Shown: piece by piece, positions 1 to 64,000 of the stretch | Layout of the letters: each line of letters starts with the position of its first letter | How positions within the stretch are numbered: the first letter of the stretch is position 1 | Assembly: GCA_903860135.1 (NCBI GenBank) | Contig: CAIOPG010000007.1 | Coordinates: 2,100 to 66,099, forward strand | Length of the DNA stretch: 64,000 nucleotides | Reading direction: 5' to 3' | Source: Candidatus Omnitrophota bacterium | Lineage (GTDB): Bacteria > Omnitrophota > Gorgyraeia > Zapsychrales > Fredricksoniimonadaceae | The notes under the pieces: model-generated | The model's database searches: none | What the model was told of the DNA's origin: nothing | The model's input: the letters and a program-made list of their open reading frames with translations, nothing else | Position numbers and translations under genes: made by a program

Positions 1-24
1 GAAAAGTCAGTCTACGCGCTAAAT

Positions 25-978
25 TTGTTGAGTGAGGTGTTACGAGCTTATCCGGGGTTGGTTTTTAAAGGCGGGACATCGCTGTTGCTTTACATTTATC
101 CCCCAGTGAGGCTGTCCATCGATATTGATATTCTTTTGCCTGTGGCAGCAAAAGAAGGGCTTTTTGATCGTCTGGCCCGTGTGGCTCAGGATTCACAGTG
201 GTTTGGCGATATGGAAGAGTCTGTTCGCAAGGGGAAGGATATTCCCAAGGCTCATTTTAAGTTTCCGTTTAAATCGCATTTCTCCAAGATCCAGCAGTAT
301 GTATTGTTGGACGTGGTTTTTACAGAAGCACCTTATGGCAGATTGGAGCGGAAAAATCTCGCCGACACTCCTATGGCATTTGCGGAGTCAGGCGGGATTG
401 TCACTGTTCCGACGGTGAACGGGCTTTTCGGTGATAAATTGACGGCAATGTCTCCGAAAACGTTGGGGATTCCGCTGGTTCAGGATCGCGCCATGGAGGT
501 AATGAAACAGATCATTGATCTTGGCTCGCTTTTTATGGTTGTGGACGATGTTGAGGAATTAAACAGATCTTTTCTGAAGACTGTCGCGGTCGAGAATGGT
601 TTCCGGAACAGCGCATATACTAACGAGGATATTTTCAGCGACATTTGGGAGCTGGCATTTCGGTATTCACAATCGCGTCTTCGGGGAGGTAACAATACAT
701 TTGTGGAGATCGAGCTTCTGATCGACGGGAATGCCAAGGTTGCTAATCATCTGCGGGCAAGGTTTAACCCTGATGAGACCAAGATCGCTTTTGCGCGTAT
801 TGTTTATATGATCAGCGTTCTTCGCCGGGGTGATAAGGCCGGACTTGTTAAACAGGTAGATATGCGCGCGGTTGAGGGCTATGTTATTCCTGAAAAGTAT
901 AAGGTTCTTGAGAAGCTCAAGGTTACTGTTCCCGAGGCGTATTTTTATTGGGCTATGGCGGTCGGTCTGCCTGGGTAG
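25..978 (+). CDS. AbiEii/AbiGii-family nucleotidyltransferase toxin-like protein (DUF1814-like); possibly 5'-partial, since the reading frame is open back to window position 1
   Basis: N-terminal motif LVFKGGTSLLLYIY...RLSIDIDIL matches the GGT...S.D.D signature of abortive-infection AbiEii nucleotidyltransferases; no in-frame stop upstream inside the window. Confidence 0.55.
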   Translation: MLSEVLRAYPGLVFKGGTSLLLYIYPPVRLSIDIDILLPVAAKEGLFDRLARVAQDSQWFGDMEESVRKGKDIPKAHFKFPFKSHFSKIQQYVLLDVVFTEAPYGRLERKNLADTPMAFAESGGIVTVPTVNGLFGDKLTAMSPKTLGIPLVQDRAMEVMKQIIDLGSLFMVVDDVEELNRSFLKTVAVENGFRNSAYTNEDIFSDIWELAFRYSQSRLRGGNNTFVEIELLIDGNAKVANHLRARFNPDETKIAFARIVYMISVLRRGDKAGLVKQVDMRAVEGYVIPEKYKVLEKLKVTVPEAYFYWAMAVGLPG

Positions 979-1100
979 TCCGCAAGTGCTTGTGGGCGAT
1001 GTTTCTGTATCTTGTTGATGCTCTTGATTTTGTTCAACAGACTTTTGCCACTTTCCAGGCATGTTTTAGTGCGAACGGTTACGTCGACGAAAGACGGCTA

Positions 1101-1127
1101 TTGCACAATCCGGGTTTATGATACAAT
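1101..1127 (+). promoter_or_regulatory. Candidate sigma70-type promoter upstream of the membrane-protein gene: TTGCAC at 1101-1106, extended -10 TGaTACAAT at 1119-1127
   Basis: Hexamers read directly from the sequence; the spacer is short (15 nt) but an extended -10 TG is present; lies 50 bp upstream of ATG 1177. Confidence 0.25.
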
Positions 1128-1176
1128 TTGTAACTCATGGGCAAGTGTTTGAGGAAGTTTTCAAAGGACAATTTCT

Positions 1177-2709
1177 ATGAAGAAAATCGTATTTACTATC
1201 TTTCTGGCCGCCTTTTTCTTGTTAAGGCCTTTTTCTTTACAGGATACGGGCGGTTGGTATCCCAATGATGATTATGATTATTTTGCCCAAGCTTCTTTTT
1301 TGAGTTTTGGCCAATTCCCGTCGTATAAGAACGAGTTTTTTACGAATTTGAAAGAAGGCCCTATGGGCGCAATAGGCTCAGGCATGCTGGCGGCCCCTTT
1401 TGTTTTTATGTTTTCTTTGCTGGATCGTGTCGAACATTCGAGTATCGTTGAACAACGTACGGTTGATAATGTTCCTAAAAGCTGGTCTCAGTTCGGATTT
1501 ATATTTGCGAGTATTTTTTATTTCTCGGTTGCTTGTTTGTTATTGTTTCGCGGGGCGGCCTTACTTGTCGGTCCTGTCTTTGCTTCCTGGGCGGTCATCC
1601 TGATGGTTATTTGTCAGGGAATGCCACTCTTTGCCTTCCGACGGCCCATTTTCAGCCAAATCCCTGAATTCTTTTTGCAAAGTGTATTTGTGTATTTGTT
1701 TATAAGAAATGAAGTGTCATGCGGTGCGTTTATAAGAAAGTGGTGGACCTATGTGTTGCTGGGGATTGGCGCGGCGCTGATCTTTTTGACCAGGAATAAC
1801 AACATCATGTTTGCATTGATCTGGCCGCTATTGTTTATTGGTCGCTATGTTGAAGATAGAGGGCTTCATCGTTTCTTGCGCCGGCTATGTTGTGTCTTTA
1901 TTCCTTTCATTCTTATGGTCATGATTTTTAAGATTTTACCTGAAGCCTATAATCACTATACGCCGTATTCAAATGCTTTTGGTAATATGTTAGTGGGTGC
2001 GCCGTGGCAGGATATTCTTCAACGTCTTGTTCATATATTTATCGGTATTGACTGGGGGCTCATCTTCACGGCCCCGTTTTTTATTTTTGGATTATTGGGC
2101 TTATTTTTTATAAAGATGCCGTTCAAAAGAAGGCTGTTGTTTGCTTCAACACCTTTATTAGTTAACTTCTTTGTTATAGTGTTCTTTGGTTCGCAGGGTG
2201 GCTGGTATGGTTACAGGTATTTCATTGCATCTGCTTTCCCTCTTTTTGTAATACCACTGGCATTTTTGCTTCAATGGCTGGACGAGAGGGTGGGTATATG
2301 GTGGAAATGGGGTTCACTATTGATATTATTAATGCCGCTGATGTCTATGTGGTGTTTTGAGCATCCGGGGCTTTACCTTGGCGTCATACAGCAGTCATTT
2401 GGAAGATCTGATTATGGCCACGCTACTTATCAAGGTGTCGTGTGGCAGACTGTTACAACCCCCTCGAAGTTCTTTTGGGTGATCTATCAGGGAGGAATAA
2501 GTTATTTGCATTATCTTTATTATATTATCAATCATCATTTCGGTTTTCCGGCAAAGACCTGGATTTACAACTTTCTCCCTATAGACAAGAAAATCAATCT
2601 AGTCCTTCTTCCTTTTGAAATAAAGATATTGGTGCGAACTACGATTATTTATTTGATGCCCTTTGGTATTGGTTGGATTTTTCGAAAGTGGACCAGCGCG
2701 TTAAAGTAA
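1177..2709 (+). CDS. Polytopic integral membrane protein, possibly a GT-C-fold glycosyltransferase (ArnT/PMT-like)
   Basis: More than 10 predicted hydrophobic helices; acidic first loop NDDYDYF after TM1 resembles the DxD loop of GT-C enzymes; no soluble domains. Confidence 0.4.
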   Translation: MKKIVFTIFLAAFFLLRPFSLQDTGGWYPNDDYDYFAQASFLSFGQFPSYKNEFFTNLKEGPMGAIGSGMLAAPFVFMFSLLDRVEHSSIVEQRTVDNVPKSWSQFGFIFASIFYFSVACLLLFRGAALLVGPVFASWAVILMVICQGMPLFAFRRPIFSQIPEFFLQSVFVYLFIRNEVSCGAFIRKWWTYVLLGIGAALIFLTRNNNIMFALIWPLLFIGRYVEDRGLHRFLRRLCCVFIPFILMVMIFKILPEAYNHYTPYSNAFGNMLVGAPWQDILQRLVHIFIGIDWGLIFTAPFFIFGLLGLFFIKMPFKRRLLFASTPLLVNFFVIVFFGSQGGWYGYRYFIASAFPLFVIPLAFLLQWLDERVGIWWKWGSLLILLMPLMSMWCFEHPGLYLGVIQQSFGRSDYGHATYQGVVWQTVTTPSKFFWVIYQGGISYLHYLYYIINHHFGFPAKTWIYNFLPIDKKINLVLLPFEIKILVRTTIIYLMPFGIGWIFRKWTSALK

Positions 2710-2743
2710 TGCCTGCGGGCTTTTTATGATATAATCCAAAAAT

Positions 2744-3613
2744 ATGCGTAAAATCACCGATATTTTCCAAGAGAAAGCCCGGACATTTTCTGTTGAAATA
2801 TTCCCTCCTAAGACGGATAAGGGGATGGACGCCCTGCGTGTGACGCTGGCGGATCTGGCGGCACTGCGACCAGACTTTGTTTCGGTAACCTATGGGGCGG
2901 GCGGGTCTAGCCGGGATACGACGTTTGATATTGTGCGGCTGGTCGAGGAACAATATCACCTTCCGGCGGTGCATCATTTTACTTGTGTGGCGCATACGCG
3001 CGCTGAGATCCGGGCCATTCTCGACAAGTTGCGTGCGCAGGATATCCGCAATATCCTGGCCCTGCGCGGCGATGCCCCCAAAGATCAGCCGAACTGGACC
3101 CCGGGACCCGAGCATTTCAAGTATGCCTCTGACCTGGTGCAATTCATCCGGGATAATTACGGTGATCATTTTGCCATTGGCGTGGCCGGTTTCCCTGAGG
3201 GGCATCCGCTGGCATCGGATCTTGCTTCGGATGCCCGGATACTCGCCAGGAAGATCGCTGTCGGCGGGGAGTTTGTCATGACCCAGCTTTTCTTTGATAA
3301 TCAGCTTTATTTTGATTATGTCCGACGCCTGCGCGCGCTCGGTGTTACGGCGCGTGTCATCCCCGGCATCTTGCCTATCACCAATTATGAAGCGGCCGTC
3401 AATTTTTGCCGGGGTTGCGGTGCGGCTATCCCTGCCAGCGTCCATGAGATATTTGCGGCGGTGGCGCACGATAAGGACAAGACCCTTGAGGCGGGAACCC
3501 GGTTCGCCATCAGGCAATGCCGTGAACTTTTGGCCGGTGGGGCACCGGGGATCCATCTTTATGCGTTGAACAAGACCGAACCGGTACGGACGATCCTTCA
3601 GGCATTGATCTAA
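2744..3613 (+). CDS. metF: 5,10-methylenetetrahydrofolate reductase
   Basis: FSVEIFPPKT and SVTYGAGGS motifs, length 289 aa, typical MetF TIM-barrel pattern. Confidence 0.88.
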   Translation: MRKITDIFQEKARTFSVEIFPPKTDKGMDALRVTLADLAALRPDFVSVTYGAGGSSRDTTFDIVRLVEEQYHLPAVHHFTCVAHTRAEIRAILDKLRAQDIRNILALRGDAPKDQPNWTPGPEHFKYASDLVQFIRDNYGDHFAIGVAGFPEGHPLASDLASDARILARKIAVGGEFVMTQLFFDNQLYFDYVRRLRALGVTARVIPGILPITNYEAAVNFCRGCGAAIPASVHEIFAAVAHDKDKTLEAGTRFAIRQCRELLAGGAPGIHLYALNKTEPVRTILQALI

Positions 3614-3626
3614 GCGGAGGCGCCTT

Positions 3627-4061
3627 ATGTGTTGGAACAAGATCAAGCAATGGTTTATAAGAAAGCCACGTCAGATATTAGCCATCGATGATAATCCGAT
3701 CGACCAGAGGGTCTTGATCGAGGCGATTCGGCAGACGGGTTGTTTGCCATTGGTCGCGACGACCGGAGCCGAAGGCCTTGCGATGGCGCGTGCGCATCGA
3801 CCGGACGTGATTATCCTTGACGTTTACCTTCCCCGAAAAGAAGGGTTTGATATTGGTCGCCAGATCCGGGGGGATGCCTTGCTCAAGGATGTGTCGCTCA
3901 TGTATTTCACCGTGGCTTCATCTCCGGAATCTATTATAGAAGGGCTAAAACACGGGGATCTTTATGTGTCCAAGCCTTTTCAGTTGGATGATCTGGTCAA
4001 GGCCATCCGTGCTATGCTGGCTCGCCGGCAGGAGCGGGTTGGGATGATGCCCACCCATTAA
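3627..4061 (+). CDS. Single-domain response regulator (CheY-like receiver)
   Basis: ILAIDDNP...IILDVYLP (phospho-acceptor Asp)...VSKPF (conserved Lys); 144 aa with no output domain. Confidence 0.85.
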   Translation: MCWNKIKQWFIRKPRQILAIDDNPIDQRVLIEAIRQTGCLPLVATTGAEGLAMARAHRPDVIILDVYLPRKEGFDIGRQIRGDALLKDVSLMYFTVASSPESIIEGLKHGDLYVSKPFQLDDLVKAIRAMLARRQERVGMMPTH

Positions 4062-4141
4062 TTTTTTCTATCTGGACTTTATAATGAGCTTTTGTTATTA
4101 TATTAAAATATTTTCTGAAGAAAAACCACATGGGAGGAAGT

Positions 4142-4741
4142 ATGCTTAAGAAAATTTTTGGGTTAATGTTCATTCTTTTTATGGCTTTCCAGCTTTCTGC
4201 TTTTGCCGCGATCAATATTGGGCAGAGAACGGGAACGTTGAAGATCACCATGCCCGATAGCACGGTGCTCATCATTGCGCCCGGCGATCCGCTTCCGGTC
4301 ATTCCTGATGGCGCCACGCTGGAAGTTGTTTCTGGTATTGCCGAAATTTCTACGACCGGAGCGTCCACGGTTCAGGTCGTTGCTGGTGGACAGACCATTA
4401 ATGTCACGCCGGCTTCAACGATCAGCATCAGCTTTGAGGCCACAGGAGCGGTGATCGTTGGTGTGACCGAGGGTTCAGCTAATATCGTAACCGCCAGCGG
4501 CGGGACGGCGCATATTGACGCCGGCGATCAGGTCCGTGTTGGTGCTGGCGTTACGGCAGGTTCAGGGTTTGATGTGATCCGGGGGCAGGTAACAGTAACA
4601 CAACCTGACGGGACAACGACCACACAGGAGCCCACAACGGTTGAAGGGTATACGCCGCCGGAACTCCCTAATACTGATGATGTTGACACGACTGTTCAGA
4701 CTGAAGAAACCGCGGCCGATATCAGCCCTGTGGTTCGATAG
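4142..4741 (+). CDS. Secreted Thr/Gly-rich protein with a FecR-like beta-sandwich region
   Basis: Signal peptide MLKKIFGLMFILFMAFQLSAFA; repeated V.V..G...V....T motifs like the FecR domain; start chosen at the second ATG (4142) after GGAGG. Confidence 0.4.
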   Translation: MLKKIFGLMFILFMAFQLSAFAAINIGQRTGTLKITMPDSTVLIIAPGDPLPVIPDGATLEVVSGIAEISTTGASTVQVVAGGQTINVTPASTISISFEATGAVIVGVTEGSANIVTASGGTAHIDAGDQVRVGAGVTAGSGFDVIRGQVTVTQPDGTTTTQEPTTVEGYTPPELPNTDDVDTTVQTEETAADISPVVR

Positions 4742-4785
4742 TCTTGATGTTGTTTAAAAAGTTCATTTTACAAAAAAGAGAGGGA

Positions 4786-6003
4786 ATGATGCAATTATTT
4801 AAATTTGGATTCGCCGCGTTGATTCTGAGCGTTATTTTTAGTCAGCCTGTATTCGCTCAATCTTTTAGGGAAGAGGGCGTGCGCATTGGACGTCATGAAT
4901 TCAAGGACATCAAGGGCTATCGTATCGGGCAGGCCAGCTTAAAGGCAGGCATTTCAACCGAAGGCCGTTATGACAGCAATGTTTATCTGACCTCCAATAA
5001 CAAGAAATCGGATTATATCAGCATCACCAGCCCCAAGTTCCTGTTGGACCTTCCCCTGGGGATCGACGAGCGGCACCTTGTTCAGCTGATGTACACCGCA
5101 GATGCCGGTGCTTTTTCCGATCAGAAGGACCAGAACTACCTTAACCAGAATGCGGCCACCAATATCAATCTGCGCCTGCCTTTCGGTTATTTGAATGTTA
5201 ACAATGATTTTAAAGATACGGTTGACCGTGCCGCGACCGAATTTACGAGCCAGGTTCACCGCAAGGAGAACAAGGCCCAGGCCACCCTCGGTATCGAGGT
5301 CAACAAGCTTTCCTATGAATTAGGGTATTCCAACTTCATAAAAAGGTATTACGACAAGACATACCAGAACATTGAATACAACGAGGATGTTGTTTCCGGG
5401 ATCGCGTACTATCAATTGTTGCCCAAGACAAAAGCCTTGTTGTCCTATGACCGCGGCTTTGTGAATTATACCAAGGACAGCACGCGCGATTCTGTTTATG
5501 ACGAATTCATGGCTGGTTTGAAAGGCGAGTTGACCAGCAAGGTCGTCGGCATTGTAAAAGCAGGGTATCAGACGAGGAATTATGATGCGGCCGGACAGCG
5601 CGGTTATAATGGTTTTGTTTCCGAGGCAGGTTTGATCGGCTCTCTTTCCGAGCGCACCGAATTGACGCTCAAGTATGTGACCACGATCATGGAATCTTCC
5701 TTCGGTAATAACAATTACTATAATGCCAATATCTTGAGTGCTGAACTTGACCAGAAGTTGATGGGCAATTTTAATATTCTGTTAAAGTCGGGTTTCTCGC
5801 GCAACCTTTATCCCGAGAGCGATACGATTTACAACACTAAACGTGCCGACAGCCTGATCTCGGAGGGCGCCGCCCTTCAGTATAAGTTTAAGGATTATGG
5901 CAAGGTCAGCCTGGGGTATGATTATAAGGAGCTGATGTCCAACATTGATGCCAAGGCGTATAACGATAATATTGTTTCCATGCGGTTCGATCTTCTGATG
6001 TAG
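4786..6003 (+). CDS. Outer-membrane beta-barrel protein (putative polysaccharide-export beta-barrel partner, BBP2-like)
   Basis: Signal peptide MMQLFKFGFAALILSVIFSQPVFAQ; alternating Y/aromatic beta-strand pattern throughout; C-terminal MRFDLLM; located directly upstream of the Wza-like gene. Confidence 0.5.
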   Translation: MMQLFKFGFAALILSVIFSQPVFAQSFREEGVRIGRHEFKDIKGYRIGQASLKAGISTEGRYDSNVYLTSNNKKSDYISITSPKFLLDLPLGIDERHLVQLMYTADAGAFSDQKDQNYLNQNAATNINLRLPFGYLNVNNDFKDTVDRAATEFTSQVHRKENKAQATLGIEVNKLSYELGYSNFIKRYYDKTYQNIEYNEDVVSGIAYYQLLPKTKALLSYDRGFVNYTKDSTRDSVYDEFMAGLKGELTSKVVGIVKAGYQTRNYDAAGQRGYNGFVSEAGLIGSLSERTELTLKYVTTIMESSFGNNNYYNANILSAELDQKLMGNFNILLKSGFSRNLYPESDTIYNTKRADSLISEGAALQYKFKDYGKVSLGYDYKELMSNIDAKAYNDNIVSMRFDLLM

Positions 6004-6023
6004 AAAGAGATGGTTCTGGGGAT

Positions 6024-6626
6024 ATGACAATGCGGCGGCTCTTTACAGGGTATGTTTTAATCACGGTCTTTTTAACCGGAGTGGCATTGGCTCAGGCTCC
6101 GGTAAAGCCGACGGCCATTCCGTCAGAATATCAGGTCGGGCCGGAGAATGCCCTTCAGATCGATGTTTATTACGGCAAGAGCGAAAAGATATCCCAGAAA
6201 GTGCGTGTTTCTTCACGCGGGGTCATTAATTTCCCTCTCATCGGGGAAGTCGAGATCATCGGTCTGACGGTTGCCGCCGTGCAGGATAAACTTAAGCAAC
6301 TCCTGGAAAAAGATTATCTGGTTAATCCGCAGGTCACGGTATTCATTGAGGAATACAGCACGGTATCGATCATGGGCGAGGTCAACAAGCCCGGCGCGTA
6401 TCCCATCAAGGGACGACTGACCGTTGTCGAGCTTATTTCGCTGGCCGAAGGGTTTTCCAAGGTAGCCGCCCCCAACAAAGTTAAAGTGATCCATACCAAT
6501 CCCGACGGCACCAAGGACGAAACGCCTGTCCGTGTTTATGACCTGATGAACAAGGATGCCTCTGGCCAAGATAAAGTTGTTCTGCGTTCGGGGGATGTGG
6601 TCATTGTTCCTGAAAGCCTTTTTTAA
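6024..6626 (+). CDS. Polysaccharide export protein, short Wza/OPX family (Poly_export + SLBB domains only)
   Basis: Signal peptide; PES motif region YQVGPENALQIDVY; SLBB-like region ISLAEGF...VKVIH; only 200 aa, so it lacks the C-terminal amphipathic helix of E. coli Wza. Confidence 0.85.
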   Translation: MTMRRLFTGYVLITVFLTGVALAQAPVKPTAIPSEYQVGPENALQIDVYYGKSEKISQKVRVSSRGVINFPLIGEVEIIGLTVAAVQDKLKQLLEKDYLVNPQVTVFIEEYSTVSIMGEVNKPGAYPIKGRLTVVELISLAEGFSKVAAPNKVKVIHTNPDGTKDETPVRVYDLMNKDASGQDKVVLRSGDVVIVPESLF

Positions 6627-6637
6627 GGGGTTCCTGC

Positions 6638-8347
6638 ATGCCTGAATTACAGTCCAACGAGTCGTCAGATGTCATTGAAATAGATCTGCGGGATGTGTTG
6701 CACAAGATCATCAAGCATCGGCAGACGATCATGACAACGGTCGGGATCTGCATGGTCCTTGCACTTGTTTTTTCGTTTACGGCTACACCCATTTTCAGCG
6801 CTTCCAGCCGCATTCTCGTTGAACCCAAACCGCCCAAGATCGTCAAGATCGAGGGCGCGATCCTCCCGGACTATACGGACCGTACTAATTTCTTTAATTC
6901 GCAAATCGAGATTTTGAAGAGTCATACGGTCGCTGAACTTGTGTTCAAGGATCTTGGTCATTATGAAATGTGGGAGCGCCGCGGTCAGCCTGCAGAAAGA
7001 CTTAAGCCTGTTACCGAAAACCAACGCATTGATTTTCTTTTAAAGCATGTGAAGATATCGCCGGTGCGCATGACCCAGGTCATTGAAGTGTCGGCGGAAG
7101 ATCCGGATCCTGTCATGGCGGCGCGCATTGCCAATGGCTGGGCGCGCGCGTATGTGCTTTTTTCATCGCAAGATCAGCTTCTTCAGCGCCGCAGTGAGCT
7201 TGAATCCGACATGGTCCAACAGCTCAAATTCCTCAAGGATAAACATCCGGTCATCATCGGCCTCAGGAACGAGATTGATGCTATCAACGAAAAGATCAAT
7301 AATGAACGTAAGCGGCTGAGCAAGGACGAAGGGGCTTCCGCGCTGACGAGCGATATCACCAATGTGAAGATCCTTGATCGTGCTGAAATTCCTGATCACC
7401 CATCGCGCCCGCGTAAGGCACTTAATGTGGTGCTGGCGCTCGTGCTCGGTCTTTTCGCGGGGGTGGGGCTGGTGTTCCTGTTTGAATCGCTTGACCAAAC
7501 GATCAAGACGCCCGATGATATGCAGGCACTGCTCAAGTTGCTGTGCCTTGTGCCGATCCCGCGTTATGAATCCGACGCAACGCACCCGGACGCGTCTCCG
7601 GAATTTGTGGCGGACAAAGCGCGCCATTCGACCATGGCCGAGGCGTTTCGCAGTCTGCGCACGGGCATTATTTTCAGCAATCCCGATCTTCCCAAGAAAA
7701 CATTCCTTATTACGAGCTCTTCGCCGTCTGAAGGGAAGACAACGGTGGCGGTCAATATGGCGACTGTTTTTGCCCAGGCCGAGGAGCGTGTGATCCTTAT
7801 TGATACAGACCTGCGCAATCCGCGCCTGCACAGCGTTTTCAAGATCGACCGTGCCAATGGGATCACGGACATCCTTGCGTTTGACAAGGCGGACATCGCC
7901 GCGTTCATTCATAAAACAAATATCAAGGGGCTTGATTTTCTGGCATGCGGCGAAGTCCCGCCCAATCCGTCGGAACTTTTAGGGTCAAAGAAGATGAAAG
8001 ACCTTATTGGGAAGCTTTCTACAATGTATGACCGCATTATTTTCGATACACCGCCAGTGCTGGCGGCAACGGATGCGGTTGTCTTGTCCACCCAGGTTGA
8101 TGCCACGATCATTGTCGTCAAGGCCGGGAGCACCCATCGTCAAGCCGCCATACGGAGCGTTGAGGCCTTAAGATCCGTGCACGCCAACGTGCTCGGGGCG
8201 GTGTTCAATATGATCACCAACGGTGCCCAGAATCCGTATTATTACTACTATTATCACTACGGCCATAACGCGGATAAGAAGGTCGCCGGACGATCCAAGG
8301 CCAACGATTTTCTCGCCAGGATCGATCCGCGCAACAAGAAAACCTGA
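6638..8347 (+). CDS. Polysaccharide co-polymerase / tyrosine autokinase (Wzc/EpsB-like) with N-terminal Wzz domain and C-terminal BY-kinase
   Basis: N-terminal TM plus coiled-coil Wzz region; Walker A SSPSEGKTT; Walker A'/B ILIDTDLRNP and IIFDTPP; C-terminal tyrosine cluster NPYYYYYYHYGH encoded by a tat/tac run at about 8237-8262. Confidence 0.9.
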   Translation: MPELQSNESSDVIEIDLRDVLHKIIKHRQTIMTTVGICMVLALVFSFTATPIFSASSRILVEPKPPKIVKIEGAILPDYTDRTNFFNSQIEILKSHTVAELVFKDLGHYEMWERRGQPAERLKPVTENQRIDFLLKHVKISPVRMTQVIEVSAEDPDPVMAARIANGWARAYVLFSSQDQLLQRRSELESDMVQQLKFLKDKHPVIIGLRNEIDAINEKINNERKRLSKDEGASALTSDITNVKILDRAEIPDHPSRPRKALNVVLALVLGLFAGVGLVFLFESLDQTIKTPDDMQALLKLLCLVPIPRYESDATHPDASPEFVADKARHSTMAEAFRSLRTGIIFSNPDLPKKTFLITSSSPSEGKTTVAVNMATVFAQAEERVILIDTDLRNPRLHSVFKIDRANGITDILAFDKADIAAFIHKTNIKGLDFLACGEVPPNPSELLGSKKMKDLIGKLSTMYDRIIFDTPPVLAATDAVVLSTQVDATIIVVKAGSTHRQAAIRSVEALRSVHANVLGAVFNMITNGAQNPYYYYYYHYGHNADKKVAGRSKANDFLARIDPRNKKT

Positions 8348-9786
8348 TGCTGCCCGTTGTTGACGGGGTTCTTTTCCTGAGCCTTGTGTTGGCTCCCCTG
8401 CTTTACGGTTCGGTGCATTTCCTGGCACTGCTTTTGCTGGCGTTGTTTTCCCTCATTGCATTTAATTTGATATATTTGGCACGGCCATGGTCGCTGGGCA
8501 GGGTCTTTGGCTCGCCATGGGTATGGCTGGGATTATTCCTGACGGGGTTCGCCGGTCTTCAGCTTCTTCCCTTGTCGCCGGACATTATCAAGAAATTCTC
8601 TCCCGCGCTCTATGTTTTTTACGCCCGGTATTGCCCTGATGTTTTGCTTGGTCCTGTGGCATCTTCAGTTTATGCCTCAGACACCGTGCGCGGCATCATC
8701 CAGTTTTTGATGTACGGCCTTTTTTTTATGAGTATCCTAATGCGCCTTCAACCTGATCCTGCGCACGAAGAAAATGTGCATTCAGTCAGCTGGCAGAAGT
8801 CGGAATACTTAAAGCTGGGTTGTTTGACCGGCGTCCTGTCGCTCTTATTCCACAGCATTTACGATTTTAATCTGCACATACCTGCTAACGGCCTTTACTT
8901 TACGGTCCTGCTGGCGCTCGGCGTCGGAGCGGCAGGGCAGGCGTATGACCATGCCTTCTTCAGGCGCATGGTGGAATTTATTATCATCTTCGGTTTTATG
9001 GTCGCGCTTTTTGCCATCGTCCAGAAGTTCAGTTATAACGGCCGTATTTACTGGATCGGCATGAAGAATGGCGGGCATCCCGTTGGCCCTTATTGCAATT
9101 ATGATCATTATGCCGGGTTCATGGAACTTTGCTCTGCCGTTGCGGTGGGTATGGCTGTGGCCGGTGTTTTTCACACATCTTTTTTTCGCCGCAAGGGCTT
9201 TATTGAGAAGGTTGTTTGGTTGGCAACAGCTGAAGCCAACAGGACGCTCCGTTATTTATTCATGGCCGTGGTGATGGCGGCTACCATATTCATGTCAACT
9301 TCGCGCGGGGGGATTATGAGTTTTGTGCTCGGTCAGATCATCTTTTTTGCCACTGTGACGTGGGCTGCAGGCCGGGCGCGCAAAGGCCACCGGCTCGTCG
9401 GGATACTGACTACCGTTGCATTGCTTATCGGCGTCATGGTGATCTGGCTTGGCCCTGAGGCATTTCTTAAACGCTTTCGCCTGACTTCCATAGAGAAGAT
9501 CGTCAAGATGGAAGGATCGGATGCTGACCGTATACGTTTTTATGTCGGCGCAACCCATGTGATCAAGGATTTTCCGGTCACTGGAACGGGGCTTAGCACT
9601 TTTGGTACGAATTTTACCCGTTACCGCTGGTTTGATTTTCGTGGGCGCATGGATTATCTGCGCTACACCCACAATGATTATCTTCAGCTTGTTTCCGAGA
9701 CGGGGGCGGGCGGGATGATCTTTCTTTTTGGGTTCATGATCTTTTATACAGGTGCGTATATCCGTGTGGCGAGGAAGCTCGCATGA
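8347..9786 (+). CDS. O-antigen ligase / Wzy-family polytopic membrane protein
   Basis: About 12 TM helices; large periplasmic loop containing the TSRGGIMSF motif typical of the Wzy_C/O-antigen ligase domain; start overlaps the Wzc stop (TGATG). Confidence 0.6.
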   Translation: MLPVVDGVLFLSLVLAPLLYGSVHFLALLLLALFSLIAFNLIYLARPWSLGRVFGSPWVWLGLFLTGFAGLQLLPLSPDIIKKFSPALYVFYARYCPDVLLGPVASSVYASDTVRGIIQFLMYGLFFMSILMRLQPDPAHEENVHSVSWQKSEYLKLGCLTGVLSLLFHSIYDFNLHIPANGLYFTVLLALGVGAAGQAYDHAFFRRMVEFIIIFGFMVALFAIVQKFSYNGRIYWIGMKNGGHPVGPYCNYDHYAGFMELCSAVAVGMAVAGVFHTSFFRRKGFIEKVVWLATAEANRTLRYLFMAVVMAATIFMSTSRGGIMSFVLGQIIFFATVTWAAGRARKGHRLVGILTTVALLIGVMVIWLGPEAFLKRFRLTSIEKIVKMEGSDADRIRFYVGATHVIKDFPVTGTGLSTFGTNFTRYRWFDFRGRMDYLRYTHNDYLQLVSETGAGGMIFLFGFMIFYTGAYIRVARKLA

Positions 9787-10496
9787 GGACTTTTGTCATG
9801 GGCGATATCCACGGGGCCTACAAGGCGCTCGAGCAGTGCCTGGCGCGCGCGCCCTTTGATCCTGCGCTCGACCGACTGATCGTGCTCGGCGATGTTTGCG
9901 ATGTTTATCCGCAGGTGAACGCCTGCATCGACACATTGCTGTCGTTGAAGCACTGTGATTTTATCATCGGCAACCATGATCTGTGGGCGCTGGACTGGGC
10001 GATGACCGGCCGCAAACCAGCGATGTGGCTTGAGCAGGGCGGGGCAGAAACCATGGCTTCTTATGGCGGCGCGGCGATGCCACAGGCCCATATTGATTTC
10101 CTGAACAGGGGCTTGCCCTGGCTTGAGGTGGCAGGGCGGGTGTTTGTGCATGCCGGCTTTGACCCTGACCGGCCTTTAAAAGAGCAGGGCCTTCGGCGCC
10201 TGGCGTGGGACCGCGCGCTGTTGAGCATCGCCGTGATGCGCCGCGGCACCGGGCCTATAGGCTGTTACAGGGAAATTTTCCTGGGCCATACGCCGACCAT
10301 GCGTTTTGGCAGTACCGTTCCGTTTCAGGCGTGCAATGTATGGGCCATGGACACAGGCGCGGGCTGGTCGGGAAAGCTCTCCATCATGGATGTGGAAAGC
10401 AAAGAATTCTGGCAGTCCGACACGACACCCGGGCTGTATGGTGTGGCTGGCCGTGGCGACGGGCGTCGTCCCGGACCAGGCGAAGGGGCAAATTAA
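9783..10496 (+). CDS. Calcineurin-like metallophosphoesterase (PPP/ApaH-type Ser/Thr/Tyr phosphatase family)
   Basis: GDIHG, GDVCD and GNHD metal-binding motifs in canonical order; ATGA overlap with the upstream gene. Confidence 0.8.
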   Translation: MRTFVMGDIHGAYKALEQCLARAPFDPALDRLIVLGDVCDVYPQVNACIDTLLSLKHCDFIIGNHDLWALDWAMTGRKPAMWLEQGGAETMASYGGAAMPQAHIDFLNRGLPWLEVAGRVFVHAGFDPDRPLKEQGLRRLAWDRALLSIAVMRRGTGPIGCYREIFLGHTPTMRFGSTVPFQACNVWAMDTGAGWSGKLSIMDVESKEFWQSDTTPGLYGVAGRGDGRRPGPGEGAN

Positions 10497-10497
10497 T

Positions 10498-10899
10498 ATG
10501 CGCAGCCTTGTTATTGTCTTTAGTCTTTTATTCGCCGCCCTTCTTTTGTGCACAGGGGCGGGCGAGTTCTTTTTTCTTAAAGGCCAGGCGGACAAGAACG
10601 CCGGGTTCATCAAACAGGCCCAGCAGTTAAACCCGCTGGTGTCGGATTATTTTTATGAGGAATACCGCCTTACGGGCCATATCAACGCCCTTCACCAGGC
10701 TATTCGCCTTGAGCCAACAAAGCCGCAGTATCATATGTATTACGGCCTTGCCGTTCTCAAGCCGTTGCCGCGCACGCGTGCCGGCGATCAGCTGGCTGTC
10801 ACCGAAATATGCCTGGCCGCGGCCCTGAAGCCGTACAGCAAGGCCTATGCCCAAGCCTGCGCCCGGTACAGCACCGCGATCGCATCAGCGGTGCCATGA
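10498..10899 (+). CDS. Small secreted hypothetical protein
   Basis: ATG at 10498 followed by signal peptide MRSLVIVFSLLFAALLLCTGAG; about 133 aa; no recognizable domain. Confidence 0.4.
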   Translation: MRSLVIVFSLLFAALLLCTGAGEFFFLKGQADKNAGFIKQAQQLNPLVSDYFYEEYRLTGHINALHQAIRLEPTKPQYHMYYGLAVLKPLPRTRAGDQLAVTEICLAAALKPYSKAYAQACARYSTAIASAVP

Positions 10900-10963
10900 C
10901 ACGTCGGGATAGATGAACATTGAAATGTTGTAATTATAACTTAAATTGTTGAGGCGTAGTGAG

Positions 10964-12535
10964 ATGAGGAGACCTGACACTATTATTTCTGACACTATTA
11001 TTTCTGACACTATTATTTCTCAAAACTTTAAAAAACAACTTCCCATCAACCTTATCTCCAACGTCGGGTATTTTGCCCTGAACGTGGTGATCGGGATATG
11101 GATGGTGCCGTTTCTGATCCGGCATCTGGGTGTTGAAGGTTACGGGTTCATTCCGTTAGCTTCATCAGTTACGTCTTATGTGAGCTTAATTACTCTTGCG
11201 CTGAATGGCGCTGTGTCTCGATATCTTGTCATAGCATTGCAAAAAAATGATGTCGAAGGGGCGAATAAAATATTTAATACTGCATTCTGGGCACTTGCGT
11301 TTCTTTCAGTTATTTTGGTTCCTTTAGTCGGGGTATTTTCTTGGTTTGTTCCAAGAATATTTCATGTGCCAGTACACCTTGTTTTTCAGGTGCAGGGACT
11401 TTTTTTCATGATATTACTGTCTTTTGTTATTTCTGTTTTCTCTTCGATATTTTATGTTTCGACTTTTGCTAATAATCGTCTTGATTTACGTAATTTGATC
11501 GACATGAGCAGTCTTTCTGTTAGAGCAATACTTATTATTATATCTATTACTTTTGTATCGACAAGTTTGACTAATGTCGGAGTGGCATATTTTTCTGGTG
11601 CATTGATAGCGCTACTCCTTGGGCATGCCTTTTTTAGGAAATTAACACCATCTTTAAAGATTTCACGGAAATTCTTTGATCTCTCGAAGTTGCGGGAGCT
11701 CACGTCTATGGGGGGATGGCTTGTTGTTGGTCAAACGGGCACATTGTTTTTCTTGCAGATTGATCTTATTCTTTGCAATATTTTATTTAGTGCCCATGAT
11801 ACGGGTGTTTACGCGGCGCTTATTCAATGGAATTTCTTGTTAAGAAGTATGGCGGGTGTGGTGGCTGCTGTTTTAGCTCCGGTAGTGACCATAAGTTATG
11901 CATTGAATCAAAAAGAGCGGATTGTTCGAATGTCTCAATGTGCGGTGAAATATATGGGGTTAGGCGTCGCCTTGCCTGTTGGCTTTTTGTTCGGGTTTGC
12001 TGATAGTATTTTACGTGTTTGGTTAGGGCTGGACTTTGTTCAGTATGCTCCTTTATTAAGATTGATGACTTTTTATTTAACGATTAATCTTGCCGTTTTG
12101 CCTTTGTTTGGTCTGAGTGCGGCGTATAATAAAGTTAAGTGGCCTGGGATTGTTACTTTTTTAAGCGGTATTATAAATATCTTTGTAGCGGTTTTCTTGG
12201 CTAAGTTTCTTGGCTGGGGCTTGTACGGCATTGCTTCAGCTGGATTTATTGTTTTAACATTTAAGAATGTGATATTTGCGCCATTATACTTTGCGCATGT
12301 TTTAAACATTTCAAAGCTTTCTTTCTTTAGGCCGCTTATAACGAGTTGCGTGGCAGTTGCTGTTGTTTCTGGGGTGGCTTATACGTTATCGAGATTTGTT
12401 GTATTGGAGAATTTTGGGGCTGTTCTCATGGCAGGATTAGGCATTTCAATTGTTTATCTAATTTTTGTTTGGTTATGTTTGTTTCAAGCAGAAGACCGGA
12501 GCTTGTTTCTGGGATTGTTTAAGAGGGGTGGGTAA
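10964..12535 (+). CDS. Oligosaccharide-unit flippase (Wzx, MOP/polysaccharide biosynthesis protein family)
   Basis: About 12-14 TM helices; Polysacc_synt-like N-terminus INLISNVGYFALNVVIG; start taken at ATG 10964 (the ORF track starts at TTG 10946). Confidence 0.7.
   Translation: MRRPDTIISDTIISDTIISQNFKKQLPINLISNVGYFALNVVIGIWMVPFLIRHLGVEGYGFIPLASSVTSYVSLITLALNGAVSRYLVIALQKNDVEGANKIFNTAFWALAFLSVILVPLVGVFSWFVPRIFHVPVHLVFQVQGLFFMILLSFVISVFSSIFYVSTFANNRLDLRNLIDMSSLSVRAILIIISITFVSTSLTNVGVAYFSGALIALLLGHAFFRKLTPSLKISRKFFDLSKLRELTSMGGWLVVGQTGTLFFLQIDLILCNILFSAHDTGVYAALIQWNFLLRSMAGVVAAVLAPVVTISYALNQKERIVRMSQCAVKYMGLGVALPVGFLFGFADSILRVWLGLDFVQYAPLLRLMTFYLTINLAVLPLFGLSAAYNKVKWPGIVTFLSGIINIFVAVFLAKFLGWGLYGIASAGFIVLTFKNVIFAPLYFAHVLNISKLSFFRPLITSCVAVAVVSGVAYTLSRFVVLENFGAVLMAGLGISIVYLIFVWLCLFQAEDRSLFLGLFKRGG
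10976..11020 (+). repeat. Perfect 3 x 15-bp tandem repeat (gacactattatttct) inside the 5' coding end of the Wzx gene, encoding DTIIS x3
   Basis: Read directly from the sequence: copies at 10976-10990, 10991-11005 and 11006-11020. Confidence 0.95.
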
Positions 12536-13725
12536 TGAATATAGTGAATGCTGTGTGTATTCTTTTCTTGGTGATTCTTTTTCTTTACTCTTTAAAAGAT
12601 TTATTTATAAAAATAATAAGAAAATGGAATTCTTTGCATAGATTTTCTTGGGTGGATAATGATGTGTATTTTAAAAAGGTAAGTTCTGTCGCTCAACGAT
12701 GGCTTTTGGATCCGCCAATGTTGCCGGCGTTTGATGTGGCAGTAGGGATGCCATGGAACTATATTTCTTATCGAAGGGTTTGTGAGGAGGTGCGACGTGG
12801 TTGGCCAATGGGTCTTTTGGCGAAAGGAGTTATGGTCGCTGATATTTATGCTGGTGGGCGTCTCGATGTTTTGGAAAAGTTCTATGCAAGATATTTAACA
12901 AGTGAAGGTCGTTTTCGATTTTCTTTAAAATATGTCGATGATGCTTTGCATGGGGAAGTTCTTTTGTATTTATATAAGAAGACCGGAAATCAAAAATATC
13001 GACAAGCTTCAGATGAGATCTTTTATTGGCTATTGGGGCAGTATAGGCGGTCTAAAACAACATTGCCTTATCGAGATAAGATAAGTGTAAGATTTGTCGA
13101 CACGCTGGGGATGATTATTCCATTTTTGTTTGAATACAATGCGCAGTTTGTGAATAAAGATGCTCAAGAGTTGGCGGTATTGCATATGGAGGATTTTATT
13201 TTATTCGCTGTAGAGAAAAGGTCGGGGTTGCCGTTTCACGGGTATAATGTTGAGTTTTCTAATATGCCAACAGGGCTTTTCTCCTGGGGGCGTGGGGTGG
13301 GGTGGTATGTGTTAGGTCTAGTGGAGGTTTTAACGCAATTAACTTCAAGTAATACGAAGTTCGAGTTCTTTCAGCAATCTTTTATTAAGTTAGCAAATAC
13401 GGTACGCGATTTACAAAAGAAAGATGGAGGTTGGGGTGATATCATTAATATCTCAACGAGCAAATATGATTCTAGTGCGACAGCAATGATTCTTTATGCA
13501 TTCAAGAAGGCAATGATGGCTGGAATTATTGATCCGTCGTATCAAGACATGCTTTCTCAAGGGTTCCATCGGTTGCAGGGGTCTACAACGAAGGCAGGGG
13601 TTGTTTTGGATTCGCAAGGGGTGTGTATGGGGCTTAATAAACATTCCGGAGTATTTTCTTTCACGCCTTATTCTCAAGGGATGGTTCTTGCGGCGACTTC
13701 CGTTATGATTTTTGAATTAGATTAG
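12535..13725 (+). CDS. Glycoside hydrolase family 88/105-like protein (unsaturated glucuronyl/rhamnogalacturonyl hydrolase fold) with an N-terminal membrane anchor
   Basis: VDTLGMIIPF and WGRGVGWYVLGL motifs resemble the DxLGM / WxRGxGW signatures of the GH105/GH88 alpha6/alpha6 barrel; N-terminal hydrophobic helix. Confidence 0.45.
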   Translation: MNIVNAVCILFLVILFLYSLKDLFIKIIRKWNSLHRFSWVDNDVYFKKVSSVAQRWLLDPPMLPAFDVAVGMPWNYISYRRVCEEVRRGWPMGLLAKGVMVADIYAGGRLDVLEKFYARYLTSEGRFRFSLKYVDDALHGEVLLYLYKKTGNQKYRQASDEIFYWLLGQYRRSKTTLPYRDKISVRFVDTLGMIIPFLFEYNAQFVNKDAQELAVLHMEDFILFAVEKRSGLPFHGYNVEFSNMPTGLFSWGRGVGWYVLGLVEVLTQLTSSNTKFEFFQQSFIKLANTVRDLQKKDGGWGDIINISTSKYDSSATAMILYAFKKAMMAGIIDPSYQDMLSQGFHRLQGSTTKAGVVLDSQGVCMGLNKHSGVFSFTPYSQGMVLAATSVMIFELD

Positions 13726-13743
13726 AAAAGGACTTGGTTCCGT

Positions 13744-14955
13744 ATGGTTCAAAAGAACTTGTTTATTCTAGCCGGCAATGGTTCATACGACAATCGCGGT
13801 TGTGAAGCGATTGTAAGGGGAACAACGGAGATCATCAGGCAACACTTTGATGTGCCGGAGTTTCTGTCGATTAGTAATTTTCAGAATGAGGATCAATTTA
13901 AGGCTCAAGTTAAGCATGAATGTGATGGCGCGATAGCACATGCAAGAACGTTTCGTAGTAATAGGCGGTTTTCGCCAGGCTGGTTCTTGTATGCGGCATT
14001 GCGGTTTTCTATGCGGCGTCTTCGTGTTGAGCTTATTTACCGTGAAATGTTGCATGTGCTTAAAGAATCGAGAGCTGTTCTTTCTATTGGAGGGGATAAT
14101 TATTCGTTAGATTATGGCAAGCCATTATTGTATACGACGCTGGATGATTTGGTTTTAAGGCGAAAGAAGCCGATTATTATTTGGGGTGCTTCTGTAGGGC
14201 CGTTTGATGGAATTCCTGGTTATGAAAAGTATATGAGCAAGCATCTTAAAAGAGTGACAGGTATATTTGTACGTGAAACGGCAACTTTAGAGTATCTGGC
14301 ATCAATAGGGGTGAAGGAAAACGTAACGCTTGTCGCGGATCCGGCATTTTTACTCAAGATTGCTCAGCCAGCCATCGTTCCGGATATTAAGGCAGAGTCT
14401 ATTGGTATAAATTTAAGTCCTTTCATGGCCAAATATTTGACCGATGGCGATCTTTCTTGTTGGGTTAAGTTATCTGCACAGATTGTTCGTGAGGTGTCTG
14501 AAGCGACTGGACGTAAGATTTATTTGATCCCGCATGTTACAAGTCCGCATACTAATGATTATACTTTTCTGAAGAATGTGTTGGGTTTATTGGATGATGT
14601 TGATGTTGCTCTGATTGATGATAAGTATAGCGCGGCTGAGATTAAGTGGATTATTAGCAAGATGGCAGTCTTTGCCGGAGCTAGGACGCACGCGACGATC
14701 GCGGCTATTTCCACATGTGTGCCAACGTTGAGTTTTGTTTACAGCATTAAAGCTAGAGGGATTAACCGGGATGTTTTTGGGCATGAAAGATTTTGTATCT
14801 TAAAAAAAGCTTGTCGACCAAAACTTGTAGCTGAAAAAGTGCAAGAAACATTGGCGGAGGCTGATGGAATTCGAGAACAACTTAAATCTATTGTTCCTGA
14901 GTTTCAGAAGAAAGCTTTATCAGCGGGACAGAAATTATTAGAGGTCTGTGTTTAA
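13744..14955 (+). CDS. Polysaccharide pyruvyl transferase family protein (WcaK/CsaB-like)
   Basis: N-terminal ILAGNGSYDNRGCEAIVRGT (the GN.G..N.G motif of PS_pyruv_trans); about 400 aa; typical neighbourhood in EPS loci. Confidence 0.6.
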   Translation: MVQKNLFILAGNGSYDNRGCEAIVRGTTEIIRQHFDVPEFLSISNFQNEDQFKAQVKHECDGAIAHARTFRSNRRFSPGWFLYAALRFSMRRLRVELIYREMLHVLKESRAVLSIGGDNYSLDYGKPLLYTTLDDLVLRRKKPIIIWGASVGPFDGIPGYEKYMSKHLKRVTGIFVRETATLEYLASIGVKENVTLVADPAFLLKIAQPAIVPDIKAESIGINLSPFMAKYLTDGDLSCWVKLSAQIVREVSEATGRKIYLIPHVTSPHTNDYTFLKNVLGLLDDVDVALIDDKYSAAEIKWIISKMAVFAGARTHATIAAISTCVPTLSFVYSIKARGINRDVFGHERFCILKKACRPKLVAEKVQETLAEADGIREQLKSIVPEFQKKALSAGQKLLEVCV

Positions 14956-14956
14956 T

Positions 14957-15895
14957 ATGCCTAAAGTTTCCATTGTTATTCCGTTATACAACAAAGAGAA
15001 ATATATTGCCCGGGCGATTAATTCTATCTTGGCTCAGACGCTATCGGATTGCGAAATTGTTGTAGTTGATGATGGGTCAACGGATAAAAGTGCTGATATT
15101 GTTAGGTCTTTTGACGACTCTCGTATTCATTTGATTCAGCAGGCTAATGCGGGTGTTTCAGTAGCAAGAAATAAGGGGATCAAAGAATCAAAAGCAGAAC
15201 TTGTCGCGTTTTTGGACGCGGATGATGAATGGATGCCTCAGTTCCTCCAAGAGATGGTTGTGTTTATTTCAAAAAAACCTGTAGGGCTTGTTTTATCGAA
15301 CTATTTGAATGGTGCAACAGGGAAGCCGTTCTTCCCAACGGAAAAACGTTGGGAAGGGATTATCCCAGACTATTTTAAACAAGTATTGCGATGGAATAAA
15401 GACATCGCTTTTTCATCTGCCCTCCTTGTGAGGCGGTCGTGTTTTCAGAAGACGGGAATATTCCCTGTGGGTGTCGCTTATGGGGAAGATGTGGATATGT
15501 GGAATCGTATTGCCTGGGTTACGCTGGTGGGATATATTCCTGAGCCATTAGCGATATATCACAACACTACTGAAGGGGCGTGCCATGCTTTTTCTCGTTT
15601 GGGACCACCGTATCCTGTTTTCTTAAAGACATTCAAGTCCTGGAAGAAAGAAAAGTTGATTTCTGCCAGCTTGTTGCGTAGTAGCGAAGAGTATGCGAAT
15701 TGGACGCTTTTATATTACGTTAGACGCCTCATAGGGGCGAAGAGAAAGATCGAAGCTTTTAAAGTTTTTTGTTTCGAATGTTCGTTTTCTTTGGCAACCG
15801 GCCATCTTTATGTAAAAATATTTTGTTTGTTTCTTGTGCCAGATTCGTTATTGTTTTTCTATAGAAAGATTCTAAAATTCTTTTTTAAAAGTTAA
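14957..15895 (+). CDS. Glycosyltransferase family 2
   Basis: VSIVIPLYNKEKYIARAINSILAQT...VVDDGSTD...DADD motifs of GT-A/GT2; start at ATG 14957 just after the upstream stop. Confidence 0.85.
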   Translation: MPKVSIVIPLYNKEKYIARAINSILAQTLSDCEIVVVDDGSTDKSADIVRSFDDSRIHLIQQANAGVSVARNKGIKESKAELVAFLDADDEWMPQFLQEMVVFISKKPVGLVLSNYLNGATGKPFFPTEKRWEGIIPDYFKQVLRWNKDIAFSSALLVRRSCFQKTGIFPVGVAYGEDVDMWNRIAWVTLVGYIPEPLAIYHNTTEGACHAFSRLGPPYPVFLKTFKSWKKEKLISASLLRSSEEYANWTLLYYVRRLIGAKRKIEAFKVFCFECSFSLATGHLYVKIFCLFLVPDSLLFFYRKILKFFFKS

Positions 15896-15921
15896 TAAAG
15901 TTGTTAAGAAAGCGATTGTTA

Positions 15922-16539
15922 ATGAAAAAGAAAAAAATTATTGCTCATTTGATCAGTATGTTCCCGTCGAACTGTGTGCGTGTTATTCTTTATAGATTGA
16001 TCATGAAATATGAAATTTCGGATTCTTATATAGGGTTTGGCACCGTTATAGCTGTTGATAAGGCGATCATTAAGAATAGTTCTGTTGGGAGATCAAATTG
16101 TTTCTATGGCCCGATGAGCGTGATGATCAAAGATGGTTGCTGTATAGGCAATCACAATCAATTTATGTGCGGCAGCTGGGTTGAGGAGCGGTCATTTTCC
16201 GATCAAAAGTATGCTCGCTTGCTAGAGATCAATGAGAAGGTCTTAATAACATCTGATCACTATTTTGATGTTGCTGGAAATATCTCTATTGGTCAAGGGA
16301 CCTGGGTTGCGGGGAGGGGGTCTCAATTTTGGACGCACGGCGTCGGTGTTTCCGATCGTGATATTCATATAGGAGAATCGTGTTATTTGGGAAGTGCGGT
16401 GAGATTTGCCCCAGGCGTTTTGATAGGAAATAAAACTTTGGTCGCACTGGGGAGTGTTGTGACAAAGAAATTCGGTGTTAATAATGTATTATTGGGCGGG
16501 GTGCCAGCAACTATTTTGAAAGAGAATTATATCTGGTAA
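15922..16539 (+). CDS. Hexapeptide-repeat (LbH) acetyltransferase, WcaF/CysE-like sugar O-acetyltransferase
   Basis: Left-handed beta-helix hexapeptide repeats (IGxxxxIGxxxxI) in the C-terminal half; ATG at 15922. Confidence 0.55.
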   Translation: MKKKKIIAHLISMFPSNCVRVILYRLIMKYEISDSYIGFGTVIAVDKAIIKNSSVGRSNCFYGPMSVMIKDGCCIGNHNQFMCGSWVEERSFSDQKYARLLEINEKVLITSDHYFDVAGNISIGQGTWVAGRGSQFWTHGVGVSDRDIHIGESCYLGSAVRFAPGVLIGNKTLVALGSVVTKKFGVNNVLLGGVPATILKENYIW

Positions 16540-16564
16540 GATTTGGAAGGAATTCCGAGGCAAT

Positions 16565-17836
16565 ATGTTATTAAGATTTTCGTTCGACAGGGTTAAATAT
16601 CTTAAGTTCTGTGCTTTTTGCTGGGGGTTGTCACTTGGCTTGCCAAGCACTTCCATCCCTCTTTCTAATATTTTCGGGATTACGTTGGCGCACTTCTTGA
16701 TGTTTGCGACACTAACAGCTGTATTATCAAGATTAAGAAGTTTTCATCTTTTATGTTGGATGGCACTTGTTTCTCCGGCATTAATTTCCACATTGTTCAT
16801 CCCGACTATTGATGCGGGATTAACGCTAAAGTATCTTGGAGATTTGGTTATTGCTACCTTGCCGCTTTTGTTTACAATGGTTTTGGCATTGTCGTTTGGA
16901 TTGGAGATATTGAAAGGTTCAGCTGTTATTATTCTTGTAAATGTTGCATTTGGTTTTTACCAGATGTTATGTGGGGTTTTGGGGCGTACGTTTGATTTGG
17001 GTTTCTTATATAATTATCCACAGTATAACTTTACAGCAAACGGGTTACAAGCAATGTGTGATACGTTCCGGCCTTTCGGGTTGTTCCCGGAGCCTTCGGC
17101 GACGAACGCAGCACTTTCTCCGTGGATATTGTTATTGCTTGCGCTTGGATTTGGGCTCATAAAATTCAAACAGTCCCTTGTTGATGAAGAATGCCTTAGG
17201 ATGTTTAAGGTTGCGGGTCTTTTGGGGGTTCTTTTGGTCTTTTTTTCAAAGTCGGGGCATACGATTTTTCTTTTGTTTGGGTTGTCGGGCATCTTTATTT
17301 TATTAGTGAAGAAATATGTTAGACAAAGGCGATGGAGTCTTTTAACTCTGACATTGGCCGTTATTCCTTTGATTGTTGTCGTTGGACTTTACTTGACATC
17401 CCAAAGAATAGAGTCTCAATTTGATCCTGCAGGTGTTGGGAATAATTCCTGGTCGAAGCGTTTTAATGCGATCATGGATAGTGTTGATATTTGGCTTAAT
17501 TATGGCTTCTTAAGGATATTCTTCGGTTGCGGGGGAGACGCGGCGCGGATCGTTTTTGCAGAGAAGGGAAGTGATGCGATATGGAGCGTATTGATGACAC
17601 ACGTCGTTAATACTGGGATTTGTGGACTCTTATTTATTCTAGGGGTCTTTGTCGCCGGACTTAATGCTATAAAAAGATCCGGGGTTGTTCTTGTTGGATT
17701 TGTTTTCTTCTCGGTGTGGTTGTTAGGCATCACATTTACAACCTGTTATCAATCGTTAACGGCTGTTTGGGCATCTTTAGGCTGGCTTCTTGTATGGGAT
17801 AAGTGTGTGAAAAGATCGGATGAGGTTGCATGTTAA
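16565..17836 (+). CDS. Polytopic membrane protein, putative O-antigen/EPS polymerase (Wzy-like)
   Basis: 10-12 hydrophobic helices with one larger loop; no soluble domain; sits between transferases in the repeat-unit-specific block. Confidence 0.45.
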   Translation: MLLRFSFDRVKYLKFCAFCWGLSLGLPSTSIPLSNIFGITLAHFLMFATLTAVLSRLRSFHLLCWMALVSPALISTLFIPTIDAGLTLKYLGDLVIATLPLLFTMVLALSFGLEILKGSAVIILVNVAFGFYQMLCGVLGRTFDLGFLYNYPQYNFTANGLQAMCDTFRPFGLFPEPSATNAALSPWILLLLALGFGLIKFKQSLVDEECLRMFKVAGLLGVLLVFFSKSGHTIFLLFGLSGIFILLVKKYVRQRRWSLLTLTLAVIPLIVVVGLYLTSQRIESQFDPAGVGNNSWSKRFNAIMDSVDIWLNYGFLRIFFGCGGDAARIVFAEKGSDAIWSVLMTHVVNTGICGLLFILGVFVAGLNAIKRSGVVLVGFVFFSVWLLGITFTTCYQSLTAVWASLGWLLVWDKCVKRSDEVAC

Positions 17837-19029
17837 AGATTTTCATGGTTTCTTTTACAGGGAAGGGCGGGCATCCTGTTTATGTTAATGAAGTTATTGT
17901 TGCGTTGAATAAGAATTGTTCTGCTGACGTTAAGGTGGAGTTTCTTGCTCCGCAAGATTTGGAAAAGAAATATTTTAGAAACGGCTATGTTGTTCATGCG
18001 GACCTCCCTGCATATCCTGTCCGTGGTAAAAAACTTAATGCCCTATGGCGGACCGAGCAGATTGGGCATTTTATAAGATCATATTTAGTTTGTTTCCTAT
18101 GGCTGAGGAAACAGAAGGATTCTTGTGGGGTTCATTTTCAGGATTCTCTTTGGTTATTGGGGATGTTCTTTTGGGTATTTCGTTTCTTGAAGGTGCCTTT
18201 ATTCTTTACAGTTCATAATATTAAACCCCATAAGTATTCGGGTTTGATGCCACATGTGATCGAAGAAAAGTTTTACAAATTTGTTTGGAGATCATGCGAG
18301 GGGCTTTTTGTTCATTCGCAAGGATTGAAGTCTGAGGCCATTCAATTTCTTGGGAACGGACATCCTTCGATCTATGTAGTTCCGCATGGGTTATTCTTGG
18401 TTAACAGCAGTGTGATGACCCCATTATTGATCCGCATGAACAAGAAACGGCTTCTTTTTTTCGGAGCCATAAGAGAAAACAAGGGGCTGCATCTTTTGTT
18501 GGAAGCAATGAAGTCTCTTGATGGATTTGAGTTAACGATCGCTGGCAAGATCGCGGATCATGTTTATTGGAGGGAGACGGTAACGCCTTTACTGGATTCC
18601 TTACGGTTACAAGATAAGAAAGTAACGTTGATAGATGTGTTTATTCCAGACCATGAGGTGGCGGCATTGTTTGATTCCCATAGTGCGGTGATTTTATCGT
18701 ATACGCAGGGCTTTCATTCGCAAAGCGGGGTTTTGCATCTGGCAGTGGCTTTAGACACTCCTGTTGTGGCAACATCAGTAGGGGGAATAGGTGACTTGAT
18801 CGAGAAGTATAAAGTAGGGACTTTGGCAAGATCATGCGATGCCGCACAAGTGAAGGACGCGATCTTGTCTCTCTTTAAAGAAGAGGCTGGTCAACTGCAA
18901 GCGAATTTTAATCTGGCTAAGGAAGATCTTTCCTGGGTTAAATTGGCCGCTGGTACTTGCCATGCGTATAAATTTTCACAGTCATTGAAGAAAAAGAACT
19001 GCGCCCTTGCGGATGGATGTGTTTCATGA
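17830..19029 (+). CDS. Glycosyltransferase family 4 (GT-B, GT1/GT4 retaining type)
   Basis: C-terminal FFGAIRENKGLHLLLEA... and the glycine-rich donor-binding region typical of Glycos_transf_1. Confidence 0.75.
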   Translation: MLKIFMVSFTGKGGHPVYVNEVIVALNKNCSADVKVEFLAPQDLEKKYFRNGYVVHADLPAYPVRGKKLNALWRTEQIGHFIRSYLVCFLWLRKQKDSCGVHFQDSLWLLGMFFWVFRFLKVPLFFTVHNIKPHKYSGLMPHVIEEKFYKFVWRSCEGLFVHSQGLKSEAIQFLGNGHPSIYVVPHGLFLVNSSVMTPLLIRMNKKRLLFFGAIRENKGLHLLLEAMKSLDGFELTIAGKIADHVYWRETVTPLLDSLRLQDKKVTLIDVFIPDHEVAALFDSHSAVILSYTQGFHSQSGVLHLAVALDTPVVATSVGGIGDLIEKYKVGTLARSCDAAQVKDAILSLFKEEAGQLQANFNLAKEDLSWVKLAAGTCHAYKFSQSLKKKNCALADGCVS

Positions 19030-20231
19030 CGATAGTCTATATCACGGCGTTCATCCCTTTTGGCAGGACTGAATCTTTTGTTTTGGAAGAAATCTCCTCA
19101 ATAAAGGGATTGTTCTCCAATATTTTAATTATTCCCCGAAATCCTAGCAAAGAAGTTTTCCATCAAAAGGCCAAAGAGCTTGCCAAGAATGCTTTACGGC
19201 TGCCGTTGTTTAATTTTGAAATAGTGAGGGTGTTCTTTTTTTCGCTGTTGTCATTGGATGTATGGAAAGTTTTGATCAAGATCGTATTTAATTCGCGTAA
19301 TTTCAAAATATGTTTGAAGAATTTATCAATTTTCCCCAAGAGTATCTATTTGTCGCGTATTTTGAAGGAGAAGAATGTCGGCCACATTCATGCGCATTGG
19401 GCGGGTACCACGACTACGATGGCATATATCATTCATTGTTTAACAGGCATTCCGTATAGTTTTACTTCACATCGATGGGATATTTATGAGAACAATATGC
19501 TGAAGGAAAAAGTAAACACAGCCGTTTTCGCGCGGTGCATTTCCATAAAAGGCAAAAATGATGTTATTTCAATAGTTGGGCAAGAGTTTGAAAAGAAGGT
19601 GCAGGTTCTGCATTTGGGTGTTGCGCTGCCCGAACTGATCTTTAATGGCAGCCATTCTAATAAAGATTTTATAGTGATGACGCCGGCTAATCTTTTGCCC
19701 GTTAAAGGGCATCAGTATATGATTGAGGCCTGTGATCTATTAAAAAAAAGAGGGATCAAAGTAAGGTATTGGATTGTCGGCGATGGCGAACTTGAGCCCG
19801 GTTTAAAGAAGCAGGTAATAAATTTGAAATTAGGGGAAGATGTTTTATTTTTGGGTCGTGTTCCACACGAAAAGGTTATGCGGATGTACCAAAATAAAGA
19901 AGTTGATCTGGTCGTTTTGCCAAGTATTAATACGAATGATGCGCAACATGAAGGGATCCCTGTCGCTTTAATGGAGGCGATGGCATATCAAATCCCGGTT
20001 ATTTCGACAGATACAGGTTCGATCCCAGAATTGTTGGTTGATGGCGGCGGGCTTTTGGTGAGTGAGAAAAGCGCGGATGACCTGGCGGATGCTGTGGAAC
20101 GATTATTGAAGGATAAGGATTTGTATAATAATTCGGGCGTTAGCGGGCGAAGAAAGATCGAGAAAGATTTTTCAGAAAATATGATTAGCCGACGTTTGGC
20201 TGAACTGTTTTCTTCAAAAGTGCAGAAGTAA
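19026..20231 (+). CDS. Glycosyltransferase family 4 (GT-B)
   Basis: KGHQYMIEA...GDGELEP...EGIPVALMEAMAYQIPVISTDTGSIPELL (E-x7-E motif region); ATGA overlap with the upstream gene. Confidence 0.85.
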   Translation: MTIVYITAFIPFGRTESFVLEEISSIKGLFSNILIIPRNPSKEVFHQKAKELAKNALRLPLFNFEIVRVFFFSLLSLDVWKVLIKIVFNSRNFKICLKNLSIFPKSIYLSRILKEKNVGHIHAHWAGTTTTMAYIIHCLTGIPYSFTSHRWDIYENNMLKEKVNTAVFARCISIKGKNDVISIVGQEFEKKVQVLHLGVALPELIFNGSHSNKDFIVMTPANLLPVKGHQYMIEACDLLKKRGIKVRYWIVGDGELEPGLKKQVINLKLGEDVLFLGRVPHEKVMRMYQNKEVDLVVLPSINTNDAQHEGIPVALMEAMAYQIPVISTDTGSIPELLVDGGGLLVSEKSADDLADAVERLLKDKDLYNNSGVSGRRKIEKDFSENMISRRLAELFSSKVQK

Positions 20232-20233
20232 AC

Positions 20234-21391
20234 ATGAAATTCTTTACATTTTATTTTAAATATATTTCGGCAGGGCTATTTTTGTTGAACAGTTTGTGTT
20301 TAGCATCTTTTTGTCATGCCGACAGTTGGCGCTTGGGCTTGTCCCATCAGTTGGTTTTAGACGGAAAAGAGTTTTTCCCTATCGGAATGTATGGCGTATA
20401 TTCAGCGGATGGTGTTGAGGCGTTAAAAGAGTTAAAAGCGGCTGGCTTTAACGCGGTTCAGACGTATGTCTATAGCAAAAAGTATTTACAAGATTATTTA
20501 AGGGAAGCTCAGCAGGTTGGTTTAAGGGCATTTATTTATCCAGGAACGAGACTTAGCCGGGATGAGGTCGACCCATTAGGTAAGGTTGCCTCGATGGTAA
20601 AGACTTTAAGTGAGAAGGACGCTGTTTTGGCTTGGCAACTTGCTGATGAGCCGGAATATAATAAAATATTGCCTGAGCAAGTAGAGGAATTGCGAAGACG
20701 TATTCATTTAGGAGATCGGTCAAGGCCAACAGCTTTGGTCATAGCAAAATCGAATAATTATAAAAATTATGCTCCAGTAACGGATATTATGATTGTTGAT
20801 CCTTATCCCGTGTCTAAAGAGCCATTGACTGGGATTTCAGATGCGGTTGAGAAGGCGAGGATTGCTGTTAAAAATAAAAAGCCCGTTTGGGTGGTAGTAC
20901 AGCTTTTTGGCTATCAGAATGAACAGCATAAAGGATATGGAAGAAAGCGAGAGCCTACTATTGAAGAAGTTCGCTGCATGACCTACCTTGCCATTGTGCA
21001 TGGGGCTAAGGGGATCTTTTATTTTGCTTATCATGGCAGTCAGTATGATGTGAGGTTATCGCCCAAGTATTGGGAAGGGGTTAAGGGGATCGCGGGTGAG
21101 TTGAGAGATCTCACACCTGTTTTATTGGCATCAGGAAATGGCAAGAAGATTAATGTACAGGATCAAGGGGGGGGGCAGAAAGCAATACATTCTTTGGTTA
21201 AAAAGCTTGATGGCAAGAAGTATCTTTTTGCGGTGAATACATTAAATGCACCTGTGCATGGTATTATCTTAGGCGTCGAAGGATCTGTTCAGCAAATTGG
21301 CGTAGAGTTTGAAAGTCGCAATGTTGATCGTGTCGATGGCGTTTTTGTGGATAATTTTGCCCCCTATGCCGTACATATTTACAAGATCTGA
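20234..21391 (+). CDS. Secreted TIM-barrel glycoside-hydrolase-like protein (GH5/GH42-like fold, candidate polymer-processing glycanase)
   Basis: Signal peptide; GFNAVQTY and LADEPEY motifs resemble the GH clan-A strand-3/strand-4 acid/base signature (NEP); family assignment uncertain. Confidence 0.4.
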   Translation: MKFFTFYFKYISAGLFLLNSLCLASFCHADSWRLGLSHQLVLDGKEFFPIGMYGVYSADGVEALKELKAAGFNAVQTYVYSKKYLQDYLREAQQVGLRAFIYPGTRLSRDEVDPLGKVASMVKTLSEKDAVLAWQLADEPEYNKILPEQVEELRRRIHLGDRSRPTALVIAKSNNYKNYAPVTDIMIVDPYPVSKEPLTGISDAVEKARIAVKNKKPVWVVVQLFGYQNEQHKGYGRKREPTIEEVRCMTYLAIVHGAKGIFYFAYHGSQYDVRLSPKYWEGVKGIAGELRDLTPVLLASGNGKKINVQDQGGGQKAIHSLVKKLDGKKYLFAVNTLNAPVHGIILGVEGSVQQIGVEFESRNVDRVDGVFVDNFAPYAVHIYKI

Positions 21392-21400
21392 GGATTTAAA

Positions 21401-21526
21401 ATGTCTGAATTTATTTCCGTCATTATTCCCTGCCGCAACGAAGAGAAATTCATCGCCGGATGTCTGGGGAAAAGAGGGGATACGTTGACGATCAGTATGC
21501 GATCAGCCGTATTCTGGCTCAAATGA
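21401..21526 (+). pseudogene. Truncated 5' fragment (41 codons) paralogous to the N-terminus of the GT2 gene at 22169
   Basis: 21408-21470 is about 90% identical at nucleotide level to 22181-22243 (MSEFISVIIPCRNEEKFIAGCL vs FFISVIIPCRNEERFIAKCL); similarity stops abruptly after tgtctgg and the frame terminates after 41 aa. Confidence 0.6.
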
Positions 21527-21597
21527 AGAAGTAGCTTGAAAATAATTATACTACAAATATTTATTATGGTATTGTTGTAGTGTAAATGGAGGCGGAT

Positions 21598-21903
21598 ATG
21601 GATGTTCTAAATGGCGTTCTTATAGAAAGCAAAAAGCACTATGGTGATCTGGCTAAACGGATCGTAAGAGATTTGAAGTCTTTACCATTAGGAAGTGTAA
21701 AAAAGCGCAAGATCTCCGGCGCGATCTATTATTACTTACAGAAGCGCATTGGGAAGAAGGTGGTACATAAATATTTGGGTAAAGAAAACCCGGCAGATTT
21801 GCTTAAACAAATTGCTGAACGGCGGGCACTTAAAGCTGAATTGAAGAAGGTTGAGGAAGGGCTGAAAGTGGTGCGCCGTGCTCAAGGGAGGAAGCGTGCT
21901 TGA
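21598..21903 (+). CDS. Small basic Lys-rich hypothetical protein (possible antitoxin-like partner of a degraded nucleotidyltransferase gene)
   Basis: About 100 aa, pI clearly basic; preceded by a 9/10 inverted repeat (21547-21556 / 21575-21584) and GGAGG; followed immediately by a short truncated ORF; embedded between the GT2 fragment and the intact GT2. Confidence 0.35.
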   Translation: MDVLNGVLIESKKHYGDLAKRIVRDLKSLPLGSVKKRKISGAIYYYLQKRIGKKVVHKYLGKENPADLLKQIAERRALKAELKKVEEGLKVVRRAQGRKRA

Positions 21904-22057
21904 GTTCATTGGGGATATTCTGAAGGTTATTTCAAAGAACGGGCTCTTCGATGAAGGCGTTGAGTTGATCGGGAGTTGGTCTTTTCTTGTTTATCAGAAA
22001 TATCTTGGAGCTAGGTCGTTGCCTTTTGTAACACAGGGTGGCAGTCAGATATTTTAA
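21896..22057 (+). pseudogene. Short truncated ORF (54 codons) overlapping the stop of the preceding small gene; possible remnant of a toxin/nucleotidyltransferase-type partner
   Basis: Starts at GTG and overlaps the upstream stop by 8 nt, ending at TAA 22055-22057; too short for a domain; inference only. Confidence 0.2.
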
Positions 22058-22168
22058 AGGTTTTAATACATGCGGGTAAGGTCCTTCCTCTTTATAGAAA
22101 AGAGATAGAACGGATAGATCTTGCCCTGCAAATTTCAAGATAACTTCTAAGGTATTGATAGGTTTCTT

Positions 22169-23206
22169 ATGAATGACTTTTTTATTTCCGTCATTATCCC
22201 CTGCCGCAATGAAGAAAGATTCATCGCCAAGTGTCTGGATTGTATTTTAGGGCAGAATTATCCGCAGGGGAAGATGGAGATTCTCATTGCTGATGGCGGA
22301 AGCACGGATGATACGAGAAAGATACTGGAGGTCTATGCTCAGAAGTTTCCTCAGGTGCGCTGGTTTGATAATCCGGGCAAGATAGTCCCAACTGGGTTGA
22401 ATATTCTTATTCGTCAGACTAAGGGGAAAATCATTGTTCGCATGGATGCCCACAATGAGTATCCTGAAGATTATATTTCAAAATGTGTTAAGGCACTTAT
22501 TGAACATAAAGCTGATAACGTGGGCGGATTGTGGATCACGCGGCCTAGTGCGAATACATTGACAGCAAAGGCTATTGCGCTGGCTGTTTCTACGGGTTTT
22601 GGTGTTGGCAATGTTTCATACAAGTTGGGAGTTAAGGTGGCAACGGCTGTTGATACGGTCCCATTCGGATGTTTCCGTCGTGATATCTTTGACAAGGTCG
22701 GATTGTTCGATGAAGATATGGTGCGGGCGCAAGATAGCGAATTAAACCACAGGATCATCAAGAGTGGCGGGAAAATAATGTTGATCCCTGATATCTTTTC
22801 TTATTATCACGCAAGAGATAGTTTTTCGAAGCTTTTGAGAATGTATTCTCAGTATGGTTATTTTAAGGTCTTTACAGCGGTGAAGTTGGGAAGTGTTTTT
22901 ACGGTAAGGCAATTGATCCCGGCAATATTTGTTAGTTCGGTCCTGTTGTTAGCGGTGCTTGGTATCGTTCAGCCTGTTTTTTGGTGGTTGTTTGTGGCAG
23001 ATCTTGGGGTCTATGCTGCGGCTAATATCTTGTTCTCAGCAAAATTAGCCATGAAAGAAGATGTAAGGCTTTTTCCGTTCTTGGTTTGGGCTTTTTGTTT
23101 GATCCACGCTTGCTTTGGGTTTAATTATTTACGAGGGGTTGTGGATTTCTGGTTTTTAAAGAAACACTTACATATGAAGATATCCGATCTTCCTTTGACG
23201 CGTTGA
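22169..23206 (+). CDS. Glycosyltransferase family 2 with C-terminal transmembrane extension
   Basis: ISVIIPCRNEERFIAKCLDCILGQ...ADGGSTDDT...RMDAHNEY GT2 motifs; three or four C-terminal hydrophobic helices. Confidence 0.85.
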   Translation: MNDFFISVIIPCRNEERFIAKCLDCILGQNYPQGKMEILIADGGSTDDTRKILEVYAQKFPQVRWFDNPGKIVPTGLNILIRQTKGKIIVRMDAHNEYPEDYISKCVKALIEHKADNVGGLWITRPSANTLTAKAIALAVSTGFGVGNVSYKLGVKVATAVDTVPFGCFRRDIFDKVGLFDEDMVRAQDSELNHRIIKSGGKIMLIPDIFSYYHARDSFSKLLRMYSQYGYFKVFTAVKLGSVFTVRQLIPAIFVSSVLLLAVLGIVQPVFWWLFVADLGVYAAANILFSAKLAMKEDVRLFPFLVWAFCLIHACFGFNYLRGVVDFWFLKKHLHMKISDLPLTR

Positions 23207-23231
23207 TGGCAGGGGCTAAAAGGGGCTTTGT

Positions 23232-24605
23232 ATGATAAAAGAACATAATCGTTTCAGGACAGGAGTTCTTTGCGGTGGAGATATTCTTGTCCTCTTATCG
23301 GCGGCGATATTGGCCTTTTTGACGCGCTTTGGGTTAGAGTGGCATGAGCGGCAGTATTATGCGGTGCCGCTGTTGATCCTTGTGGGGGTGTATTTTTTTT
23401 GTTTTTATGTTTTTAATCTTTACGAACAGCATTTGCGTTATAAAAGCGTTTATTTTCTTTCACGTTTTGTGGTTGCTGTCATTGCAGGATTTGCGATCAT
23501 GGCATTTGTGTCGTATATGGTGCCATTCTTGGAAGTAGGCCGTGGGTTGGCATTGTTAAGTTCGATCTATTTGTTGGTGCTCTTGCCTGTTTGGCGTTTC
23601 ATTTTTGAAGAGGTTTTCTTGTTCAATCTGTTGCGCAAGCGCGTGCTTATTGTCGGAGCAGGGTACGCGGGTCGTTATATTGCGGATGTTGTTAAGAAAG
23701 ATCGTAATTTTGAGCCTGTCGGTTTTATTGATGATGCGGCAGATAAGCATAATATGGTCATAGGGGGGGTCAAAGTGATCGGGGGCTCCGAACTTTTGCC
23801 TGCCATGGCAAGAGATAAAGCTGTGGATATTGTGGTGGTCGCAATCACGAATGAACGCAGCAATGAACTTTTCAACCGTCTTTTTTCTGTCAAAATGGCG
23901 GGCATTACGATCATGGATCTTCCTGCTTTGTATGAGGCGGTTACGGGAAAGATCCCTGTTTCGCATTTGCGCATAGGGTGGCTTGTGTTTTCTTCATTCA
24001 ATGCCATAAGCCGGCATCGTTTCGCCGAGTTGAAAAGATATTTTGATCTGTCTTTGGCGTTGGTTTTGCTTATTGTGACCACCCCGCTTATGTTGCTTCT
24101 GATGATCCTTATCAAGTTGGATTCCAGGGGGCCGGTTTTTTATAGACAAAAGAGGGTCGGGAAGAACGGCAAAGAATTTGTGATGTATAAATTCAGGTCC
24201 ATGGTCGTTGACGCAGAAAAGAAAGAGGGCGGCTTGTATACTTTGACCCGAGATGCGCGTGTGACGCGCCTGGGGGGAATATTGCGCAAAATCCGTTTTG
24301 ATGAACTGCCGCAACTTTGGAATATTTTTATCGGGGACATGAGCCTTGTCGGACCCAGGCCTGAGGCGGTGGAACTTTCAGAGAAATATCAGAAGATCAT
24401 TCCGCATTATATCATGCGCCATGTGGTACGTCCGGGTCTCAGTGGATGGGCGCAGGTGCGATATTCTTACAGCGCTTCAACTGAGGACGCACTGGAAAAG
24501 TTTAAATATGATATGTATTACCTGAAAAACATGTCTTTCACTCTCGATGTTCAGGTTATATTGAAGACCATTAGTGTTATTGTTTTTCGAGATGGTTCCC
24601 GTTGA
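23232..24605 (+). CDS. Polyprenyl-phosphate sugar-1-phosphate transferase (WbaP/CpsE-type priming enzyme for the undecaprenyl-phosphate lipid carrier, large PGT with Rossmann-like middle domain)
   Basis: N-terminal 4-5 TM helices; central VLIVGAGYAGR nucleotide-binding-like domain; C-terminal Bac_transf signature DLSLALVLLI...LIKLDSRGPVFYRQKRVGKNGKEFVMYKFRSM...DELPQLWNIFIGDMSLVGPRPE. Confidence 0.9.
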   Translation: MIKEHNRFRTGVLCGGDILVLLSAAILAFLTRFGLEWHERQYYAVPLLILVGVYFFCFYVFNLYEQHLRYKSVYFLSRFVVAVIAGFAIMAFVSYMVPFLEVGRGLALLSSIYLLVLLPVWRFIFEEVFLFNLLRKRVLIVGAGYAGRYIADVVKKDRNFEPVGFIDDAADKHNMVIGGVKVIGGSELLPAMARDKAVDIVVVAITNERSNELFNRLFSVKMAGITIMDLPALYEAVTGKIPVSHLRIGWLVFSSFNAISRHRFAELKRYFDLSLALVLLIVTTPLMLLLMILIKLDSRGPVFYRQKRVGKNGKEFVMYKFRSMVVDAEKKEGGLYTLTRDARVTRLGGILRKIRFDELPQLWNIFIGDMSLVGPRPEAVELSEKYQKIIPHYIMRHVVRPGLSGWAQVRYSYSASTEDALEKFKYDMYYLKNMSFTLDVQVILKTISVIVFRDGSR

Positions 24606-24655
24606 TCGATAAAGTTTCAAATGTATAATGGCATGAATAATTAAGGAGCTTTATT

Positions 24656-25501
24656 ATGCGCGGATTGTTGATCTTCTGTTCCCTGTTCCTGGCCGGGTGC
24701 GGCCAGCCGCCGTCGCTGCCAAAGGATGTTGTGGCCCGGGTGAATAATTACATGATCACCGCCGGGGAGTTCAAGCACGACCTTGACGGCTCGCTGGCCG
24801 TGTTCAAGAACTATCCGGATATTTCCCCGGCTCTTGTCAAAGAAAAGATCCTTGATGAGATGATCGTTAACGAGCTCCTTCTTGAAGAAGCCCAGAAACT
24901 CAACTTCGACAAGCAGGAGGCGTTCATGCGCGAGGTTGAGGGGTATTGGCGACAGGCCTTGCTTAAAGCGATCCTGCAGGAAAAGAACAGGGAATTCCTG
25001 GCCGGTGTGGCGGTGCCCGATGCAACGCTGCGCGCGCTTTATGCGCGTGAAGGCGAACAGCTTGAATTGACCATCACCTATCTTGTTGATGAAGCGGCGG
25101 CCAAAGAAATGTCCGGGGCAGGAGATGGCGCCATAGCCGTTCAAGAAAAACTTGGGGCCAGGATTTTACGTCAGGAAACTGGCTGGTGGATGTCGGGTGA
25201 TTTTCCGGCATTGGTGGAAGCGTCCGTATGGGGACTTAAAACAGGCGAGGTCAGCCAGCCCCTTTTTATCCCGCAGGACGGGTGGGTGGTGATGAAGGTT
25301 GTTTCCAAAGAAGTTATCCGGCAAAAGCCGTTTGAGGCCGTGGCGCCTGATTTACGGAAAAGGGCATCGGTGCAATCTGCCCAGGTCATGATTGACGGTT
25401 GGGTTGCCGCATTGAGGGCGAAGGCACAGATCGTTAAGGCCCAACAGGTCATTGACCGTGTGGCATTCTCAACGCAGGAAGGAGTTCGTGATGACAAATA
25501 A
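24656..25501 (+). CDS. Lipoprotein, SurA/PrsA-like peptidyl-prolyl isomerase/chaperone (parvulin-type)
   Basis: Lipobox LFLAGC; SurA_N-like helical N-terminus; C-terminal WGLKTGEVSQPLFIPQDGWVVMKV resembles parvulin rotamase strands. Confidence 0.4.
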   Translation: MRGLLIFCSLFLAGCGQPPSLPKDVVARVNNYMITAGEFKHDLDGSLAVFKNYPDISPALVKEKILDEMIVNELLLEEAQKLNFDKQEAFMREVEGYWRQALLKAILQEKNREFLAGVAVPDATLRALYAREGEQLELTITYLVDEAAAKEMSGAGDGAIAVQEKLGARILRQETGWWMSGDFPALVEASVWGLKTGEVSQPLFIPQDGWVVMKVVSKEVIRQKPFEAVAPDLRKRASVQSAQVMIDGWVAALRAKAQIVKAQQVIDRVAFSTQEGVRDDK

Positions 25502-26048
25502 CGACTCATGGGCCAATCGCCGCAAGATCCTTATTGTCGATAAGGAATTTCAGAACAAGTTCATTATTAAATTCTTTGCCATGGTCACCGCCGGGTCGGT
25601 GGTAACAGGGACGATCATCTATTCTTTCTGCGGGCGCACCTTGACGACGGTATTCAGGGATTCGCGTTTGAAGATCATGAGTACGGCTGATTTTATTTTT
25701 CCCGGGCTTGTGCTGAGTGCTATCCTGGTCATTCTTGTTGTTGGAGCGGCGACAGTATTCATGGCGCTTTACGTTTCTCACCGCATCGCCGGGCCTGTTT
25801 ATCGTATGCATCAGGATATCTTAAGCCTGCACGCGGGCAATCTTAAACAGATCTTCCGTCTGCGCGACAAAGACGAGATGAAACCACTGGCGCAGGCACT
25901 CAATGATATGGCGCGCAAGGTACAGCAGGATATTTCTATCCTCAAGGCGGAGGTGGCGGCACTCGAAAAAAGCGGGCAGGAACTTTCAAGCCCGGCGCAA
26001 GAGCATGTGAAGAATATGAAAAGGGTCTTGGATCATTATCATGTATAA
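25491..26048 (+). CDS. Small membrane protein with two TM helices and a HAMP-like linker
   Basis: TM1 FFAMVTAGSVVTGTIIYSF, TM2 FPGLVLSAILVILVVGAATVFMALYV followed by the amphipathic HRIAGPVYRM...ALNDMARKV; ATG at 25491 overlaps the upstream gene end. Confidence 0.35.
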   Translation: MTNNDSWANRRKILIVDKEFQNKFIIKFFAMVTAGSVVTGTIIYSFCGRTLTTVFRDSRLKIMSTADFIFPGLVLSAILVILVVGAATVFMALYVSHRIAGPVYRMHQDILSLHAGNLKQIFRLRDKDEMKPLAQALNDMARKVQQDISILKAEVAALEKSGQELSSPAQEHVKNMKRVLDHYHV

Positions 26049-26649
26049 GATGTTTTTCACGGGTATATTCCTGACAGGGGTGCTGGGGGCGTTGGCGTGT
26101 GCCCAGGAGGCAACGGCACTGCCGCCTGTTCCCGTTATTGCCGCTGTTCCGACGGGCGTCGAGGGGTTCTTGGAGGTCAAAGGCAATACGGTTTATCTTT
26201 ATTATTTGCCGACGACGAATTTGCGCAAGATCGAGGCCCGCCTGCGCAGCCGTTATTTGCCCTTGGCGCCGCAATACCGCGAGCTTTTCACCAGTCCGTC
26301 GTATCCCGTGGAAAGCCGTATCAGTGCCCGCCTTCAATTTTTGCTCATGCGGGTAGAAGATATCCTGGGGATGAAGCCCCTGATCGCCAAAGTCAGCATT
26401 GAGGTATTGGGATCTCGGCGTGATTTGCAGGCAAAATGCTTCGAACTTGTGCACGCGAATGAGGCTTACAAGGCGTTCTATGCGCATGGTTTGCGTACGA
26501 TCTTTTCTTCCGAACAGGACATCATCGATTCCATTATCGCCCATGAATTAGGGCACGCCGTCATTGATCATTACTTCATGGTTCCCCCGCCTTCCAAAGT
26601 AGCTGAACTTCTGGCGGGTTATGTGGATGAACACCTGGAGCGTGAGTAA
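26041..26649 (+). CDS. Secreted hypothetical protein with an HExxH zinc-metallopeptidase-like motif
   Basis: Signal peptide MYKMFFTGIFLTGVLGALACAQ; IIAHELGHAVIDH near the C-terminus. Confidence 0.35.
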   Translation: MYKMFFTGIFLTGVLGALACAQEATALPPVPVIAAVPTGVEGFLEVKGNTVYLYYLPTTNLRKIEARLRSRYLPLAPQYRELFTSPSYPVESRISARLQFLLMRVEDILGMKPLIAKVSIEVLGSRRDLQAKCFELVHANEAYKAFYAHGLRTIFSSEQDIIDSIIAHELGHAVIDHYFMVPPPSKVAELLAGYVDEHLERE

Positions 26650-26714
26650 GGGCGGTTCAGGGCAACGTGTGCGGCGATGGATCGTTTTTCCGGAGCCTGA
26701 AGCGAAGCCGGTTA

Positions 26715-26752
26715 TTGACAGGTGATTCGTCATATATTATATTATATGACGA
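26715..26752 (+). promoter_or_regulatory. Candidate promoter (TTGACA at 26715-26720, 17-nt spacer, tatatt at 26738-26743) overlapping a 10-bp inverted repeat, tcgtcatata at 26727-26736 and tatatgacga at 26743-26752, immediately upstream of the AAA ATPase gene
   Basis: Hexamers and palindrome read directly; RBS gaaagagg 26751-26758 precedes ATG 26765. Confidence 0.3.
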
Positions 26753-26764
26753 AAGAGGTGACAT

Positions 26765-27919
26765 ATGACATTGTCTGACATGGCCTACATAGATCGTTGT
26801 GTGAACCTGGAAGCGTTGTTAAAACAGAAGTCTTATTTTCTTCTGGGTCCGCGGCAAACAGGAAAAAGTTCATTAATACACCATAGCTTTCCTAGAGCCA
26901 AAGTTTATAACTTGCTGGATAATGCCTTGTTCCTTGAATTAAACAGCCGTCCTGGCCGGTTAAAGGAAGAGGTGTCCGCCAAAGACAAGCTTGTTATCAT
27001 CGACGAGATACAGCGTGTGCCGCAACTCTTGAATGAAGTGCACCTGCTCATTGAGGAGCGAGGGGTGCATTTTTTGTTAACAGGATCGAGCGCGCGTAAA
27101 TTGCGTTCGGGTGGCGTGAATCTTTTAGGTGGGCGTGCCCGGCAAGCTTACCTGCATCCTTTTGTAACGGTTGAGCTGGGGAAGAAATTTGATTTGGGCC
27201 GTGCCCTTAACGCCGGATTGATCCCGTCGATATATTTTTCCAATAACCCTGTCGCGGATCTGGCGTCTTACGTTGGTTCTTATCTCAAGACAGAGATTGC
27301 GTCCGAGGCGTTGACCCGTGATGTGCCGGCATTTTCACGCTTCCTGGGTGTTGCCGGACTGTGCAATGCGACCATTGTGAATTTCACGAATGTCGCCAAT
27401 GACGCGCAAGTCAAGCGGACGACAGTTTACGAATACTTTGAAATATTGAAAGACACCCTGCTCGTGCGCGAATTGCCCGCGTTCCGTAAGAGTATAAAAA
27501 GGAAGCCTGTCTGTTCATCCAAATATTATTTCTTTGATACGGGAGTGGCGCGGCAATTGCAAGGCCGCACGGCGATTACACCCGGGACGCCGGAATACGG
27601 GGATGCTTTTGAGACATTTATTGTGAATGAGGTTTTTGCTTTCAGCGACTATGTGCGTCCTGTTGCCATGAGTTTCTGGCGTACGAGCGCTCATTGTGAG
27701 GTCGACCTTGTTCTGGATGATCATATCGCTATTGAGATCAAGGCCCAACAGCAGGTGCGCGTTGAGGATCTTAAAGGCTTAAAAGCGATCGCCGAAGAAG
27801 CTTCTTTTAAGCGTATGATTTGTGTTTGTCTGGAGAAGCGCCCGCGCAAGGTCGGCGGGATCGAGATATTGCCGTATCAGGAATTTCTGGGAATGTTATG
27901 GGGAGGACGGGTGTTGTGA
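26765..27919 (+). CDS. AAA+ ATPase of the AAA_14/DUF4143 family (ATPase domain plus C-terminal PD-(D/E)xK-like nuclease-fold domain)
   Basis: Walker A LLGPRQTGKSSL; Walker B LVIIDEIQ; C-terminal CEVDLVLDD...IEIK resembles a restriction-endonuclease-like core. Confidence 0.85.
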   Translation: MTLSDMAYIDRCVNLEALLKQKSYFLLGPRQTGKSSLIHHSFPRAKVYNLLDNALFLELNSRPGRLKEEVSAKDKLVIIDEIQRVPQLLNEVHLLIEERGVHFLLTGSSARKLRSGGVNLLGGRARQAYLHPFVTVELGKKFDLGRALNAGLIPSIYFSNNPVADLASYVGSYLKTEIASEALTRDVPAFSRFLGVAGLCNATIVNFTNVANDAQVKRTTVYEYFEILKDTLLVRELPAFRKSIKRKPVCSSKYYFFDTGVARQLQGRTAITPGTPEYGDAFETFIVNEVFAFSDYVRPVAMSFWRTSAHCEVDLVLDDHIAIEIKAQQQVRVEDLKGLKAIAEEASFKRMICVCLEKRPRKVGGIEILPYQEFLGMLWGGRVL

Positions 27920-27998
27920 AGATGTGCCGTTGGTTCTGACAAGGGCGGGTATGGGGAGGCGGTGTCATCATCGGTTTGTCAATAATAAGGAGGGTGCC

Positions 27999-28763
27999 AT
28001 GCTGAAGAAAAGGATTCCGTTAAAGTCAATGGCCTATGCGTATGGCTGGGTGCCGGATATCCCTGACAGCCGCGACCTTTATTATAGCGCGATCCGCATC
28101 AAGGTGAAACTTGCCCCGGCGGTTGATCTGCGCCCGGCGTGTTCAACGGTTGAAGATCAGGGGCAATTGGGCAGTTGTACGGCCAATGCGCTGGCCGGGA
28201 ATCTTGAATTCCTCGATAATAGTGTGGATAATGCGTACACGGATGTGAGCCGGCTTTTTATTTATTATAATGAGCGGGTGCTTCAAGGTTCGGTGGATGC
28301 TGATTCTGGTGCTTCGTTGCGTAACGGCATTAAGACGCTGGCGAAAACGGGTGCCTGTTCGGAGATCTCTTGGCCGTACGACATCGCCCGTTTTGCCGAA
28401 AAGCCTTCAGTGCCCTGTTATACAGAAGCGGCACAGCACCGCATTGTTTCGTATCACAGGCTTGTTGATTTGAATGAAATGCTCTCCTGTTTGTCCGAAG
28501 GGTTTCCTTTTGTATTCGGTTTTGCGGTTTACGAAAGCCTGCAAACGCCGGAGGTCGCGCGTACGGGCAAGGTGCCGATGCCCAAAAAGACCGAGCGGAT
28601 GCTCGGCGGGCACGCGGTTATGGCCGTCGGGTATGACCAGAAGAAAAAACATTTTATTGTCCGCAATTCCTGGGGCGAAAGCTGGGGCATGAAGGGCTAT
28701 TTCACGATGCCGTTTGCCTACATTGAGACCTTGGCGGCGGATTTTTGGACGGTGAGGAAATGA
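27999..28763 (+). CDS. Papain-family (C1A) cysteine peptidase, small cytoplasmic form without signal peptide or propeptide
   Basis: Catalytic-triad signatures in canonical order: QGQLGSCTANA (Gln oxyanion + Cys), GGHAVMAVGYD (His), RNSWGESWGMKGYF (Asn-Ser-Trp); strong RBS AAGGAGG 7 nt upstream of ATG 27999. Confidence 0.8.
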   Translation: MLKKRIPLKSMAYAYGWVPDIPDSRDLYYSAIRIKVKLAPAVDLRPACSTVEDQGQLGSCTANALAGNLEFLDNSVDNAYTDVSRLFIYYNERVLQGSVDADSGASLRNGIKTLAKTGACSEISWPYDIARFAEKPSVPCYTEAAQHRIVSYHRLVDLNEMLSCLSEGFPFVFGFAVYESLQTPEVARTGKVPMPKKTERMLGGHAVMAVGYDQKKKHFIVRNSWGESWGMKGYFTMPFAYIETLAADFWTVRK

Positions 28764-28870
28764 TTTGTATTGAGGGTTATCATTTGTTTTTTGTTGATGT
28801 ATGATGATGTGTTATTAATTGGAAAAGAATAAGAATTATTTCTGTGTCTATAGGCAGGGGGCAATGATTT

Positions 28871-29935
28871 ATGACAAATGAGGTAGTTATGACAGCAATG
28901 TTGGTTGGTGGGAAAAAGATTTTCAGAGGGAGCCCTTGTTTTGTTATTGCCGAGATCGGCCATAATCACCAGGGGGATTTTCAGAAAGCCAAAGAGATGA
29001 TACGTTCGGCAGCCGAGTGTGGTGTTGATGCCGTAAAATTTCAGAAAAGGGATAATCGCAGTCTTTTCACAAAAGCGATGTATGCCAAGCCTTATGATAA
29101 TGAGAACAGTTTTGGAAAGACATACGGAGAACATCGTGAATTTCTGGAGTTTGGCTGGGATCAGTATGTTGAGCTTAAGGAAGAGGCGCACAGGTGCAAG
29201 GTTGCTTTTATGTGTACGCCGTTTGATGTCACCAGTGTTGATTTTCTCGAGAAGCTTGATATCGATGGGTATAAGATTGCTTCTGGTGATATTACCAACA
29301 CCCATCTTCTGGAGTATGTGGCACGCAAAGGCCGTCCGGTTTTTGTTTCGACCGGAGCCAGCACGATGGATGAAATACGTTCTGCCTACAAATGTATTAA
29401 GCTGCATAATGACCAGATATGCCTGTTGCATGCGGTCAGCTCATATCCAGCTAATTATAATGATTTGAATTTACGTTTTATTGAGGTGCTACGCCATGAA
29501 TTCCCAGATGTCATTATTGGTTACTCTGGCCATGATAGCGGGATTCTAGCGGGGGTTGTTGCGTATATGCTTGGGGCAACGGTCCTTGAAAAGCATTTTA
29601 CGCTTAATCGTGCCTGGAAAGGGACAGATCACCGGTTTTCTCTCGAGCCCGTTGGGATGCGCAAGCAAGTCAGGGATCTGCGGCGTATCGATGAATCTTT
29701 GGGGTCGGGGTTGAAAGTATTGCAGCCTTTCGAGGTTGAATTTAGGGCGAAACTTGGGAAAAGTCTATATTTTAAGGGTGCGCATAAGGCGGGTCATATT
29801 TTGGCTCGCGAAGATGTTTCTATCAAAGCTCCCGGGGGAGGTATCCCTCCGTATGATCTGGAGAGGATTATTGGTAAGAAGCTTGTTAAGAACGTAGCAG
29901 AAGAGCATCTTTTGACTATGGGAGATCTGGAGTGA
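28871..29935 (+). CDS. NeuB-family ulosonic/nonulosonic acid synthase (Neu5Ac/KDN-type, possibly a 9-phosphate synthase) with C-terminal SAF domain
   Basis: CFVIAEIGHNHQGDFQKAKEMIRSAAECGVDAVKFQKR and the downstream TIM-barrel pattern; C-terminal antifreeze-like SAF region. Confidence 0.85.
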   Translation: MTNEVVMTAMLVGGKKIFRGSPCFVIAEIGHNHQGDFQKAKEMIRSAAECGVDAVKFQKRDNRSLFTKAMYAKPYDNENSFGKTYGEHREFLEFGWDQYVELKEEAHRCKVAFMCTPFDVTSVDFLEKLDIDGYKIASGDITNTHLLEYVARKGRPVFVSTGASTMDEIRSAYKCIKLHNDQICLLHAVSSYPANYNDLNLRFIEVLRHEFPDVIIGYSGHDSGILAGVVAYMLGATVLEKHFTLNRAWKGTDHRFSLEPVGMRKQVRDLRRIDESLGSGLKVLQPFEVEFRAKLGKSLYFKGAHKAGHILAREDVSIKAPGGGIPPYDLERIIGKKLVKNVAEEHLLTMGDLE

Positions 29936-29942
29936 GGTTTTT

Positions 29943-30446
29943 ATGTTGACGCACGAGGCATTTAAAGAGCGGTTAAAACAGATAAAGCTTGTTGTTTTTG
30001 ACTTCGATGGTGTTTTTACGGACAACAGGGTCTTTGTTTTTCAGGACGGGAGGGAAGCCGTTGCCTGTTCCCGGGGCGATGGGATGGGAATATCGCTCAT
30101 GCGTAAGGCCGGGGTTGATATGTTTGTTCTTTCGACAGAGGAAAATCATGTGGTTGCAGCCCGCTGCCGTAAATTGCTCCTGCCGTATGTTCATGGCTGT
30201 GATGACAAGAAAAATTTTCTTCAAGAGGAACTTTCGCGTCGCTGTCTTGTGTGGGAAGATGTTCTGTTTATGGGCAATGATGTTAATGATGCCGCGTGTT
30301 TAGCGGCGGCAGGGTGCGCGGTCTGCCCCGTCGATGCGCATCGGGCAGTTATACAATATGCGCATTATGTTACCCGGTTGCCCGGCGGCGCTGGAGCCGT
30401 CAGGGAAGTTTGTGACTTTTTTTTACAGGTGAATCATGCAAAATAA
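29943..30446 (+). CDS. HAD-IIIA phosphatase of the KdsC family (3-deoxy-ulosonate 8/9-phosphate phosphatase-like)
   Basis: Motif I VVFDFDGVFTDN, 167 aa capless HAD, conserved GNDVND motif IV. Confidence 0.75.
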   Translation: MLTHEAFKERLKQIKLVVFDFDGVFTDNRVFVFQDGREAVACSRGDGMGISLMRKAGVDMFVLSTEENHVVAARCRKLLLPYVHGCDDKKNFLQEELSRRCLVWEDVLFMGNDVNDAACLAAAGCAVCPVDAHRAVIQYAHYVTRLPGGAGAVREVCDFFLQVNHAK

Positions 30447-31248
30447 CAAGCAGATATTATTTGGGTTAAATGGCAAGGTTGTTATTGTTACCGGTGCGGC
30501 GGGCCAGTTGGGCAATCAGTATGTCCGTGCGTTGCTTGATGCCGGAGCGAAAGTGGTGGCTCTAGACCTTGACCTTAAAAATTTAGGATCCCGCTTGGCT
30601 GACCTTGAGCTTGACGGCTTGTTGTTGCTTGAGGCGGATATTACTGACCGGGCTTCTCTTGAGAGTGCCTTGCAGGTGATATTGAAGAAATTTGGCGGTG
30701 TGCAGGCACTGGTGAATAATGCGGCCATTGATGCGCCACCGCATATGAAGTCAGCGGCATTAACAGGGCCATTTGAGACTTATCCTAAAGATGTCCTTCA
30801 AAAAATGTTCGATGTGAATTTAACCGGGAGTATTCTTTGCTGTCAGGTTTTCGGAGGGCATATGGCACGGCACGGCGGTGGCAGTATTATCAATATTGGT
30901 TCAATCTATGGCATATTAAGCCCTGATCAACGGCTTTATACGTATAAAGAAAAGCCTTTCTTTAAGCCTGTAGGGTATTCGGTAACCAAGTCTGCGGTAT
31001 TAAATTTGACGCGTTATCTGGCGACTTACTGGGCTGACAAGAATGTGCGGGTTAATACATTAACACTGGCCGGGGTGTTTAATAATCAGGATGAGGAATT
31101 TCTGCGGCGTTATACGGTAAAGGTGCCGCTGGGGCGTATGGCGCGGCCAGATGAGTATAACGGAGCTGTTATTTTTTTAATTTCGGATGCTTCCTCCTAT
31201 ATGACAGGATCTAATATGATCGTTGATGGCGGTTATAGTGCGTGGTGA
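30436..31248 (+). CDS. Short-chain dehydrogenase/reductase (classical SDR)
   Basis: TGAAGQLGN Rossmann motif, NNAA, catalytic Y...K region; 270 aa. Confidence 0.85.
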   Translation: MQNNKQILFGLNGKVVIVTGAAGQLGNQYVRALLDAGAKVVALDLDLKNLGSRLADLELDGLLLLEADITDRASLESALQVILKKFGGVQALVNNAAIDAPPHMKSAALTGPFETYPKDVLQKMFDVNLTGSILCCQVFGGHMARHGGGSIINIGSIYGILSPDQRLYTYKEKPFFKPVGYSVTKSAVLNLTRYLATYWADKNVRVNTLTLAGVFNNQDEEFLRRYTVKVPLGRMARPDEYNGAVIFLISDASSYMTGSNMIVDGGYSAW

Positions 31249-31261
31249 GAAAGGAAGATAT

Positions 31262-32749
31262 ATGATCAAGTATCAAAATCTTGTGGCGGGGCAATTGACG
31301 GAACCTTTGGCCAAGGGTTATTTTGAGAATGTCAATCCTGCGGACACGGCGGATATTATCGGTCTTTTCCCACGATCTAACCGGGAAGATGTGGCGCAGG
31401 CGGTGGCTGCGGCCCAAAGAGCATTGCCAGCCTGGAAGAATATGAGTGCGCCCAGGCGAGGGGAATTAATCTTTAAGGCTTCCGAGATCCTCTTGCGGCG
31501 CAAGGATGAGTTGGCGATGGTCATTGTCCGTGAGATGGGCAAGACAATGCCCGAGTCTCGAGGGGATATTCAGTCGAGCGCAGATGCGGGGTATTTTGCT
31601 GCTGGTGAGGGGCGGCGTTTGTATGGCCAGACAACGACATCGGCGCTGGACAATCGCCTGGCGATGACGCGCCGGGTGCCTGTCGGGGTATGCGGGTTGA
31701 TCACAGCCTGGAATGCCCCTATGGCGATCATCACATGGAAACTTTTTCCGGCGCTTGTTTGCGGCAATACCGTGGTGTTGAAGCCGTCGGAAGATACGCC
31801 CATGACGGCGCATCTGCTCGGTGAGGTCCTCAAAGAGGCTGGATTTCCTGACGGGGTTGTGAATATTGTTTATGGCTTCGGGCCTGAGGTTGGAGAGGCG
31901 CTGGTGGCGCATCCGGATGTGAAGCTTGTTTCGTTCACGGGGTCGTCCAAGGTGGGCAATGCGATCGCGGCTGATTGCGGGCGATTGATGAAGCGCTGTT
32001 CTCTGGAACTTGGCGGCAAGAATGCCCTGATCGTGATGGAGGATGCTGATATCGCGGCTGCAGCAAAAGCTGTTGCTGCCGGAGCCTTTTCCACGGCGGG
32101 ACAGCGGTGTGCGGCTACAAGCCGCGTCCTTGTCCATGATAAGGTTTATGATGTTTTTATTAAACTGTTATTAACGGAAACCAGGGCGATGAAAGTTGGT
32201 CCGGGGATGGATCCGGACACCAAGGTTTGTCCGATCATCAACGAGCGTCAGTACAAACGTATCCTGGAATATATTGATGAAGGTAAGCAAGCCGGTTTTG
32301 AACTTTTGTATGGCGGGAAAGTGTTCGATGCGGGGAGGTGTGCTCAAGGCCGGTATATCGAGCCGACTATTTTTGCCGGTGTTGATATTGATTCACGTTT
32401 AGCACAGGATGAGATATTTGGCCCTGTGCTGGCGGTGTTCAGGGTGGGTTCGTTTGATGAAGCGATGGCCAAGGCCAATGCGGTTAGTTACGGATTGACG
32501 GCGTCAATTTATACGCAGGATGTTTCCCTGGCCATGGTGGCGCTTGATCGTTTTGAGGCGGGGTGCTGTTATGTTAATGCGCCGACTTTCGGGTCGGAAC
32601 CGCATATGCCTTTTGGTGGTGTAAAGCTGTCGGGGCTAGGCGCGCGTGAACCGGGGACGCAGGCGCTGGATGTGTTCAGTGAATGGAAAACGATTTATAT
32701 TGATTATTCGGGCGGTGTTCAGCAATCGCAGTACAGGATGAATAAATAA
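31262..32749 (+). CDS. NAD(P)-dependent aldehyde dehydrogenase
   Basis: ELGGKNA (catalytic Glu) and GQRCAATSR (catalytic Cys) motifs; about 495 aa; ATG 31262 after RBS. Confidence 0.9.
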   Translation: MIKYQNLVAGQLTEPLAKGYFENVNPADTADIIGLFPRSNREDVAQAVAAAQRALPAWKNMSAPRRGELIFKASEILLRRKDELAMVIVREMGKTMPESRGDIQSSADAGYFAAGEGRRLYGQTTTSALDNRLAMTRRVPVGVCGLITAWNAPMAIITWKLFPALVCGNTVVLKPSEDTPMTAHLLGEVLKEAGFPDGVVNIVYGFGPEVGEALVAHPDVKLVSFTGSSKVGNAIAADCGRLMKRCSLELGGKNALIVMEDADIAAAAKAVAAGAFSTAGQRCAATSRVLVHDKVYDVFIKLLLTETRAMKVGPGMDPDTKVCPIINERQYKRILEYIDEGKQAGFELLYGGKVFDAGRCAQGRYIEPTIFAGVDIDSRLAQDEIFGPVLAVFRVGSFDEAMAKANAVSYGLTASIYTQDVSLAMVALDRFEAGCCYVNAPTFGSEPHMPFGGVKLSGLGAREPGTQALDVFSEWKTIYIDYSGGVQQSQYRMNK

Positions 32750-32752
32750 GGT

Positions 32753-33598
32753 ATGGCTATGGATCAACAGCGGATAGGGGAGTTGGTCAGGGTTTCAGCA
32801 CGTGTTCGGCAGCTTATCGTCGAAGTTCTGATCTGCGCGGGCTGCGGCCATCCGGGAGGTGCTTTTTCAAGCGTCGACCTGATGGTGGGGTTATATTTCC
32901 ATGCCCTCAGGATCGATCCGAAACGTCCGAGTGCTCCGGATAGAGATTTATTTGTGTTGAGTAAGGGGCATTCATCTGTTGGCCTTTACACGGTGCTTCA
33001 CGCGCGTGGGTTTCTTGATGAAAAAACGCTGATGACGTTTCGTCAAGATGGCAGTGCCCTCGGCGGTCATCCGATCAAGGACAAGGTTCCCGGTATTGAG
33101 GTGAGCACGGGATCATTGGGGCATGGTTTTTCTGTGGCGGCAGGGATGGCGCTGGGGATCAAGAAGGACGGGCAAGCTAAGCGTGTTTTCGTTATGGTCG
33201 GCGATGGAGAATGTCAGGAAGGTTCTGTTTGGGAAGCGGCGATGTTTGCCGCGCATTACAAGCTGGATAATCTGGTGGCTATCGTTGACCGTAACAGGAT
33301 ACAGATCGATGGGTTTACCGAGGATATTCTGGCGCTTGAGCCTATGGTGGACAAGTGGGAAGCGTTTGGGTGGGCTGTGCGGCGTATTAACGGACATAGC
33401 ATGACAGAAATCGTTGCTGCTATGGATGCCTTGCCGTTGGGGAAAGGGCGCCCATCGGTCATTATCGCGGATACGGTAAAAGGTAAAGGGGTTTCTTTCA
33501 TGGAGAATAATCCTGCCTGGCATGGTGGCGGGATATCTGGTGCTAATATTGAAATCGCACGGGCGGATACATATTGGCCTGGGGACAAGGGAGTATAA
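32753..33598 (+). CDS. Transketolase, N-terminal (thiamine diphosphate-binding) subunit of a split transketolase
   Basis: GHPGGAFSSVDLMVGLYF...GDGECQEGSVWEA ThDP-binding motifs; 281 aa. Confidence 0.85.
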   Translation: MAMDQQRIGELVRVSARVRQLIVEVLICAGCGHPGGAFSSVDLMVGLYFHALRIDPKRPSAPDRDLFVLSKGHSSVGLYTVLHARGFLDEKTLMTFRQDGSALGGHPIKDKVPGIEVSTGSLGHGFSVAAGMALGIKKDGQAKRVFVMVGDGECQEGSVWEAAMFAAHYKLDNLVAIVDRNRIQIDGFTEDILALEPMVDKWEAFGWAVRRINGHSMTEIVAAMDALPLGKGRPSVIIADTVKGKGVSFMENNPAWHGGGISGANIEIARADTYWPGDKGV

Positions 33599-33600
33599 AC

Positions 33601-34545
33601 ATGTCCAAGCAATCTATTCGACATGTTTATGGTGCTTGCCTGACCGAGCTGGGCAGGAAATATCCTCAGCTCATGGTTCTCGATGCAGATCTCAAGGAAT
33701 CAACGCAATCGATACAATTCGAGCGGGTATTCCCGGATCGCTACATTGAGTGCGGGATCGCCGAGCAGAATATGTTGTGTGTTGCCGCTGGCTTGGCCTT
33801 AGTCGGAAAAATCCCGGTGGTGCATTCTTTCGCGGCCTTTATAGCCATGCGAGCCTGTGAACAGGTGCGGACCTCCATTGCGTACCCCGGACTTAATGTC
33901 AAGATCGTAGGCACTCATGCCGGTGTGACCGCAGGGAGTGCTGGCACGACGCATCATGCGCTTGAGGATATTGCGATCATGCGGGCGATGGCGGGGATGA
34001 CGGTTTTTGTCCCTGGAGATGCGCGGGAGTTAGAACAGGTGATCGCTGCGGCTTTTGTGATCAATGGCCCGGTGTATATCCGTCTGGGTGCGATTGACTA
34101 TGAGGATGTGTACCGTGACAGCGATCAATTTATTTCTGGCAGGGCAACGCTATTACGCCCGGGGAATGATGTGACGATTATGACTACCGGACATTTGATG
34201 CACGCCGGGGTTGTGGCGGCGGATATCCTTAAGGATCAACATGGGATCAGCGCCAGGGTGTTGCAAATGGCTTCGATCAAGCCGCTGGATCATGCGGCGA
34301 TCGTGGCGGCGGTGAGGGAGACGGCCGGAATCGTGACGGTTGAGGATCATAATATTTTAGGCGGGTTGGGTGGCGCGGTTTGTGAGGCAGCATGCGCGGC
34401 CGGAGGTGCGCGCGTGGAGCGTATTGGCGTGAAGGATGGCTTTTGCGGGGTTGGTTCCTGCGCATTCTTGCTCCAACAACAGAAGGTGACAGTTGACAGC
34501 ATTGTTTTGGCCGTGCTTGATATTTGTTGTCAGAAGAGGGGTTGA
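33601..34545 (+). CDS. Transketolase, C-terminal (pyrimidine-binding + C-terminal domain) subunit
   Basis: Pyr domain pattern YIECGIAEQNM...FAAFIA; starts 2 nt after the N-terminal subunit stop. Confidence 0.85.
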   Translation: MSKQSIRHVYGACLTELGRKYPQLMVLDADLKESTQSIQFERVFPDRYIECGIAEQNMLCVAAGLALVGKIPVVHSFAAFIAMRACEQVRTSIAYPGLNVKIVGTHAGVTAGSAGTTHHALEDIAIMRAMAGMTVFVPGDARELEQVIAAAFVINGPVYIRLGAIDYEDVYRDSDQFISGRATLLRPGNDVTIMTTGHLMHAGVVAADILKDQHGISARVLQMASIKPLDHAAIVAAVRETAGIVTVEDHNILGGLGGAVCEAACAAGGARVERIGVKDGFCGVGSCAFLLQQQKVTVDSIVLAVLDICCQKRG

Positions 34546-36023
34546 TGACGCATGTTGAAAATCAGATGGGGAATTTGAAGCAAAGGATCCTGCACGGAGG
34601 GTCGTGGATGCTCTTTAGCCGGGTTGTTATTCAAATCCTTTCTTTGTTGCGAACGGCTGTTACGGCACGCATCCTTGTCCCCGAGGACTTTGGTTTGTTA
34701 GGGATAGCGGTGATCGTTGTGGCTTTTATTGAGCGGGTTACAACGGTTAATTTAAATCTCTTTTTGATGCAAAAGACAGAGAGCATCCACGAGGACATTG
34801 ACACTATTTGGACAATCGGTGTTTTAAAAGGGATATTCTTTTATGGGATTATTTTCTTTAGCGCGCCTTTTGTTGTCGGTTTCTTCGGGACGCCAGGAGC
34901 GGTGAATGTTTTAAGGGTGATAGCCTTGGTCTTTGTTATTAATTCTTTTGTTAACGGGGCGCTGGTTTATTTGCAAAAGAATATGGAGATGGAGAAGCTT
35001 TCGTATTCCAAGATCGTGGCGGCTATAGTTGAAACAGGGGTCACCCTGGGCATGGTATTTCTTTTAAGGAATGTTTGGGCCATTATTTTTGGTACGCTTG
35101 CCAGTTATTTGACCAATATGCTCATGTCGTTCTTGATTTATCCCAGGATGCCGCGGCTTGAGATAAAATGGGAGAAATTAAAGGATTGTTTTTTGTTTGG
35201 CAAATGGTTGTATTTTGGGAAAATGACAGCTTATTGTATTCAGTATGGCGACAATGCGACTGTCGGGAAAATGATGGGGCAGGGAGCTTTGGGGCTTTAT
35301 CAGATGGCGTATCGTTTGGGGATGCTTCCTTTTGACGAGTTGAGTCAGGCATTGAACAATATTGTTTATCCGGTTTATATTAAATTAAAAACTGAAGACG
35401 CACGGCTAAAGAAATTCTTTCTAAAAAGTATTGAATGGCAGGTCGCCGTGATTATCCCGCTTGTGATCATGATGGTTTTCTTTAGTAAAGGTGTTGTATC
35501 CCTTCTTTTAGGTGACAAGTGGCTAAATATGGTTGTTTGTTTTCAGATTATTGCTATTGTTGGTTTCTTTAAACATTTTCATAGTCATAATGGCCTTTTG
35601 TTGTTGGCTAAAGGGAAGCCACAGGTTGCTGCCTGGGGAGGAGCCATTCAACTGGTTATTATGGGGGCATTGATTATCCCCTTGACGTTATGGATGGGGA
35701 TCGAAGGCGCAGCCACTGCTGTTTTATTGGGTACTTTTATTGCAGCACTATTTTCCTTGTTCATGGCTTTCAAAGAGGTACGTTTACGTATAACGGATCT
35801 TGGGAGTGCTTTGGCCGGGCCGTTGTGTGCGTGTATTTTCATGTCATTGGTTTTGTGGGGATTTTCATGGTGGATCGCTGCTCATGCTATGGGTGGGATG
35901 GTTGTGGGGATGGGGCTAAGTTTGTTTGTGTATCTTGGAGTTTTATTATTGTTTGATCATTGGCAGGCGGGGGAGCTTTTAATAGATTTGAGAAAATGGA
36001 CTGGTTGGAAGTTCTTGGGGTAA
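34545..36023 (+). CDS. Second Wzx-like flippase (MOP superfamily polysaccharide biosynthesis protein)
   Basis: About 14 TM helices, Polysacc_synt-type N-terminal pattern; ATG 34545 overlaps the upstream stop (ATGA). Confidence 0.65.
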   Translation: MTHVENQMGNLKQRILHGGSWMLFSRVVIQILSLLRTAVTARILVPEDFGLLGIAVIVVAFIERVTTVNLNLFLMQKTESIHEDIDTIWTIGVLKGIFFYGIIFFSAPFVVGFFGTPGAVNVLRVIALVFVINSFVNGALVYLQKNMEMEKLSYSKIVAAIVETGVTLGMVFLLRNVWAIIFGTLASYLTNMLMSFLIYPRMPRLEIKWEKLKDCFLFGKWLYFGKMTAYCIQYGDNATVGKMMGQGALGLYQMAYRLGMLPFDELSQALNNIVYPVYIKLKTEDARLKKFFLKSIEWQVAVIIPLVIMMVFFSKGVVSLLLGDKWLNMVVCFQIIAIVGFFKHFHSHNGLLLLAKGKPQVAAWGGAIQLVIMGALIIPLTLWMGIEGAATAVLLGTFIAALFSLFMAFKEVRLRITDLGSALAGPLCACIFMSLVLWGFSWWIAAHAMGGMVVGMGLSLFVYLGVLLLFDHWQAGELLIDLRKWTGWKFLG

Positions 36024-36037
36024 TGGAGGGTTACAAG

Positions 36038-36817
36038 ATGAAAGTTGTTATTTTAGCGGGCGGGTATGGGACGCGCATCAGCGAAGAATCCCATCTTAAA
36101 CCTAAACCCATGATCGATATCGGCGATAAGCCGATGCTTTGGCATATCATGAAGATCTACGCTCATTATGGTTTTAATGACTTTGTGATCTGTTGCGGAT
36201 ACAAGGGATATATGATCAAGGAGTATTTCGCGAACTATTATTTGCATCAATCTGATGTGACGTTTGATTTTTGCGGGCAAAACAAAATGACGATTCATAA
36301 TAATATTGCCGAGCCATGGAAGGTTACGCTGGTGGATACGGGCAAAGACACGATGACGGGCGGCCGTATCAAGCGTATCCAGCCATATCTGGGTAACGAA
36401 CCCTTCTTCTTGACATATGGCGATGGCGTGGCCGATGTGGATATTAAGAAACTCCTGGCCTTTCATTGTGCGCATGGGAAGAAGGCCACGTTAACAGCGA
36501 TTCAACCTGAGGGGCGTTGGGGGACGATTGCTGTCGGGGAAGATGCTCATGTGCAGTCATTTACAGAAAAACCAAGGGGTGGTAATTCCTGGGTTAATGG
36601 CGGTTTTTTTATCCTTCAGCCTGACATTTTTGAGTATATCGCTGATGATCAGGTGTCCTGGGAAGGTGAATCGTTGAAGAAAATTGCACAGATCGGCCAG
36701 TTGAAAGCCTTTCAGCATAATGGATTCTGGCATGCCATGGATACCATGCGTGACAGGGTGATGCTCGAGGATTTCTGGAAGAGTGGGAAGGCACCATGGA
36801 AAGTGTGGAAAGATTAA
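36038..36817 (+). CDS. rfbF: Glucose-1-phosphate cytidylyltransferase
   Basis: MKVVILAGGYGTRISEESHLKPKPMIDIGDKPMLWHIMKIYAHYGFNDFVICCGYKGYMIKEYFANYYLH is near-canonical RfbF/DdhA. Confidence 0.9.
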   Translation: MKVVILAGGYGTRISEESHLKPKPMIDIGDKPMLWHIMKIYAHYGFNDFVICCGYKGYMIKEYFANYYLHQSDVTFDFCGQNKMTIHNNIAEPWKVTLVDTGKDTMTGGRIKRIQPYLGNEPFFLTYGDGVADVDIKKLLAFHCAHGKKATLTAIQPEGRWGTIAVGEDAHVQSFTEKPRGGNSWVNGGFFILQPDIFEYIADDQVSWEGESLKKIAQIGQLKAFQHNGFWHAMDTMRDRVMLEDFWKSGKAPWKVWKD

Positions 36818-37905
36818 TGAGGCCCACGGCTATCGATCCTGCCTTTTGGCGGAACAAGAATGTTCTTTTGACCGGACATACTGGTTTTAAAGGAGCGTGG
36901 CTTTCTTTATGGCTTGCCCATATCGGTGCCAGGGTGACAGGCGTTGCGTTACCCCCGCCGACAAAGCCCTCTCTTTTTCGTGCCGCGGAAGTGGACAAGC
37001 TTTTGGCAGCTTCGGTTATCCTGGATATCCGCGACCGCCAGAAACTTGTACGTCTTTTTAAAAAAGTAAAACCTCAGATCGTGATTCATATGGCGGCCCA
37101 GCCTTTGGTGCGGGCGTCGTACCTTGATCCTGTCCTGACGTATGAGACTAATGTGATGGGTACGGTAAATCTTCTTGAAGCAACGCGCGCTGTTTCAACT
37201 GTGCGTGCGGTTGTTAATGTGACGACGGACAAGTGTTATGAGAATATTGAGTCCGATAGAGGCTATCGAGAGGGTGATCCTCTGGGTGGTTATGATCCGT
37301 ATTCCAGCAGTAAGGCATGCGCCGAGATTGTGACAGCTGCGTATAGAAGGTCTTTTTTTAGTTCCAAGGAGTATGTCAAACACGGCGTGGCTATGGCTAC
37401 GGCGCGTGCCGGCAATGTGATCGGCGGCGGGGATTGGGCGAAAGACCGTCTTGTTCCTGATTGTATCCGTTCCTTGATGAAGGGGAAGGATATTATTCTT
37501 CGTCATCCACAAGCGGTGCGGCCCTGGCAGCATGTTTTGGAGCCGCTTTGTGGCTATTTGATGCTGGCGCAGAAACTTTTTCTGAAAGGTCCCGCATTTG
37601 CTTTGGGCTGGAATTTTGGTCCCGAACGCAAGGATGTCTTGACGGTAAAACGTGTTGCTGAATTAACGGCAGACGGGTGGGGCGCTGCTTCTAGTGTTAA
37701 GATTGCACCCGGCCGGCATTTGCATGAAGCGAAACTTTTGATGCTGGACATTCGAAAAGCTAAGAAAGAATTGGGATGGAAACCTTGCCTGAGTGTTCAA
37801 CAGGCTTTATCGTTGACGACCGAGTGGTATCAGGCATGGGCGCAAGGTTCTGATATGCAGAGATTCTCATTAAAGCATATTGATGATTTTCAAAAGCGGC
37901 TGTAA
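36817..37905 (+). CDS. rfbG: CDP-glucose 4,6-dehydratase
   Basis: VLLTGHTGFKGAWLSLWL N-terminus and extended-SDR pattern; alternative upstream ATG at 36796 is possible. Confidence 0.85.
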   Translation: MRPTAIDPAFWRNKNVLLTGHTGFKGAWLSLWLAHIGARVTGVALPPPTKPSLFRAAEVDKLLAASVILDIRDRQKLVRLFKKVKPQIVIHMAAQPLVRASYLDPVLTYETNVMGTVNLLEATRAVSTVRAVVNVTTDKCYENIESDRGYREGDPLGGYDPYSSSKACAEIVTAAYRRSFFSSKEYVKHGVAMATARAGNVIGGGDWAKDRLVPDCIRSLMKGKDIILRHPQAVRPWQHVLEPLCGYLMLAQKLFLKGPAFALGWNFGPERKDVLTVKRVAELTADGWGAASSVKIAPGRHLHEAKLLMLDIRKAKKELGWKPCLSVQQALSLTTEWYQAWAQGSDMQRFSLKHIDDFQKRL

Positions 37906-37952
37906 GTGAGTGTAATTCAGTAAAGAATTATTGTTTCAATTAGAAGGGGATT

Positions 37953-38483
37953 ATGAAATTCAAGGATATCGGGTTGAATGGTGTTTTTTTGATTGAACTT
38001 GAAAAAAGAGAGGATGCTCGAGGATTCTTTGCAAGGGCATGGTGTCGGGAAGAATTTGCGCAGGCGGGACTTGTCCATGATATTGCGCAGGTCAATCTTT
38101 CATTTAATAAGGATAAAGGTACGGTGAGGGGGATGCATTATCAAAAGCCCCCGTATGAAGAAGTCAAGATCGTTTCCTGTGCTCAAGGCGCAATTTTTGA
38201 TGTTGTTATTGATGTCCGCGAAGATTCGCCAACAAAATTTCAGTGGTATGGCGTTGAACTTACGGCAGGCAATGGCAAAATGTTGTATGTTCCTAAAGGT
38301 TTTGCGCATGGTTATCAAACAATACAGGAAGAAACAGCGGTTATTTATTTTGTTTCACAGGCCTATGTCCCATCTTCGGAAAATGGAGTTCATTGGGCTG
38401 ACCCGCGCATGGGTGTTGAGTGGCCCATTGTCAATCAAGTTATAGTATCAGACAAGGATGCGGCTTGGCCGCTGGTGAGATGA
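37953..38483 (+). CDS. RmlC-like cupin: NDP-4-keto-6-deoxyhexose 3,5-epimerase family
   Basis: LIELEKREDARGFFARAW...GMHYQ...FVPKGFAHGYQT epimerase motifs. Confidence 0.8.
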   Translation: MKFKDIGLNGVFLIELEKREDARGFFARAWCREEFAQAGLVHDIAQVNLSFNKDKGTVRGMHYQKPPYEEVKIVSCAQGAIFDVVIDVREDSPTKFQWYGVELTAGNGKMLYVPKGFAHGYQTIQEETAVIYFVSQAYVPSSENGVHWADPRMGVEWPIVNQVIVSDKDAAWPLVR

Positions 38484-39427
38484 ATAACAGAGGCAGATTA
38501 TTTATTACGGGGGCGTCAGGATTTATCGGTTCTCATGTTGTCATGGAGGCCTTGCGTCGTGGATGGGAAGTGGCAGCCCTGGTTCGCAGGGGGGATGATG
38601 TGTGGCGGTTGGCAGGGAGCTTGGACAGGATCCGTATTCTTTATGGTGATCTTGATGAATTGAAGGGCTTCGCCGGTGAATTGACGGGATGGCGGCCAGA
38701 TGTGTGTATTCATTTGGCATGGAATGTAGAGCCAGGGTCATACCTTGAATCTTTGGATAATATTAAATGTTTGAACAACACCATTGAGCTTGAAAAGACC
38801 ATGTTTGATATGGGGTGTTCTATTTTTGTTGCGGCGGGGACTTGCGTGGAATATGGAGCATCGTTGGTGCCCATTTCTGAGGAAGCGCTTGCTGTGCCTC
38901 AAACTGTTTATGCCGCGGCGAAGCTTTCTGCTTGTATCCTGGGAGAGCAGATAGCCAAGAAGTATGGAAAAGTTTTTTCATGGGGGAGGATTTTCTTTGT
39001 GTATGGTCCTCGAGAAGATCGGCGACGCATGGTGCCAGGACTTATTTGTTCTTTGACTGAGGGGAAAGTATTTCAGGCAAGTGCAGGAGATCAGATCAGG
39101 GATTATCTGCATGTAGCGGATGTGGCCGCTGCATTCCTTGTTATTGTTGAGGCGAAAGCCAGTGGTGTTGTTAATATTTGTTCTAGTGTTGGGATCCCGG
39201 TTAGAGATATTATGTTGGAAATAAAGCGACAGATACCAACGGGGCAGATTGAGTTCGGCGCCATAGCGTTGAGGCCGACGTGGGATCCGGCCTGTGTTGT
39301 TGGAGATAACCGTTGCCTGCGGGCATTAGGGTGGGAGCCGGGTTACAGATTGAGTGAAGGTCTTGCTGATACGATTTCTTGGTGGGGGCAGCACTTGAAT
39401 AGTTCGCGTAAAGGCAACGTTTTATGA
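38480..39427 (+). CDS. NAD-dependent epimerase/dehydratase family (extended SDR; likely NDP-sugar 4-reductase/epimerase)
   Basis: LFITGASGFIGSHVV Rossmann motif; YAAAK catalytic pair; ATGA overlap with the upstream gene. Confidence 0.8.
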   Translation: MNNRGRLFITGASGFIGSHVVMEALRRGWEVAALVRRGDDVWRLAGSLDRIRILYGDLDELKGFAGELTGWRPDVCIHLAWNVEPGSYLESLDNIKCLNNTIELEKTMFDMGCSIFVAAGTCVEYGASLVPISEEALAVPQTVYAAAKLSACILGEQIAKKYGKVFSWGRIFFVYGPREDRRRMVPGLICSLTEGKVFQASAGDQIRDYLHVADVAAAFLVIVEAKASGVVNICSSVGIPVRDIMLEIKRQIPTGQIEFGAIALRPTWDPACVVGDNRCLRALGWEPGYRLSEGLADTISWWGQHLNSSRKGNVL

Positions 39428-40605
39428 AGTGCCCAGTATGCTTGGCATCAGATCATGAAGTTTTTTGGGAAAAAGCACAGGTCCCTGTTCTACAAAACGC
39501 ACCGCTTCCGGATGAAATTTCAGCGCGGTCGGTTGTTCGTGGTCGTTTGAAATTTGTATTATGCCGGGCATGTGGTTTTGCTTTTAATGCGGGGTATGTT
39601 TCTTCATTGATCAAGTACGATGAACAATATGACAATCAGCAAGGTTTCTCGGGTGTCTTTGCAAAGCATTTGCAGGGTCGTATCGAAAGATTGTTGGATC
39701 TTGGTGTCCGTGATCGGCGCATTGTTGAGATCGGGTGTGGTCAAGGGGAGTTCTTGAATGAGTTGGTGCAGAAGGCCGGCGGGCATACCGAGGGGGTTGG
39801 CTATGATCCGAGTTATGGCGGCGCGGAGGTGCTTCAGGGCGGTAAAGTTAGTTTTGTGAAAAGCTATTACGACCGGGAGTGTGTATCTGGTGCCTCGGAT
39901 ATTGTCCTTTGTCGGCATGTTATTGAACACATCGCTGGTCCGGTTGAGTTTTTGGGGATGATTGCCGCCACGCTTAAAGGTGTTGATTCACGGGTATATC
40001 TTGAAACGCCGTGTTTGGAGTGGATATTGCGCCGAGGGGTTGTGTGGGATCTTTTTTATGAACACTGTTCTCTTTTTACTGTTGGGTCTTTAAGAGTGGC
40101 GTTGGAAAGAAGTAATTTGTCAATGCTTGCGGCGAGTCATGTATTTGAGAAACAGTATTTGTGGGGCGAAGCAGGGATCGGCTCTGAAGCTGCTTTCTCT
40201 GGTTGTTATCAGCTGGAGATGGGAAGCTTATTAAACGCAGCGGCAGGCTTTAAGTTGCAACAGGAAAAAAATCTGGCAAGATGGAGCCATAAGCTTCAGC
40301 TATGGCATAAATCTTCAGGGCGGGTTGCCGTTTGGGGGGCTGGTGCTAAAGGTGTGACTTTTGTCAATATGGTTGATGGCGATAAGGAGTTGATAGATGT
40401 TGTGATTGATATTAATCCGAACAAGCAAGGTAAGTTTGTTCCGGGAACAGGGCATGAGATTATAGGTCCGCAAGAGATTATGAATAGAGGGATTCGCTGT
40501 GTTGTTGTTTTAAATCCGAATTATGTTGAGGAGATACGGCAGTTGTTAGTGTTGCAGGGGCTGCAGGGGAAGATAGTGCTGGAGAATTTGATGAGCGTAG
40601 ATTAA
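39424..40605 (+). CDS. NDP-hexose C-methyltransferase-like protein (N-terminal Zn-ribbon + class I SAM MTase + C-methyltransferase C-terminal domain; TylCIII-like architecture)
   Basis: CPVC...CRACGF zinc ribbon; VEIGCGQGEFL SAM motif I; long C-terminal Rossmann-like extension. Confidence 0.6.
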   Translation: MKCPVCLASDHEVFWEKAQVPVLQNAPLPDEISARSVVRGRLKFVLCRACGFAFNAGYVSSLIKYDEQYDNQQGFSGVFAKHLQGRIERLLDLGVRDRRIVEIGCGQGEFLNELVQKAGGHTEGVGYDPSYGGAEVLQGGKVSFVKSYYDRECVSGASDIVLCRHVIEHIAGPVEFLGMIAATLKGVDSRVYLETPCLEWILRRGVVWDLFYEHCSLFTVGSLRVALERSNLSMLAASHVFEKQYLWGEAGIGSEAAFSGCYQLEMGSLLNAAAGFKLQQEKNLARWSHKLQLWHKSSGRVAVWGAGAKGVTFVNMVDGDKELIDVVIDINPNKQGKFVPGTGHEIIGPQEIMNRGIRCVVVLNPNYVEEIRQLLVLQGLQGKIVLENLMSVD

Positions 40606-40672
40606 TGGCAGCATGTTAAGCGCAGCACTTCCCAATAACGAGAAGAAATAATACTACGGAGGGTCGGCAATC

Positions 40673-41749
40673 GTGTGGCAAAAAGAATTCTTAAAGAAGA
40701 GTGATGGCTTGAGAGAGTCTCTGGGTTATCAGAATTATCTTCGATATCGCCCGTTAATTGGTGCCATGATTGATGAGATGTTTGTTAAGAGTTCCTCGGC
40801 AAGTCGTTATTGGCAGGAGGAGATCGCCGGGTTTGAATATCTTTTTGATGCTTCGCCTGTTCTGATCGATGCATTTCGGCAGCATTGTTATCATTTGACG
40901 GGCATTCATTCGTATGCTTACCGCGACCACCATGCAAGGTTGAAAAACAAGATCGCACAAAAGCTTTCTATGTTTGGCAAAGAGAAAGGAGCTGCCGGCC
41001 TTTGCGTCCCTGAATCAGCCATGCTCGGCGGGTTTGGGTATGAAATAAAGGGGCAAAGGTATAATGCGGATACATTAAAATATTACGAAAACCTTATTGC
41101 CTTGAATAAGTATGGGGTTTTAGATAAATTACGGCAATGTTCGGATAGAAAAGTTGTTCTTGAAATCGGAGGGGGATGGGGCGGCCTTGCGTATCAGTTT
41201 AAGACGCTGTTCCCAAAGATTACGTATGTTATTGTTGATCTTCCCTTCACACTGCTTTTTTCTTCCATTTATTTAAGTACGGTTTTCCCAAGGGCGAAGA
41301 TCTTAATGTATGAGAAAGATACGATTCTTGAAAAGATGAAGGATATCGCGGGTATTGATTTTATTTTTCTTCCTCATTATTTCTTTGATGATATTAAAAT
41401 GAAGGATATTTTTCTTGCCATGAATACGTCTTCTTTTCAAGAAATGACCACCGAACAGGTAAGGAATTATGTTCATGGTCTAGCCGGTATGGGCTGTGAG
41501 TGGATATATTCCTACAACAGGGATGTCTCTCCCAATAATGATGAAATTTCTTCTGTAAGCAGTATCCTGGGTGAGTGCTATGACCTAAGACCGATTGAAT
41601 TTGATTATCATTTTAATGCAAGGCATCCTTTACTAAGTTACATGAAACGATTGTCATATCAGGTTAAGCGGAAATTTATTGTTTCAGCTGAGAGTGAGCG
41701 TTTGGAATACAAGCATTTATTAGGGACATTGAAAACTGCCAAGAGGTAA
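40673..41749 (+). CDS. Class I SAM-methyltransferase-like protein, paralog A of a three-member family in this window (putative sugar O-methyltransferase type)
   Basis: VLEIGGGWGGLAY motif I; shares the architecture G-rich motif ... VDLP ... FP.AKI ... F.EM ... NR with ORFs 55521 and 56576; GTG start after GGAGGG. Confidence 0.45.
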   Translation: MWQKEFLKKSDGLRESLGYQNYLRYRPLIGAMIDEMFVKSSSASRYWQEEIAGFEYLFDASPVLIDAFRQHCYHLTGIHSYAYRDHHARLKNKIAQKLSMFGKEKGAAGLCVPESAMLGGFGYEIKGQRYNADTLKYYENLIALNKYGVLDKLRQCSDRKVVLEIGGGWGGLAYQFKTLFPKITYVIVDLPFTLLFSSIYLSTVFPRAKILMYEKDTILEKMKDIAGIDFIFLPHYFFDDIKMKDIFLAMNTSSFQEMTTEQVRNYVHGLAGMGCEWIYSYNRDVSPNNDEISSVSSILGECYDLRPIEFDYHFNARHPLLSYMKRLSYQVKRKFIVSAESERLEYKHLLGTLKTAKR

Positions 41750-41765
41750 GCGGAGATAAAAGCAT

Positions 41766-42542
41766 ATGAAAATAATTATTGATACTGATGCGGGGCAGTT
41801 GACATTGGCCGGGCAGACCGGTGAAACAAAGAGTATTCCATTGTTTTCAAAAGAAGCCTTTGAGCTTGTTTCCAGAGAATGGGTAAGGGTCGGGTGGAAC
41901 CAAAAGTATCATTATACATTCAGTTGGCTTGGGAGGCCTGTTATTCAGTTGCCTGAGGATCTGATAAGGATTCAAGAGGTGATCTTTCGGATAAAGCCGG
42001 ATGTGATTATAGAAACAGGCGTCGCTCACGGCGGGTCATTGATTTATTATGCTTCGCTTTGTAAAGTTCTTGGTCATGGCAAAGTGATTGGGATTGATTT
42101 AGAGATCAGAGAGCATAATCGCAAGGCGATCCTGGCACATGAGCTTGCTCCTTATATTACGTTAATTCAAGGAGATTCAGTGGCGCCAGATGTTATTAGC
42201 CAGGTTTCTGGGCTTGTTGCCAAAAAAGACAAAGTCTTGATCCTGCTGGATTCATGTCATACCGCTGCGCATGTTCTTAAAGAATTGGAAGCATATGGGC
42301 TGCTGGTTTCTGAAGGTTCCTACATAGTGGCTACAGACGGGATCATGCGAGAACTTTCGGATGTCCCTCGTGGCAAGAAGGAATGGATATGGGATCATCC
42401 CGTATCTGCAGCAGAGGAGTTTTTAAAAAGGCATCCTGAGTTTGTTCAGGAGCAACCGTTATGGCCATTTAATGAGAGTCAGTTGGAGAGGAATATTACG
42501 CATTGGCCGCATGCGTATTTAAAACGTATCGCGCGGAAATAA
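41766..42542 (+). CDS. CmcI/cephalosporin-hydroxylase-family SAM-dependent O-methyltransferase (rhamnosyl O-methyltransferase-like)
   Basis: WLGRPVIQLPEDLIRIQEVIFRIKPDVIIETGVAHGGSLIYYA is the hallmark CmcI family core. Confidence 0.7.
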   Translation: MKIIIDTDAGQLTLAGQTGETKSIPLFSKEAFELVSREWVRVGWNQKYHYTFSWLGRPVIQLPEDLIRIQEVIFRIKPDVIIETGVAHGGSLIYYASLCKVLGHGKVIGIDLEIREHNRKAILAHELAPYITLIQGDSVAPDVISQVSGLVAKKDKVLILLDSCHTAAHVLKELEAYGLLVSEGSYIVATDGIMRELSDVPRGKKEWIWDHPVSAAEEFLKRHPEFVQEQPLWPFNESQLERNITHWPHAYLKRIARK

Positions 42543-42546
42543 TATT

Positions 42547-43425
42547 ATGAAAGAAGCACCCGGGGTCACAATAGGTCTTCCTGTTTTTAATGAAGAAGCA
42601 CGGATCAGCAGGTGCATGGATGCTCTTTTATGCCAGACATATAAGAATTTTAGATTGATCATTTCTGATAATGGATCTACAGATACCACACGGATAGCTT
42701 GTCAGCAATATCTAGATAAGGATTCTAGGATTCAATTGATTCGTCAGGATAAGAATATGGGAGCGTTCAATAATTTTATTTATGTACTTTCTCAGGCGAA
42801 AACCCCTTATTTTATGTGGGCGGCAGCTGATGATATGTGGTCTGCGAATTTTCTTGAAGAATTAGTTGCTGATCTGGAGCGTAAGCCTGATTGTGCTGTT
42901 ACGATGCCGGCTTTTGACAGGGTTGATGAAGAAGGCCGGAGGCTTGATACGGTCAAGTTTTCGTTAAACAAGGATGCGAAGCTGTATTTTCTTGGCATGG
43001 CCTGGGGTGTAGCCGGAGCGGTCAAATATAATTGTTATATGTATGGTTTGTTCCGCACGGAAATTCTTCAAAGGGCCGCAAGGGTTTTTATGAATGTGCC
43101 GGCGGGTGACAGGATTTTCATCAGCCAGTTGGCATTGGGTGTCAAGTTTTCTTGTGTGGATAAAGTTTTGTATTTTAAGACACTCAGGAAAAGATCAGCA
43201 GCCGTCAGGTATAAGGAAGAGGATTTTAGTATCCTGGCGCAAAGAAGGTTCGCTCCTTTTTATACAGCCATGAATTTTGTCCGGACGATATTTGCTTCTG
43301 AAATAGTGCCGTATCCCCGAAAGTTCCTGGGTATTCTCGTGGCGATCTTTTCATTGGGTTTTGCGGCTTATGCGTGGGCATATCTTTTGCTTAGAAAGAT
43401 CAAGAGAGGTATATGGAAGTTTTAG
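42547..43425 (+). CDS. Glycosyltransferase family 2
   Basis: VTIGLPVFNEEARISRCMDALLCQTY...ISDNGSTD...AADD motifs. Confidence 0.8.
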   Translation: MKEAPGVTIGLPVFNEEARISRCMDALLCQTYKNFRLIISDNGSTDTTRIACQQYLDKDSRIQLIRQDKNMGAFNNFIYVLSQAKTPYFMWAAADDMWSANFLEELVADLERKPDCAVTMPAFDRVDEEGRRLDTVKFSLNKDAKLYFLGMAWGVAGAVKYNCYMYGLFRTEILQRAARVFMNVPAGDRIFISQLALGVKFSCVDKVLYFKTLRKRSAAVRYKEEDFSILAQRRFAPFYTAMNFVRTIFASEIVPYPRKFLGILVAIFSLGFAAYAWAYLLLRKIKRGIWKF

Positions 43426-44111
43426 CCTTGATACCGGCGCGTGGCGGATCGCTGCGGGTGCCGAATAAGAATATTTTGCCTTTGAATGGCAAGCCATTGA
43501 TCACTTATACGATCAGTGCGGCCAGGGCAGCGCATCAGGTGACACGGACGCTTGTATCGACAGATTCAAAGGAGATCGCTGCTGTGGCCCGTTCAGCTGG
43601 CGCACAGGTTCCTTTTTTGAGGCCGTCAGGTATTGCTCAATCAGCGTCGACGGAGATGGAGTTTCTGATCCACGCGCTGGACTGGCTGAAAACACAGGAA
43701 GGGTATGTGCCGGATCTTCTGGTGATCCTTTATCCGACGTCTCCTTTTCGTACGGCGGCGTCGATTGATGCGGCGGTTGACAGAATGAAAGCTTCACCGG
43801 AAGCAGATTCCCTGCGGAGTGTCAGGCTATGTTCGGAACATCCGTACAAGATGTGGGTCATGCAGGAGGGCTTGTTGAAGCCGTTGATGGGGCATGCTGA
43901 CAGGAATGCGCACACATGGTCGTATCAATGTTTGCCGCAAGTTTATATCCAGAATGCGAGTATTTATATCACACGTCCGAGGACAATTCTGGAGAAGGGG
44001 AATCCTGTCGGGGATATTATTCTTCCTTTTGTCATGAGTGAAGAAGAATCGCTGGATGTGAATACGGCCCTGGATTTTGAAACGGCTGTCTTCTTGATGG
44101 GGAAACGATGA
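43413..44111 (+). CDS. CMP-nonulosonic/ulosonic acid synthetase (acylneuraminate cytidylyltransferase family, NeuA/KdsB-like)
   Basis: LALIPARGGSLRVPNKNILPLNGKPLITYTI N-terminal CTP-binding motif; 232 aa. Confidence 0.8.
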   Translation: MEVLALIPARGGSLRVPNKNILPLNGKPLITYTISAARAAHQVTRTLVSTDSKEIAAVARSAGAQVPFLRPSGIAQSASTEMEFLIHALDWLKTQEGYVPDLLVILYPTSPFRTAASIDAAVDRMKASPEADSLRSVRLCSEHPYKMWVMQEGLLKPLMGHADRNAHTWSYQCLPQVYIQNASIYITRPRTILEKGNPVGDIILPFVMSEEESLDVNTALDFETAVFLMGKR

Positions 44112-45442
44112 AGAAACTGATTTGTATATCTTCAGATATATTTATCCGCAATTATATGCTCAGCGGGGCGTTTAATGTACTGGAAGATGATGATACATTT
44201 TTTATTGTCAGCAACAGGGTCAAGAATCGGCATTGTTTTGAATCAAAAAAGAATTTTATGGGATATGTGGAAGAATTATCCTGGCGGGAACGTGCTTTTG
44301 AATGGCTGATCAATATTCAAATGATCCGTCATTTTGATCGTTCAAGAACGTTTCGTTTTCGTTTTAATCGGTATCCTTGGTCGCAGCGTCTGAAATATAT
44401 GTTCGCCGCGCTGCCAGGGTTGTCCTCTTTGGTTATGATGCTCTTGCGGCGTCATATCGGCGAGAATCAGAGTTTGCGTCGGTATTTAAAGGATGTTAGG
44501 CCGGAGGTAATGATCCTCCCGAGTGCGGCGGTTGGGCTTTTGGATTATGATGTGGCGCGTGAGTCAAAGGACCTGAAGATCAGGACATTATTTCTTGTGG
44601 ATGGATGGGATAACCTTTCCAGCAAGACTGTTTTTCTGGTCAAACCGGATTTTCTCGGCGTATGGGGGCCTCAAAGCCAGGCACATGCGCGCGTGATCCA
44701 TGATATGCCGCAAAGCCGTGTCTTTAACATAGGGACGCCGCGCTTTGATCATTATTTCCGAATTGCTGCGCCGGCGAGATTGAAGGCATATCCATTCCCG
44801 TATGTGCTTTTTGCCGGGAATGCGATTCCTTTTGATGAATTGTCAGCACTCCAAGCGCTCGATGCGGCCCTTGCTGGCAGCGGTATACCGGATGTCAGGA
44901 TCATTTATCGGCCTCATCCCTGGCGGCAGCAGCGTTGTTGTCCCGATTTGTTTCAGGAAGAGGATTTTAAGCGGATTGTGATAGATAAGACGGTGCGTGA
45001 GGCTTATTATATGGCGGCCAACGGCCAGCGGCGTGAGGCGTTCGCTGTCCTGCCGCCGCTGGATGAATATCCTTCATTGTTAGCTAACGCCCTTTGTGTC
45101 GTGTCACCATTGTCGACGATGATGATCGAAGCGGCTATTTTCAATACGCCGGTCCTTGCTTTGGCTTATGATGATGGGATCCATTATACAAGCCCGCACA
45201 ATGCGCTCAGGGAGTATGTTCATTTTGAAGGTGTTGAAAATTTGCCTGGATTTGTTTTGTGTCATAAGAAGCCGTGCCTTGAGCGTACTTTTCTTGAGGT
45301 CCTGGATGCTTGCCTGAAAAAGGGCAAGCCTGAAGGTATGCGGGAAAGCCTGCGGCAATATCTTTTTTTTGAAGAGCGGGTATACGCGCAGAGGCTGGCG
45401 GATGCCGTGCATGTTGTGGGGAGTGGGGCCGTTGCTATTTGA
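44108..45442 (+). CDS. Hypothetical GT-B-like protein with an HP motif; candidate CMP-sugar-dependent (sialyl/Kdo-type) glycosyltransferase
   Basis: IIYRPHPW motif resembles the CMP-binding HP motif of GT-B sialyltransferases and KpsC/KpsS-type transferases; immediately downstream of a CMP-sugar synthetase; otherwise no recognizable signature. Confidence 0.35.
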   Translation: MKKLICISSDIFIRNYMLSGAFNVLEDDDTFFIVSNRVKNRHCFESKKNFMGYVEELSWRERAFEWLINIQMIRHFDRSRTFRFRFNRYPWSQRLKYMFAALPGLSSLVMMLLRRHIGENQSLRRYLKDVRPEVMILPSAAVGLLDYDVARESKDLKIRTLFLVDGWDNLSSKTVFLVKPDFLGVWGPQSQAHARVIHDMPQSRVFNIGTPRFDHYFRIAAPARLKAYPFPYVLFAGNAIPFDELSALQALDAALAGSGIPDVRIIYRPHPWRQQRCCPDLFQEEDFKRIVIDKTVREAYYMAANGQRREAFAVLPPLDEYPSLLANALCVVSPLSTMMIEAAIFNTPVLALAYDDGIHYTSPHNALREYVHFEGVENLPGFVLCHKKPCLERTFLEVLDACLKKGKPEGMRESLRQYLFFEERVYAQRLADAVHVVGSGAVAI

Positions 45443-45510
45443 AGACAGGAAAAGGTACAGCGTATTGTACTGTAAGAAAATTTATCTGATGAATAATCAT
45501 GGAGGCAAGC

Positions 45511-46509
45511 ATGCTTAATGGTAAGTCAATTCTGGTCACAGGTGGCACCGGATCGTTCGGGCATAAGTTTACAGAGACGGTGTTGAAGAAATATAAACCG
45601 GCAAAGCTTATTATCTTTAGCCGCGATGAGTATAAACAATACGAGATGGCTAAACTTTTTCCTGAGCAGAAGTATGCGGCGATCCGTTATTTTATCGGTG
45701 ATGTCAGGGACAAGAGCCGGCTGCATCGCGCGTTCCAAGGGGTCGATTATGTGGTGCACGCCGCGGCATTGAAGCAGGTCCCGGCGCTGGAGTACAATCC
45801 GACCGAAGCTGTCCGCACGAATGTTGACGGGGCTAATAATATCGTGGATGCGGCTATTGATGCCGGGGTCAAGAAAGTGATCGCTTTGTCCACGGATAAA
45901 GCGGTTGGGCCTGCCAATCTCTATGGGGCGACGAAGCTTGTGGCGGAGAAGCTCTTTATCGCGGCTAATTCCTACAGCGGCGGATCGGTCAAGTTCTCGG
46001 CGGTGCGTTACGGCAATGTGGTCGGGTCGCGCGGCAGTGTGATCCCGTTTTTTATGGACCTTAAGGCGCAGGGCGTGAAAGAGTATCCGATTACAGATGA
46101 GCGGATGACGCGTTTTTGGATCACCTTGGATCAGGGGGTTGAACTGGTCCTTAAGGCGTTGACGGAATCCGTTGGCGGCGAGATCTTTATTCCCAAGATA
46201 CCATCGATGCGTGTGGTTGATCTGGCCAAGGCCTTGGAGCCTGGCTGTGTGCTCAAGGATATCGGTATCCGCCCGGGAGAGAAGATCCATGAGTCGCTTA
46301 TTTCCGAGGATGAGGCCAGGAAGGCCTTGGAATTTGATAATCATTTCATTGTGTTGCCGCAGTTCATGAAGACCGAGGAGATCGTCGCGAAATTCAAGGG
46401 CGGCAAGGCATTGCCTGACGGATTTATTTATCGCAGTGACTTGAACAAGGATTGGCTGAATATCGATCAACTCAAGATGATGGTGCGTAACTGGAAAATG
46501 GATATTTAG
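45511..46509 (+). CDS. UDP-GlcNAc 4,6-dehydratase of the PseB/LegB (FlaA1/CapD) family
   Basis: MLNGKSILVTGGTGSFG...IIFSRDEYKQ...(Y)AATK pattern typical of PseB; start at second ATG 45511 after GGAGG. Confidence 0.85.
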   Translation: MLNGKSILVTGGTGSFGHKFTETVLKKYKPAKLIIFSRDEYKQYEMAKLFPEQKYAAIRYFIGDVRDKSRLHRAFQGVDYVVHAAALKQVPALEYNPTEAVRTNVDGANNIVDAAIDAGVKKVIALSTDKAVGPANLYGATKLVAEKLFIAANSYSGGSVKFSAVRYGNVVGSRGSVIPFFMDLKAQGVKEYPITDERMTRFWITLDQGVELVLKALTESVGGEIFIPKIPSMRVVDLAKALEPGCVLKDIGIRPGEKIHESLISEDEARKALEFDNHFIVLPQFMKTEEIVAKFKGGKALPDGFIYRSDLNKDWLNIDQLKMMVRNWKMDI

Positions 46510-46510
46510 T

Positions 46511-47677
46511 ATGCCCAAGACTTCTTCTGTATTGGCGTATGGTCGGCAGTCGATTGATGGAAAGGATATCGCGGCTGTTACGCGTGTCCTTAAGAGCCCT
46601 TTTCTCACCCAAGGCCCTGCGGTTGAGGCCTTCGAGCGTGACCTGTGCGCTTATACCGGGGCAACGTTTTGTGTTGTTGTGGCCAACGGGACAGCGGCAC
46701 TCCATTTGGCCGTGGCGGCGCTTGGTTTGAAGCCAGGGGTTTCAGGTGTGACGTCGCCGGTGACTTTCCTGGCGTCGGCCAATGCCCTGGTTTATAACGG
46801 GGTTTATCCGGTATTTGCGGATGTTGACCCGCAAACGGCTAATATATCTGTTGAGGCACTTGAGAGCAGCCTGCGCCGGGATACTAAGGTCATTATTCCG
46901 GTTCATTTTGCCGGACGCCCGGCGCCGATGAAGGAAATAGCTGCACTGGCCCGGAGGAAAAAGTGCCATGTGATCGAGGATGCGGCCCATGCCATTGGCA
47001 GTCGTTACGCTGACGGCGGGCGTGTGGGCAATGGCGCGTTTTCCGACATGACGATCTTTTCCTTTCATCCGGTCAAAACGATCACGACGGGTGAAGGCGG
47101 TGCGATCATGACCAATGATAAAATGCTCTACGAGCGTTTACGCCGGCTTCGTGCGCATGGCATGACGCGCGATCCTGCCTTGATCAAAAAGAGCCCGGGG
47201 CCATGGTATTACGAGATGCAGGAATTGGGATTTAATTATCGCCTGACAGATATCCAGGCCGCGCTGGGGTCTTCCCAGCTCAAGAAGATCGGTCATTTTA
47301 TCGCCCGGCGGACGCAGATCGTGGCTGCCTACAACAAAGCATTCGCTCATTTATCCTGCCTGCGAACTGTTGCAACAGATGACACGTTATCTGCCTTTCA
47401 TCTTTATGTGGTGCGCCTTGATTTTGCCAGGATCGGCCTGACACGCCGGGAATTTATGGAGAAATTGTCTGCCCTGGGTGTGGGCACGCAAGTGCATTAT
47501 ATCCCGGTCTATCGGCATCCGTATTATCAGAAGAATTTCAAAGTTGCGTTCTCCGGTTTTCCTGAGGCAGAGAGATATTATGAAGAATGTTTATCCTTGC
47601 CTCTTTTCCCGGCCATGACGGACAGGGATGTCAGGAAAGTTGTTATGTCAGTCGGTTCTTTGTTGCCCAAAAGTTAA
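46511..47677 (+). CDS. DegT/DnrJ/EryC1-family pyridoxal-phosphate aminotransferase (PseC/LegC-like UDP-4-keto-sugar aminotransferase)
   Basis: N-terminal LAYGRQSIDGKDIAAV...FLTQGPAVEAFE and the conserved SFHPVK pyridoxal-Lys region. Confidence 0.85.
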   Translation: MPKTSSVLAYGRQSIDGKDIAAVTRVLKSPFLTQGPAVEAFERDLCAYTGATFCVVVANGTAALHLAVAALGLKPGVSGVTSPVTFLASANALVYNGVYPVFADVDPQTANISVEALESSLRRDTKVIIPVHFAGRPAPMKEIAALARRKKCHVIEDAAHAIGSRYADGGRVGNGAFSDMTIFSFHPVKTITTGEGGAIMTNDKMLYERLRRLRAHGMTRDPALIKKSPGPWYYEMQELGFNYRLTDIQAALGSSQLKKIGHFIARRTQIVAAYNKAFAHLSCLRTVATDDTLSAFHLYVVRLDFARIGLTRREFMEKLSALGVGTQVHYIPVYRHPYYQKNFKVAFSGFPEAERYYEECLSLPLFPAMTDRDVRKVVMSVGSLLPKS

Positions 47678-47689
47678 TCAGGAAATTTT

Positions 47690-49006
47690 ATGAAGAATAT
47701 TAATTCTCAGGCTTTGCAGAAGAAGGCTAAACAATATATCCCCGGAATGTCTCAATTGTTATCCAAGCGTCCGGATATGTTTTCACTGGGGGTCTGGCCG
47801 GCGTATTACAGCCGGGCCGAAGGTGCCAAGGTCTGGGATGTCGATGGGAATGAATATATTGATATGAGTATCGGCGGTATTGGCGCCAATGTTCTGGGGT
47901 ATGCCGATCCGGATGTCAATGCCGCTGTGATTGAGGCTGTCAGGAATGGGTCAAGTTCTTCCCTGAACTGTCCGGAAGAAGTGGCGCTCGCTGAAGCGTT
48001 GTGCGCGTTGCACCCCTGGGCAGAGATGGCGCGTTTTGCGCGCAGTGGCGGAGAGGCCATGGCGGTTGCGGTGCGGATCGCCCGGGCGCATACCCAGAGG
48101 GATATTGTTGTTATTTGCGGTTATCATGGGTGGCATGATTGGTATCTGGCCGCCAATGTCGGCACCGAGAACGCTTTGGGCGAACATCTTATCCCTGGCC
48201 TTAGCCCGGCGGGAGTACCCCGTGCGCTCAAAGGGACAACGCTGGTTTTTCGTTATAATGACCTCTCCAGCCTGGAGAAAGTTGTCGCAGGGAACAAACA
48301 CAAGATCGCGGCCATTGTCATGGAACCGGTGCGAAGCGTACAGCCGATGCCGGGCTTCCTTGAGGGTGTCAGGCGGTTGGCGGATGAGGAAGGCGCGGTT
48401 TTTATTGTCGACGAGATATCATCGGGCTTTCGCATGAACTGCGGCGGTGCGCATCTGGTTTACGGGATCAAGCCGGATATTGCTGTGTTTTCAAAAGCAT
48501 TGGGCAATGGTTATCCGGTAGCCGCGGTCATCGGGTGTGCGGCGGTGATGGCGTCGGCGCAAAAAAGTTTTATCAGCAGCACGATGTGGACGGAGCGTAT
48601 CGGTCCGGTGGCGGCCCTGGCGACGATCAAGAAATTCAGGGCTCTTGGAGCGCATGAACATCTCATGGCGATGGGGCGTTTGGTCCAGGAAGGCTGGTCA
48701 GCGGCTGGTCAGCGGCAGGGCTTGGCTGTCAAGCCGTCGGGGATATACCCGCTCAGTCATTTTGTTTTTGAAGATGAGGACCATTTGGTCATGAAAGCAT
48801 TTTTTATTCAGGAAATGCTGGCGCAAGGCTTCCTGGCGTCGAACCTTTTTTATTCCATGCTGGCGCACACACGCGAGCATGTTGTTGCCTATCTTGCATC
48901 TGTGGAAGATGTATTTGGCCGCATCAAACAGTTAAAAGATAAGGGCGGGTTGCGTGCTGCGCTCAAAGGGGAACCATCAGCGTCGGGATTCAAACGGATC
49001 ACATGA
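47690..49006 (+). CDS. Class III pyridoxal-phosphate aminotransferase (glutamate-1-semialdehyde aminomutase-like)
   Basis: GYHGWHDW and DEISSGFR...FSKALGNG (PLP-binding Lys) motifs. Confidence 0.8.
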   Translation: MKNINSQALQKKAKQYIPGMSQLLSKRPDMFSLGVWPAYYSRAEGAKVWDVDGNEYIDMSIGGIGANVLGYADPDVNAAVIEAVRNGSSSSLNCPEEVALAEALCALHPWAEMARFARSGGEAMAVAVRIARAHTQRDIVVICGYHGWHDWYLAANVGTENALGEHLIPGLSPAGVPRALKGTTLVFRYNDLSSLEKVVAGNKHKIAAIVMEPVRSVQPMPGFLEGVRRLADEEGAVFIVDEISSGFRMNCGGAHLVYGIKPDIAVFSKALGNGYPVAAVIGCAAVMASAQKSFISSTMWTERIGPVAALATIKKFRALGAHEHLMAMGRLVQEGWSAAGQRQGLAVKPSGIYPLSHFVFEDEDHLVMKAFFIQEMLAQGFLASNLFYSMLAHTREHVVAYLASVEDVFGRIKQLKDKGGLRAALKGEPSASGFKRIT

Positions 49007-49890
49007 ACCACCACCGGCTTGTCCTGGGGACTGTCCAGCTGGGCATGCCCTACGGCATTAACAATATGTCAGGGAAGCCTGATTTTGACAGCGCGGTGAA
49101 TATCGTGAGGGCGGCTTTCGATCGTGGCATCGCGCGTTTTGATACGGCGCAGGCGTATGGAGACAGTGAAGAGGTTTTAGGGCGTATTTTTGACAAACTG
49201 GGCATCGGGGCGCAGGTCAAAGTTTACAGCAAGTTGCACCCGGGGCTTGACGGGTGCGATGAAGAGGCGGTATTAAGGTCGGTCGATGCTTCTTTGAAAA
49301 GGCTTAAGGTGGACTGCCTTGAGGGGTTGTTGTTGCATCATGAAGATATGGTGCAGGCCTGGGATAAGGGGTTGAAGCGTGCATTTAGGGCTTTGGTCAT
49401 TCAAGGTAAGGTGAAGGCGGCAGGGGCTTCTTTTTATACGCCAGGGAAGTGTTTTGAGGCCATGGATATGGAGGGGCTAGACCTCTTCCAGGTTCCGTCA
49501 AATATTTTTGATCACAGGTTTGAGGGGGCGGGTCTGTTTGAGAAAGCGCGGGAACGTGGTAAAGCTGTTTTTGTGCGGAGCGTCTTTCTTCAAGGCCTTT
49601 TGTTGATGCCGCTGGATCGTGTGCCGTCGTCGTTGCAACATGCTTTGCCTTATCTCAAGCGATTGGAACAGGCGGCGCTGGATATGCGGTTGAGCCGTCA
49701 GGCCTTGTCATTGCGATATGCGGCACAACGATGGCCGTCTGCGTATGTTTTATTCGGCGCGGAGAGCCCGGCTCAGGTGATCGCCAATGCCGAGGCCTTT
49801 TCCGTGAAGGCAGGGTTGAGGATGGATGAGGGCTTATTTAAGGATGTGCCGGAGAATATTTTAAACCCGGTGCTTTGGTCAAAAACATGA
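49003..49890 (+). CDS. Aldo/keto reductase
   Basis: LGTVQLG...FDTAQAYGDSEEVLG AKR N-terminal signature. Confidence 0.85.
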   Translation: MNHHRLVLGTVQLGMPYGINNMSGKPDFDSAVNIVRAAFDRGIARFDTAQAYGDSEEVLGRIFDKLGIGAQVKVYSKLHPGLDGCDEEAVLRSVDASLKRLKVDCLEGLLLHHEDMVQAWDKGLKRAFRALVIQGKVKAAGASFYTPGKCFEAMDMEGLDLFQVPSNIFDHRFEGAGLFEKARERGKAVFVRSVFLQGLLLMPLDRVPSSLQHALPYLKRLEQAALDMRLSRQALSLRYAAQRWPSAYVLFGAESPAQVIANAEAFSVKAGLRMDEGLFKDVPENILNPVLWSKT

Positions 49891-50651
49891 AGAAAGCTTC
49901 TGTGATCATCCAGGCGCGCATGGGGTCATCGCGCCTCCCGAATAAAGTGCTTATGCCGTTGGCCGGCAAGCCCGTGCTTGAGCATGTGATACGCCGTTGT
50001 CAGCAAGCCAGGCTGGTGGGCCGGGTCATTGTCGCGACGACCGTTGAAGCCAAGGATTTGCCTGTTGTTAATTTTGTGAGCGGTTTGGGCGTTAGTGTTT
50101 TTTGCGGCGCGGTTAATGATGTTCTCGACCGTTATTATCAGGCGGCAAGGCTTTTTGATTTGCAGCACATTGTCCGTATTACGGCGGATTGCCCCATGCT
50201 TGATCCAGAAGTGATCGACCGGGTGATCGTGGCATATTTTCAGGAGAAGGCCGACTACACCAGCAATACACTTGAGCCAGCCACGTATCCGGATGGTGAA
50301 GATGTTGAAGTTTTTTCTTTTGAGGCCCTGTCCCGCGCCTGGACAGAGGCTGTTCTTTTATCCGAGCGAGAGCATGTTACACCGTATATTAGAAAAAATG
50401 ATTCTTTCAGCAAGACCCGCGTGTTTCATGAAAAAGATATCAGTCATTTGCGTTGGACGCTCGATGAGACCCGGGATTATGAGAAACTGTCGGCTATCTT
50501 TGATGGGTTATACGTTGAGGATAATTTCTTTCACATGAAAGACGCGTTGAGGTTTCTGGCTGCTCATGCTGATATCGACGCGGTTAACGCTGCTATCGGG
50601 CGCAATGAGGGGTATCAGAAATCTTTGGCGAATGACGGGAAGGCTGTTTGA
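49887..50651 (+). CDS. SpsF/FlmC-type cytidylyltransferase (CMP-nonulosonic acid synthetase-like, CTP_transf_3)
   Basis: KASVIIQARMGSSRLPNKVLMPLAGKPVLEHVIRR is the hallmark SpsF N-terminus; ATGA overlap with the AKR gene. Confidence 0.75.
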   Translation: MKKASVIIQARMGSSRLPNKVLMPLAGKPVLEHVIRRCQQARLVGRVIVATTVEAKDLPVVNFVSGLGVSVFCGAVNDVLDRYYQAARLFDLQHIVRITADCPMLDPEVIDRVIVAYFQEKADYTSNTLEPATYPDGEDVEVFSFEALSRAWTEAVLLSEREHVTPYIRKNDSFSKTRVFHEKDISHLRWTLDETRDYEKLSAIFDGLYVEDNFFHMKDALRFLAAHADIDAVNAAIGRNEGYQKSLANDGKAV

Positions 50652-50652
50652 T

Positions 50653-51423
50653 ATGCCCAGGATCGGGCTTAAGTTATGGTCGACAAATTTAAACTATATT
50701 CCGCCTGCTCAAATTCTTTTTGCCAGGGAAGTTTTCGATTATATTGAACTTTTTGTGGTGCCCGGTTCTCTGGGAACCCTGACTCGCTGGCAGGCGCTGG
50801 ATATCCCGTACGTATTGCATGCTCCCCACAGTACGGCGGGGCTGAATCCGGCAGATTCCTCGCGACGGCAAGAACATATTGGGCTGGTAGGTGAGGTTAA
50901 TGCGTATGCCCTGAGCTTATCGCCGGAAAAGATTATTTTCCATCCGGGTATCAATGGCGACTGGCAGGAATCAATTTCTCAATTTAAGGTGTGGCGCAAG
51001 GAGTTTCCCTGTATGTTTGATGCTGTTGTGATCGAGAATAAACCAAGGATCGGACTGAAGGGTGAGCACTGCCTCGGGGCTTCGGTGACAGAGATGAGCG
51101 AGATCCTTAAGGCGGCAGGTTGCGGGTTTTGCCTGGACTTCGGGCATGCGATCTGTACGGCTGTGGCTGACGGCCTTGATTGGAAAGCAGTGGTGCGGGA
51201 TTTCATGACCTTAAAGCCGGTCATGTATCATTTGTGTGACGGGCCATTGTCAAGTAAGGATGCGCATGAGCATTTTGGCCGCGGCGCTTTCGATCTTGAT
51301 TTCCTTGTTAGCTGCATCGAGCCAGGACGGATGGTGACACTCGAAACAAAGAAAGATTTTGATGTTTCACTGGATGATTTTGCCGAGGATGTGGAGGCCT
51401 TCAAGCGTTATGCCAGTCATTAA
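50653..51423 (+). CDS. Xylose-isomerase-like TIM-barrel protein (sugar phosphate isomerase/epimerase family)
   Basis: Alternating beta/alpha pattern with conserved E/H/D metal-site positions (HAPH...E...DFGH...H); weak. Confidence 0.4.
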   Translation: MPRIGLKLWSTNLNYIPPAQILFAREVFDYIELFVVPGSLGTLTRWQALDIPYVLHAPHSTAGLNPADSSRRQEHIGLVGEVNAYALSLSPEKIIFHPGINGDWQESISQFKVWRKEFPCMFDAVVIENKPRIGLKGEHCLGASVTEMSEILKAAGCGFCLDFGHAICTAVADGLDWKAVVRDFMTLKPVMYHLCDGPLSSKDAHEHFGRGAFDLDFLVSCIEPGRMVTLETKKDFDVSLDDFAEDVEAFKRYASH

Positions 51424-52951
51424 TATTGCCGGACGCCTTATCGGCGAAGGGCAGCCATGTTATATCATCGCAGAAATGTCGGCCAATCACGGCGGAAGCT
51501 TGGATAAGGCGATGCAAATCGTGCGGGCGGCCAAAGCGGCGGGGGCCGATGCGATCAAGCTGCAGACATATACACCTGATACCATGACGTTGAATTGCGA
51601 CAGTGATTGTTTTCGTATTCACGAAGGCTCTCTTTGGGAAGGAAAAACACTTTATCAGCTTTATGCCGAGGCCATGACGCCATGGGAATGGCACAGGCCG
51701 TTAAAAGAAGAGGCAGAAAAGATCGGGCTGCATTTCTTTTCCACACCCTTTGATGAAACGTCTGTCAATTTTCTTGAAGAGCTCGGAGTACCTGCCTATA
51801 AAATTGCGTCTTTTGAGTTGACCGACGACCTTTTGTTGCGCAGGGTGGCAAGGACGGGGAAGCCTGTTATTATGTCAACGGGCATGTCGACCATGGAAGA
51901 GATCGCCAGGGCTTTGAGCGTTCTCAGGTCATCGGGAGCGCGTGAGATCGCTCTTTTAAAATGTGTCAGTGCTTATCCGGCCCCTTTGCATGAAATGAAT
52001 TTATCGGCGATCACGAGATTGCGGGAGAGTTTCGGCGTTGTTGTCGGGCTTTCAGACCACACGCTGGGAGATGTTTCTTCCCTTGTTTCTGTTGGCCTCG
52101 GAGCTGCTGTCTTCGAGAAACACTTGCGGCTAGATGACGGTGAGAGTACGCCTGACGCTGTCTTTTCAATGACCCCTTTGCAGCTGGAGCAGCTGGTGGT
52201 TAAGATGCGGGACGCTGAGGCGGCCATGGGCGTAGGTTTTATTGGCAGGACCGATAATGAAAGAGCTAATCTGCGGTTCCGTCGCTCGATCTTTGTGAGT
52301 TGTAACATCAAGCAGGGGGCTGTCTTCTCCAGGGAGAACATTCAGCTTGTTCGTCCCGGCTTTGGGCTTCCTTCGTATTGTTGGGATAAAATAATAGGAC
52401 AAAAAGCCGCGCATGATCTCTCTCAGGGACAGCCATTAGGCCGGCAGGATGTGGTATTCCCATCGGAGACAGTGCGACCTGAATTCCAGGTCCGTATGGT
52501 TCGGCCGGAGGATGCGCGCGTGCTTTGGGAGTGGAGGAATTTGCGTGATGTGCGGGAAGTCTCTATCGGCCAGGAGGAGATTTCCTGGGAGCAGCATGTG
52601 CATTGGTTGGATGAAAAGCTTAAAGACCCGCAAACTATCTTTTATATGATCGAGGTCGCAGGACAAGTGGCGGGACAGGTTCGTTTTGCGATTAAAGATT
52701 TTACGGCACAGGTCAGTATTGTATTGGCGCCATCATATCGCGCTTGCGGGCTTGGCAGTGCGGCATTGCAACAGCTGTCGCAAGCGTTGTTTTTGAATAA
52801 GTGGGCGGATGTTGTTGAGGCCCTGATCCGGCAGGAGAATACGGCTTCTTTATCTGCTTTTGTAAAAGCGGGGTTTATTTTTGAAACAGCAATAACGGTA
52901 TCAGGTGTGGATTGTTTTTTGTATAAAATGAAGAAAACAAGTTCTTCATGA
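51410..52951 (+). CDS. Fusion protein: PseI/NeuB-family nonulosonic acid synthase (N-terminal about 350 aa, with SAF domain) fused to a C-terminal GNAT N-acetyltransferase (PseH-like)
   Basis: CYIIAEMSANHGGSLDKAMQIVRAAKAAGADAIKLQTYTPDT (PseI-type QTY); C-terminal about 150 aa with GNAT motif A region QVAGQVRF...RACGLGSAAL; overlaps the upstream gene end. Confidence 0.8.
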   Translation: MPVINIAGRLIGEGQPCYIIAEMSANHGGSLDKAMQIVRAAKAAGADAIKLQTYTPDTMTLNCDSDCFRIHEGSLWEGKTLYQLYAEAMTPWEWHRPLKEEAEKIGLHFFSTPFDETSVNFLEELGVPAYKIASFELTDDLLLRRVARTGKPVIMSTGMSTMEEIARALSVLRSSGAREIALLKCVSAYPAPLHEMNLSAITRLRESFGVVVGLSDHTLGDVSSLVSVGLGAAVFEKHLRLDDGESTPDAVFSMTPLQLEQLVVKMRDAEAAMGVGFIGRTDNERANLRFRRSIFVSCNIKQGAVFSRENIQLVRPGFGLPSYCWDKIIGQKAAHDLSQGQPLGRQDVVFPSETVRPEFQVRMVRPEDARVLWEWRNLRDVREVSIGQEEISWEQHVHWLDEKLKDPQTIFYMIEVAGQVAGQVRFAIKDFTAQVSIVLAPSYRACGLGSAALQQLSQALFLNKWADVVEALIRQENTASLSAFVKAGFIFETAITVSGVDCFLYKMKKTSSS

Positions 52952-54780
52952 AGCATAAAACTATTCTTGTCCCAGAAATTCATCTCTTTAACTGGATCAT
53001 CTTTTATTGTTTATCCCATGCGATGCGTGTGGTGACTTGCCGTGTTTCTCCGGTGTTGAAACCGTTGCCTTTGGGGCGGATTGAGTTTGTAGACTGGGAA
53101 AAGTATGTGGGGTGGGAAGAAAAAAATATTCTCTTTGATCGTGCCGTTGATCTGCTGGCACAGCTGGGGCTTTACGAGGAAAAACCGGATAGCGCGATGA
53201 TCCTTGGGCGAAAGGTTGATTTGAAGGCGATGCTGCTGCAGCGCCGGAGCCAGGCTTTGACTGTGATCGTTTTTGGTGATGCGGGCCGCTCTGCGGGCTT
53301 GGTATTTATTGATGATGCCTTGACAGCGATGATCCGGCGTCAGTTGTACGGGTGCTGTCGGGTTGGGTTTTGGGCAACATTGAACATTGCACTTCAGTAT
53401 ATTAATTTCTTGGTTGAGAATATTTTGTTTTTTGGCAGAGGGGCAATCTGTTTATGGCGTGGTGTGATGTGTCTGGATCGGCGCTCTTTGAAGGTTGCAT
53501 ATGTTTATGATGGCGTTTCTCCACGGGAGCTTTCTGCGGATTCGAAAGATATAAGTTTTTCCTGGATTATTGATGGCGAGAAGATCAGGCGTGAGGATGT
53601 CTTTTTTATTTTACCTCGACCGGATTTTCAGATGCGTGGTCAGGCGTATGTTCCGTGTTCAGAAGATGGGTTTCGGGCGGCGTATCATGCCGAGACTTTT
53701 CATTATTTTTCAACCGAGGCTTTGTGGGCGGGTTTTCAGATGTTGGGGGGTGTCTTCCTGCGTGCCTGCTTTTCCTTGCGTCTCATGGATATTATCAGAG
53801 TTCGCGTCATGTTGGAGATGGTGCCGGGTATTGTCCTTTGCCGTTCCTTGCGGCCCAAAGTGTATATCATGACGTCGAGTGTCTGCGGGGGGGAGCCGGC
53901 GCACATCCCTTACTTGAATGCCGAGGGTGTCAGGACCGTCATATGGTCTTATGGGACGAATAGTTATTTGTTTCAGAAGAACGGGGGGGAAGAATGCCGT
54001 TTCCGTTTGACTGTCTTTGCGTATATTGCCTCTAATTTCTTTATTGTATGGAATGAGCATTATGCGCAATATGTGCGTGAGCATCCGCAGTTGTCGGTTG
54101 ATATTCGTGTTATCGGGCCATTAATGAGTGGCGATGAGTCGATTGTTCAGATGGGGCGGGAAGCGGTGTTTACGTCTGCTGGGATTTCTTATGATCCGCG
54201 GAAGAAATATATCGGGGTGTTTGATTGTCCGTTGCCTGTGGCACAATTTCGACGCCGGGGATCATGGTTTCCTGAAGCGGTGGATGATGAGTATAATCAT
54301 GCCTTGCTTGCTGATGTGTATAAGATCGTTAAAGATTCTGAAAATCTGGTGCTTGTCTATAAGCCCAAGCGCAGTTTGGCCAGCGGCAAGTTCTCGTATG
54401 CAAAAGAGATGCTTGAGATATTCGAGCAAATGAGGAATGATCCGAGTGTGATCATGCTGGATTATAATATCAACCCCTGGGTGCCGGTGGCCTTGGTTGA
54501 TGTGGCGATCAGCGCCCCGTTTGAGTCGCCGAATATCGCCGTTATGCATTATGGCAAGGAAAGTTTTTTTTATGATCCTTTTGGCATCGTCAACATTCAC
54601 AGGTATAATGATTCTTTAACGCTTATTTTAAAGGGTCGTAATGAGTTAAGAGAACGGATTCAAGCGTTGTTTGCTGATCAGGGCAAACAGGATATGCATC
54701 CAGCGTATGCATTACTGCAAGGGAGAAATCCGTGCTTGAATTCTTCAGGGATCTTCAGAGAATTCCTGCAGTCGTTATAA
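52948..54780 (+). CDS. Large hypothetical protein (610 aa), candidate glycosyltransferase of unknown family
   Basis: No recognizable motifs beyond a REHPQ segment; N-terminal hydrophobic segment; position between nonulosonic-acid genes. Confidence 0.3.
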   Translation: MKHKTILVPEIHLFNWIIFYCLSHAMRVVTCRVSPVLKPLPLGRIEFVDWEKYVGWEEKNILFDRAVDLLAQLGLYEEKPDSAMILGRKVDLKAMLLQRRSQALTVIVFGDAGRSAGLVFIDDALTAMIRRQLYGCCRVGFWATLNIALQYINFLVENILFFGRGAICLWRGVMCLDRRSLKVAYVYDGVSPRELSADSKDISFSWIIDGEKIRREDVFFILPRPDFQMRGQAYVPCSEDGFRAAYHAETFHYFSTEALWAGFQMLGGVFLRACFSLRLMDIIRVRVMLEMVPGIVLCRSLRPKVYIMTSSVCGGEPAHIPYLNAEGVRTVIWSYGTNSYLFQKNGGEECRFRLTVFAYIASNFFIVWNEHYAQYVREHPQLSVDIRVIGPLMSGDESIVQMGREAVFTSAGISYDPRKKYIGVFDCPLPVAQFRRRGSWFPEAVDDEYNHALLADVYKIVKDSENLVLVYKPKRSLASGKFSYAKEMLEIFEQMRNDPSVIMLDYNINPWVPVALVDVAISAPFESPNIAVMHYGKESFFYDPFGIVNIHRYNDSLTLILKGRNELRERIQALFADQGKQDMHPAYALLQGRNPCLNSSGIFREFLQSL

Positions 54781-54796
54781 TCGGGAGGGATGGCGT

Positions 54797-55507
54797 ATGC
54801 ATGTTGGTGACGGAATTAATAAAGGACGTGCTAATTGGGACTTTGGCGGAGATGTCGCGGATAATTTTGTGCCGCATGTGCGCAAGTCAGTGCCTTTATA
54901 TGATGAAGGGCATGAGCTTATTTGTCAGTTGAGTGATTTCTTCTGTCAAAAGGACAGTGTGTGTTATGAACTCGGTGCGTCCACCGGGCAGTTGATCGGA
55001 AAACTGGCACAGCATAACGCCCAAAAGCCGCAGATCCGCTGGATAGGTCTTGATCTTGAGGCCAATATGATCGATAAGGCCAGAGTCTACTGCAAGGATA
55101 TCCCGAATGTCGAGTTTATGGTGGATGATATTCTTACCTGTGACATGGAGAAGGCTGATTTTATTGTGGCGTATTATTGCGTGCAGTTTATTTCTGAACG
55201 GCACCGTCAGGAGCTTTTTAACAAGATATATGAACGTCTTAATTGGGGGGGGGCTTTTGTGTTATTCGAGAAGGTGAGGGCTCCGGACGCGCGGTTTCAG
55301 GATATGATGACAGGGCTTTACACCGATTTCAAAATACGCAATGGCTTTTCGCCCGAAGAGATTCTCGGGAAGGCGCAAAGTTTAAAAGGTGTTCTCGATC
55401 CGTTTTCAACAGACGGGAATCTGGGGCTTCTAAAGCGTGCGGGCTTTGTGGATGTGATGACGGTGATGAAGTATGTATGCTTTGAAGGTTTCTTGGCTAT
55501 AAAATAA
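54797..55507 (+). CDS. CmoA-family protein (carboxy-S-adenosyl-L-methionine synthase-like class I SAM enzyme)
   Basis: End-to-end collinear similarity to E. coli CmoA recalled from memory: W.F...VA..F.....KSVP.Y, YELGASTGQ, NKIYERLNWGGAFVLFEK, C-terminal KYVCFEGFLAIK vs FQCFNFGSLVALK. Confidence 0.8.
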   Translation: MHVGDGINKGRANWDFGGDVADNFVPHVRKSVPLYDEGHELICQLSDFFCQKDSVCYELGASTGQLIGKLAQHNAQKPQIRWIGLDLEANMIDKARVYCKDIPNVEFMVDDILTCDMEKADFIVAYYCVQFISERHRQELFNKIYERLNWGGAFVLFEKVRAPDARFQDMMTGLYTDFKIRNGFSPEEILGKAQSLKGVLDPFSTDGNLGLLKRAGFVDVMTVMKYVCFEGFLAIK

Positions 55508-55520
55508 CAAAGGGCTGGGC

Positions 55521-56579
55521 ATGCAAGAAAAAAATCTTATTAGCAGGATCGAGCAGGATCTCGCGGCATTAAAGATGGGCGTCAAGGATACTCCCGGCCG
55601 GTTGGATTCGAAGTGGGATTCTCTTTTATCGACAGAACCCAGGAAGTTCATTAATGAAGATTTGACGATCAATTTGGAAGGACTACGCAATTTTCGTCGT
55701 GATATTGTTTTTATTTCTGATACGCCTGTTCATGTCAAGCCGGGGTTGGGAACGATCAAGGCGCTCCTGAGCGGGGGGCATCGGGGGGAGCGCCGGTTGT
55801 TGAAGGATGCTTTTGCAGGGATTGATAAAGAAGGTCTTTTACCATTATTAAAGAAGTTCCCTTGTAATGGCGTTGGGAATCCTAATATTTGTCGGCACAA
55901 GGGGTATCAGTTTACTTTACGATGGCTGCGGCACATTTATTTAACAGGGACATTGGGGCGTCATACAGGCGATCGCTTGAATGCCGAGTTTTTTCATCTG
56001 GATGTTGGATCAAGTTATGGGCTTTTTGAGCATCTTTTGAAAATGCAATATTCCGGCGGGCATTCTATCCTTGTCGATTTTCCAGAGCAGCTGGTACTGG
56101 CGCATTATTATTTGGGAATGTCGTTCCCGGAGGCGAAGATCGCAGGGTTTCAGGAGGTTCTTAAGGCACAGGCTTTAGGGCGTGATTTCTTGAGAAAGTA
56201 TGATTTTATTTTGGTGCCCTGGTTTATGTATGAAAAGATTAGCCCTCAAACGATCGATCTTTTTACGAATTTTGCATCTTTTGGAGAAATGAAGAGAGAA
56301 TGGTTTGATTATTATTTAAAGAAAGAGCCGTTCTTAAGTGCCAGGATTTTTTATTGTGTTAACCGGTTTCAATCGGCGCCAACCTATGACACTGACTTGA
56401 CGATCCTTGATTATCCTTTGGCTCAATTTGAAAAGAAGCAATTTAGAATATCCCCTTTCTTTAGTCATACGTATCAGCGCAAGGCGGTCTTTTTTTGTGC
56501 AAAGGTTCCATTTTCATCGCAATATTTTGAGTTCGTCGGTGTTCAAAATAGTGGCGCAACAAATATGAGGAATAGATGA
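55521..56579 (+). CDS. Methyltransferase-like protein, paralog B (glycine motif partly degenerate: HLDVGSSYG)
   Basis: Shares the collinear motifs ILVDFPEQL...YYLGMSFPEAKI...FASFGEM...CVNR with ORFs 40673 and 56576. Confidence 0.45.
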   Translation: MQEKNLISRIEQDLAALKMGVKDTPGRLDSKWDSLLSTEPRKFINEDLTINLEGLRNFRRDIVFISDTPVHVKPGLGTIKALLSGGHRGERRLLKDAFAGIDKEGLLPLLKKFPCNGVGNPNICRHKGYQFTLRWLRHIYLTGTLGRHTGDRLNAEFFHLDVGSSYGLFEHLLKMQYSGGHSILVDFPEQLVLAHYYLGMSFPEAKIAGFQEVLKAQALGRDFLRKYDFILVPWFMYEKISPQTIDLFTNFASFGEMKREWFDYYLKKEPFLSARIFYCVNRFQSAPTYDTDLTILDYPLAQFEKKQFRISPFFSHTYQRKAVFFCAKVPFSSQYFEFVGVQNSGATNMRNR

Positions 56580-57496
56580 CTCATAAAGAAATCTTGAATA
56601 AGTTATATTCTGATTATTATGGGACTGCTGGGGAGTCTATTAAGGGGGGTGTTATAAGCAGTCATTGGGAAAAGTATGCAACACTCACAAATGTGTTTAT
56701 AAACAAAGGGATTTATAGCCTTTCTGGTGTTGGTTTTGGAAATTTTGTGTCGAGCAATTCGTTAAGGGCACTAAAACATTTTTTGCCTAACCGCCGTGCA
56801 CAGTCGTTACTTAATAAATTCCATGTGGACGGTAAAATACAATCGGCGGGGTTTAATGTTGCGAAAAAATCCAAAAGAGAAGTGGATTTTGATTGTGTGA
56901 AGCAAATGTTAAGCGTTGATTTGATGAATAAGCATGAAGTTCTTAATAAAGCTAAGACAATTGTTGTTATCGGAGATGGTTACGGGTATATGACGGCATT
57001 ATTAAGAACAATAGTGCCAGAGGCTAAGATTATTTGTATTAATTTAGGGCGGGTTTTGTTTTTTGATGTTTATTATGTTGGAAAAAATTTTCCGAATGAA
57101 AAGTATGCTTTAAATTCAATCGGGCATAAGGATCAGCGATTAGTTTTTTGGGAAGCTGAGAATTATCAATCATTGGGCGCTCTGCCGATAGATCTATTTA
57201 TCAATATTGCGTCTATGCAAGAAATGAATATGGATGTCATTCGCAACTATTTTAAGATCATGCGGGCCAGTGCGGGAGATGGATATTTCTATTGTTGTAA
57301 TCGTGTCGAAAAGGCATTGCCCGATGGCGCGATTATTCGATTTGATGCATATCCATGGGAAAAGAAGGACAAGGTTATGCTAGATGAATTGTGTCCATGG
57401 TATCAAAAGTTCCCCATACTGTATCCGCCATTCTGGAAAAACTTTGATGGACCATTACAGCATAGGTTGGTGAAATTGTTGCGACATTTTGGGTAA
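56576..57496 (+). CDS. Methyltransferase-like protein, paralog C
   Basis: VVIGDGYGYMTALL motif I; CINLGRVL...YYVGKNFPNEK...IASMQEM...CCNR collinear with paralogs A and B; ATGA overlap with paralog B. Confidence 0.45.
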   Translation: MTHKEILNKLYSDYYGTAGESIKGGVISSHWEKYATLTNVFINKGIYSLSGVGFGNFVSSNSLRALKHFLPNRRAQSLLNKFHVDGKIQSAGFNVAKKSKREVDFDCVKQMLSVDLMNKHEVLNKAKTIVVIGDGYGYMTALLRTIVPEAKIICINLGRVLFFDVYYVGKNFPNEKYALNSIGHKDQRLVFWEAENYQSLGALPIDLFINIASMQEMNMDVIRNYFKIMRASAGDGYFYCCNRVEKALPDGAIIRFDAYPWEKKDKVMLDELCPWYQKFPILYPPFWKNFDGPLQHRLVKLLRHFG

Positions 57497-57514
57497 AAAA
57501 GAGTAGGTGATATA

Positions 57515-58468
57515 ATGCTGAGGTCAAACATGATCCCCAAGAACAATGACATGCGTTTTGAGGTTTCAACGAAATGTAATTACAGGTGTGTGATCTGTCC
57601 GCATGGCAGTCTGACACGGGCGAAAGAAACCATGAGTCTTGAGGTTTTTAAGAAAATCTTTGACCGGCTTGTTACGGAGACCGATCAGTATGAAACATTG
57701 ACGTTCCCTGGTATGGGAGAACCTTTGCTTGATCCGACGCTCGAAGAAAAGATCGCGTATGCCAGGCAACGGAAGCCGGGGATCGCCGTTCTTATCTTGA
57801 CCAATGGATCTTTGTTGACGTTAAAGAAGTTCAAGGTTTTTGAAGCGTTGGGGGTGGCATCGATACGGGTCAGCCTTTATGGGACAGATCCCGAAAGTTA
57901 TGGGCAGGTTCATGGTATCAATGGTCAGGAGATGTATCCCCGGATCGAGGAAAACCTTCTGGCGATCTGCCGCGCAAAGACGATCACACAACTTTTGTTG
58001 ACGTATAATGTCGTCGACGGCAAGAACGACCGTGTTTTAAAGGAGTGGATCGATCTTTGGAAAGACAAGGTTGACCTTCTGGAGGTTTGGCGGCCGCACA
58101 ACTGGGTCGATTATAAGAAGTTTCGTCCTCTCCAATCGCAAATGACCAAGTCATGCGGCCGGCCATTCACAGGGCCGCTGCAGATCCAAGTCGACGGGAC
58201 AGTTAATATGTGTTGTTTCGACTTCGACGGAAAATTGACCATCGGCGATCTAAAGACACAGACGTTGGCCGAGATATTTGCCATGCCTTTTTTCCAAAAG
58301 ATCCAGCAGTGTCATGCGCGTGGTCTTTATAGTGCCAGCGGCCTGATTTGTGAGCACTGTGATCAACGCAACGCCGACAAGTCGGACACCATGATCTTTA
58401 ATTCGAAGTTCGATATCAAGGAGCGCGTGACACAGTTGTCAACAACGTACAAGAAGGTCAGGGAGTGA
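57515..58468 (+). CDS. Radical SAM enzyme with C-terminal Cys-rich (SPASM/twitch-like) region
   Basis: CNYRCVICPHG (CX3CX2C); additional C-terminal cysteines MCCFDFDG...CEHCD. Confidence 0.8.
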   Translation: MLRSNMIPKNNDMRFEVSTKCNYRCVICPHGSLTRAKETMSLEVFKKIFDRLVTETDQYETLTFPGMGEPLLDPTLEEKIAYARQRKPGIAVLILTNGSLLTLKKFKVFEALGVASIRVSLYGTDPESYGQVHGINGQEMYPRIEENLLAICRAKTITQLLLTYNVVDGKNDRVLKEWIDLWKDKVDLLEVWRPHNWVDYKKFRPLQSQMTKSCGRPFTGPLQIQVDGTVNMCCFDFDGKLTIGDLKTQTLAEIFAMPFFQKIQQCHARGLYSASGLICEHCDQRNADKSDTMIFNSKFDIKERVTQLSTTYKKVRE

Positions 58469-59049
58469 CAGCGCATGTGTTGAAACATTGGTTCTTCTGG
58501 CAGGCGGGCCGTATTTATTGCCGATGGCGCGGGGTTTGTTTTGGGAAAGGCCTGCGGGTATATGGATTGCCGATCCTTTCTTGTCATGATGAGGCAAGGA
58601 TCATGCTGGGGGATGATGTTGTTTTGACAAGTGATCCGCGGATGAACATGGCGGGCATGTCGCGCCGGGTGACATTGGCCGCGCCGTTTGCGGGCGGCGA
58701 GATTGTCGTCGGCGATCATACAGGCTTGTCCGGGGTTGTTGTTTTTGCTGTCAGGTCGGTACGCATTGGCCGTCATGTGAATGTGGGTGTTAATGTATCC
58801 ATTTATGACAACGATTTTCATGCTTTAGATTGGAAAGCCAGGCGGGCCAATGATCTTTCACAGGTGGCGGTTGCGCCGGTGGTGATTGAGGATGATGCCT
58901 GGATCGGGGGCAATGCCATGATCTTAAAAGGTGTCCATATCGGACGAGGGGCTGTGGTTGGAGCCGGCAGTGTTGTAACGTCGGATATCCCTGCCGGTAC
59001 GGTGTGGGCGGGCAATCCGGCCAAGTTCATCAAAAAACTGCCAGCATAA
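58465..59049 (+). CDS. Hexapeptide-repeat (LbH) sugar O-acetyltransferase (maltose/galactoside acetyltransferase-like)
   Basis: Multiple hexapeptide turns VGDHTGLSGVVVFA...IGRHVNVGVNVSI...IGGNAMILKGVHIGRGAVVGAGSVV and C-terminal GNPAK. Confidence 0.8.
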   Translation: MTAHVLKHWFFWQAGRIYCRWRGVCFGKGLRVYGLPILSCHDEARIMLGDDVVLTSDPRMNMAGMSRRVTLAAPFAGGEIVVGDHTGLSGVVVFAVRSVRIGRHVNVGVNVSIYDNDFHALDWKARRANDLSQVAVAPVVIEDDAWIGGNAMILKGVHIGRGAVVGAGSVVTSDIPAGTVWAGNPAKFIKKLPA

Positions 59050-60855
59050 ATGACATCGATCTTCTTCATCGACAGCCGCCAAGGCGCCCGGATCGTTCTG
59101 GATCGGGGTGTTGTCCCTTGCGCGCATGTCCTGCAGATCAAATATGATGCTAACGCTTCGGCTGCGCTTTTACTTCTGCAGGAGCGTATTCCGTCATTGC
59201 AGCTACTTTCTCCGGATCATTATGTTGAGGGCTATGAACGCAGGCACGCGGATCTTGTGGGGGCATTGAATCTTGCCAATAGCGGGGAGCCATCGTGGTG
59301 GGCGTTCGATCTGACCAATAAAAATCCAATCACGACACGCCTTTTTTATGCCATCTACCATGTACTTGTCATTAATAGGATCATAGACCGGGATACCCCG
59401 GAGTCCCTGTTTGTTGTGGCTGATGACATTGAGGCTTTTGAGCAGTTGCGCCGGCATTACCGCGCCTCTTCTACCGTGCAGCTCTTTTATCTAAGCACCC
59501 CCTATCCATGGGGAAAAGTATTGCAGCATTTCTTGCCAGTAGCCCCGATCTATCAATGCCTACGGGCATTGGCCGGGAAAGTCATCGCCCATGCCTCTCT
59601 TTCAAAATTACCTGCTGGCCAGAGGTCTTCGGTTGTGGTGATGTCGCTTTTGTATGATCCGGTCTTTAAGGGAGATAAGTATGAGGATGTTTATTTCGGC
59701 GGTTTCATCGATTTCTTAAGGAAGAGAAATATCGCTTTTATTTCGTTGATGGAGGTTTGTGCGCCATACCAACGGATGATGGCAAAGGCGCGGCGCTTTG
59801 GCCGTGAGGCGCATGTTTATCCCAAAGAATATTTCATTTCTGTCGGGCAGGTCATGACATGTTTAGGGCAAGGGTTGAAAGAGTTCTTCGGGCCGAGGGA
59901 GTTGACGGGCTCAACGATACTCGATGATCTGGATGTGCGGTACCTGGTAGAGCGCTTCTTGCAGTATGAACGTTCATCGACGCGATATGTTTCCAATCTT
60001 TTAATGCGGGAAGCTGTGAAAGGATTTGTCCGCAGGCAAGGAGCCCCGGATATTTTCTTTTATCCTTTTGAAAATCGGTCTTTTGAGAAGATGATGATTC
60101 TGGCCCTTCGTACAGGCGCGCCGGCCACCAGGATCACGGGGTATCAGCATGCGTCTTTTTCCGCACGGCATGTGAATTTTCTTTTGGCCGAAGGGGAGGC
60201 TGACATAACACCTTTGCCAGACAAGATCATGGCTTTAGGCGAAGCGACACGGGATATATTGGCCCGGATCGGGAAGTTTCCGCCCGCCATCCTGGAGGTT
60301 GGCTGTGCCTTGCGCGCGCGCCCGTTCAGTGGAGCCTTAAAACCACAGCGCGTGTTAAAAAATATTTTAGTGGCTTTAGCGACGAATATTGAGGAATATG
60401 TCAAGGTATTGCATTTCTTAAACCAGGCTTTTGATCCCGGCTGTTCGTATGTGGTGCGCCTCCGGCCGCATCCGGTGTTTCCTTTGGACGAAGCCCTGAA
60501 AATATGCGGCAGGATCGGGTTTAAATTTGAGGTTGATCGTGGCGGGCTTGAGGCGTCTTTGTCCTGGGCCGATGCGCTTGTTTATGTGCATTCCAGCCTG
60601 GCCATCGAAGGGCTGGCGCGTGGGATCCCGGCGGTCTGGCTCAGGACAGCCAGTGCGGCAAATCCGGATCCGCTGTTTGATTTCATGCGCTTCAAGTGGG
60701 CTGTTGATACTCCAGAGGCCATGATCCCGGTATTGGCGCAGATCAGTGCTTTATCTGAGATGGAATTCAAGGCGCGTCAAGAGGAGGGCGCTGGCTTTGC
60801 GCGTAAGTATATGTGTCCTGTAACAGAAGAAAGCATGGAGAGGTTTCTGGAATGA
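59050..60855 (+). CDS. Large hypothetical protein (601 aa) with an R-P-H-P motif; candidate CMP-sugar-dependent GT-B glycosyltransferase
   Basis: YVVRLRPHPVF resembles the HP motif and echoes IIYRPHPW of ORF 44108; no other signature recognized. Confidence 0.3.
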   Translation: MTSIFFIDSRQGARIVLDRGVVPCAHVLQIKYDANASAALLLLQERIPSLQLLSPDHYVEGYERRHADLVGALNLANSGEPSWWAFDLTNKNPITTRLFYAIYHVLVINRIIDRDTPESLFVVADDIEAFEQLRRHYRASSTVQLFYLSTPYPWGKVLQHFLPVAPIYQCLRALAGKVIAHASLSKLPAGQRSSVVVMSLLYDPVFKGDKYEDVYFGGFIDFLRKRNIAFISLMEVCAPYQRMMAKARRFGREAHVYPKEYFISVGQVMTCLGQGLKEFFGPRELTGSTILDDLDVRYLVERFLQYERSSTRYVSNLLMREAVKGFVRRQGAPDIFFYPFENRSFEKMMILALRTGAPATRITGYQHASFSARHVNFLLAEGEADITPLPDKIMALGEATRDILARIGKFPPAILEVGCALRARPFSGALKPQRVLKNILVALATNIEEYVKVLHFLNQAFDPGCSYVVRLRPHPVFPLDEALKICGRIGFKFEVDRGGLEASLSWADALVYVHSSLAIEGLARGIPAVWLRTASAANPDPLFDFMRFKWAVDTPEAMIPVLAQISALSEMEFKARQEEGAGFARKYMCPVTEESMERFLE

Positions 60856-61961
60856 ACATTAGTCATGTTTACATCAAGGGCGTGGCGTTCATGCGTTTCC
60901 TGGCGATGCGCTATGCGCCCTTTGGGGGCGATCGCTTCAAGGGGCGAGCGTACCTGGCAAGTTTGAACGTGACCGATAATTGTTGTTTAAAATGCGTGAT
61001 GTGCAATCAGTGGCAAACCACACATTCCGGGGAGCTAAAGACCGAAGAGTGGAAGGATATCCTAGCCCAGTTAAAGGCCGAAGGTATCCGGGAGATCAAT
61101 CTTACCGGCGGCGAGCCGTTGGTGCGCAAAGATATCTTTGATCTGATCGGGCATGCGCGGCAGCTTGGTTTGAACGTGGGGATGACCTCGAATGCTTACT
61201 TGATGAACAAGGCCAATATCGCCCGGTTGGTGGCAAGCGGCGTGAGTACCTTTAATGTGTCGATGGATGCTGTCGACGCAAAATATGATGAGATACGCGG
61301 CGTTGCGGGTGCGTACGCGCGGCTTTTGGCTGCATGTGAAGAGCTGGCGCTCAAGCGCAAGCAGGAAGGCGTGGCGGTTTATTTGTGTTTCTTGTTGATG
61401 AAAGATACGCTGGCGGATTATAAGGATGTCTTGGCACTGGGAGAAAAGCTTGGTTTGCCGGTTGTGATCAATTTGTTTGATATTAACCCTTATTTCTTTC
61501 AGGTTGACGGTCAGAAAGAGCGTTTCTGGATCCAGGAAGCACAAGCCCAGCAATTAAAGACGTTCCAGAAATTCATGGTCGAGAATAAATCCTTGCGTGA
61601 TGACTTTACTTATCACAGTTTCAGCGAGATCAAGTACGCGGCGGATTACTTTAAAGACCCCCTGCAGAAAAGACTGCCCTGTTATGTTTCACAAACGCGG
61701 CTTTGCCTTGGGCCTAAGGGCGAGGTGTTCGGCGGTTGCTGGGCCATGGGGGTTTATGGGGATTTGCGCAAGACAGCATTGAAAGACATCCTTCGATCGA
61801 AAAGATTTATTGAAGCGGGCAGGAAAATGTTCCATAAACAGTGCCCGGGCTGTTCTTGCGGGTATTCGTTGAATCTGCGTTATGCGCCACGGCATATTCT
61901 TCAGGAGATGCTATATCGGATTTTGCCATGGACGCGCGATGCGATCGGCCGGGAGCAATAA
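60852..61961 (+). CDS. Radical SAM enzyme with SPASM-like C-terminal domain
   Basis: CCLKCVMCNQW (CX3CX2C), NLTGGEPLVRKD glycine-rich SAM motif, C-terminal CYVSQTRLC...GGCW...QCPGCSC. Confidence 0.8.
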   Translation: MNISHVYIKGVAFMRFLAMRYAPFGGDRFKGRAYLASLNVTDNCCLKCVMCNQWQTTHSGELKTEEWKDILAQLKAEGIREINLTGGEPLVRKDIFDLIGHARQLGLNVGMTSNAYLMNKANIARLVASGVSTFNVSMDAVDAKYDEIRGVAGAYARLLAACEELALKRKQEGVAVYLCFLLMKDTLADYKDVLALGEKLGLPVVINLFDINPYFFQVDGQKERFWIQEAQAQQLKTFQKFMVENKSLRDDFTYHSFSEIKYAADYFKDPLQKRLPCYVSQTRLCLGPKGEVFGGCWAMGVYGDLRKTALKDILRSKRFIEAGRKMFHKQCPGCSCGYSLNLRYAPRHILQEMLYRILPWTRDAIGREQ

Positions 61962-61965
61962 GAAG

Positions 61966-62901
61966 ATGGTAAAACTCGCATTTATTATTGCTACCAAAGA
62001 CCGTCAGATGGAATTGCGGCGGCTGCTCCAGAGCCTTCAAGGGCAGTCTTGGTTCCCCGATGAGATCATCATTGTGGATGCCAGCCGTGAGCCAGCCATC
62101 GACAGGTATGCGGGCGGAGAGGCCGGGGTATTGACAATCAAATACGCCCGGGCTGAGCGGGCATGCCTTCCGGCGCAACGGAACCAGGGGGTCGGCTTGC
62201 TCGGAGAGGATATTAACCTGGTTTGTTTCCTAGATGATGATATTGTTTTTTGCCCGGGGTCGTTGCAAGCGATGCGTGATTTCTGGCTGTCTGCGGACGC
62301 GGGTATTGCGGGGGCGGTCTTAAATATTGTTAATGAAAAGAAGCCGACAGCCGGTGTTTTCCTGAAGAAACTATTCGTAACCGGTGGCCCTGAGAGGGGA
62401 GCGGTTCTTTGGTCTGGTTACAACACATTGATGTGTCCGGCCTCCCACGATATGGTGGTGCAATGGCTGTTTGGAGGGGCAACGGTTTGGCGTCGGGCGA
62501 TCTTTAAGGAATTCCTTTTCGATGACTGGTTTGAGGGGACGGGATTATGCGAAGACCTTGACTTCAGTTATCGTGTGGGGAGAAAATACCGGTTGCACGT
62601 TGTGGCAGGAGCCAGGGTGGAGCATTTGACCGGGAATTCTGGTCGGCGTCGGAATGTATGGTTCGGGCGAAGCCAAATCAAGAATCGTTATTATTTTGTC
62701 AGGAAGAATAGATTGTCGGTGGGCTTGTTCCTTTGGGCGTCAATGGGGCAATTACTTGAGAATCTGGTATTGGGAATTGTATCGTTGGACAGGCATTATT
62801 TATTGCGCACCTGGGGGAATTGTGTGGGTTTCTTTGAGCTGATGAAGGTTGAAGAGGATGTGCGTAAACGGGGAATACGGGATAAGAGTATCCCGCATTG
62901 A
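61966..62901 (+). CDS. Glycosyltransferase family 2
   Basis: LAFIIATKDRQMELRRLLQSL...IIIVDAS...FLDDD GT-A motifs. Confidence 0.75.
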   Translation: MVKLAFIIATKDRQMELRRLLQSLQGQSWFPDEIIIVDASREPAIDRYAGGEAGVLTIKYARAERACLPAQRNQGVGLLGEDINLVCFLDDDIVFCPGSLQAMRDFWLSADAGIAGAVLNIVNEKKPTAGVFLKKLFVTGGPERGAVLWSGYNTLMCPASHDMVVQWLFGGATVWRRAIFKEFLFDDWFEGTGLCEDLDFSYRVGRKYRLHVVAGARVEHLTGNSGRRRNVWFGRSQIKNRYYFVRKNRLSVGLFLWASMGQLLENLVLGIVSLDRHYLLRTWGNCVGFFELMKVEEDVRKRGIRDKSIPH

Positions 62902-62937
62902 TGGATCACTTTTGCGGATAAATCGGAGGCAAGGTTT

Positions 62938-64000
62938 ATGTTCGTGCGCGTGACGAGTTATTTATGCCTTGGGGTTATAGCGATGGCGGTGTTTTTCTAC
63001 GTTATCTTTGGGTCTTCTTTCGCCGAACTTTCTGTTCAGTTGCCTAGGCTGGATTTCCCCATATTTATTGGTGAATTATTATTGTTGTTTTGCGTTATTG
63101 TTTTCATCGGGCATCTTGTGAAGGAGCCGGTGATGTTGAAGGGGTGGCACGCAGGGGCTATGGCCTATGCCGGCTGGGTGGTCCTTAAGGCTGTGGACGG
63201 GTATATCAGCGGCGGGTCTTATGGCTTACGGAATGCCGCTTTATTCTATTATCCTCTTTTTGCTTTGTTGACCCATCATTTCATAATGAAGATCAAATTA
63301 GCGAAGCACACACTTGTCTTGCTGGGCATCCCGTTGGCGATGGCGGCTGTTGCTCTTAGTGAGCCGGGCATGACATATCCTTTATTTATGACGGCGTTGT
63401 GCCTGGCAGGCTGTATTCCTCGACGACGGATTAAGTATTCATTTTTTATCATCATTATATCTTTGTTTGTTTATCGACTGATCCTTTTAAGCAGTGGGCG
63501 TGCTTGCCTGGTTGGTGTTGTAACAGGGGTTTTATTCCTGGGTTGGTATATGATGCGCATCCAGAAGGTGTTGCTGGAGAAGCAGGTGGTTCCGATACTG
63601 GCTGTCATCATCCTCGTTGGGGGGAGTTTATGGTATCTGGGGGACCGCAATGCCATCATATCCCTGATCAAGCCGCAGCAGATGTTTGCGGCGTATAATG
63701 CATATGACAAGATTGTGGATCAACAGCAGGCAGCTTTTGTTCCGTGTAAAATTTCTTCGAAGCTTTACCATAAGAATGAGGTGGTAGTTAGGGATATTGA
63801 TAAAGGTCGTTTAAATTCGAATGATCCTGAAATTATTAGCAAGAAAGATGTTATAGCTGTATCGGCAGTGCCAGTAGTTGCGTCGTTTGATCGTCATGAG
63901 AATAATGCAATAAATATGGTAGATGTGAAAAAAAAGGCTGTTGTCGTAGAAAGTGCCGATCAGACAAGAACACAACGTTCTGCCCCAGCCCCGTTTGTTG
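62938..64000 (+). CDS. Polytopic membrane protein, 3'-partial (runs off the window end); possibly another Wzy/O-antigen-ligase-like protein
   Basis: Open frame from ATG 62938 to position 64000 without a stop (absent from the ORF track for that reason); at least 8 hydrophobic helices; LLSSGRACLVGVVTG segment. Confidence 0.45.
   Translation, partial: MFVRVTSYLCLGVIAMAVFFYVIFGSSFAELSVQLPRLDFPIFIGELLLLFCVIVFIGHLVKEPVMLKGWHAGAMAYAGWVVLKAVDGYISGGSYGLRNAALFYYPLFALLTHHFIMKIKLAKHTLVLLGIPLAMAAVALSEPGMTYPLFMTALCLAGCIPRRRIKYSFFIIIISLFVYRLILLSSGRACLVGVVTGVLFLGWYMMRIQKVLLEKQVVPILAVIILVGGSLWYLGDRNAIISLIKPQQMFAAYNAYDKIVDQQQAAFVPCKISSKLYHKNEVVVRDIDKGRLNSNDPEIISKKDVIAVSAVPVVASFDRHENNAINMVDVKKKAVVVESADQTRTQRSAPAPFV

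Follow-up and report, generated by a model that had tools for sequence, protein, structure and literature searches.

How is pseudaminic acid made in an operon that carries no recognizable PseG, and what do the additional enzymes encoded among its genes contribute? These questions are raised by seven genes at positions 45511 to 52951 of a 64-kb stretch of DNA, referred to here as the window, which forms part of an Omnitrophota contig of at least 200 kb. We found all seven genes of a first-pass annotation in place on the forward strand. Between 46509 and 52951 the start and stop codons of neighboring genes overlap or almost touch, and the gene starts match those called independently in ENA for the identical genes on a 202-kb contig. 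The explanation that we favor as a whole, with moderate confidence, is a variant pseudaminic acid (Pse) operon that lacks PseG and in which an endonuclease-IV-like metal enzyme probably stands instead.

The pathway had been described as of the pseudaminic or legionaminic (Leg) type, and curated NCBIfam models separate the two. The inverting UDP-GlcNAc 4,6-dehydratase/5-epimerase gene pseB (45511..46509, + strand; PF02719 E 5e-100; 332 aa in the ENA call, with an alternative in-frame ATG at 45499) scores 506.4 bits against TIGR03589 (cut-off 407.75) compared to 69.3 against the LegB model (cut-off 475). The DegT-type UDP-4-keto-sugar C4 aminotransferase gene pseC (46511..47677, +; PF01041 E 7.5e-115) reaches 496.6 bits for TIGR03588 (cut-off 423.5) and 235 for LegC (cut-off 420), and the synthase pseI (51410..52444, +; NeuB TIM barrel, PF03102 E 1.5e-84, plus SAF domain, PF08666) reaches 441.5 bits for TIGR03586 (cut-off 340.25) and 297.8 for NeuB (cut-off 399.65). 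Judged by these equivalog cut-offs, passed for Pse and failed for Leg and Neu, the operon is pseudaminic and not legionaminic. The scores thus bear out a nonulosonic acid pathway and the Pse half of the earlier label, while its Leg half falls away, with LegB, LegC and NeuB all far below threshold.

The synthase had also been read as fused to a GNAT acetyltransferase. Domain annotation confirms this two-part fusion: a single 513-aa protein (51410..52951, +) contains NeuB (residues ~37-275), SAF (~292-348) and GNAT (~361-489; gene positions 52487..52951, +; PF13302 E 1.5e-11, PF00583 E 6.3e-9) in one uninterrupted frame. In the AlphaFold2 model (pLDDT 93.7) a canonical GNAT alpha/beta fold occupies residues 360-508 behind a short linker of lower confidence. 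One could suspect an assembly or frameshift artefact joining two adjacent genes, as sister Omnitrophota loci have pseI and the GNAT gene adjacent yet separate, and in the closest relatives (L009, L011, L012 and L018) the two overlap as distinct ORFs read in different frames. We consider this extremely improbable: the same 513-aa gene is called on the independent 202-kb contig, another contig has a partial copy at 100 % identity, the model is confident on both domains with a defined linker between them, and 32 further proteins of 494-519 aa have the same architecture at 41-58 % identity, relatives at 53-58 % identity aligning across 98-99 % of the length. The fusion is unusual, as had been claimed, only by comparison with Campylobacter and Helicobacter; metagenomes contain it repeatedly, with at least four origins involving different GNAT lineages.

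The GNAT domain itself falls into one cluster with GNATs fused to PseG or adjoining PseI. Its best match of solved structure is C. jejuni PseH (4xpk, E 0.013), and it scores 39.1 bits against the PseH model, below the cut-off of 93.1. The translation contains R-A-C-G-L-G, which we take to fit the acetyl-CoA loop pattern Q/RxxGxG/A. It is probably an N-acetyltransferase of the PseH type, with the C4 amine as its target.

No PseG or LegG had been recognized by eye, and systematic searches agree for the 64 kb. Three PseG-like queries found no PseG in the window by tblastn (best E 0.34), nor did a 49-sequence HMM run with --max on every window ORF (best E 0.27), and the Epimerase_2 domain of NeuC and LegG is absent from the roughly 60 window ORFs scanned with Pfam. 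The ORFs at 44108, 52948 and 59050 had been put forward as candidates; none is PseG, and they show at most a faint likeness to glycosyltransferases of the GT-B fold, which is built of two Rossmann-like domains. The first of them (444 aa, 44108-45442, +), which overlaps the gene upstream and has no Pfam match, aligns to the C-terminal half of PseG with an hhalign probability of only 15 %.

One candidate for the missing step is the TIM-barrel protein encoded directly upstream of pseI (50653..51423, +; PF01261 34.9 bits, cut-off 31.1). Its AlphaFold2 model (pLDDT 97.4) has as top Foldseek matches MJ1311, the best, endonuclease IV of M. tuberculosis and others, and MbnB. Residues H56, H97, E128, D162, H165, H193, D203, H205 and E231 are invariant in the family and correspond to the nine metal ligands of endonuclease IV. 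Among 86 related loci, viewed within 10 kb on either side, 19 have the TIM barrel, 42 have PseG and none has both. The same holds for the 83 loci bearing the class III aminotransferase AT3 (16 with the TIM barrel only, 42 with PseG only, none with both), and three more TIM-barrel loci without AT3 and its aldo/keto reductase partner AKR also lack PseG. Where a PseI-type synthase is present the counts are 14, 29 and zero, with two loci having neither (Fisher p = 7e-10, a value that overstates independence because the loci are interrelated). At least five switches between the two states are seen on the AT3 tree, and both states occur within Omnitrophota and within Syntrophales.

Gene order and fusions point the same way. 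The TIM barrel always follows the cytidylyltransferase (CT) and in most cases lies immediately before PseI; PseG, too, mostly comes after the cytidylyltransferase, at a distance from PseI that varies more. Of the 150 best TIM-family representatives, about a third are around 400 aa long, and 10 of these were tested: six carry a GNAT domain, in either order, and one a formyltransferase. In one locus (L088) such a TIM-GNAT fusion lies directly upstream of PseI. These mirror the PseG-GNAT fusions of L050, L065, L066, L077, L079 and L085, and we count the shared partner in favor of a PseG-like role. Taken together, the nine metal ligands, the mutual exclusion, the common gene slot and the common fusion partner suggest that the TIM-barrel protein is probably a functional replacement of PseG and not an extra isomerase. 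We found no paper describing such a role for an endonuclease-IV-like TIM barrel.

It is conceivable that the protein is instead a sugar isomerase, epimerase or oxidase tailoring an intermediate, possibly an MbnB-like multinuclear-iron oxidase, with a canonical PseG elsewhere in the genome. PF01261 is the xylose-isomerase-like superfamily, MJ1311 is labelled 'D-tagatose 3-epimerase-like', one family member weakly matches MbnB_TglH_ChrH, and our view spans the window and the 10-kb flanks of related loci. MJ1311 and the MbnB-type oxidases, equally good structural matches, share both fold and ligand set, so the site would allow other chemistry besides hydrolysis. A tailoring enzyme, however, would be expected to accompany PseG freely, as AT3 and AKR do, and in 61 informative loci it never does despite the repeated switches; it sits in the position of PseG with the fusion partner of PseG, and it has the full trinuclear set of endonuclease IV, while ketose isomerases and epimerases have a smaller one- or two-metal site. 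We therefore regard a tailoring role as rather unlikely. Of the three additional enzymes that the first-pass annotation proposed, the TIM barrel most likely does not belong, being the probable PseG replacement, whereas AT3 and AKR stand.

AT3 (47690..49006, +; PF00202 E 2.3e-44) is a GSA-aminomutase-like PLP enzyme that falls below every NCBIfam cut-off, including HemL (219.7 vs 527.3). It has more than 8000 homologs, the best 120 at 63-100 % identity, and D241 and K269 are invariant in 83 orthologs. AKR (49003..49890, +; PF00248 E 4.8e-31) retains the tetrad D47/Y52/K77/H112 in 51-52 of 52 orthologs, and the two occur together in most loci. Because loci of both hydrolase types occur with and without them, they form an independent module. 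A distinct GNAT family of 36 members (GNAT-A), their usual companion acetyltransferase, adjoins AT3, AKR and the cytidylyltransferase, with a GNAT-CT-AT3 fusion in L002; it is absent from the window. AT3 and AKR are true extras, a strongly conserved, phylum-spanning, optional tailoring module of many nonulosonate clusters with putative chemistry, in line with the derivatized sugar proposed earlier.

As to that chemistry, the nearest solved structures to AT3 are GSAM, FumI and the GenB C-6' aminotransferases. FumI is annotated as acting on aminopentol and GenB on the aminoglycoside C-6' position, and their substrates are presumably methyl ketones or aldehydes. The tentative proposal that we find most plausible is that the C8 side chain is oxidized and transaminated, an idea that fits poorly with the usual role of AKRs as reductases. 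An 8-amino nonulosonic acid of manno configuration is known in Flexibacter maritimus (PMC3210612). Cassettes without PseC (L007, L038) have two GNATs each, and simple amine counting fails to explain them.

Alternatively, AT3, AKR, the cytidylyltransferase and the TIM barrel may constitute a separate pathway to a CMP- or CDP-activated amino-alditol or amino-acid-derived substituent, comparable to the CDP-ribitol synthase TarI/TarJ. The four genes are contiguous, and there are fusions of the types CT-AT3, GNAT-CT-AT3 and CT-AKR, the last in Moritella. Yet L087 and L089 have the TIM barrel without AT3/AKR, and 42 PseG-type loci have AT3/AKR without the TIM barrel, so the two do not make up a single unit. 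Moreover the cytidylyltransferase is of the KdsB/NeuA family (PF02348), which activates ulosonic acids and not phosphorylated alditols, and is the sole activating enzyme detected in most cassettes. AT3 and AKR might otherwise supply an N-acyl group for attachment to the nonulosonic acid, for example 4-hydroxybutyrate from GABA: a class III aminotransferase and an AKR can lead from GABA through succinic semialdehyde to 4-hydroxybutyrate, and 4-hydroxybutyryl-substituted nonulosonic acids have been reported in O-antigens. Against this, neither a CoA ligase nor an ATP-grasp enzyme is a conserved companion of the module. We hold these two possibilities, even jointly, to be decidedly improbable.

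The operon's cytidylyltransferase (49887..50651, +; PF02348 E 2e-34) had been called SpsF-type. It scores only 26.6 bits against the PseF model, its best solved relative being 6oew 'cytidylyltransferase' (E 3.4e-36). Since most related cassettes, L005 and L006 among them, show no cytidylyltransferase besides this one, the SpsF-type label can be refined to a probable CMP-Pse synthetase, not an extra. In B. subtilis, spsF mutants make Leg and do not transfer it, which fits a CMP-activation step (PMC7439481). Just upstream of the operon the window encodes another cytidylyltransferase (43413-44111, +). This one is PseF-like, though its 140.1 bits for TIGR03584 miss the cut-off of 205.7, and the presence of two counts against a firm assignment of the first. 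The PseF-like enzyme may act for Pse itself or for the second ulosonic-acid synthase, encoded at 28871. Downstream, a gene for a PFTS-motif polysaccharide biosynthesis protein (52948..54780, +; TIGR04417 139.9 bits, cut-off 100) overlaps with its start the stop of the pseI-GNAT gene, to which it is translationally coupled. PFTS or LIC12162 family genes also follow PseI in L089 and L005, and the protein is a candidate nonulosonate transferase.

On balance we think it likely that the region is a co-translated operon converting UDP-GlcNAc to a CMP-activated Pse-type nonulosonic acid, with the TIM barrel for PseG and AT3/AKR for tailoring. According to the curated models, PseB would convert UDP-GlcNAc to the UDP-4-keto-6-deoxy sugar and PseC would aminate C4. 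The GNAT domain would probably acetylate the C4 amine. The TIM barrel is predicted to free 2,4-diacetamido-2,4,6-trideoxy-hexose from UDP, acting as a multinuclear-metal phosphoesterase that cleaves the P-O bond of the sugar-1-phosphate ester; PseG cleaves the C1-O bond and is metal-free. PseI, again according to its curated model, would then condense the freed hexose with PEP, and the KdsB/NeuA-type enzyme would probably form CMP-Pse. Tentatively, AT3/AKR may turn the exocyclic -CH(OH)-CH3 tail (C8) into a methyl ketone and, by transamination, yield an 8-amino sugar.

Compared to the canonical PseB-PseC-PseH-PseG-PseI-PseF pathway of C. jejuni and H. pylori, the window shares the PseB, PseC and PseI equivalogs, a GNAT, a CMP-activating cytidylyltransferase and the logic from UDP-GlcNAc through a 6-deoxy-diamino hexose to a nine-carbon acid. 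It differs in having no PseG, a KdsB/NeuA-type enzyme for PseF, the PseH function as a PseI domain, and AT3 and AKR added. The canonical CMP-pseudaminic acid pathway has also been reconstituted in Tannerella forsythia (PMC5378307). Bifunctional PseG-GNAT (PseG-PseH) proteins have GNATs of the same cluster as the window, a pairing repeated by the TIM-GNAT fusions, but in the window the synthase carries the GNAT, and the predicted hydrolase is a TIM barrel instead of GT-B-fold PseG. The B. subtilis sps pathway for Leg (SpsM/C/D/G/E/F; PMC7439481) likewise uses UDP-linked intermediates with the cytidylyltransferase SpsF last; it makes Leg instead of Pse, has the hydrolase SpsG and no AT3, AKR or TIM barrel, and the SpsF likeness of the window's enzyme is one of family label. 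The Pse-type clusters of the Legionella pneumophila Sg6/Sg12 O-antigen and of Moritella viscosa contain a class III aminotransferase, a cytidylyltransferase and an AKR, or a CT-AKR fusion, which the papers give no function (PMC3694923, PMC7371886). The Legionella cluster as annotated keeps PseG, unlike the window.

Within the AP_endonuc_2 superfamily, endonuclease IV (Nfo/End) and the cobamide phosphodiesterase CbiR share the TIM-barrel fold with the window protein, in which all nine trinuclear ligands are kept. The window protein falls far below both family cut-offs (deoxyribonuclease IV 23.5 vs 244; CbiR 31.6 vs 105), the weak CbiR match pointing to the phosphodiesterase branch, and is 15-21 % identical to endonuclease IV structures (21 % for the M. 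tuberculosis enzyme). Endonuclease IV acts on DNA and not on nucleotide sugars, while the family described here is found exclusively in nonulosonate-biosynthesis contexts, with a UDP-sugar rather than DNA or cobamide as predicted substrate. For the tailoring module, the closest precedents are GenQ/GenB1 (gentamicin C6' -CH(OH)CH3) and KdnB/KdnA (Kdo8N), in which a dehydrogenase and a PLP aminotransferase turn an alcohol of the side chain into an amine. In the window the partner is an AKR instead of a flavoenzyme or iron-dependent alcohol dehydrogenase, and the substrate and position are predicted.

Seven genes on the + strand make up the cluster at 45511-52951: the dehydratase PseB (45511-46509), the aminotransferase PseC (46511-47677), a class III aminotransferase (AT3, 47690-49006), an aldo/keto reductase (AKR, 49003-49890), a PF02348 cytidylyltransferase (CT, 49887-50651), a PF01261 TIM-barrel protein (TIM, 50653-51423) and a synthase joined to an N-acetyltransferase (PseI-GNAT, 51410-52951). 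A PFTS-motif protein follows directly from 52948 on the + strand. This gene set was noticed in the first-pass annotation and all seven genes were found. The starts and stops of the operon overlap or are separated by at most 13 nt, which suggests translational coupling, and the gene starts agree with ENA's independent annotation of a 202-kb contig with identical proteins. Scans for promoters and terminators between 42 and 56 kb gave counts near those of shuffled sequence and were uninformative. The nearest relatives of AT3, TIM and the PseI-GNAT fusion are found in Omnitrophota MAGs.

Three window proteins score above the equivalog cut-offs of the pseudaminic acid (Pse) models: PseB with 506.4 bits (TIGR03589, cut-off 407.75), PseC with 496.6 bits (TIGR03588, cut-off 423.5) and PseI with 441.5 bits (TIGR03586, cut-off 340.25). 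The legionaminic acid (Leg) and NeuB/LegI-type models all stay under cut-off for the window proteins (LegB 69.3 against 475, LegC 235.2 against 420, NeuB 297.8 against 399.65), and no Epimerase_2 domain of a hydrolysing 2-epimerase was found among the window ORFs scanned. Judged by these sequence models, the operon is pseudaminic, not legionaminic. The choice between an inverting and a retaining dehydratase, which the first-pass annotation had left to be decided, accordingly falls on the inverting Pse type.

The pathway's UDP-sugar hydrolase PseG, a GT-B-fold enzyme, was not detected: tblastn of the 64 kb gave a best E-value of 0.34, and a 49-sequence HMM run with --max on the same window a best E-value of 0.27. 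The ORFs at 44108, 52948 and 59050, earlier named as places where PseG might be sought, gave 15 %, 0.1 % and 30 % in hhalign and matched through the C-terminal Rossmann half only. We read this weak likeness as generic GT-B resemblance, and none of the three is a PseG.

To see how related clusters are built, we started from AT3, for which more than 8000 homologs were found, the best 120 of them at 63-100 % identity. Searching a single genome for each GTDB species with AT3 yielded 267 relatives, from which 80 loci were retained, spanning Omnitrophota, Desulfobacterota, Planctomycetota, Chloroflexota, Nitrospirota, the candidate phyla radiation (CPR), Elusimicrobiota, Bacteroidota, Zixibacteria and Proteobacteria. 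TIM and PseG were tallied over the complete ORF sets of the loci by means of phmmer and a PseG HMM refined by iteration. Among 83 AT3 loci, 16 have TIM only, 42 have PseG only, none has both and 25 have neither, the last being chiefly truncated contigs, or clusters whose synthase is not of the Pse kind. For AT3 loci with a PseI-type synthase the corresponding numbers are 14, 29, 0 and 2 (Fisher p = 7e-10, a value inflated by the kinship of the loci). The AT3 tree requires at least five switches between TIM and PseG, and both states occur inside Omnitrophota and inside Syntrophales.

TIM always follows CT directly and usually stands immediately before PseI; PseG likewise usually comes after CT, with a spacing to PseI that is more variable than TIM's. 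Three extra loci found through TIM homologs (L087, L088 and L089) all lack PseG, and two of the three are entirely devoid of AT3 and AKR. TIM thus goes with PseI, independently of the AT3 module. In place of AT3/AKR, L087 and L089 carry formyltransferase, PIG-L deacetylase or HisH/HisF-type amidotransferase genes, a content that fits N-formyl or acetamidino sugar variants.

The AF2 model of TIM is a TIM barrel (pLDDT 97.4) whose nearest solved structures are MJ1311, endonuclease IV of several species and MbnB, with Foldseek E-values of 1e-9 to 1e-13 to the endonuclease IV structures. Invariant in the family are H56, H97, E128, D162, H165, H193, D203, H205 and E231, which align to the endonuclease IV motifs HAPY, (F/V)H(P/G)G, xEN, CxDTCH, xHxND, DRHxxxG and xxET. 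They also align with H109, E145, D179, H182, H216, D229 and H231 of E. coli Nfo, which we take to be its metal ligands in the usual numbering. By these two alignments, TIM keeps the complete nine-ligand set of the trinuclear phosphoesterase centre. The genomic context of TIM is sugar biosynthesis only, and its scores stay far under the cut-offs of the deoxyribonuclease IV model (NF002198, 23.5 bits, cut-off 244) and of the CbiR cobamide phosphodiesterase model (NF041277, 31.6 bits, cut-off 105).

The TIM family, for which NCBIfam 20.0 has no model, comprises at E ≤ 1e-30 at least 344 sequences that each represent one 50 %-identity cluster. Its members go under the database labels 'deoxyribonuclease IV', 'TIM barrel protein' and 'sugar phosphate isomerase'. 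About one third of the best 150 representatives are about 400 aa long. Ten of these longer proteins were tested. In six a GNAT precedes or follows the barrel, one has a formyltransferase (P0437) and one a methyltransferase (P0445), and in two (P0385 and P0419) a DUF559/REase-like domain is inserted into or ahead of the barrel. PseG itself is fused to an N-acyltransferase in six loci (L050, L065, L066, L077, L079 and L085), and in L088 a TIM~GNAT fusion lies immediately upstream of PseI.

The first-pass annotation had counted TIM as a xylose-isomerase-like extra enzyme. The exclusion of PseG, the shared slot, the nine ligands and the fusions make it best read as the missing hydrolase instead. 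The most economical explanation of the sequences and models is that TIM is a non-orthologous displacement of PseG, a putative metal-dependent phosphoesterase that would free the hexose from UDP. With MbnB and MJ1311 among its nearest solved structures, TIM may alternatively be an MbnB-type oxidase or an epimerase, which agrees with the structure. A role for TIM as supplier of the ketone used by AT3 is ruled out, as either is found without the other. We found no paper describing replacement of PseG by such a TIM enzyme, and literature searches on the AT3/AKR/CT set or a PseG substitute brought up no functional study, just descriptive mentions (Legionella Sg6, Moritella).

To judge from their conserved residues, AT3 and AKR both appear to be active enzymes. 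AT3 matches PF00202 with 152 bits (cut-off 30.5), and K269 and D241, by motif the probable PLP-binding lysine and pyridine-nitrogen aspartate, are invariant in 83 orthologs. It falls under the cut-offs of HemL (TIGR00713, 219.7 bits against 527.3) and PRK06209 (259.8 against 486), and its genomic context is not tetrapyrrole synthesis. AKR matches PF00248 with 108 bits (cut-off 24), and its D-Y-K-H tetrad (D47, Y52, K77, H112) is kept in 51-52 of 52 orthologs. Both genes are among the most conserved of these clusters, with 60-84 % identity across phyla. They are found with either hydrolase type, and either hydrolase type is also found without them.

A third cassette type (L007 766-10248 and L038 2639-14934) combines AT3, AKR and CT with a PseB-like dehydratase, an RmlD-like reductase, a methyltransferase, two GNATs and a NeuB-like synthase (about 170 bits against PseI of the window), and lacks PseC, PseG and TIM. 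Replacement of PseC by AT3 is ruled out for the window, where both genes are present; AT3 may do so in cassettes devoid of PseC (L007, L024 and L038). A separate GNAT family of 36 members, which we call GNAT-A, lies beside AT3, AKR or CT (L022 9361-9921, L027 9341-9904, L079 9415-9999, L002 20391-21533 and others) and is absent from the window. In L002 it is part of a GNAT-CT-AT3 fusion; CT-AT3 and AKR-PseC (L072) fusions also occur. A CT-AKR fusion is known from Moritella (PMC7371886), and the L. pneumophila Sg6/Sg12 O-antigen cluster holds the same AT3/AKR/CT set plus PseG (PMC3694923). Single-linkage clustering of neighbouring ORFs, in which gene fusions collapsed families, gave no further universally conserved partner. 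The occurrence with varied cassettes and the fusions point to AT3, AKR and GNAT-A as an optional, widely transferred tailoring module, and the logic of an aminotransferase followed by an acetyltransferase suggests that it adds a further acetamido group.

Our preferred guess at the chemistry is that AKR would oxidise the exocyclic alcohol at C8, giving a methyl ketone that AT3 would then transaminate. After GSAM, the solved relatives of AT3 include FumI (annotated: aminopentol) and GenB (annotated: aminoglycoside C-6'), both of which act on methyl ketones or aldehydes. Flexibacter maritimus is known to contain a nonulosonic acid of manno configuration with an 8-amino group (PMC3210612). However, AKRs normally reduce, and the GNAT count of the cassettes without PseC fits poorly; the C8 route is tentative and less likely than not. 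The main alternative to C8 chemistry is a side-chain route, for example from GABA to 4-hydroxybutyrate. We also regard as unlikely the full conjecture that the TIM family is a new class of nucleotide-sugar hydrolase which has displaced PseG repeatedly and acts by metal-dependent P-O cleavage, and that, together with it, AT3-AKR(-GNAT-A) makes 8-amino (triamino) nonulosonic acids. In that case such sugars should be common in Omnitrophota, Desulfobacterota, Planctomycetota, CPR bacteria and others.

The fusion of synthase and acetyltransferase proved real. The ORF at 51410-52951 is uninterrupted, with NeuB, SAF and GNAT domains, and its AlphaFold2 model, for which the input included 33 same-architecture sequences, has a pLDDT of 93.7 and comprises a NeuB barrel, a SAF domain, a short linker at about residues 350-359 (pLDDT 67) and, at 360-508, a canonical GNAT fold. 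The refuting case named in the first-pass annotation, a C-terminal region devoid of such a fold, therefore does not apply. Homologs with the fusion are 494-519 aa long and 41-58 % identical, and several come from Omnitrophota. Of 120 PseI homologs 33 were fused, but as the query contained the GNAT domain this ratio does not measure how common the fusion is. Among AT3-bearing loci the fusion is seen in the window and L019 only, and in sister loci (L009, L011, L012 and L018) the pseI and GNAT genes are adjacent yet separate. In L019 PseI is joined to a GNAT of another lineage, and L001/L003 and L002 represent further lineages still, indicating that the fusion recurs with at least four independent origins. 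Considered unusual at first sight, it is a minority state and mechanistically unremarkable, a merger of neighbouring genes of the same pathway. By clustering, the window's GNAT domain groups with GNATs fused to PseG or adjoining PseI, and its best solved match is C. jejuni PseH (E 0.013). Because its score stays under the cut-off of the curated PseH model (TIGR03585, 39.1 bits, cut-off 93.1), that it fills the PseH role is what we infer from these neighbours and matches.

The 'SpsF-type' label of CT rests on PF02348 membership and likeness to the solved 'cytidylyltransferase' 6oew; with 26.6 bits against a cut-off of 205.7 it is not a PseF equivalog. In most related cassettes, such as L005 and L006, CT is the sole cytidylyltransferase detected. 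In B. subtilis spsF mutants, Leg accumulates and transfer fails (PMC7439481), and the Moritella study made the same assumption of CMP activation (PMC7371886). On these grounds CT is the probable CMP-activating enzyme of the nonulosonate. A second, PseF-like cytidylyltransferase of PF02348 (43413-44111, + strand; PseF model 140.1 bits, under 205.7) overlaps the start of a gene for a 444-aa protein (to 45442) without a Pfam family. The latter has a faint match to BFO_1060 glycosyltransferase (E 0.0027) besides its 15 % in hhalign to the C-terminal half of PseG, and is possibly a CMP-ulosonate transferase.

This PseF-like enzyme may serve a second ulosonic acid route at 28871-34545 (+ strand), whose NeuB-family synthase is under cut-off for both NeuB (291 bits) and PseI (236 bits). 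The same stretch encodes a KdsC/Kdn-9-P-phosphatase-like protein, a PtmA-like SDR, an aldehyde dehydrogenase and a transketolase that is split. A phosphatase in the route hints at a phosphorylated aldose as its substrate, while the transketolase could reflect a different or longer-chain ulosonic acid. At 35960-40605 (+ strand) lies a CDP-glucose pathway with a glucose-1-P cytidylyltransferase and a CDP-glucose 4,6-dehydratase, both above cut-offs, and a 3,5-epimerase, an SDR and a C-methyltransferase, suggesting a branched or methylated dideoxyhexose. Tailoring genes on the + strand (40673-41749, 54797-57496, 57515-58468 and 60813-61961) encode three NanM-like sugar O-methyltransferases, a CmoA-like methyltransferase (139 bits, under cut-off) and two radical SAM/SPASM proteins, and a hexapeptide acetyltransferase lies at 58465-59049. 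This set suggests a glycan that is heavily methylated or otherwise modified. Two + strand genes encode proteins of about 600 aa, one with the PFTS motif (52948-54780; TIGR04417, above cut-off) and one LIC13510-like (59050-60855; TIGR04326, under cut-off). Both families were first defined from Leptospira surface-carbohydrate loci, and in L089 and L005 genes of the PFTS or LIC12162 family likewise come after PseI. The two proteins are candidate nonulosonate transferases or polymerases.

The 64-kb window as a whole is a single-strand mosaic glycan-biosynthesis island, with all the genes discussed on the + strand and a positive GC skew throughout. Its 5' part holds Wza/Wzc/Wzy-type export and polymerisation genes, a flippase, glycosyltransferases and a priming transferase, and the island looks mosaic over 1-28763. 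An AbiEii toxin gene is present at 25-978, and a DUF4143 ATPase (26765-27919) and a papain-like protease (27822-28763) separate two glycan sub-clusters. GC content is about 0.40-0.43 at 12-24 kb and about 0.48-0.52 on both flanks.

Pse decorates flagella, capsules and O-antigens, and its six-enzyme pathway is a drug target and a tool for chemoenzymatic synthesis. If TIM is indeed a second, unrelated UDP-release enzyme, it would explain the many environmental Pse clusters seemingly without pseG, give a proper name to hundreds of genes now automatically labelled 'deoxyribonuclease IV / sugar isomerase' and add a catalyst of different mechanism. Behind the AT3-AKR chemistry there is probably a modification of bacterial sialic-acid-like sugars that is common yet undescribed. 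Comparative genomics and structure prediction together present the operon as a probable variant of the known Pse pathway. Its TIM protein shares with endonuclease IV the fold and the nine-ligand trinuclear site but fails the curated family score, and members of its family share with PseG the same fusion partner, the N-acyltransferase of the preceding step.

What the first reader, a model, noticed from the sequence alone, without database searches (positions are those of the whole stretch)
57515..61961. Two radical-SAM/SPASM-like enzymes flanking an LbH acetyltransferase and a 601-aa unknown protein inside the glycan locus
Radical SAM enzymes are uncommon in polysaccharide loci. Two different ones sit within 4.5 kb, each with extra C-terminal cysteine clusters. 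They suggest radical chemistry on a sugar, such as C-methylation at an unactivated carbon, epimerization, deoxygenation or C-C rearrangement. Together with the CmoA-like cassette just upstream, this is a concentrated block of unusual tailoring enzymes.
Basis: partly seen in the sequence, partly recalled or inferred. Interest (0 to 1): 0.6.

Follow-up and report, generated by a model that had tools for sequence, protein, structure and literature searches.

The report
Radical-SAM pair in a sugar-coat cassette
Two uncharacterised iron-sulfur "radical SAM" enzymes really do sit in this surface-sugar gene cluster, as part of a five-gene cassette that recurs in many anaerobic bacteria and archaea next to genes for acidic 8- and 9-carbon sugars, so they probably do oxygen-free chemistry on those sugars that nobody has yet described.

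Summary
Four translationally coupled genes lie at 57515-61961: rSAM1, an LbH acetyltransferase, a 601-aa protein and rSAM2. A GT2 gene follows directly.

Neither rSAM reaches the cutoff of any curated family (MoaA, PqqE, NirJ, AhbD, DesII and others), and neither has a cobalamin domain. Each keeps CX3CX2C plus only five conserved C-terminal Cys. That fits one auxiliary cluster (twitch type), not a full SPASM domain.

rSAM1 is closest to BtrN, and its four auxiliary-cluster Cys align with BtrN's. Its family is 54-68% identical across most of the bacterial and archaeal loci examined.

The 601-aa protein is a confident GT-B-fold transferase with an extra N-terminal domain. It, or a distant 473-aa relative, accompanies rSAM1 in 31 of 36 genome loci.

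Three results tie rSAM1 to 3-deoxy-2-ulosonic acids:
- the Pse/NeuB context in this window;
- a kdsB-kdsA-kdsD-kdsC-rSAM1 operon in Methanolobus vulcani;
- a Kdo-transferase::rSAM fusion inside a NeuC/NeuB locus.

The whole block (rSAM1-LbH-601-rSAM2-GT2) recurs elsewhere.

The best reading is an O2-independent sugar-tailoring and transfer cassette. The exact chemistry (oxidation or epimerisation) is inferred, not shown. C-methylation by these two enzymes is unlikely.

The parts
57515..58468 (+). rSAM1: a BtrN-like twitch-domain radical SAM enzyme. The conserved start is 57530, giving 312 aa. Radical-SAM cluster Cys are C16, C20 and C23. Auxiliary-cluster Cys are C209, C228, C274 and C277, with a spare conserved C229 (numbering from M at 57530).
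   Evidence: Pfam matches PF04055 and PF13186. No NCBIfam model reaches its cutoff. The family profile matches BtrN at 3.5e-18 in two stretches that align the four auxiliary Cys. The Foldseek top hits are BtrN, DesII and BlsE. The family is 54-68% identical across most bacterial and archaeal loci examined. The Cys conservation holds in 102 wider relatives.
58465..59049 (+). Left-handed beta-helix (hexapeptide-repeat) acetyltransferase of the WbbJ/WcaF/NeuD type. The GTG start overlaps the rSAM1 stop codon.
   Evidence: Hexapep and Hexapep_2 match. The best NCBIfam hits are WbbJ, maltose O-acetyltransferase and WcaF, all below cutoff. Homologues of 182-224 aa lie near rSAM1 in 11 of 36 loci and directly upstream of rSAM2 homologues.
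59050..60855 (+). 601-aa GT-B-fold protein with an extra N-terminal Rossmann-like domain of about 190 aa. It is a putative CMP-ulosonic-acid transferase and the conserved partner of rSAM1. Invariant motifs are YPFENRSFEK, QH, GCxLR, RPHP and VHS...E.
   Evidence: It has no Pfam hit and only a weak TIGR04326 match (57 bits against a cutoff of 250). The AF2 model has pLDDT 91.9. Foldseek finds GT-B glycosyltransferases and UDP-GlcNAc 2-epimerases, with E down to 1e-9. It or a distant 473-aa relative is present in 31 of 36 rSAM1 loci and adjacent in 19 of 36.
60852..61961 (+). rSAM2: a second, unrelated radical SAM enzyme with a twitch/partial-SPASM C-terminus. Conserved Cys are C277, C296 and C331-x2-C334-x-C336. 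It also has a conserved N-terminal extension of about 35 aa.
   Evidence: Pfam matches PF04055, Fer4_12 and a weak SPASM hit. No NCBIfam model reaches its cutoff. Core similarity is to SkfB, BlsE, MoaA and PqqE only. Contexts: a glycosyltransferase follows immediately in 11 of the 12 contexts where the downstream gene could be read, and a 601-like gene lies immediately upstream in 6 of 15 contexts including the window.
61966..62901 (+). GT2 glycosyltransferase coupled to rSAM2.
   Evidence: Glycos_transf_2 matches at 6e-8. The gene call starting at 61966 comes and the junction. A GT2 of the same family follows rSAM2 homologues in L024, L043, L045 and L125, and follows the rSAM1 homologue in Methanolobus L032.
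56576..57496 (+). NanM-like putative sugar O-methyltransferase directly upstream of rSAM1. It is a frequent but not obligatory companion.
   Evidence: TIGR04371 scores 70.7 bits, above its cutoff of 44. Homologues lie near rSAM1 in 9 of 36 loci. Relatives of both rSAM1 and rSAM2 occur fused to class I methyltransferase domains.

Best explanation
The block is the core of a conserved, translationally coupled glycan-tailoring and transfer cassette: rSAM1 - LbH acetyltransferase - 601-aa GT-B transferase - rSAM2 - GT2. It sits inside a Wzx/Wzy-type surface-polysaccharide locus that makes pseudaminic-acid-like and Kdn-like nonulosonic acids.

rSAM1 is a BtrN-type radical SAM enzyme. One [4Fe-4S] cluster cleaves SAM to the 5'-deoxyadenosyl radical, which abstracts a hydrogen atom from a sugar carbon. 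A single twitch-domain auxiliary [4Fe-4S] cluster then takes the electron, giving OH to C=O oxidation. Alternatively the adjacent spare cysteine C229 returns a hydrogen atom, giving epimerisation.

Its substrate is most likely a 3-deoxy-2-ulosonic acid (Pse/Kdn type here, Kdo in archaeal counterparts), either CMP-activated or just transferred. The 601-aa GT-B protein is the transferase that handles that sugar. rSAM2 is a second, independent twitch-type radical SAM tailoring enzyme that works with the downstream GT2. The LbH enzyme acetylates a hydroxyl or an amine.

Shown: the gene anatomy, domain and cysteine architecture, folds, family membership tests, and conservation of the cassette and its contexts. 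Inferred: the substrate class and the chemistry.
For: Evidence that these are not housekeeping enzymes:
- No curated family cutoff is reached.

Evidence on rSAM1's mechanism class:
- Its profile matches BtrN at 3.5e-18, with C209, C228, C274 and C277 aligned to BtrN's C169, C187 and CxxC.
- The best fold matches are BtrN, DesII and BlsE, all sugar-acting enzymes.
- The four ligand Cys are 100% conserved and the spare C229 is 92% conserved in 102 wider relatives.

Evidence on the 601-aa protein:
- It has a confident GT-B fold.
- It or a distant relative lies in 31 of 36 rSAM1 loci and is adjacent in 19.

Evidence for the ulosonic-acid link:
- The window carries PseB, PseC, a KdsB-like cytidylyltransferase and a NeuB+GNAT fusion upstream.
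- The Methanolobus vulcani operon reads kdsB-kdsA-kdsD-kdsC-rSAM1-GT2, preceded by a PFTS protein and a 601-like protein.
- The Kds cassette also lies next to rSAM1 in archaeal loci L028 and L029.
- Ulosonic-acid pathway genes lie within 10 kb in 20 of 36 loci.
- The fusion protein P0395 joins a Kdo-transferase domain to an rSAM1-like domain. It sits in a NeuC-NeuB-cytidylyltransferase locus.

Evidence that the block is a cassette:
- L045 repeats rSAM1-LbH-601-rSAM2-GT2.
- L011, L015, L041, L125 and L126 carry variants of it.
- rSAM2 homologues are immediately followed by a glycosyltransferase.
Against: No biochemical data exist for any member, and I found no paper linking radical SAM enzymes to ulosonic acids.

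Only 20 of 36 loci show an ulosonic-acid gene within 10 kb. These glycan loci also carry other sugar pathways (6-deoxyhexoses, DHQS-like cassettes), so the substrate could be a different sugar.

The fusion partner in P0395 is only 32% identical to rSAM1.

The 601-aa family shows no sequence relation to Kdo transferase or to the PFTS protein. No sialyltransferase appeared among the 50 fold matches shown.

Similarity to BtrN is about 18% identity, so dehydratase, deaminase or decarboxylase chemistry (DesII, viperin, BlsE) fits nearly as well.

rSAM2's C-terminal domain has no solved homologue. Its role is the weakest part of the model.
Confidence: 0.55

Rival explanations
1. rSAM1 still acts on a sugar but performs redox-neutral elimination chemistry, as DesII, viperin or AprD4 do (dehydration, deamination or deoxygenation), or decarboxylation as BlsE does. 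It would not be a BtrN-type dehydrogenase or epimerase.
For: DesII, BlsE and viperin score almost as well as BtrN in the fold search, with E of 3e-10 to 4e-9 against 2.7e-10. DesII also appears in the sequence searches. Ulosonic acids carry a carboxylate and vicinal hydroxyl/amino groups that such chemistry could use.
Against: Only BtrN aligns over both the core and the auxiliary-cluster domain, with all four ligand Cys in register. The TIGR04426 DesII model scores 35 bits against a cutoff of 450, and the viperin model 36 against 180.
Confidence: 0.2
2. One or both rSAMs act on the lipid carrier, the lipid anchor or the assembled polymer at the membrane (C-C or C-H chemistry on a polyprenyl or lipid moiety), rather than on a soluble activated sugar.
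For: Both cores match the lipid-modifying GDGT-MAS enzyme (7tol): 3.6e-12 for the rSAM1 profile and 2.3e-17 for the rSAM2 profile. rSAM2 has a conserved, partly hydrophobic N-terminal extension. It is always coupled to a glycosyltransferase, next to Wzy-like membrane proteins.
Against: The matches to 7tol cover only the generic radical SAM core. rSAM1 stays 54-68% identical between bacteria and archaea, whose carrier lipids and membranes differ. No transmembrane segment is evident.
Confidence: 0.1
3. They are radical SAM C-methyltransferases that install a branched-chain sugar.
For: Relatives of both rSAM types occur fused to class I SAM methyltransferase domains (P0380, P0389, P0241, P0242). 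rSAM1 is often flanked by NanM-like methyltransferases.
Against: Neither has a cobalamin-binding domain, so neither is a class B methylase. None of the listed curated family matches is a radical SAM methylase. The fused domains are ordinary class I methyltransferases, which would do the methyl transfer themselves. Bona fide B12-rSAMs occur as separate genes in related loci but not in this window.
Confidence: 0.07
4. They are SPASM-type peptide (RiPP) or protein maturases, or housekeeping cofactor enzymes (MoaA, PqqE, NirJ, AhbD), that happen to lie in the locus.
For: Pfam's SPASM model matches both. The top NCBIfam hits by E-value include tungsten-enzyme maturase, NirJ, AhbD, PqqE and MoaA. 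SkfB is rSAM2's best PDB sequence match.
Against: Every one of those models scores far below its cutoff, for example 92 against 500 and 81 against 381. Only five C-terminal Cys are conserved instead of seven. The gaps between the five cassette genes are at most a few nucleotides, so no precursor-peptide ORF fits. The glycan context is conserved across dozens of loci in many phyla.
Confidence: 0.03

Closest known systems
BtrN (2-deoxy-scyllo-inosamine dehydrogenase, butirosin pathway; PDB 4M7T/4M7S)
   Same: It shares the radical SAM core and a single C-terminal twitch auxiliary cluster. The four ligand Cys align residue for residue with rSAM1's C209, C228, C274 and C277. It is the best sequence and fold match. 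It has a small-molecule carbohydrate-type substrate. It is an O2- and NAD-independent alternative to a dehydrogenase.
   Different: Identity is only about 18%. rSAM1 is about 60 residues longer and has a spare conserved Cys (C229) where BtrN has Phe. Its context is a surface-glycan or ulosonic-acid locus, with no 2-deoxystreptamine genes. Its constant partner is a GT-B transferase.
DesII and BlsE (radical SAM deaminase/dehydrogenase on TDP-4-amino-4,6-dideoxyglucose; cytosylglucuronate decarboxylase)
   Same: Both are nucleotide-sugar-tailoring radical SAM enzymes. Both sit near the top of the fold and sequence matches for both window rSAMs.
   Different: Both belong to antibiotic pathways rather than surface glycans. 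The DesII model scores 35 bits against a cutoff of 450. The match to BlsE covers only the core of rSAM2.
Unstudied radical SAM gene blocks in glycan loci of cultured anaerobes: Brachyspira hyodysenteriae plasmid pBHWA1 and an Azospirillum sp. B510 plasmid
   Same: These are distant full-length relatives of rSAM1 (25-28% identity over 83-90% of its length). They sit among rfbF/rfbC, epimerase and glycosyltransferase genes. The Brachyspira block is associated with virulence, and its function is unknown (PMC4267127).
   Different: They belong to a different subfamily. Their context is rhamnose/CDP-sugar rather than ulosonic acid, and they have no 601-like partner.
TIGR04326 'surface carbohydrate biosynthesis protein' (LIC13510 type) and GT-B glycosyltransferases
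   Same: The 601-aa protein has a GT-B fold. It weakly matches the C-terminal half of TIGR04326, and so does the Methanolobus homologue.
   Different: It scores 57 bits against a cutoff of 250, so it is not a member. It has an extra N-terminal domain. It shows no sequence relation to Kdo transferase or to the PFTS protein.

Membership tests
Radical SAM superfamily | CX3CX2C motif binding the SAM-cleaving [4Fe-4S] cluster, within a partial TIM-barrel core (PF04055 above its gathering score) | tested here: met
   rSAM1 has C16-x3-C20-x2-C23 and scores 59.4 bits against 29.5. rSAM2 has C44-x3-C48-x2-C51 and scores 78.5 bits. The rSAM1 model matches rSAM folds.
SPASM subfamily (two auxiliary clusters) | Seven-Cys motif CX9-15GX4C...CX2CX5CX3C...C that ligates two auxiliary [4Fe-4S] clusters (motif quoted from memory of the literature) | tested here: not met
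   Pfam SPASM matches both proteins (40.1 and 22.9 bits against a cutoff of 21.5). However, only five C-terminal Cys are conserved in each family: C209, C228, C229, C274 and C277 in rSAM1, and C277, C296, C331, C334 and C336 in rSAM2. That is too few for two fully ligated clusters.
Twitch subfamily (BtrN type, one auxiliary cluster) | Four Cys in the pattern C-x~18-C ... C-x2-C, ligating a single auxiliary cluster after a beta-hairpin | tested here: met
   For rSAM1, the profile alignment places C209, C228, C274 and C277 on BtrN's C169, C187 and the CKNC motif. All four are 100% conserved in 102 relatives. For rSAM2 only the spacing C277-x18-C296 ... C331-x2-C334 fits. It has no aligned solved homologue, so rSAM2 is inconclusive.
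BtrN family proper (2-DOIA dehydrogenase) | Orthology-level similarity, an aminocyclitol (2-deoxystreptamine) pathway context, and demonstrated oxidation of a secondary alcohol | tested here: not met
   Structural identity is about 18%. No 2-deoxystreptamine genes lie in the window or in the 36 related loci. Activity cannot be tested with these tools.
Class B (cobalamin-dependent) radical SAM methylases | N-terminal B12-binding domain (PF02310) | tested here: not met
   Neither protein has a PF02310 hit. Genuine B12-rSAMs occur as separate genes in related loci and none lies in this window.
Housekeeping or cofactor rSAMs (MoaA, PqqE, NirJ, AhbC/D, tungsten-enzyme maturase, mycofactocin MftC) | Score above NCBIfam's curated equivalog cutoff | tested here: not met
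   For rSAM1 the best score is 77.5 against 380 (TIGR04317), and MoaA scores 44.6 against 284. For rSAM2, AhbD scores 92 against 500, NirJ 91 against 515, PqqE 81 against 381 and MoaA 80 against 284.
DesII (TIGR04426) and prokaryotic viperin (NF038283) | Score above the curated cutoff | tested here: not met
   rSAM1 scores 35.4 against 450 for DesII and 36.5 against 180 for viperin. rSAM2 scores 50.7 against 180 for viperin.
GT-B glycosyltransferase superfamily (601-aa protein) | Two facing Rossmann-like domains with a nucleotide-sugar site in the cleft | tested here: met
   The AF2 model has pLDDT 91.9. Foldseek matches CalG1, CalG4, OleD, MshA, TagF and UDP-GlcNAc 2-epimerases with E from 1e-9 to 1e-6 and TM about 0.5 per target. 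Transferase activity and the donor sugar are not testable here.
TIGR04326 surface carbohydrate biosynthesis protein (601-aa protein) | Score above the cutoff of 250 bits | tested here: not met
   It scores 57.1 bits, and only residues 311-485 match.
Hexapeptide-repeat (LbH) acyltransferases | Tandem hexapeptide repeats (PF00132/PF14602) above the gathering score | tested here: met
   It scores 40.3 and 47.2 bits against a cutoff of 27. No specific equivalog cutoff is reached: WbbJ scores 73 against 243.

The most novel reading that the evidence does not exclude
rSAM1 and its 601-aa GT-B partner, often joined by rSAM2 and a GT2, would define a previously unrecognised, widespread, oxygen-independent route for modifying Kdo and nonulosonic acids. 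It would operate in anaerobic bacteria (Omnitrophota, anammox Planctomycetota, Nitrospirota) and archaea (Methanolobus, Thermoplasmatota). These would be the first radical SAM enzymes of ulosonic-acid metabolism, producing a new class of keto-, epi-, amino- or branched ulosonic acid on cell surfaces.
Probability: 0.35. Interest if true: 0.75.

Novelty: new variant of a known kind. Interest (0 to 1): 0.55.

Why it matters
Kdo and the nonulosonic acids (sialic, pseudaminic and legionaminic acids) are key surface sugars. The enzymes I know of that tailor them (for example KdoO and KdnA/KdnB, from memory) depend on NAD, PLP or O2, not on radical SAM chemistry.

A strongly conserved BtrN-like radical SAM family sits in ulosonic-acid operons of anaerobes and archaea and always has a dedicated GT-B partner. 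That points to unexplored sugar chemistry and to unknown surface-glycan structures in large uncultured phyla.

The idea is directly testable, because a 56%-identical orthologue sits in a kdsBADC operon of the cultured methanogen Methanolobus vulcani. It would also assign function to two large radical SAM families currently annotated only as 'radical SAM protein', and to a 600-aa family annotated as hypothetical.

Tried and rejected
- Exact look-up of rSAM1 with the long start found nothing. The collection's gene call starts at M6.
- The organism could not be named.
- The metagenome scan with the rSAM2 alignment was swamped by the generic GGEPLLRxD pattern. Only about 6 of 80 loci were true family members.
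- The 601-family profile found nothing meaningful by sequence in the PDB. hhalign found no relation to the neighbouring PFTS protein or to the Kdo-transferase fusion protein. I therefore dropped the idea that the 610-aa PFTS protein and the 601-aa protein are paralogues.
- Literature searches combining radical SAM with nonulosonic acid, pseudaminic acid, Kdo, or polysaccharide plus twitch, and searches for TIGR04326, TIGR04417 and PFTS, returned nothing relevant. A cyanophage paper that mentions both Kdo genes and a radical SAM gene does not link them.
- I considered and rejected RiPP maturase, cofactor maturase and class B methylase roles (see the rival explanations).
- The 152-aa and 160-aa minus-strand ORFs that overlap the block (58363-58821 and 61071-61553) lie entirely within the conserved plus-strand genes and were treated as spurious.


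Full report
OBSERVATION

- rSAM1 spans 57515-58468. The start conserved among homologues is M6 at 57530, giving 312 aa. It matches Radical_SAM (6e-16) and SPASM (5e-10).
- The next ORF, 58465-59049, is a hexapeptide-repeat acetyltransferase.
- The 601-aa ORF, 59050-60855, has no Pfam match.
- rSAM2 spans 60852-61961 (369 aa from the ATG). It matches Radical_SAM (8e-22), Fer4_12 and, weakly, SPASM.

The junctions are a 4-nt overlap, direct abutment (stop then ATG), an ATGA overlap, and then a few nucleotides before a GT2 gene at 61966. This is one translationally coupled unit.

The window as a whole is a very large surface-polysaccharide region on a single strand. It carries:
- Wza, Wzc and Wzy_C genes and flippases;
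- many GT2 and GT4 genes and a pyruvyl transferase;
- an initiating Bac_transf gene;
- a 6-deoxyhexose pathway with a C-methyltransferase;
- two NeuB genes, PseB, PseC and two cytidylyltransferases;
- a PFTS-motif protein, a CmoA-like gene and three NanM-like methyltransferases.

The exact proteins occur on a contig of roughly 200 kb (202,300 to 219,165 nt in different listings) in public assemblies (ERZ1426836, ERR4195066). That contig continues with another unknown gene and then GT4, WecG, Bac_transf and Wzy_C genes. The closest homologues of all three unusual proteins come mostly from Omnitrophota MAGs.

WHAT THE TWO RADICAL SAM PROTEINS ARE NOT

Every NCBIfam hit for either protein is far below its curated cutoff. 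For rSAM2, for example, AhbD scores 92 against 500, NirJ 91 against 515, PqqE 81 against 381 and MoaA 80 against 284. For rSAM1 the tungsten-enzyme maturase model scores 77 against 380 and DesII 35 against 450.

Neither protein has a cobalamin-binding domain, and none of the listed curated family matches is a radical SAM methylase. So neither looks like a C-methylase.

The gaps between the five cassette genes are at most a few nucleotides, leaving no room for a precursor-peptide gene.

CYSTEINE ARCHITECTURE

In an alignment of 23 rSAM1 homologues the invariant Cys are C16, C20 and C23 (the CX3CX2C motif) plus C209, C228, C229, C274 and C277.

I also aligned 102 full-length representatives of the wider family, 27-50% identical to rSAM1. 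C209, C228, C274 and C277 are 100% conserved and C229 is 92% conserved.

In rSAM2 the conserved C-terminal Cys are C277, C296, C331, C334 and C336.

Five Cys cannot ligate the two auxiliary clusters of a full SPASM domain. Both proteins are best described as twitch-like, with one auxiliary cluster and one spare conserved Cys.

rSAM1 IS BtrN-LIKE

By sequence the best solved relative is BtrN (6e-12 for the single sequence). The family profile raises this to 3.5e-18 in two stretches. The second stretch aligns C209 with BtrN C169, C228 with BtrN C187, and C274-x2-C277 with BtrN's CKNC motif. These are the auxiliary-cluster ligands of BtrN as I recall them from the structure paper. The alignment itself is a tool result. 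C229 aligns with a Phe in BtrN.

The AF2 model (pLDDT 77.5, pTM 0.83) matches BtrN best (2.7e-10). DesII, BlsE, viperin, MoaA and anSME follow. The top three all act on sugars or cyclitols.

The family is large. It gives 632 hits in the 90%-clustered collection, and the 120 best listed are 59-68% identical to rSAM1. In the 50%-identity representative library there are 94 clusters at E<=1e-30 and 3162 at E<=1e-10.

THE 601-aa PROTEIN

It has no Pfam match and only a weak partial match to TIGR04326 (57 bits against 250).

With 25 homologues the AF2 model is confident (pLDDT 91.9, pTM 0.90). It matches GT-B enzymes: the calicheamicin glycosyltransferases, OleD, MshA, TagF and the UDP-GlcNAc 2-epimerases including NeuC. 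E-values run from 1e-9 to 1e-6, with TM about 0.5 relative to the targets. An additional Rossmann-like domain occupies roughly the first 190 residues.

Invariant motifs include YPFENRSFEK, QH, GCxLR, RPHP and VHS...E. The HP motif recalls the one described for bacterial sialyltransferases. That is a recollection, not a test. The family shows no detectable sequence relation to the neighbouring PFTS protein or to a Kdo-transferase domain.

CONSERVED PARTNERSHIP

I fetched 41 genome loci encoding rSAM1 relatives. They come from Omnitrophota, Brocadia, Scalindua and other Planctomycetota, Nitrospirota, Ignavibacteriota, a flavobacterial MAG, an alphaproteobacterial MAG, a Pseudomonadales MAG, a Nomurabacteria (CPR) MAG, Thermoplasmatota, another archaeal MAG, and the cultured methanogen Methanolobus vulcani PL 12/M.

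I called ORFs, clustered them and related them to the window genes. Among the 36 loci with a full-length rSAM1 homologue:
- 31 contain a 601-like protein or its distant 473-aa relative (A3 profile E from 3e-10 to 9e-6);
- it is directly adjacent in 19 and within two genes in 24.

Other recurrent neighbours:
- B12-binding radical SAM enzymes in 16 of 36;
- LbH acetyltransferases in 11 of 36;
- NanM-like methyltransferases in 9 of 36;
- further rSAM/SPASM genes in 12 of 36;
- also GT2 genes, CMP-sugar synthetases, KdsD/KpsF and KdsA.

Radical SAM genes are thus a regular feature of glycan loci in these lineages.

LINK TO 3-DEOXY-2-ULOSONIC ACIDS

Three independent observations converge.

1. In the window, the cassette follows PseB, PseC, a KdsB-like cytidylyltransferase, a NeuB-GNAT fusion and a PFTS protein.

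2. In Methanolobus vulcani the gene order is as follows. Each Kds protein scores above its curated cutoff:
   - TIM-barrel protein;
   - PFTS protein (TIGR04417, 125 against 100);
   - 601-like protein;
   - an unassigned gene;
   - a GT4-like gene;
   - KdsB (303 bits), KdsA (418 bits), KdsD, KdsC (153 bits);
   - the rSAM1 homologue (56% identical, its start overlapping the kdsC stop);
   - a GT2 of the window's family;
   - a second GT2;
   - an LbH acetyltransferase;
   - a DegT aminotransferase.
   The same Kds cassette abuts rSAM1 in the archaeal loci L028 and L029. KdsD lies within two genes of it in L012, L017, L018 and L021. Overall 20 of 36 loci have an ulosonic-acid pathway gene within 10 kb.

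3. One relative, P0395, is a fusion of a Kdo-transferase domain (PF04413, 2e-38) with an rSAM1-like Radical_SAM+SPASM module. The module is 32% identical to rSAM1 over residues 9-280. The fusion lies in a locus with NeuC, NeuB, a CMP-sugar synthetase and two B12-rSAMs.

A GT-B ulosonic-acid transferase fused to this kind of rSAM mirrors the rSAM1/601 gene pair.

rSAM2 AND THE WHOLE CASSETTE

rSAM2's core resembles SkfB, BlsE, MoaA and PqqE, but only over the generic core. Its C-terminal domain has no solved counterpart.

I examined 14 contexts outside the window.
- Twelve of the 13 informative contexts are polysaccharide loci. P0184/L044 is the exception, and L047 is too short to judge.
- The next gene could be read in 11 of the 14, and in 10 of those it is a glycosyltransferase. 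It is a GT2 in P0126, P0131/L043, P0128/L125, P0175, L024, L041 and L045, and a GT4 in P0144/L126 and P0159/L127. In L015 a NanM-like methyltransferase lies between rSAM2 and the GT2.
- A 601-like gene lies immediately upstream in L011, L015, L041, L045 and L125.
- L045 reproduces the full order rSAM1-LbH-601-rSAM2-GT2 at 43% rSAM2 identity.
- L011, L015, L041 and L126 hold rSAM1, 601 and rSAM2 together.
- L125 has LbH-601-rSAM2-GT2 without rSAM1. P0126 and P0131 have LbH-rSAM2-GT2 without 601 or rSAM1.

The block is therefore made of two separable pairs, rSAM1+601 and rSAM2+GT, with an LbH acetyltransferase, and the pairs are often joined.

Relatives of both rSAM types also occur fused to class I methyltransferase domains (P0380, P0389, P0241, P0242).

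MECHANISM (INFERRED)

rSAM1 most likely abstracts a hydrogen atom from a carbinol carbon of an ulosonic-acid sugar. It then either passes an electron to the twitch cluster, giving a keto-sugar as BtrN does, or receives a hydrogen atom back from C229, giving an epimer. A keto intermediate would explain the recurrent company of aminotransferases, acetyltransferases and methyltransferases.

Redox-neutral elimination or decarboxylation, as in DesII, viperin or BlsE, is nearly as compatible with the data.

The 601-aa GT-B protein would transfer the CMP-activated sugar. rSAM2 would perform a second radical step tied to the GT2 reaction. All of this chemistry is untested.

COMPARISON AND NOVELTY

These are new, uncharacterised families within the known kind 'twitch/SPASM radical SAM enzymes that tailor sugars'.

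The new elements are the primary surface-glycan and ulosonic-acid context, the obligate GT-B partner, the spare conserved Cys, and the breadth of distribution across anaerobic bacteria and archaea.

I found no paper that connects radical SAM enzymes with Kdo or nonulosonic acids.

The nearest published analogue of 'rSAM genes in a glycan locus' is the unexplained block on the Brachyspira hyodysenteriae virulence-associated plasmid (PMC4267127). Its rSAMs are distant full-length relatives of rSAM1. Azospirillum plasmids show a similar rSAM-glycosyltransferase pair.

VERDICT

It is wrong on C-methylation and overstated on rarity and on the CmoA link. Interest is moderate to high, because the hypothesis is specific and testable in a cultured archaeon.

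Noticed in passing
window 54797-57496: A CmoA-like protein (TIGR00740, 139 bits, below its cutoff of 193) is followed by two NanM-like putative sugar O-methyltransferases instead of a CmoB. This could mean a carboxy-SAM-type donor is used on a sugar. The same CmoA-like + NanM-like pair precedes the rSAM1 homologue in Omnitrophota locus L027, but in no other of the 36 loci.
   Followed up: partly
window 28871-30446 and 51359-52951: The window has two separate NeuB-type synthases. The first is followed by a KdsC/KDN-9-phosphate-phosphatase-like gene (115 bits), which suggests a phosphorylated Kdn/Neu-type route. The second is fused to a GNAT domain and belongs to a PseB/PseC set. The locus may therefore make two different nonulosonic acids.
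   Followed up: partly
window 30436-34545: An SDR, an aldehyde dehydrogenase (5.6e2 bits) and a split transketolase (separate N- and C-terminal halves) sit inside the glycan locus, between NeuB#1 and a flippase. They may build an unusual acyl or side-chain substituent.
   Followed up: no
window 12000-24000: A sub-cluster holding GH88, a pyruvyl transferase, GT2 and GT4 genes has markedly lower GC (about 40-43%) than its flanks (about 48-55%). This suggests a separately acquired EPS module. Every window of the 64 kb has positive GC skew, strongly so over most of it, and nearly all genes are on the + strand.
   Followed up: no
window 25-978 and 26765-28763: An AbiEii-type toxin gene lies at the left edge, and another follows the locus on the parent contig. 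An AAA/DUF4143 ATPase and a papain-family (C1) peptidase interrupt the glycan genes.
   Followed up: no
L012, L014, L033, L021, L131 (related loci): Some related glycan loci carry about four rSAM/SPASM genes of the rSAM1 cluster within the stretch shown, plus B12-binding radical SAM genes (BchE/HpnJ-like). B12-rSAMs occur in 16 of 36 loci. P0401 is a 1444-aa protein with three tandem rSAM/SPASM units.
   Followed up: partly
P0126 context (no locus DNA held); L043 866-4215; L017, L018, L021: A recurring cassette of a DHQ-synthase-like enzyme, a SIS-domain protein, an SDR and a 2-hydroxyacid dehydrogenase lies close to rSAM2 homologues, with a CTP_transf_3 cytidylyltransferase as well in the P0126 context. 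A DHQ-synthase-like gene, an SDR and cytidylyltransferase genes also lie close to rSAM1 homologues. The cassette may make an unrecognised activated acidic or carbocyclic sugar.
   Followed up: no
L129 (Brachyspira hyodysenteriae pBHWA1) and L130 (Azospirillum sp. B510 pAB510f): Cultured organisms carry distant rSAM1 relatives in glycan loci. Five adjacent rSAM/SPASM genes, plus two more nearby, lie among rfbF, rfbC, an epimerase, a glycosyltransferase and a rhamnan-synthesis gene on the virulence-associated Brachyspira plasmid. In Azospirillum an rSAM/SPASM gene lies next to a GT41 gene.
   Followed up: partly
window 52948-54780 and 44108-45442: A 610-aa PFTS-motif protein (TIGR04417, 140 bits against a cutoff of 100) shows no detectable relation to the 601-aa family. 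A 444-aa protein between the PseF-like gene and PseB has no family match at all.
   Followed up: partly
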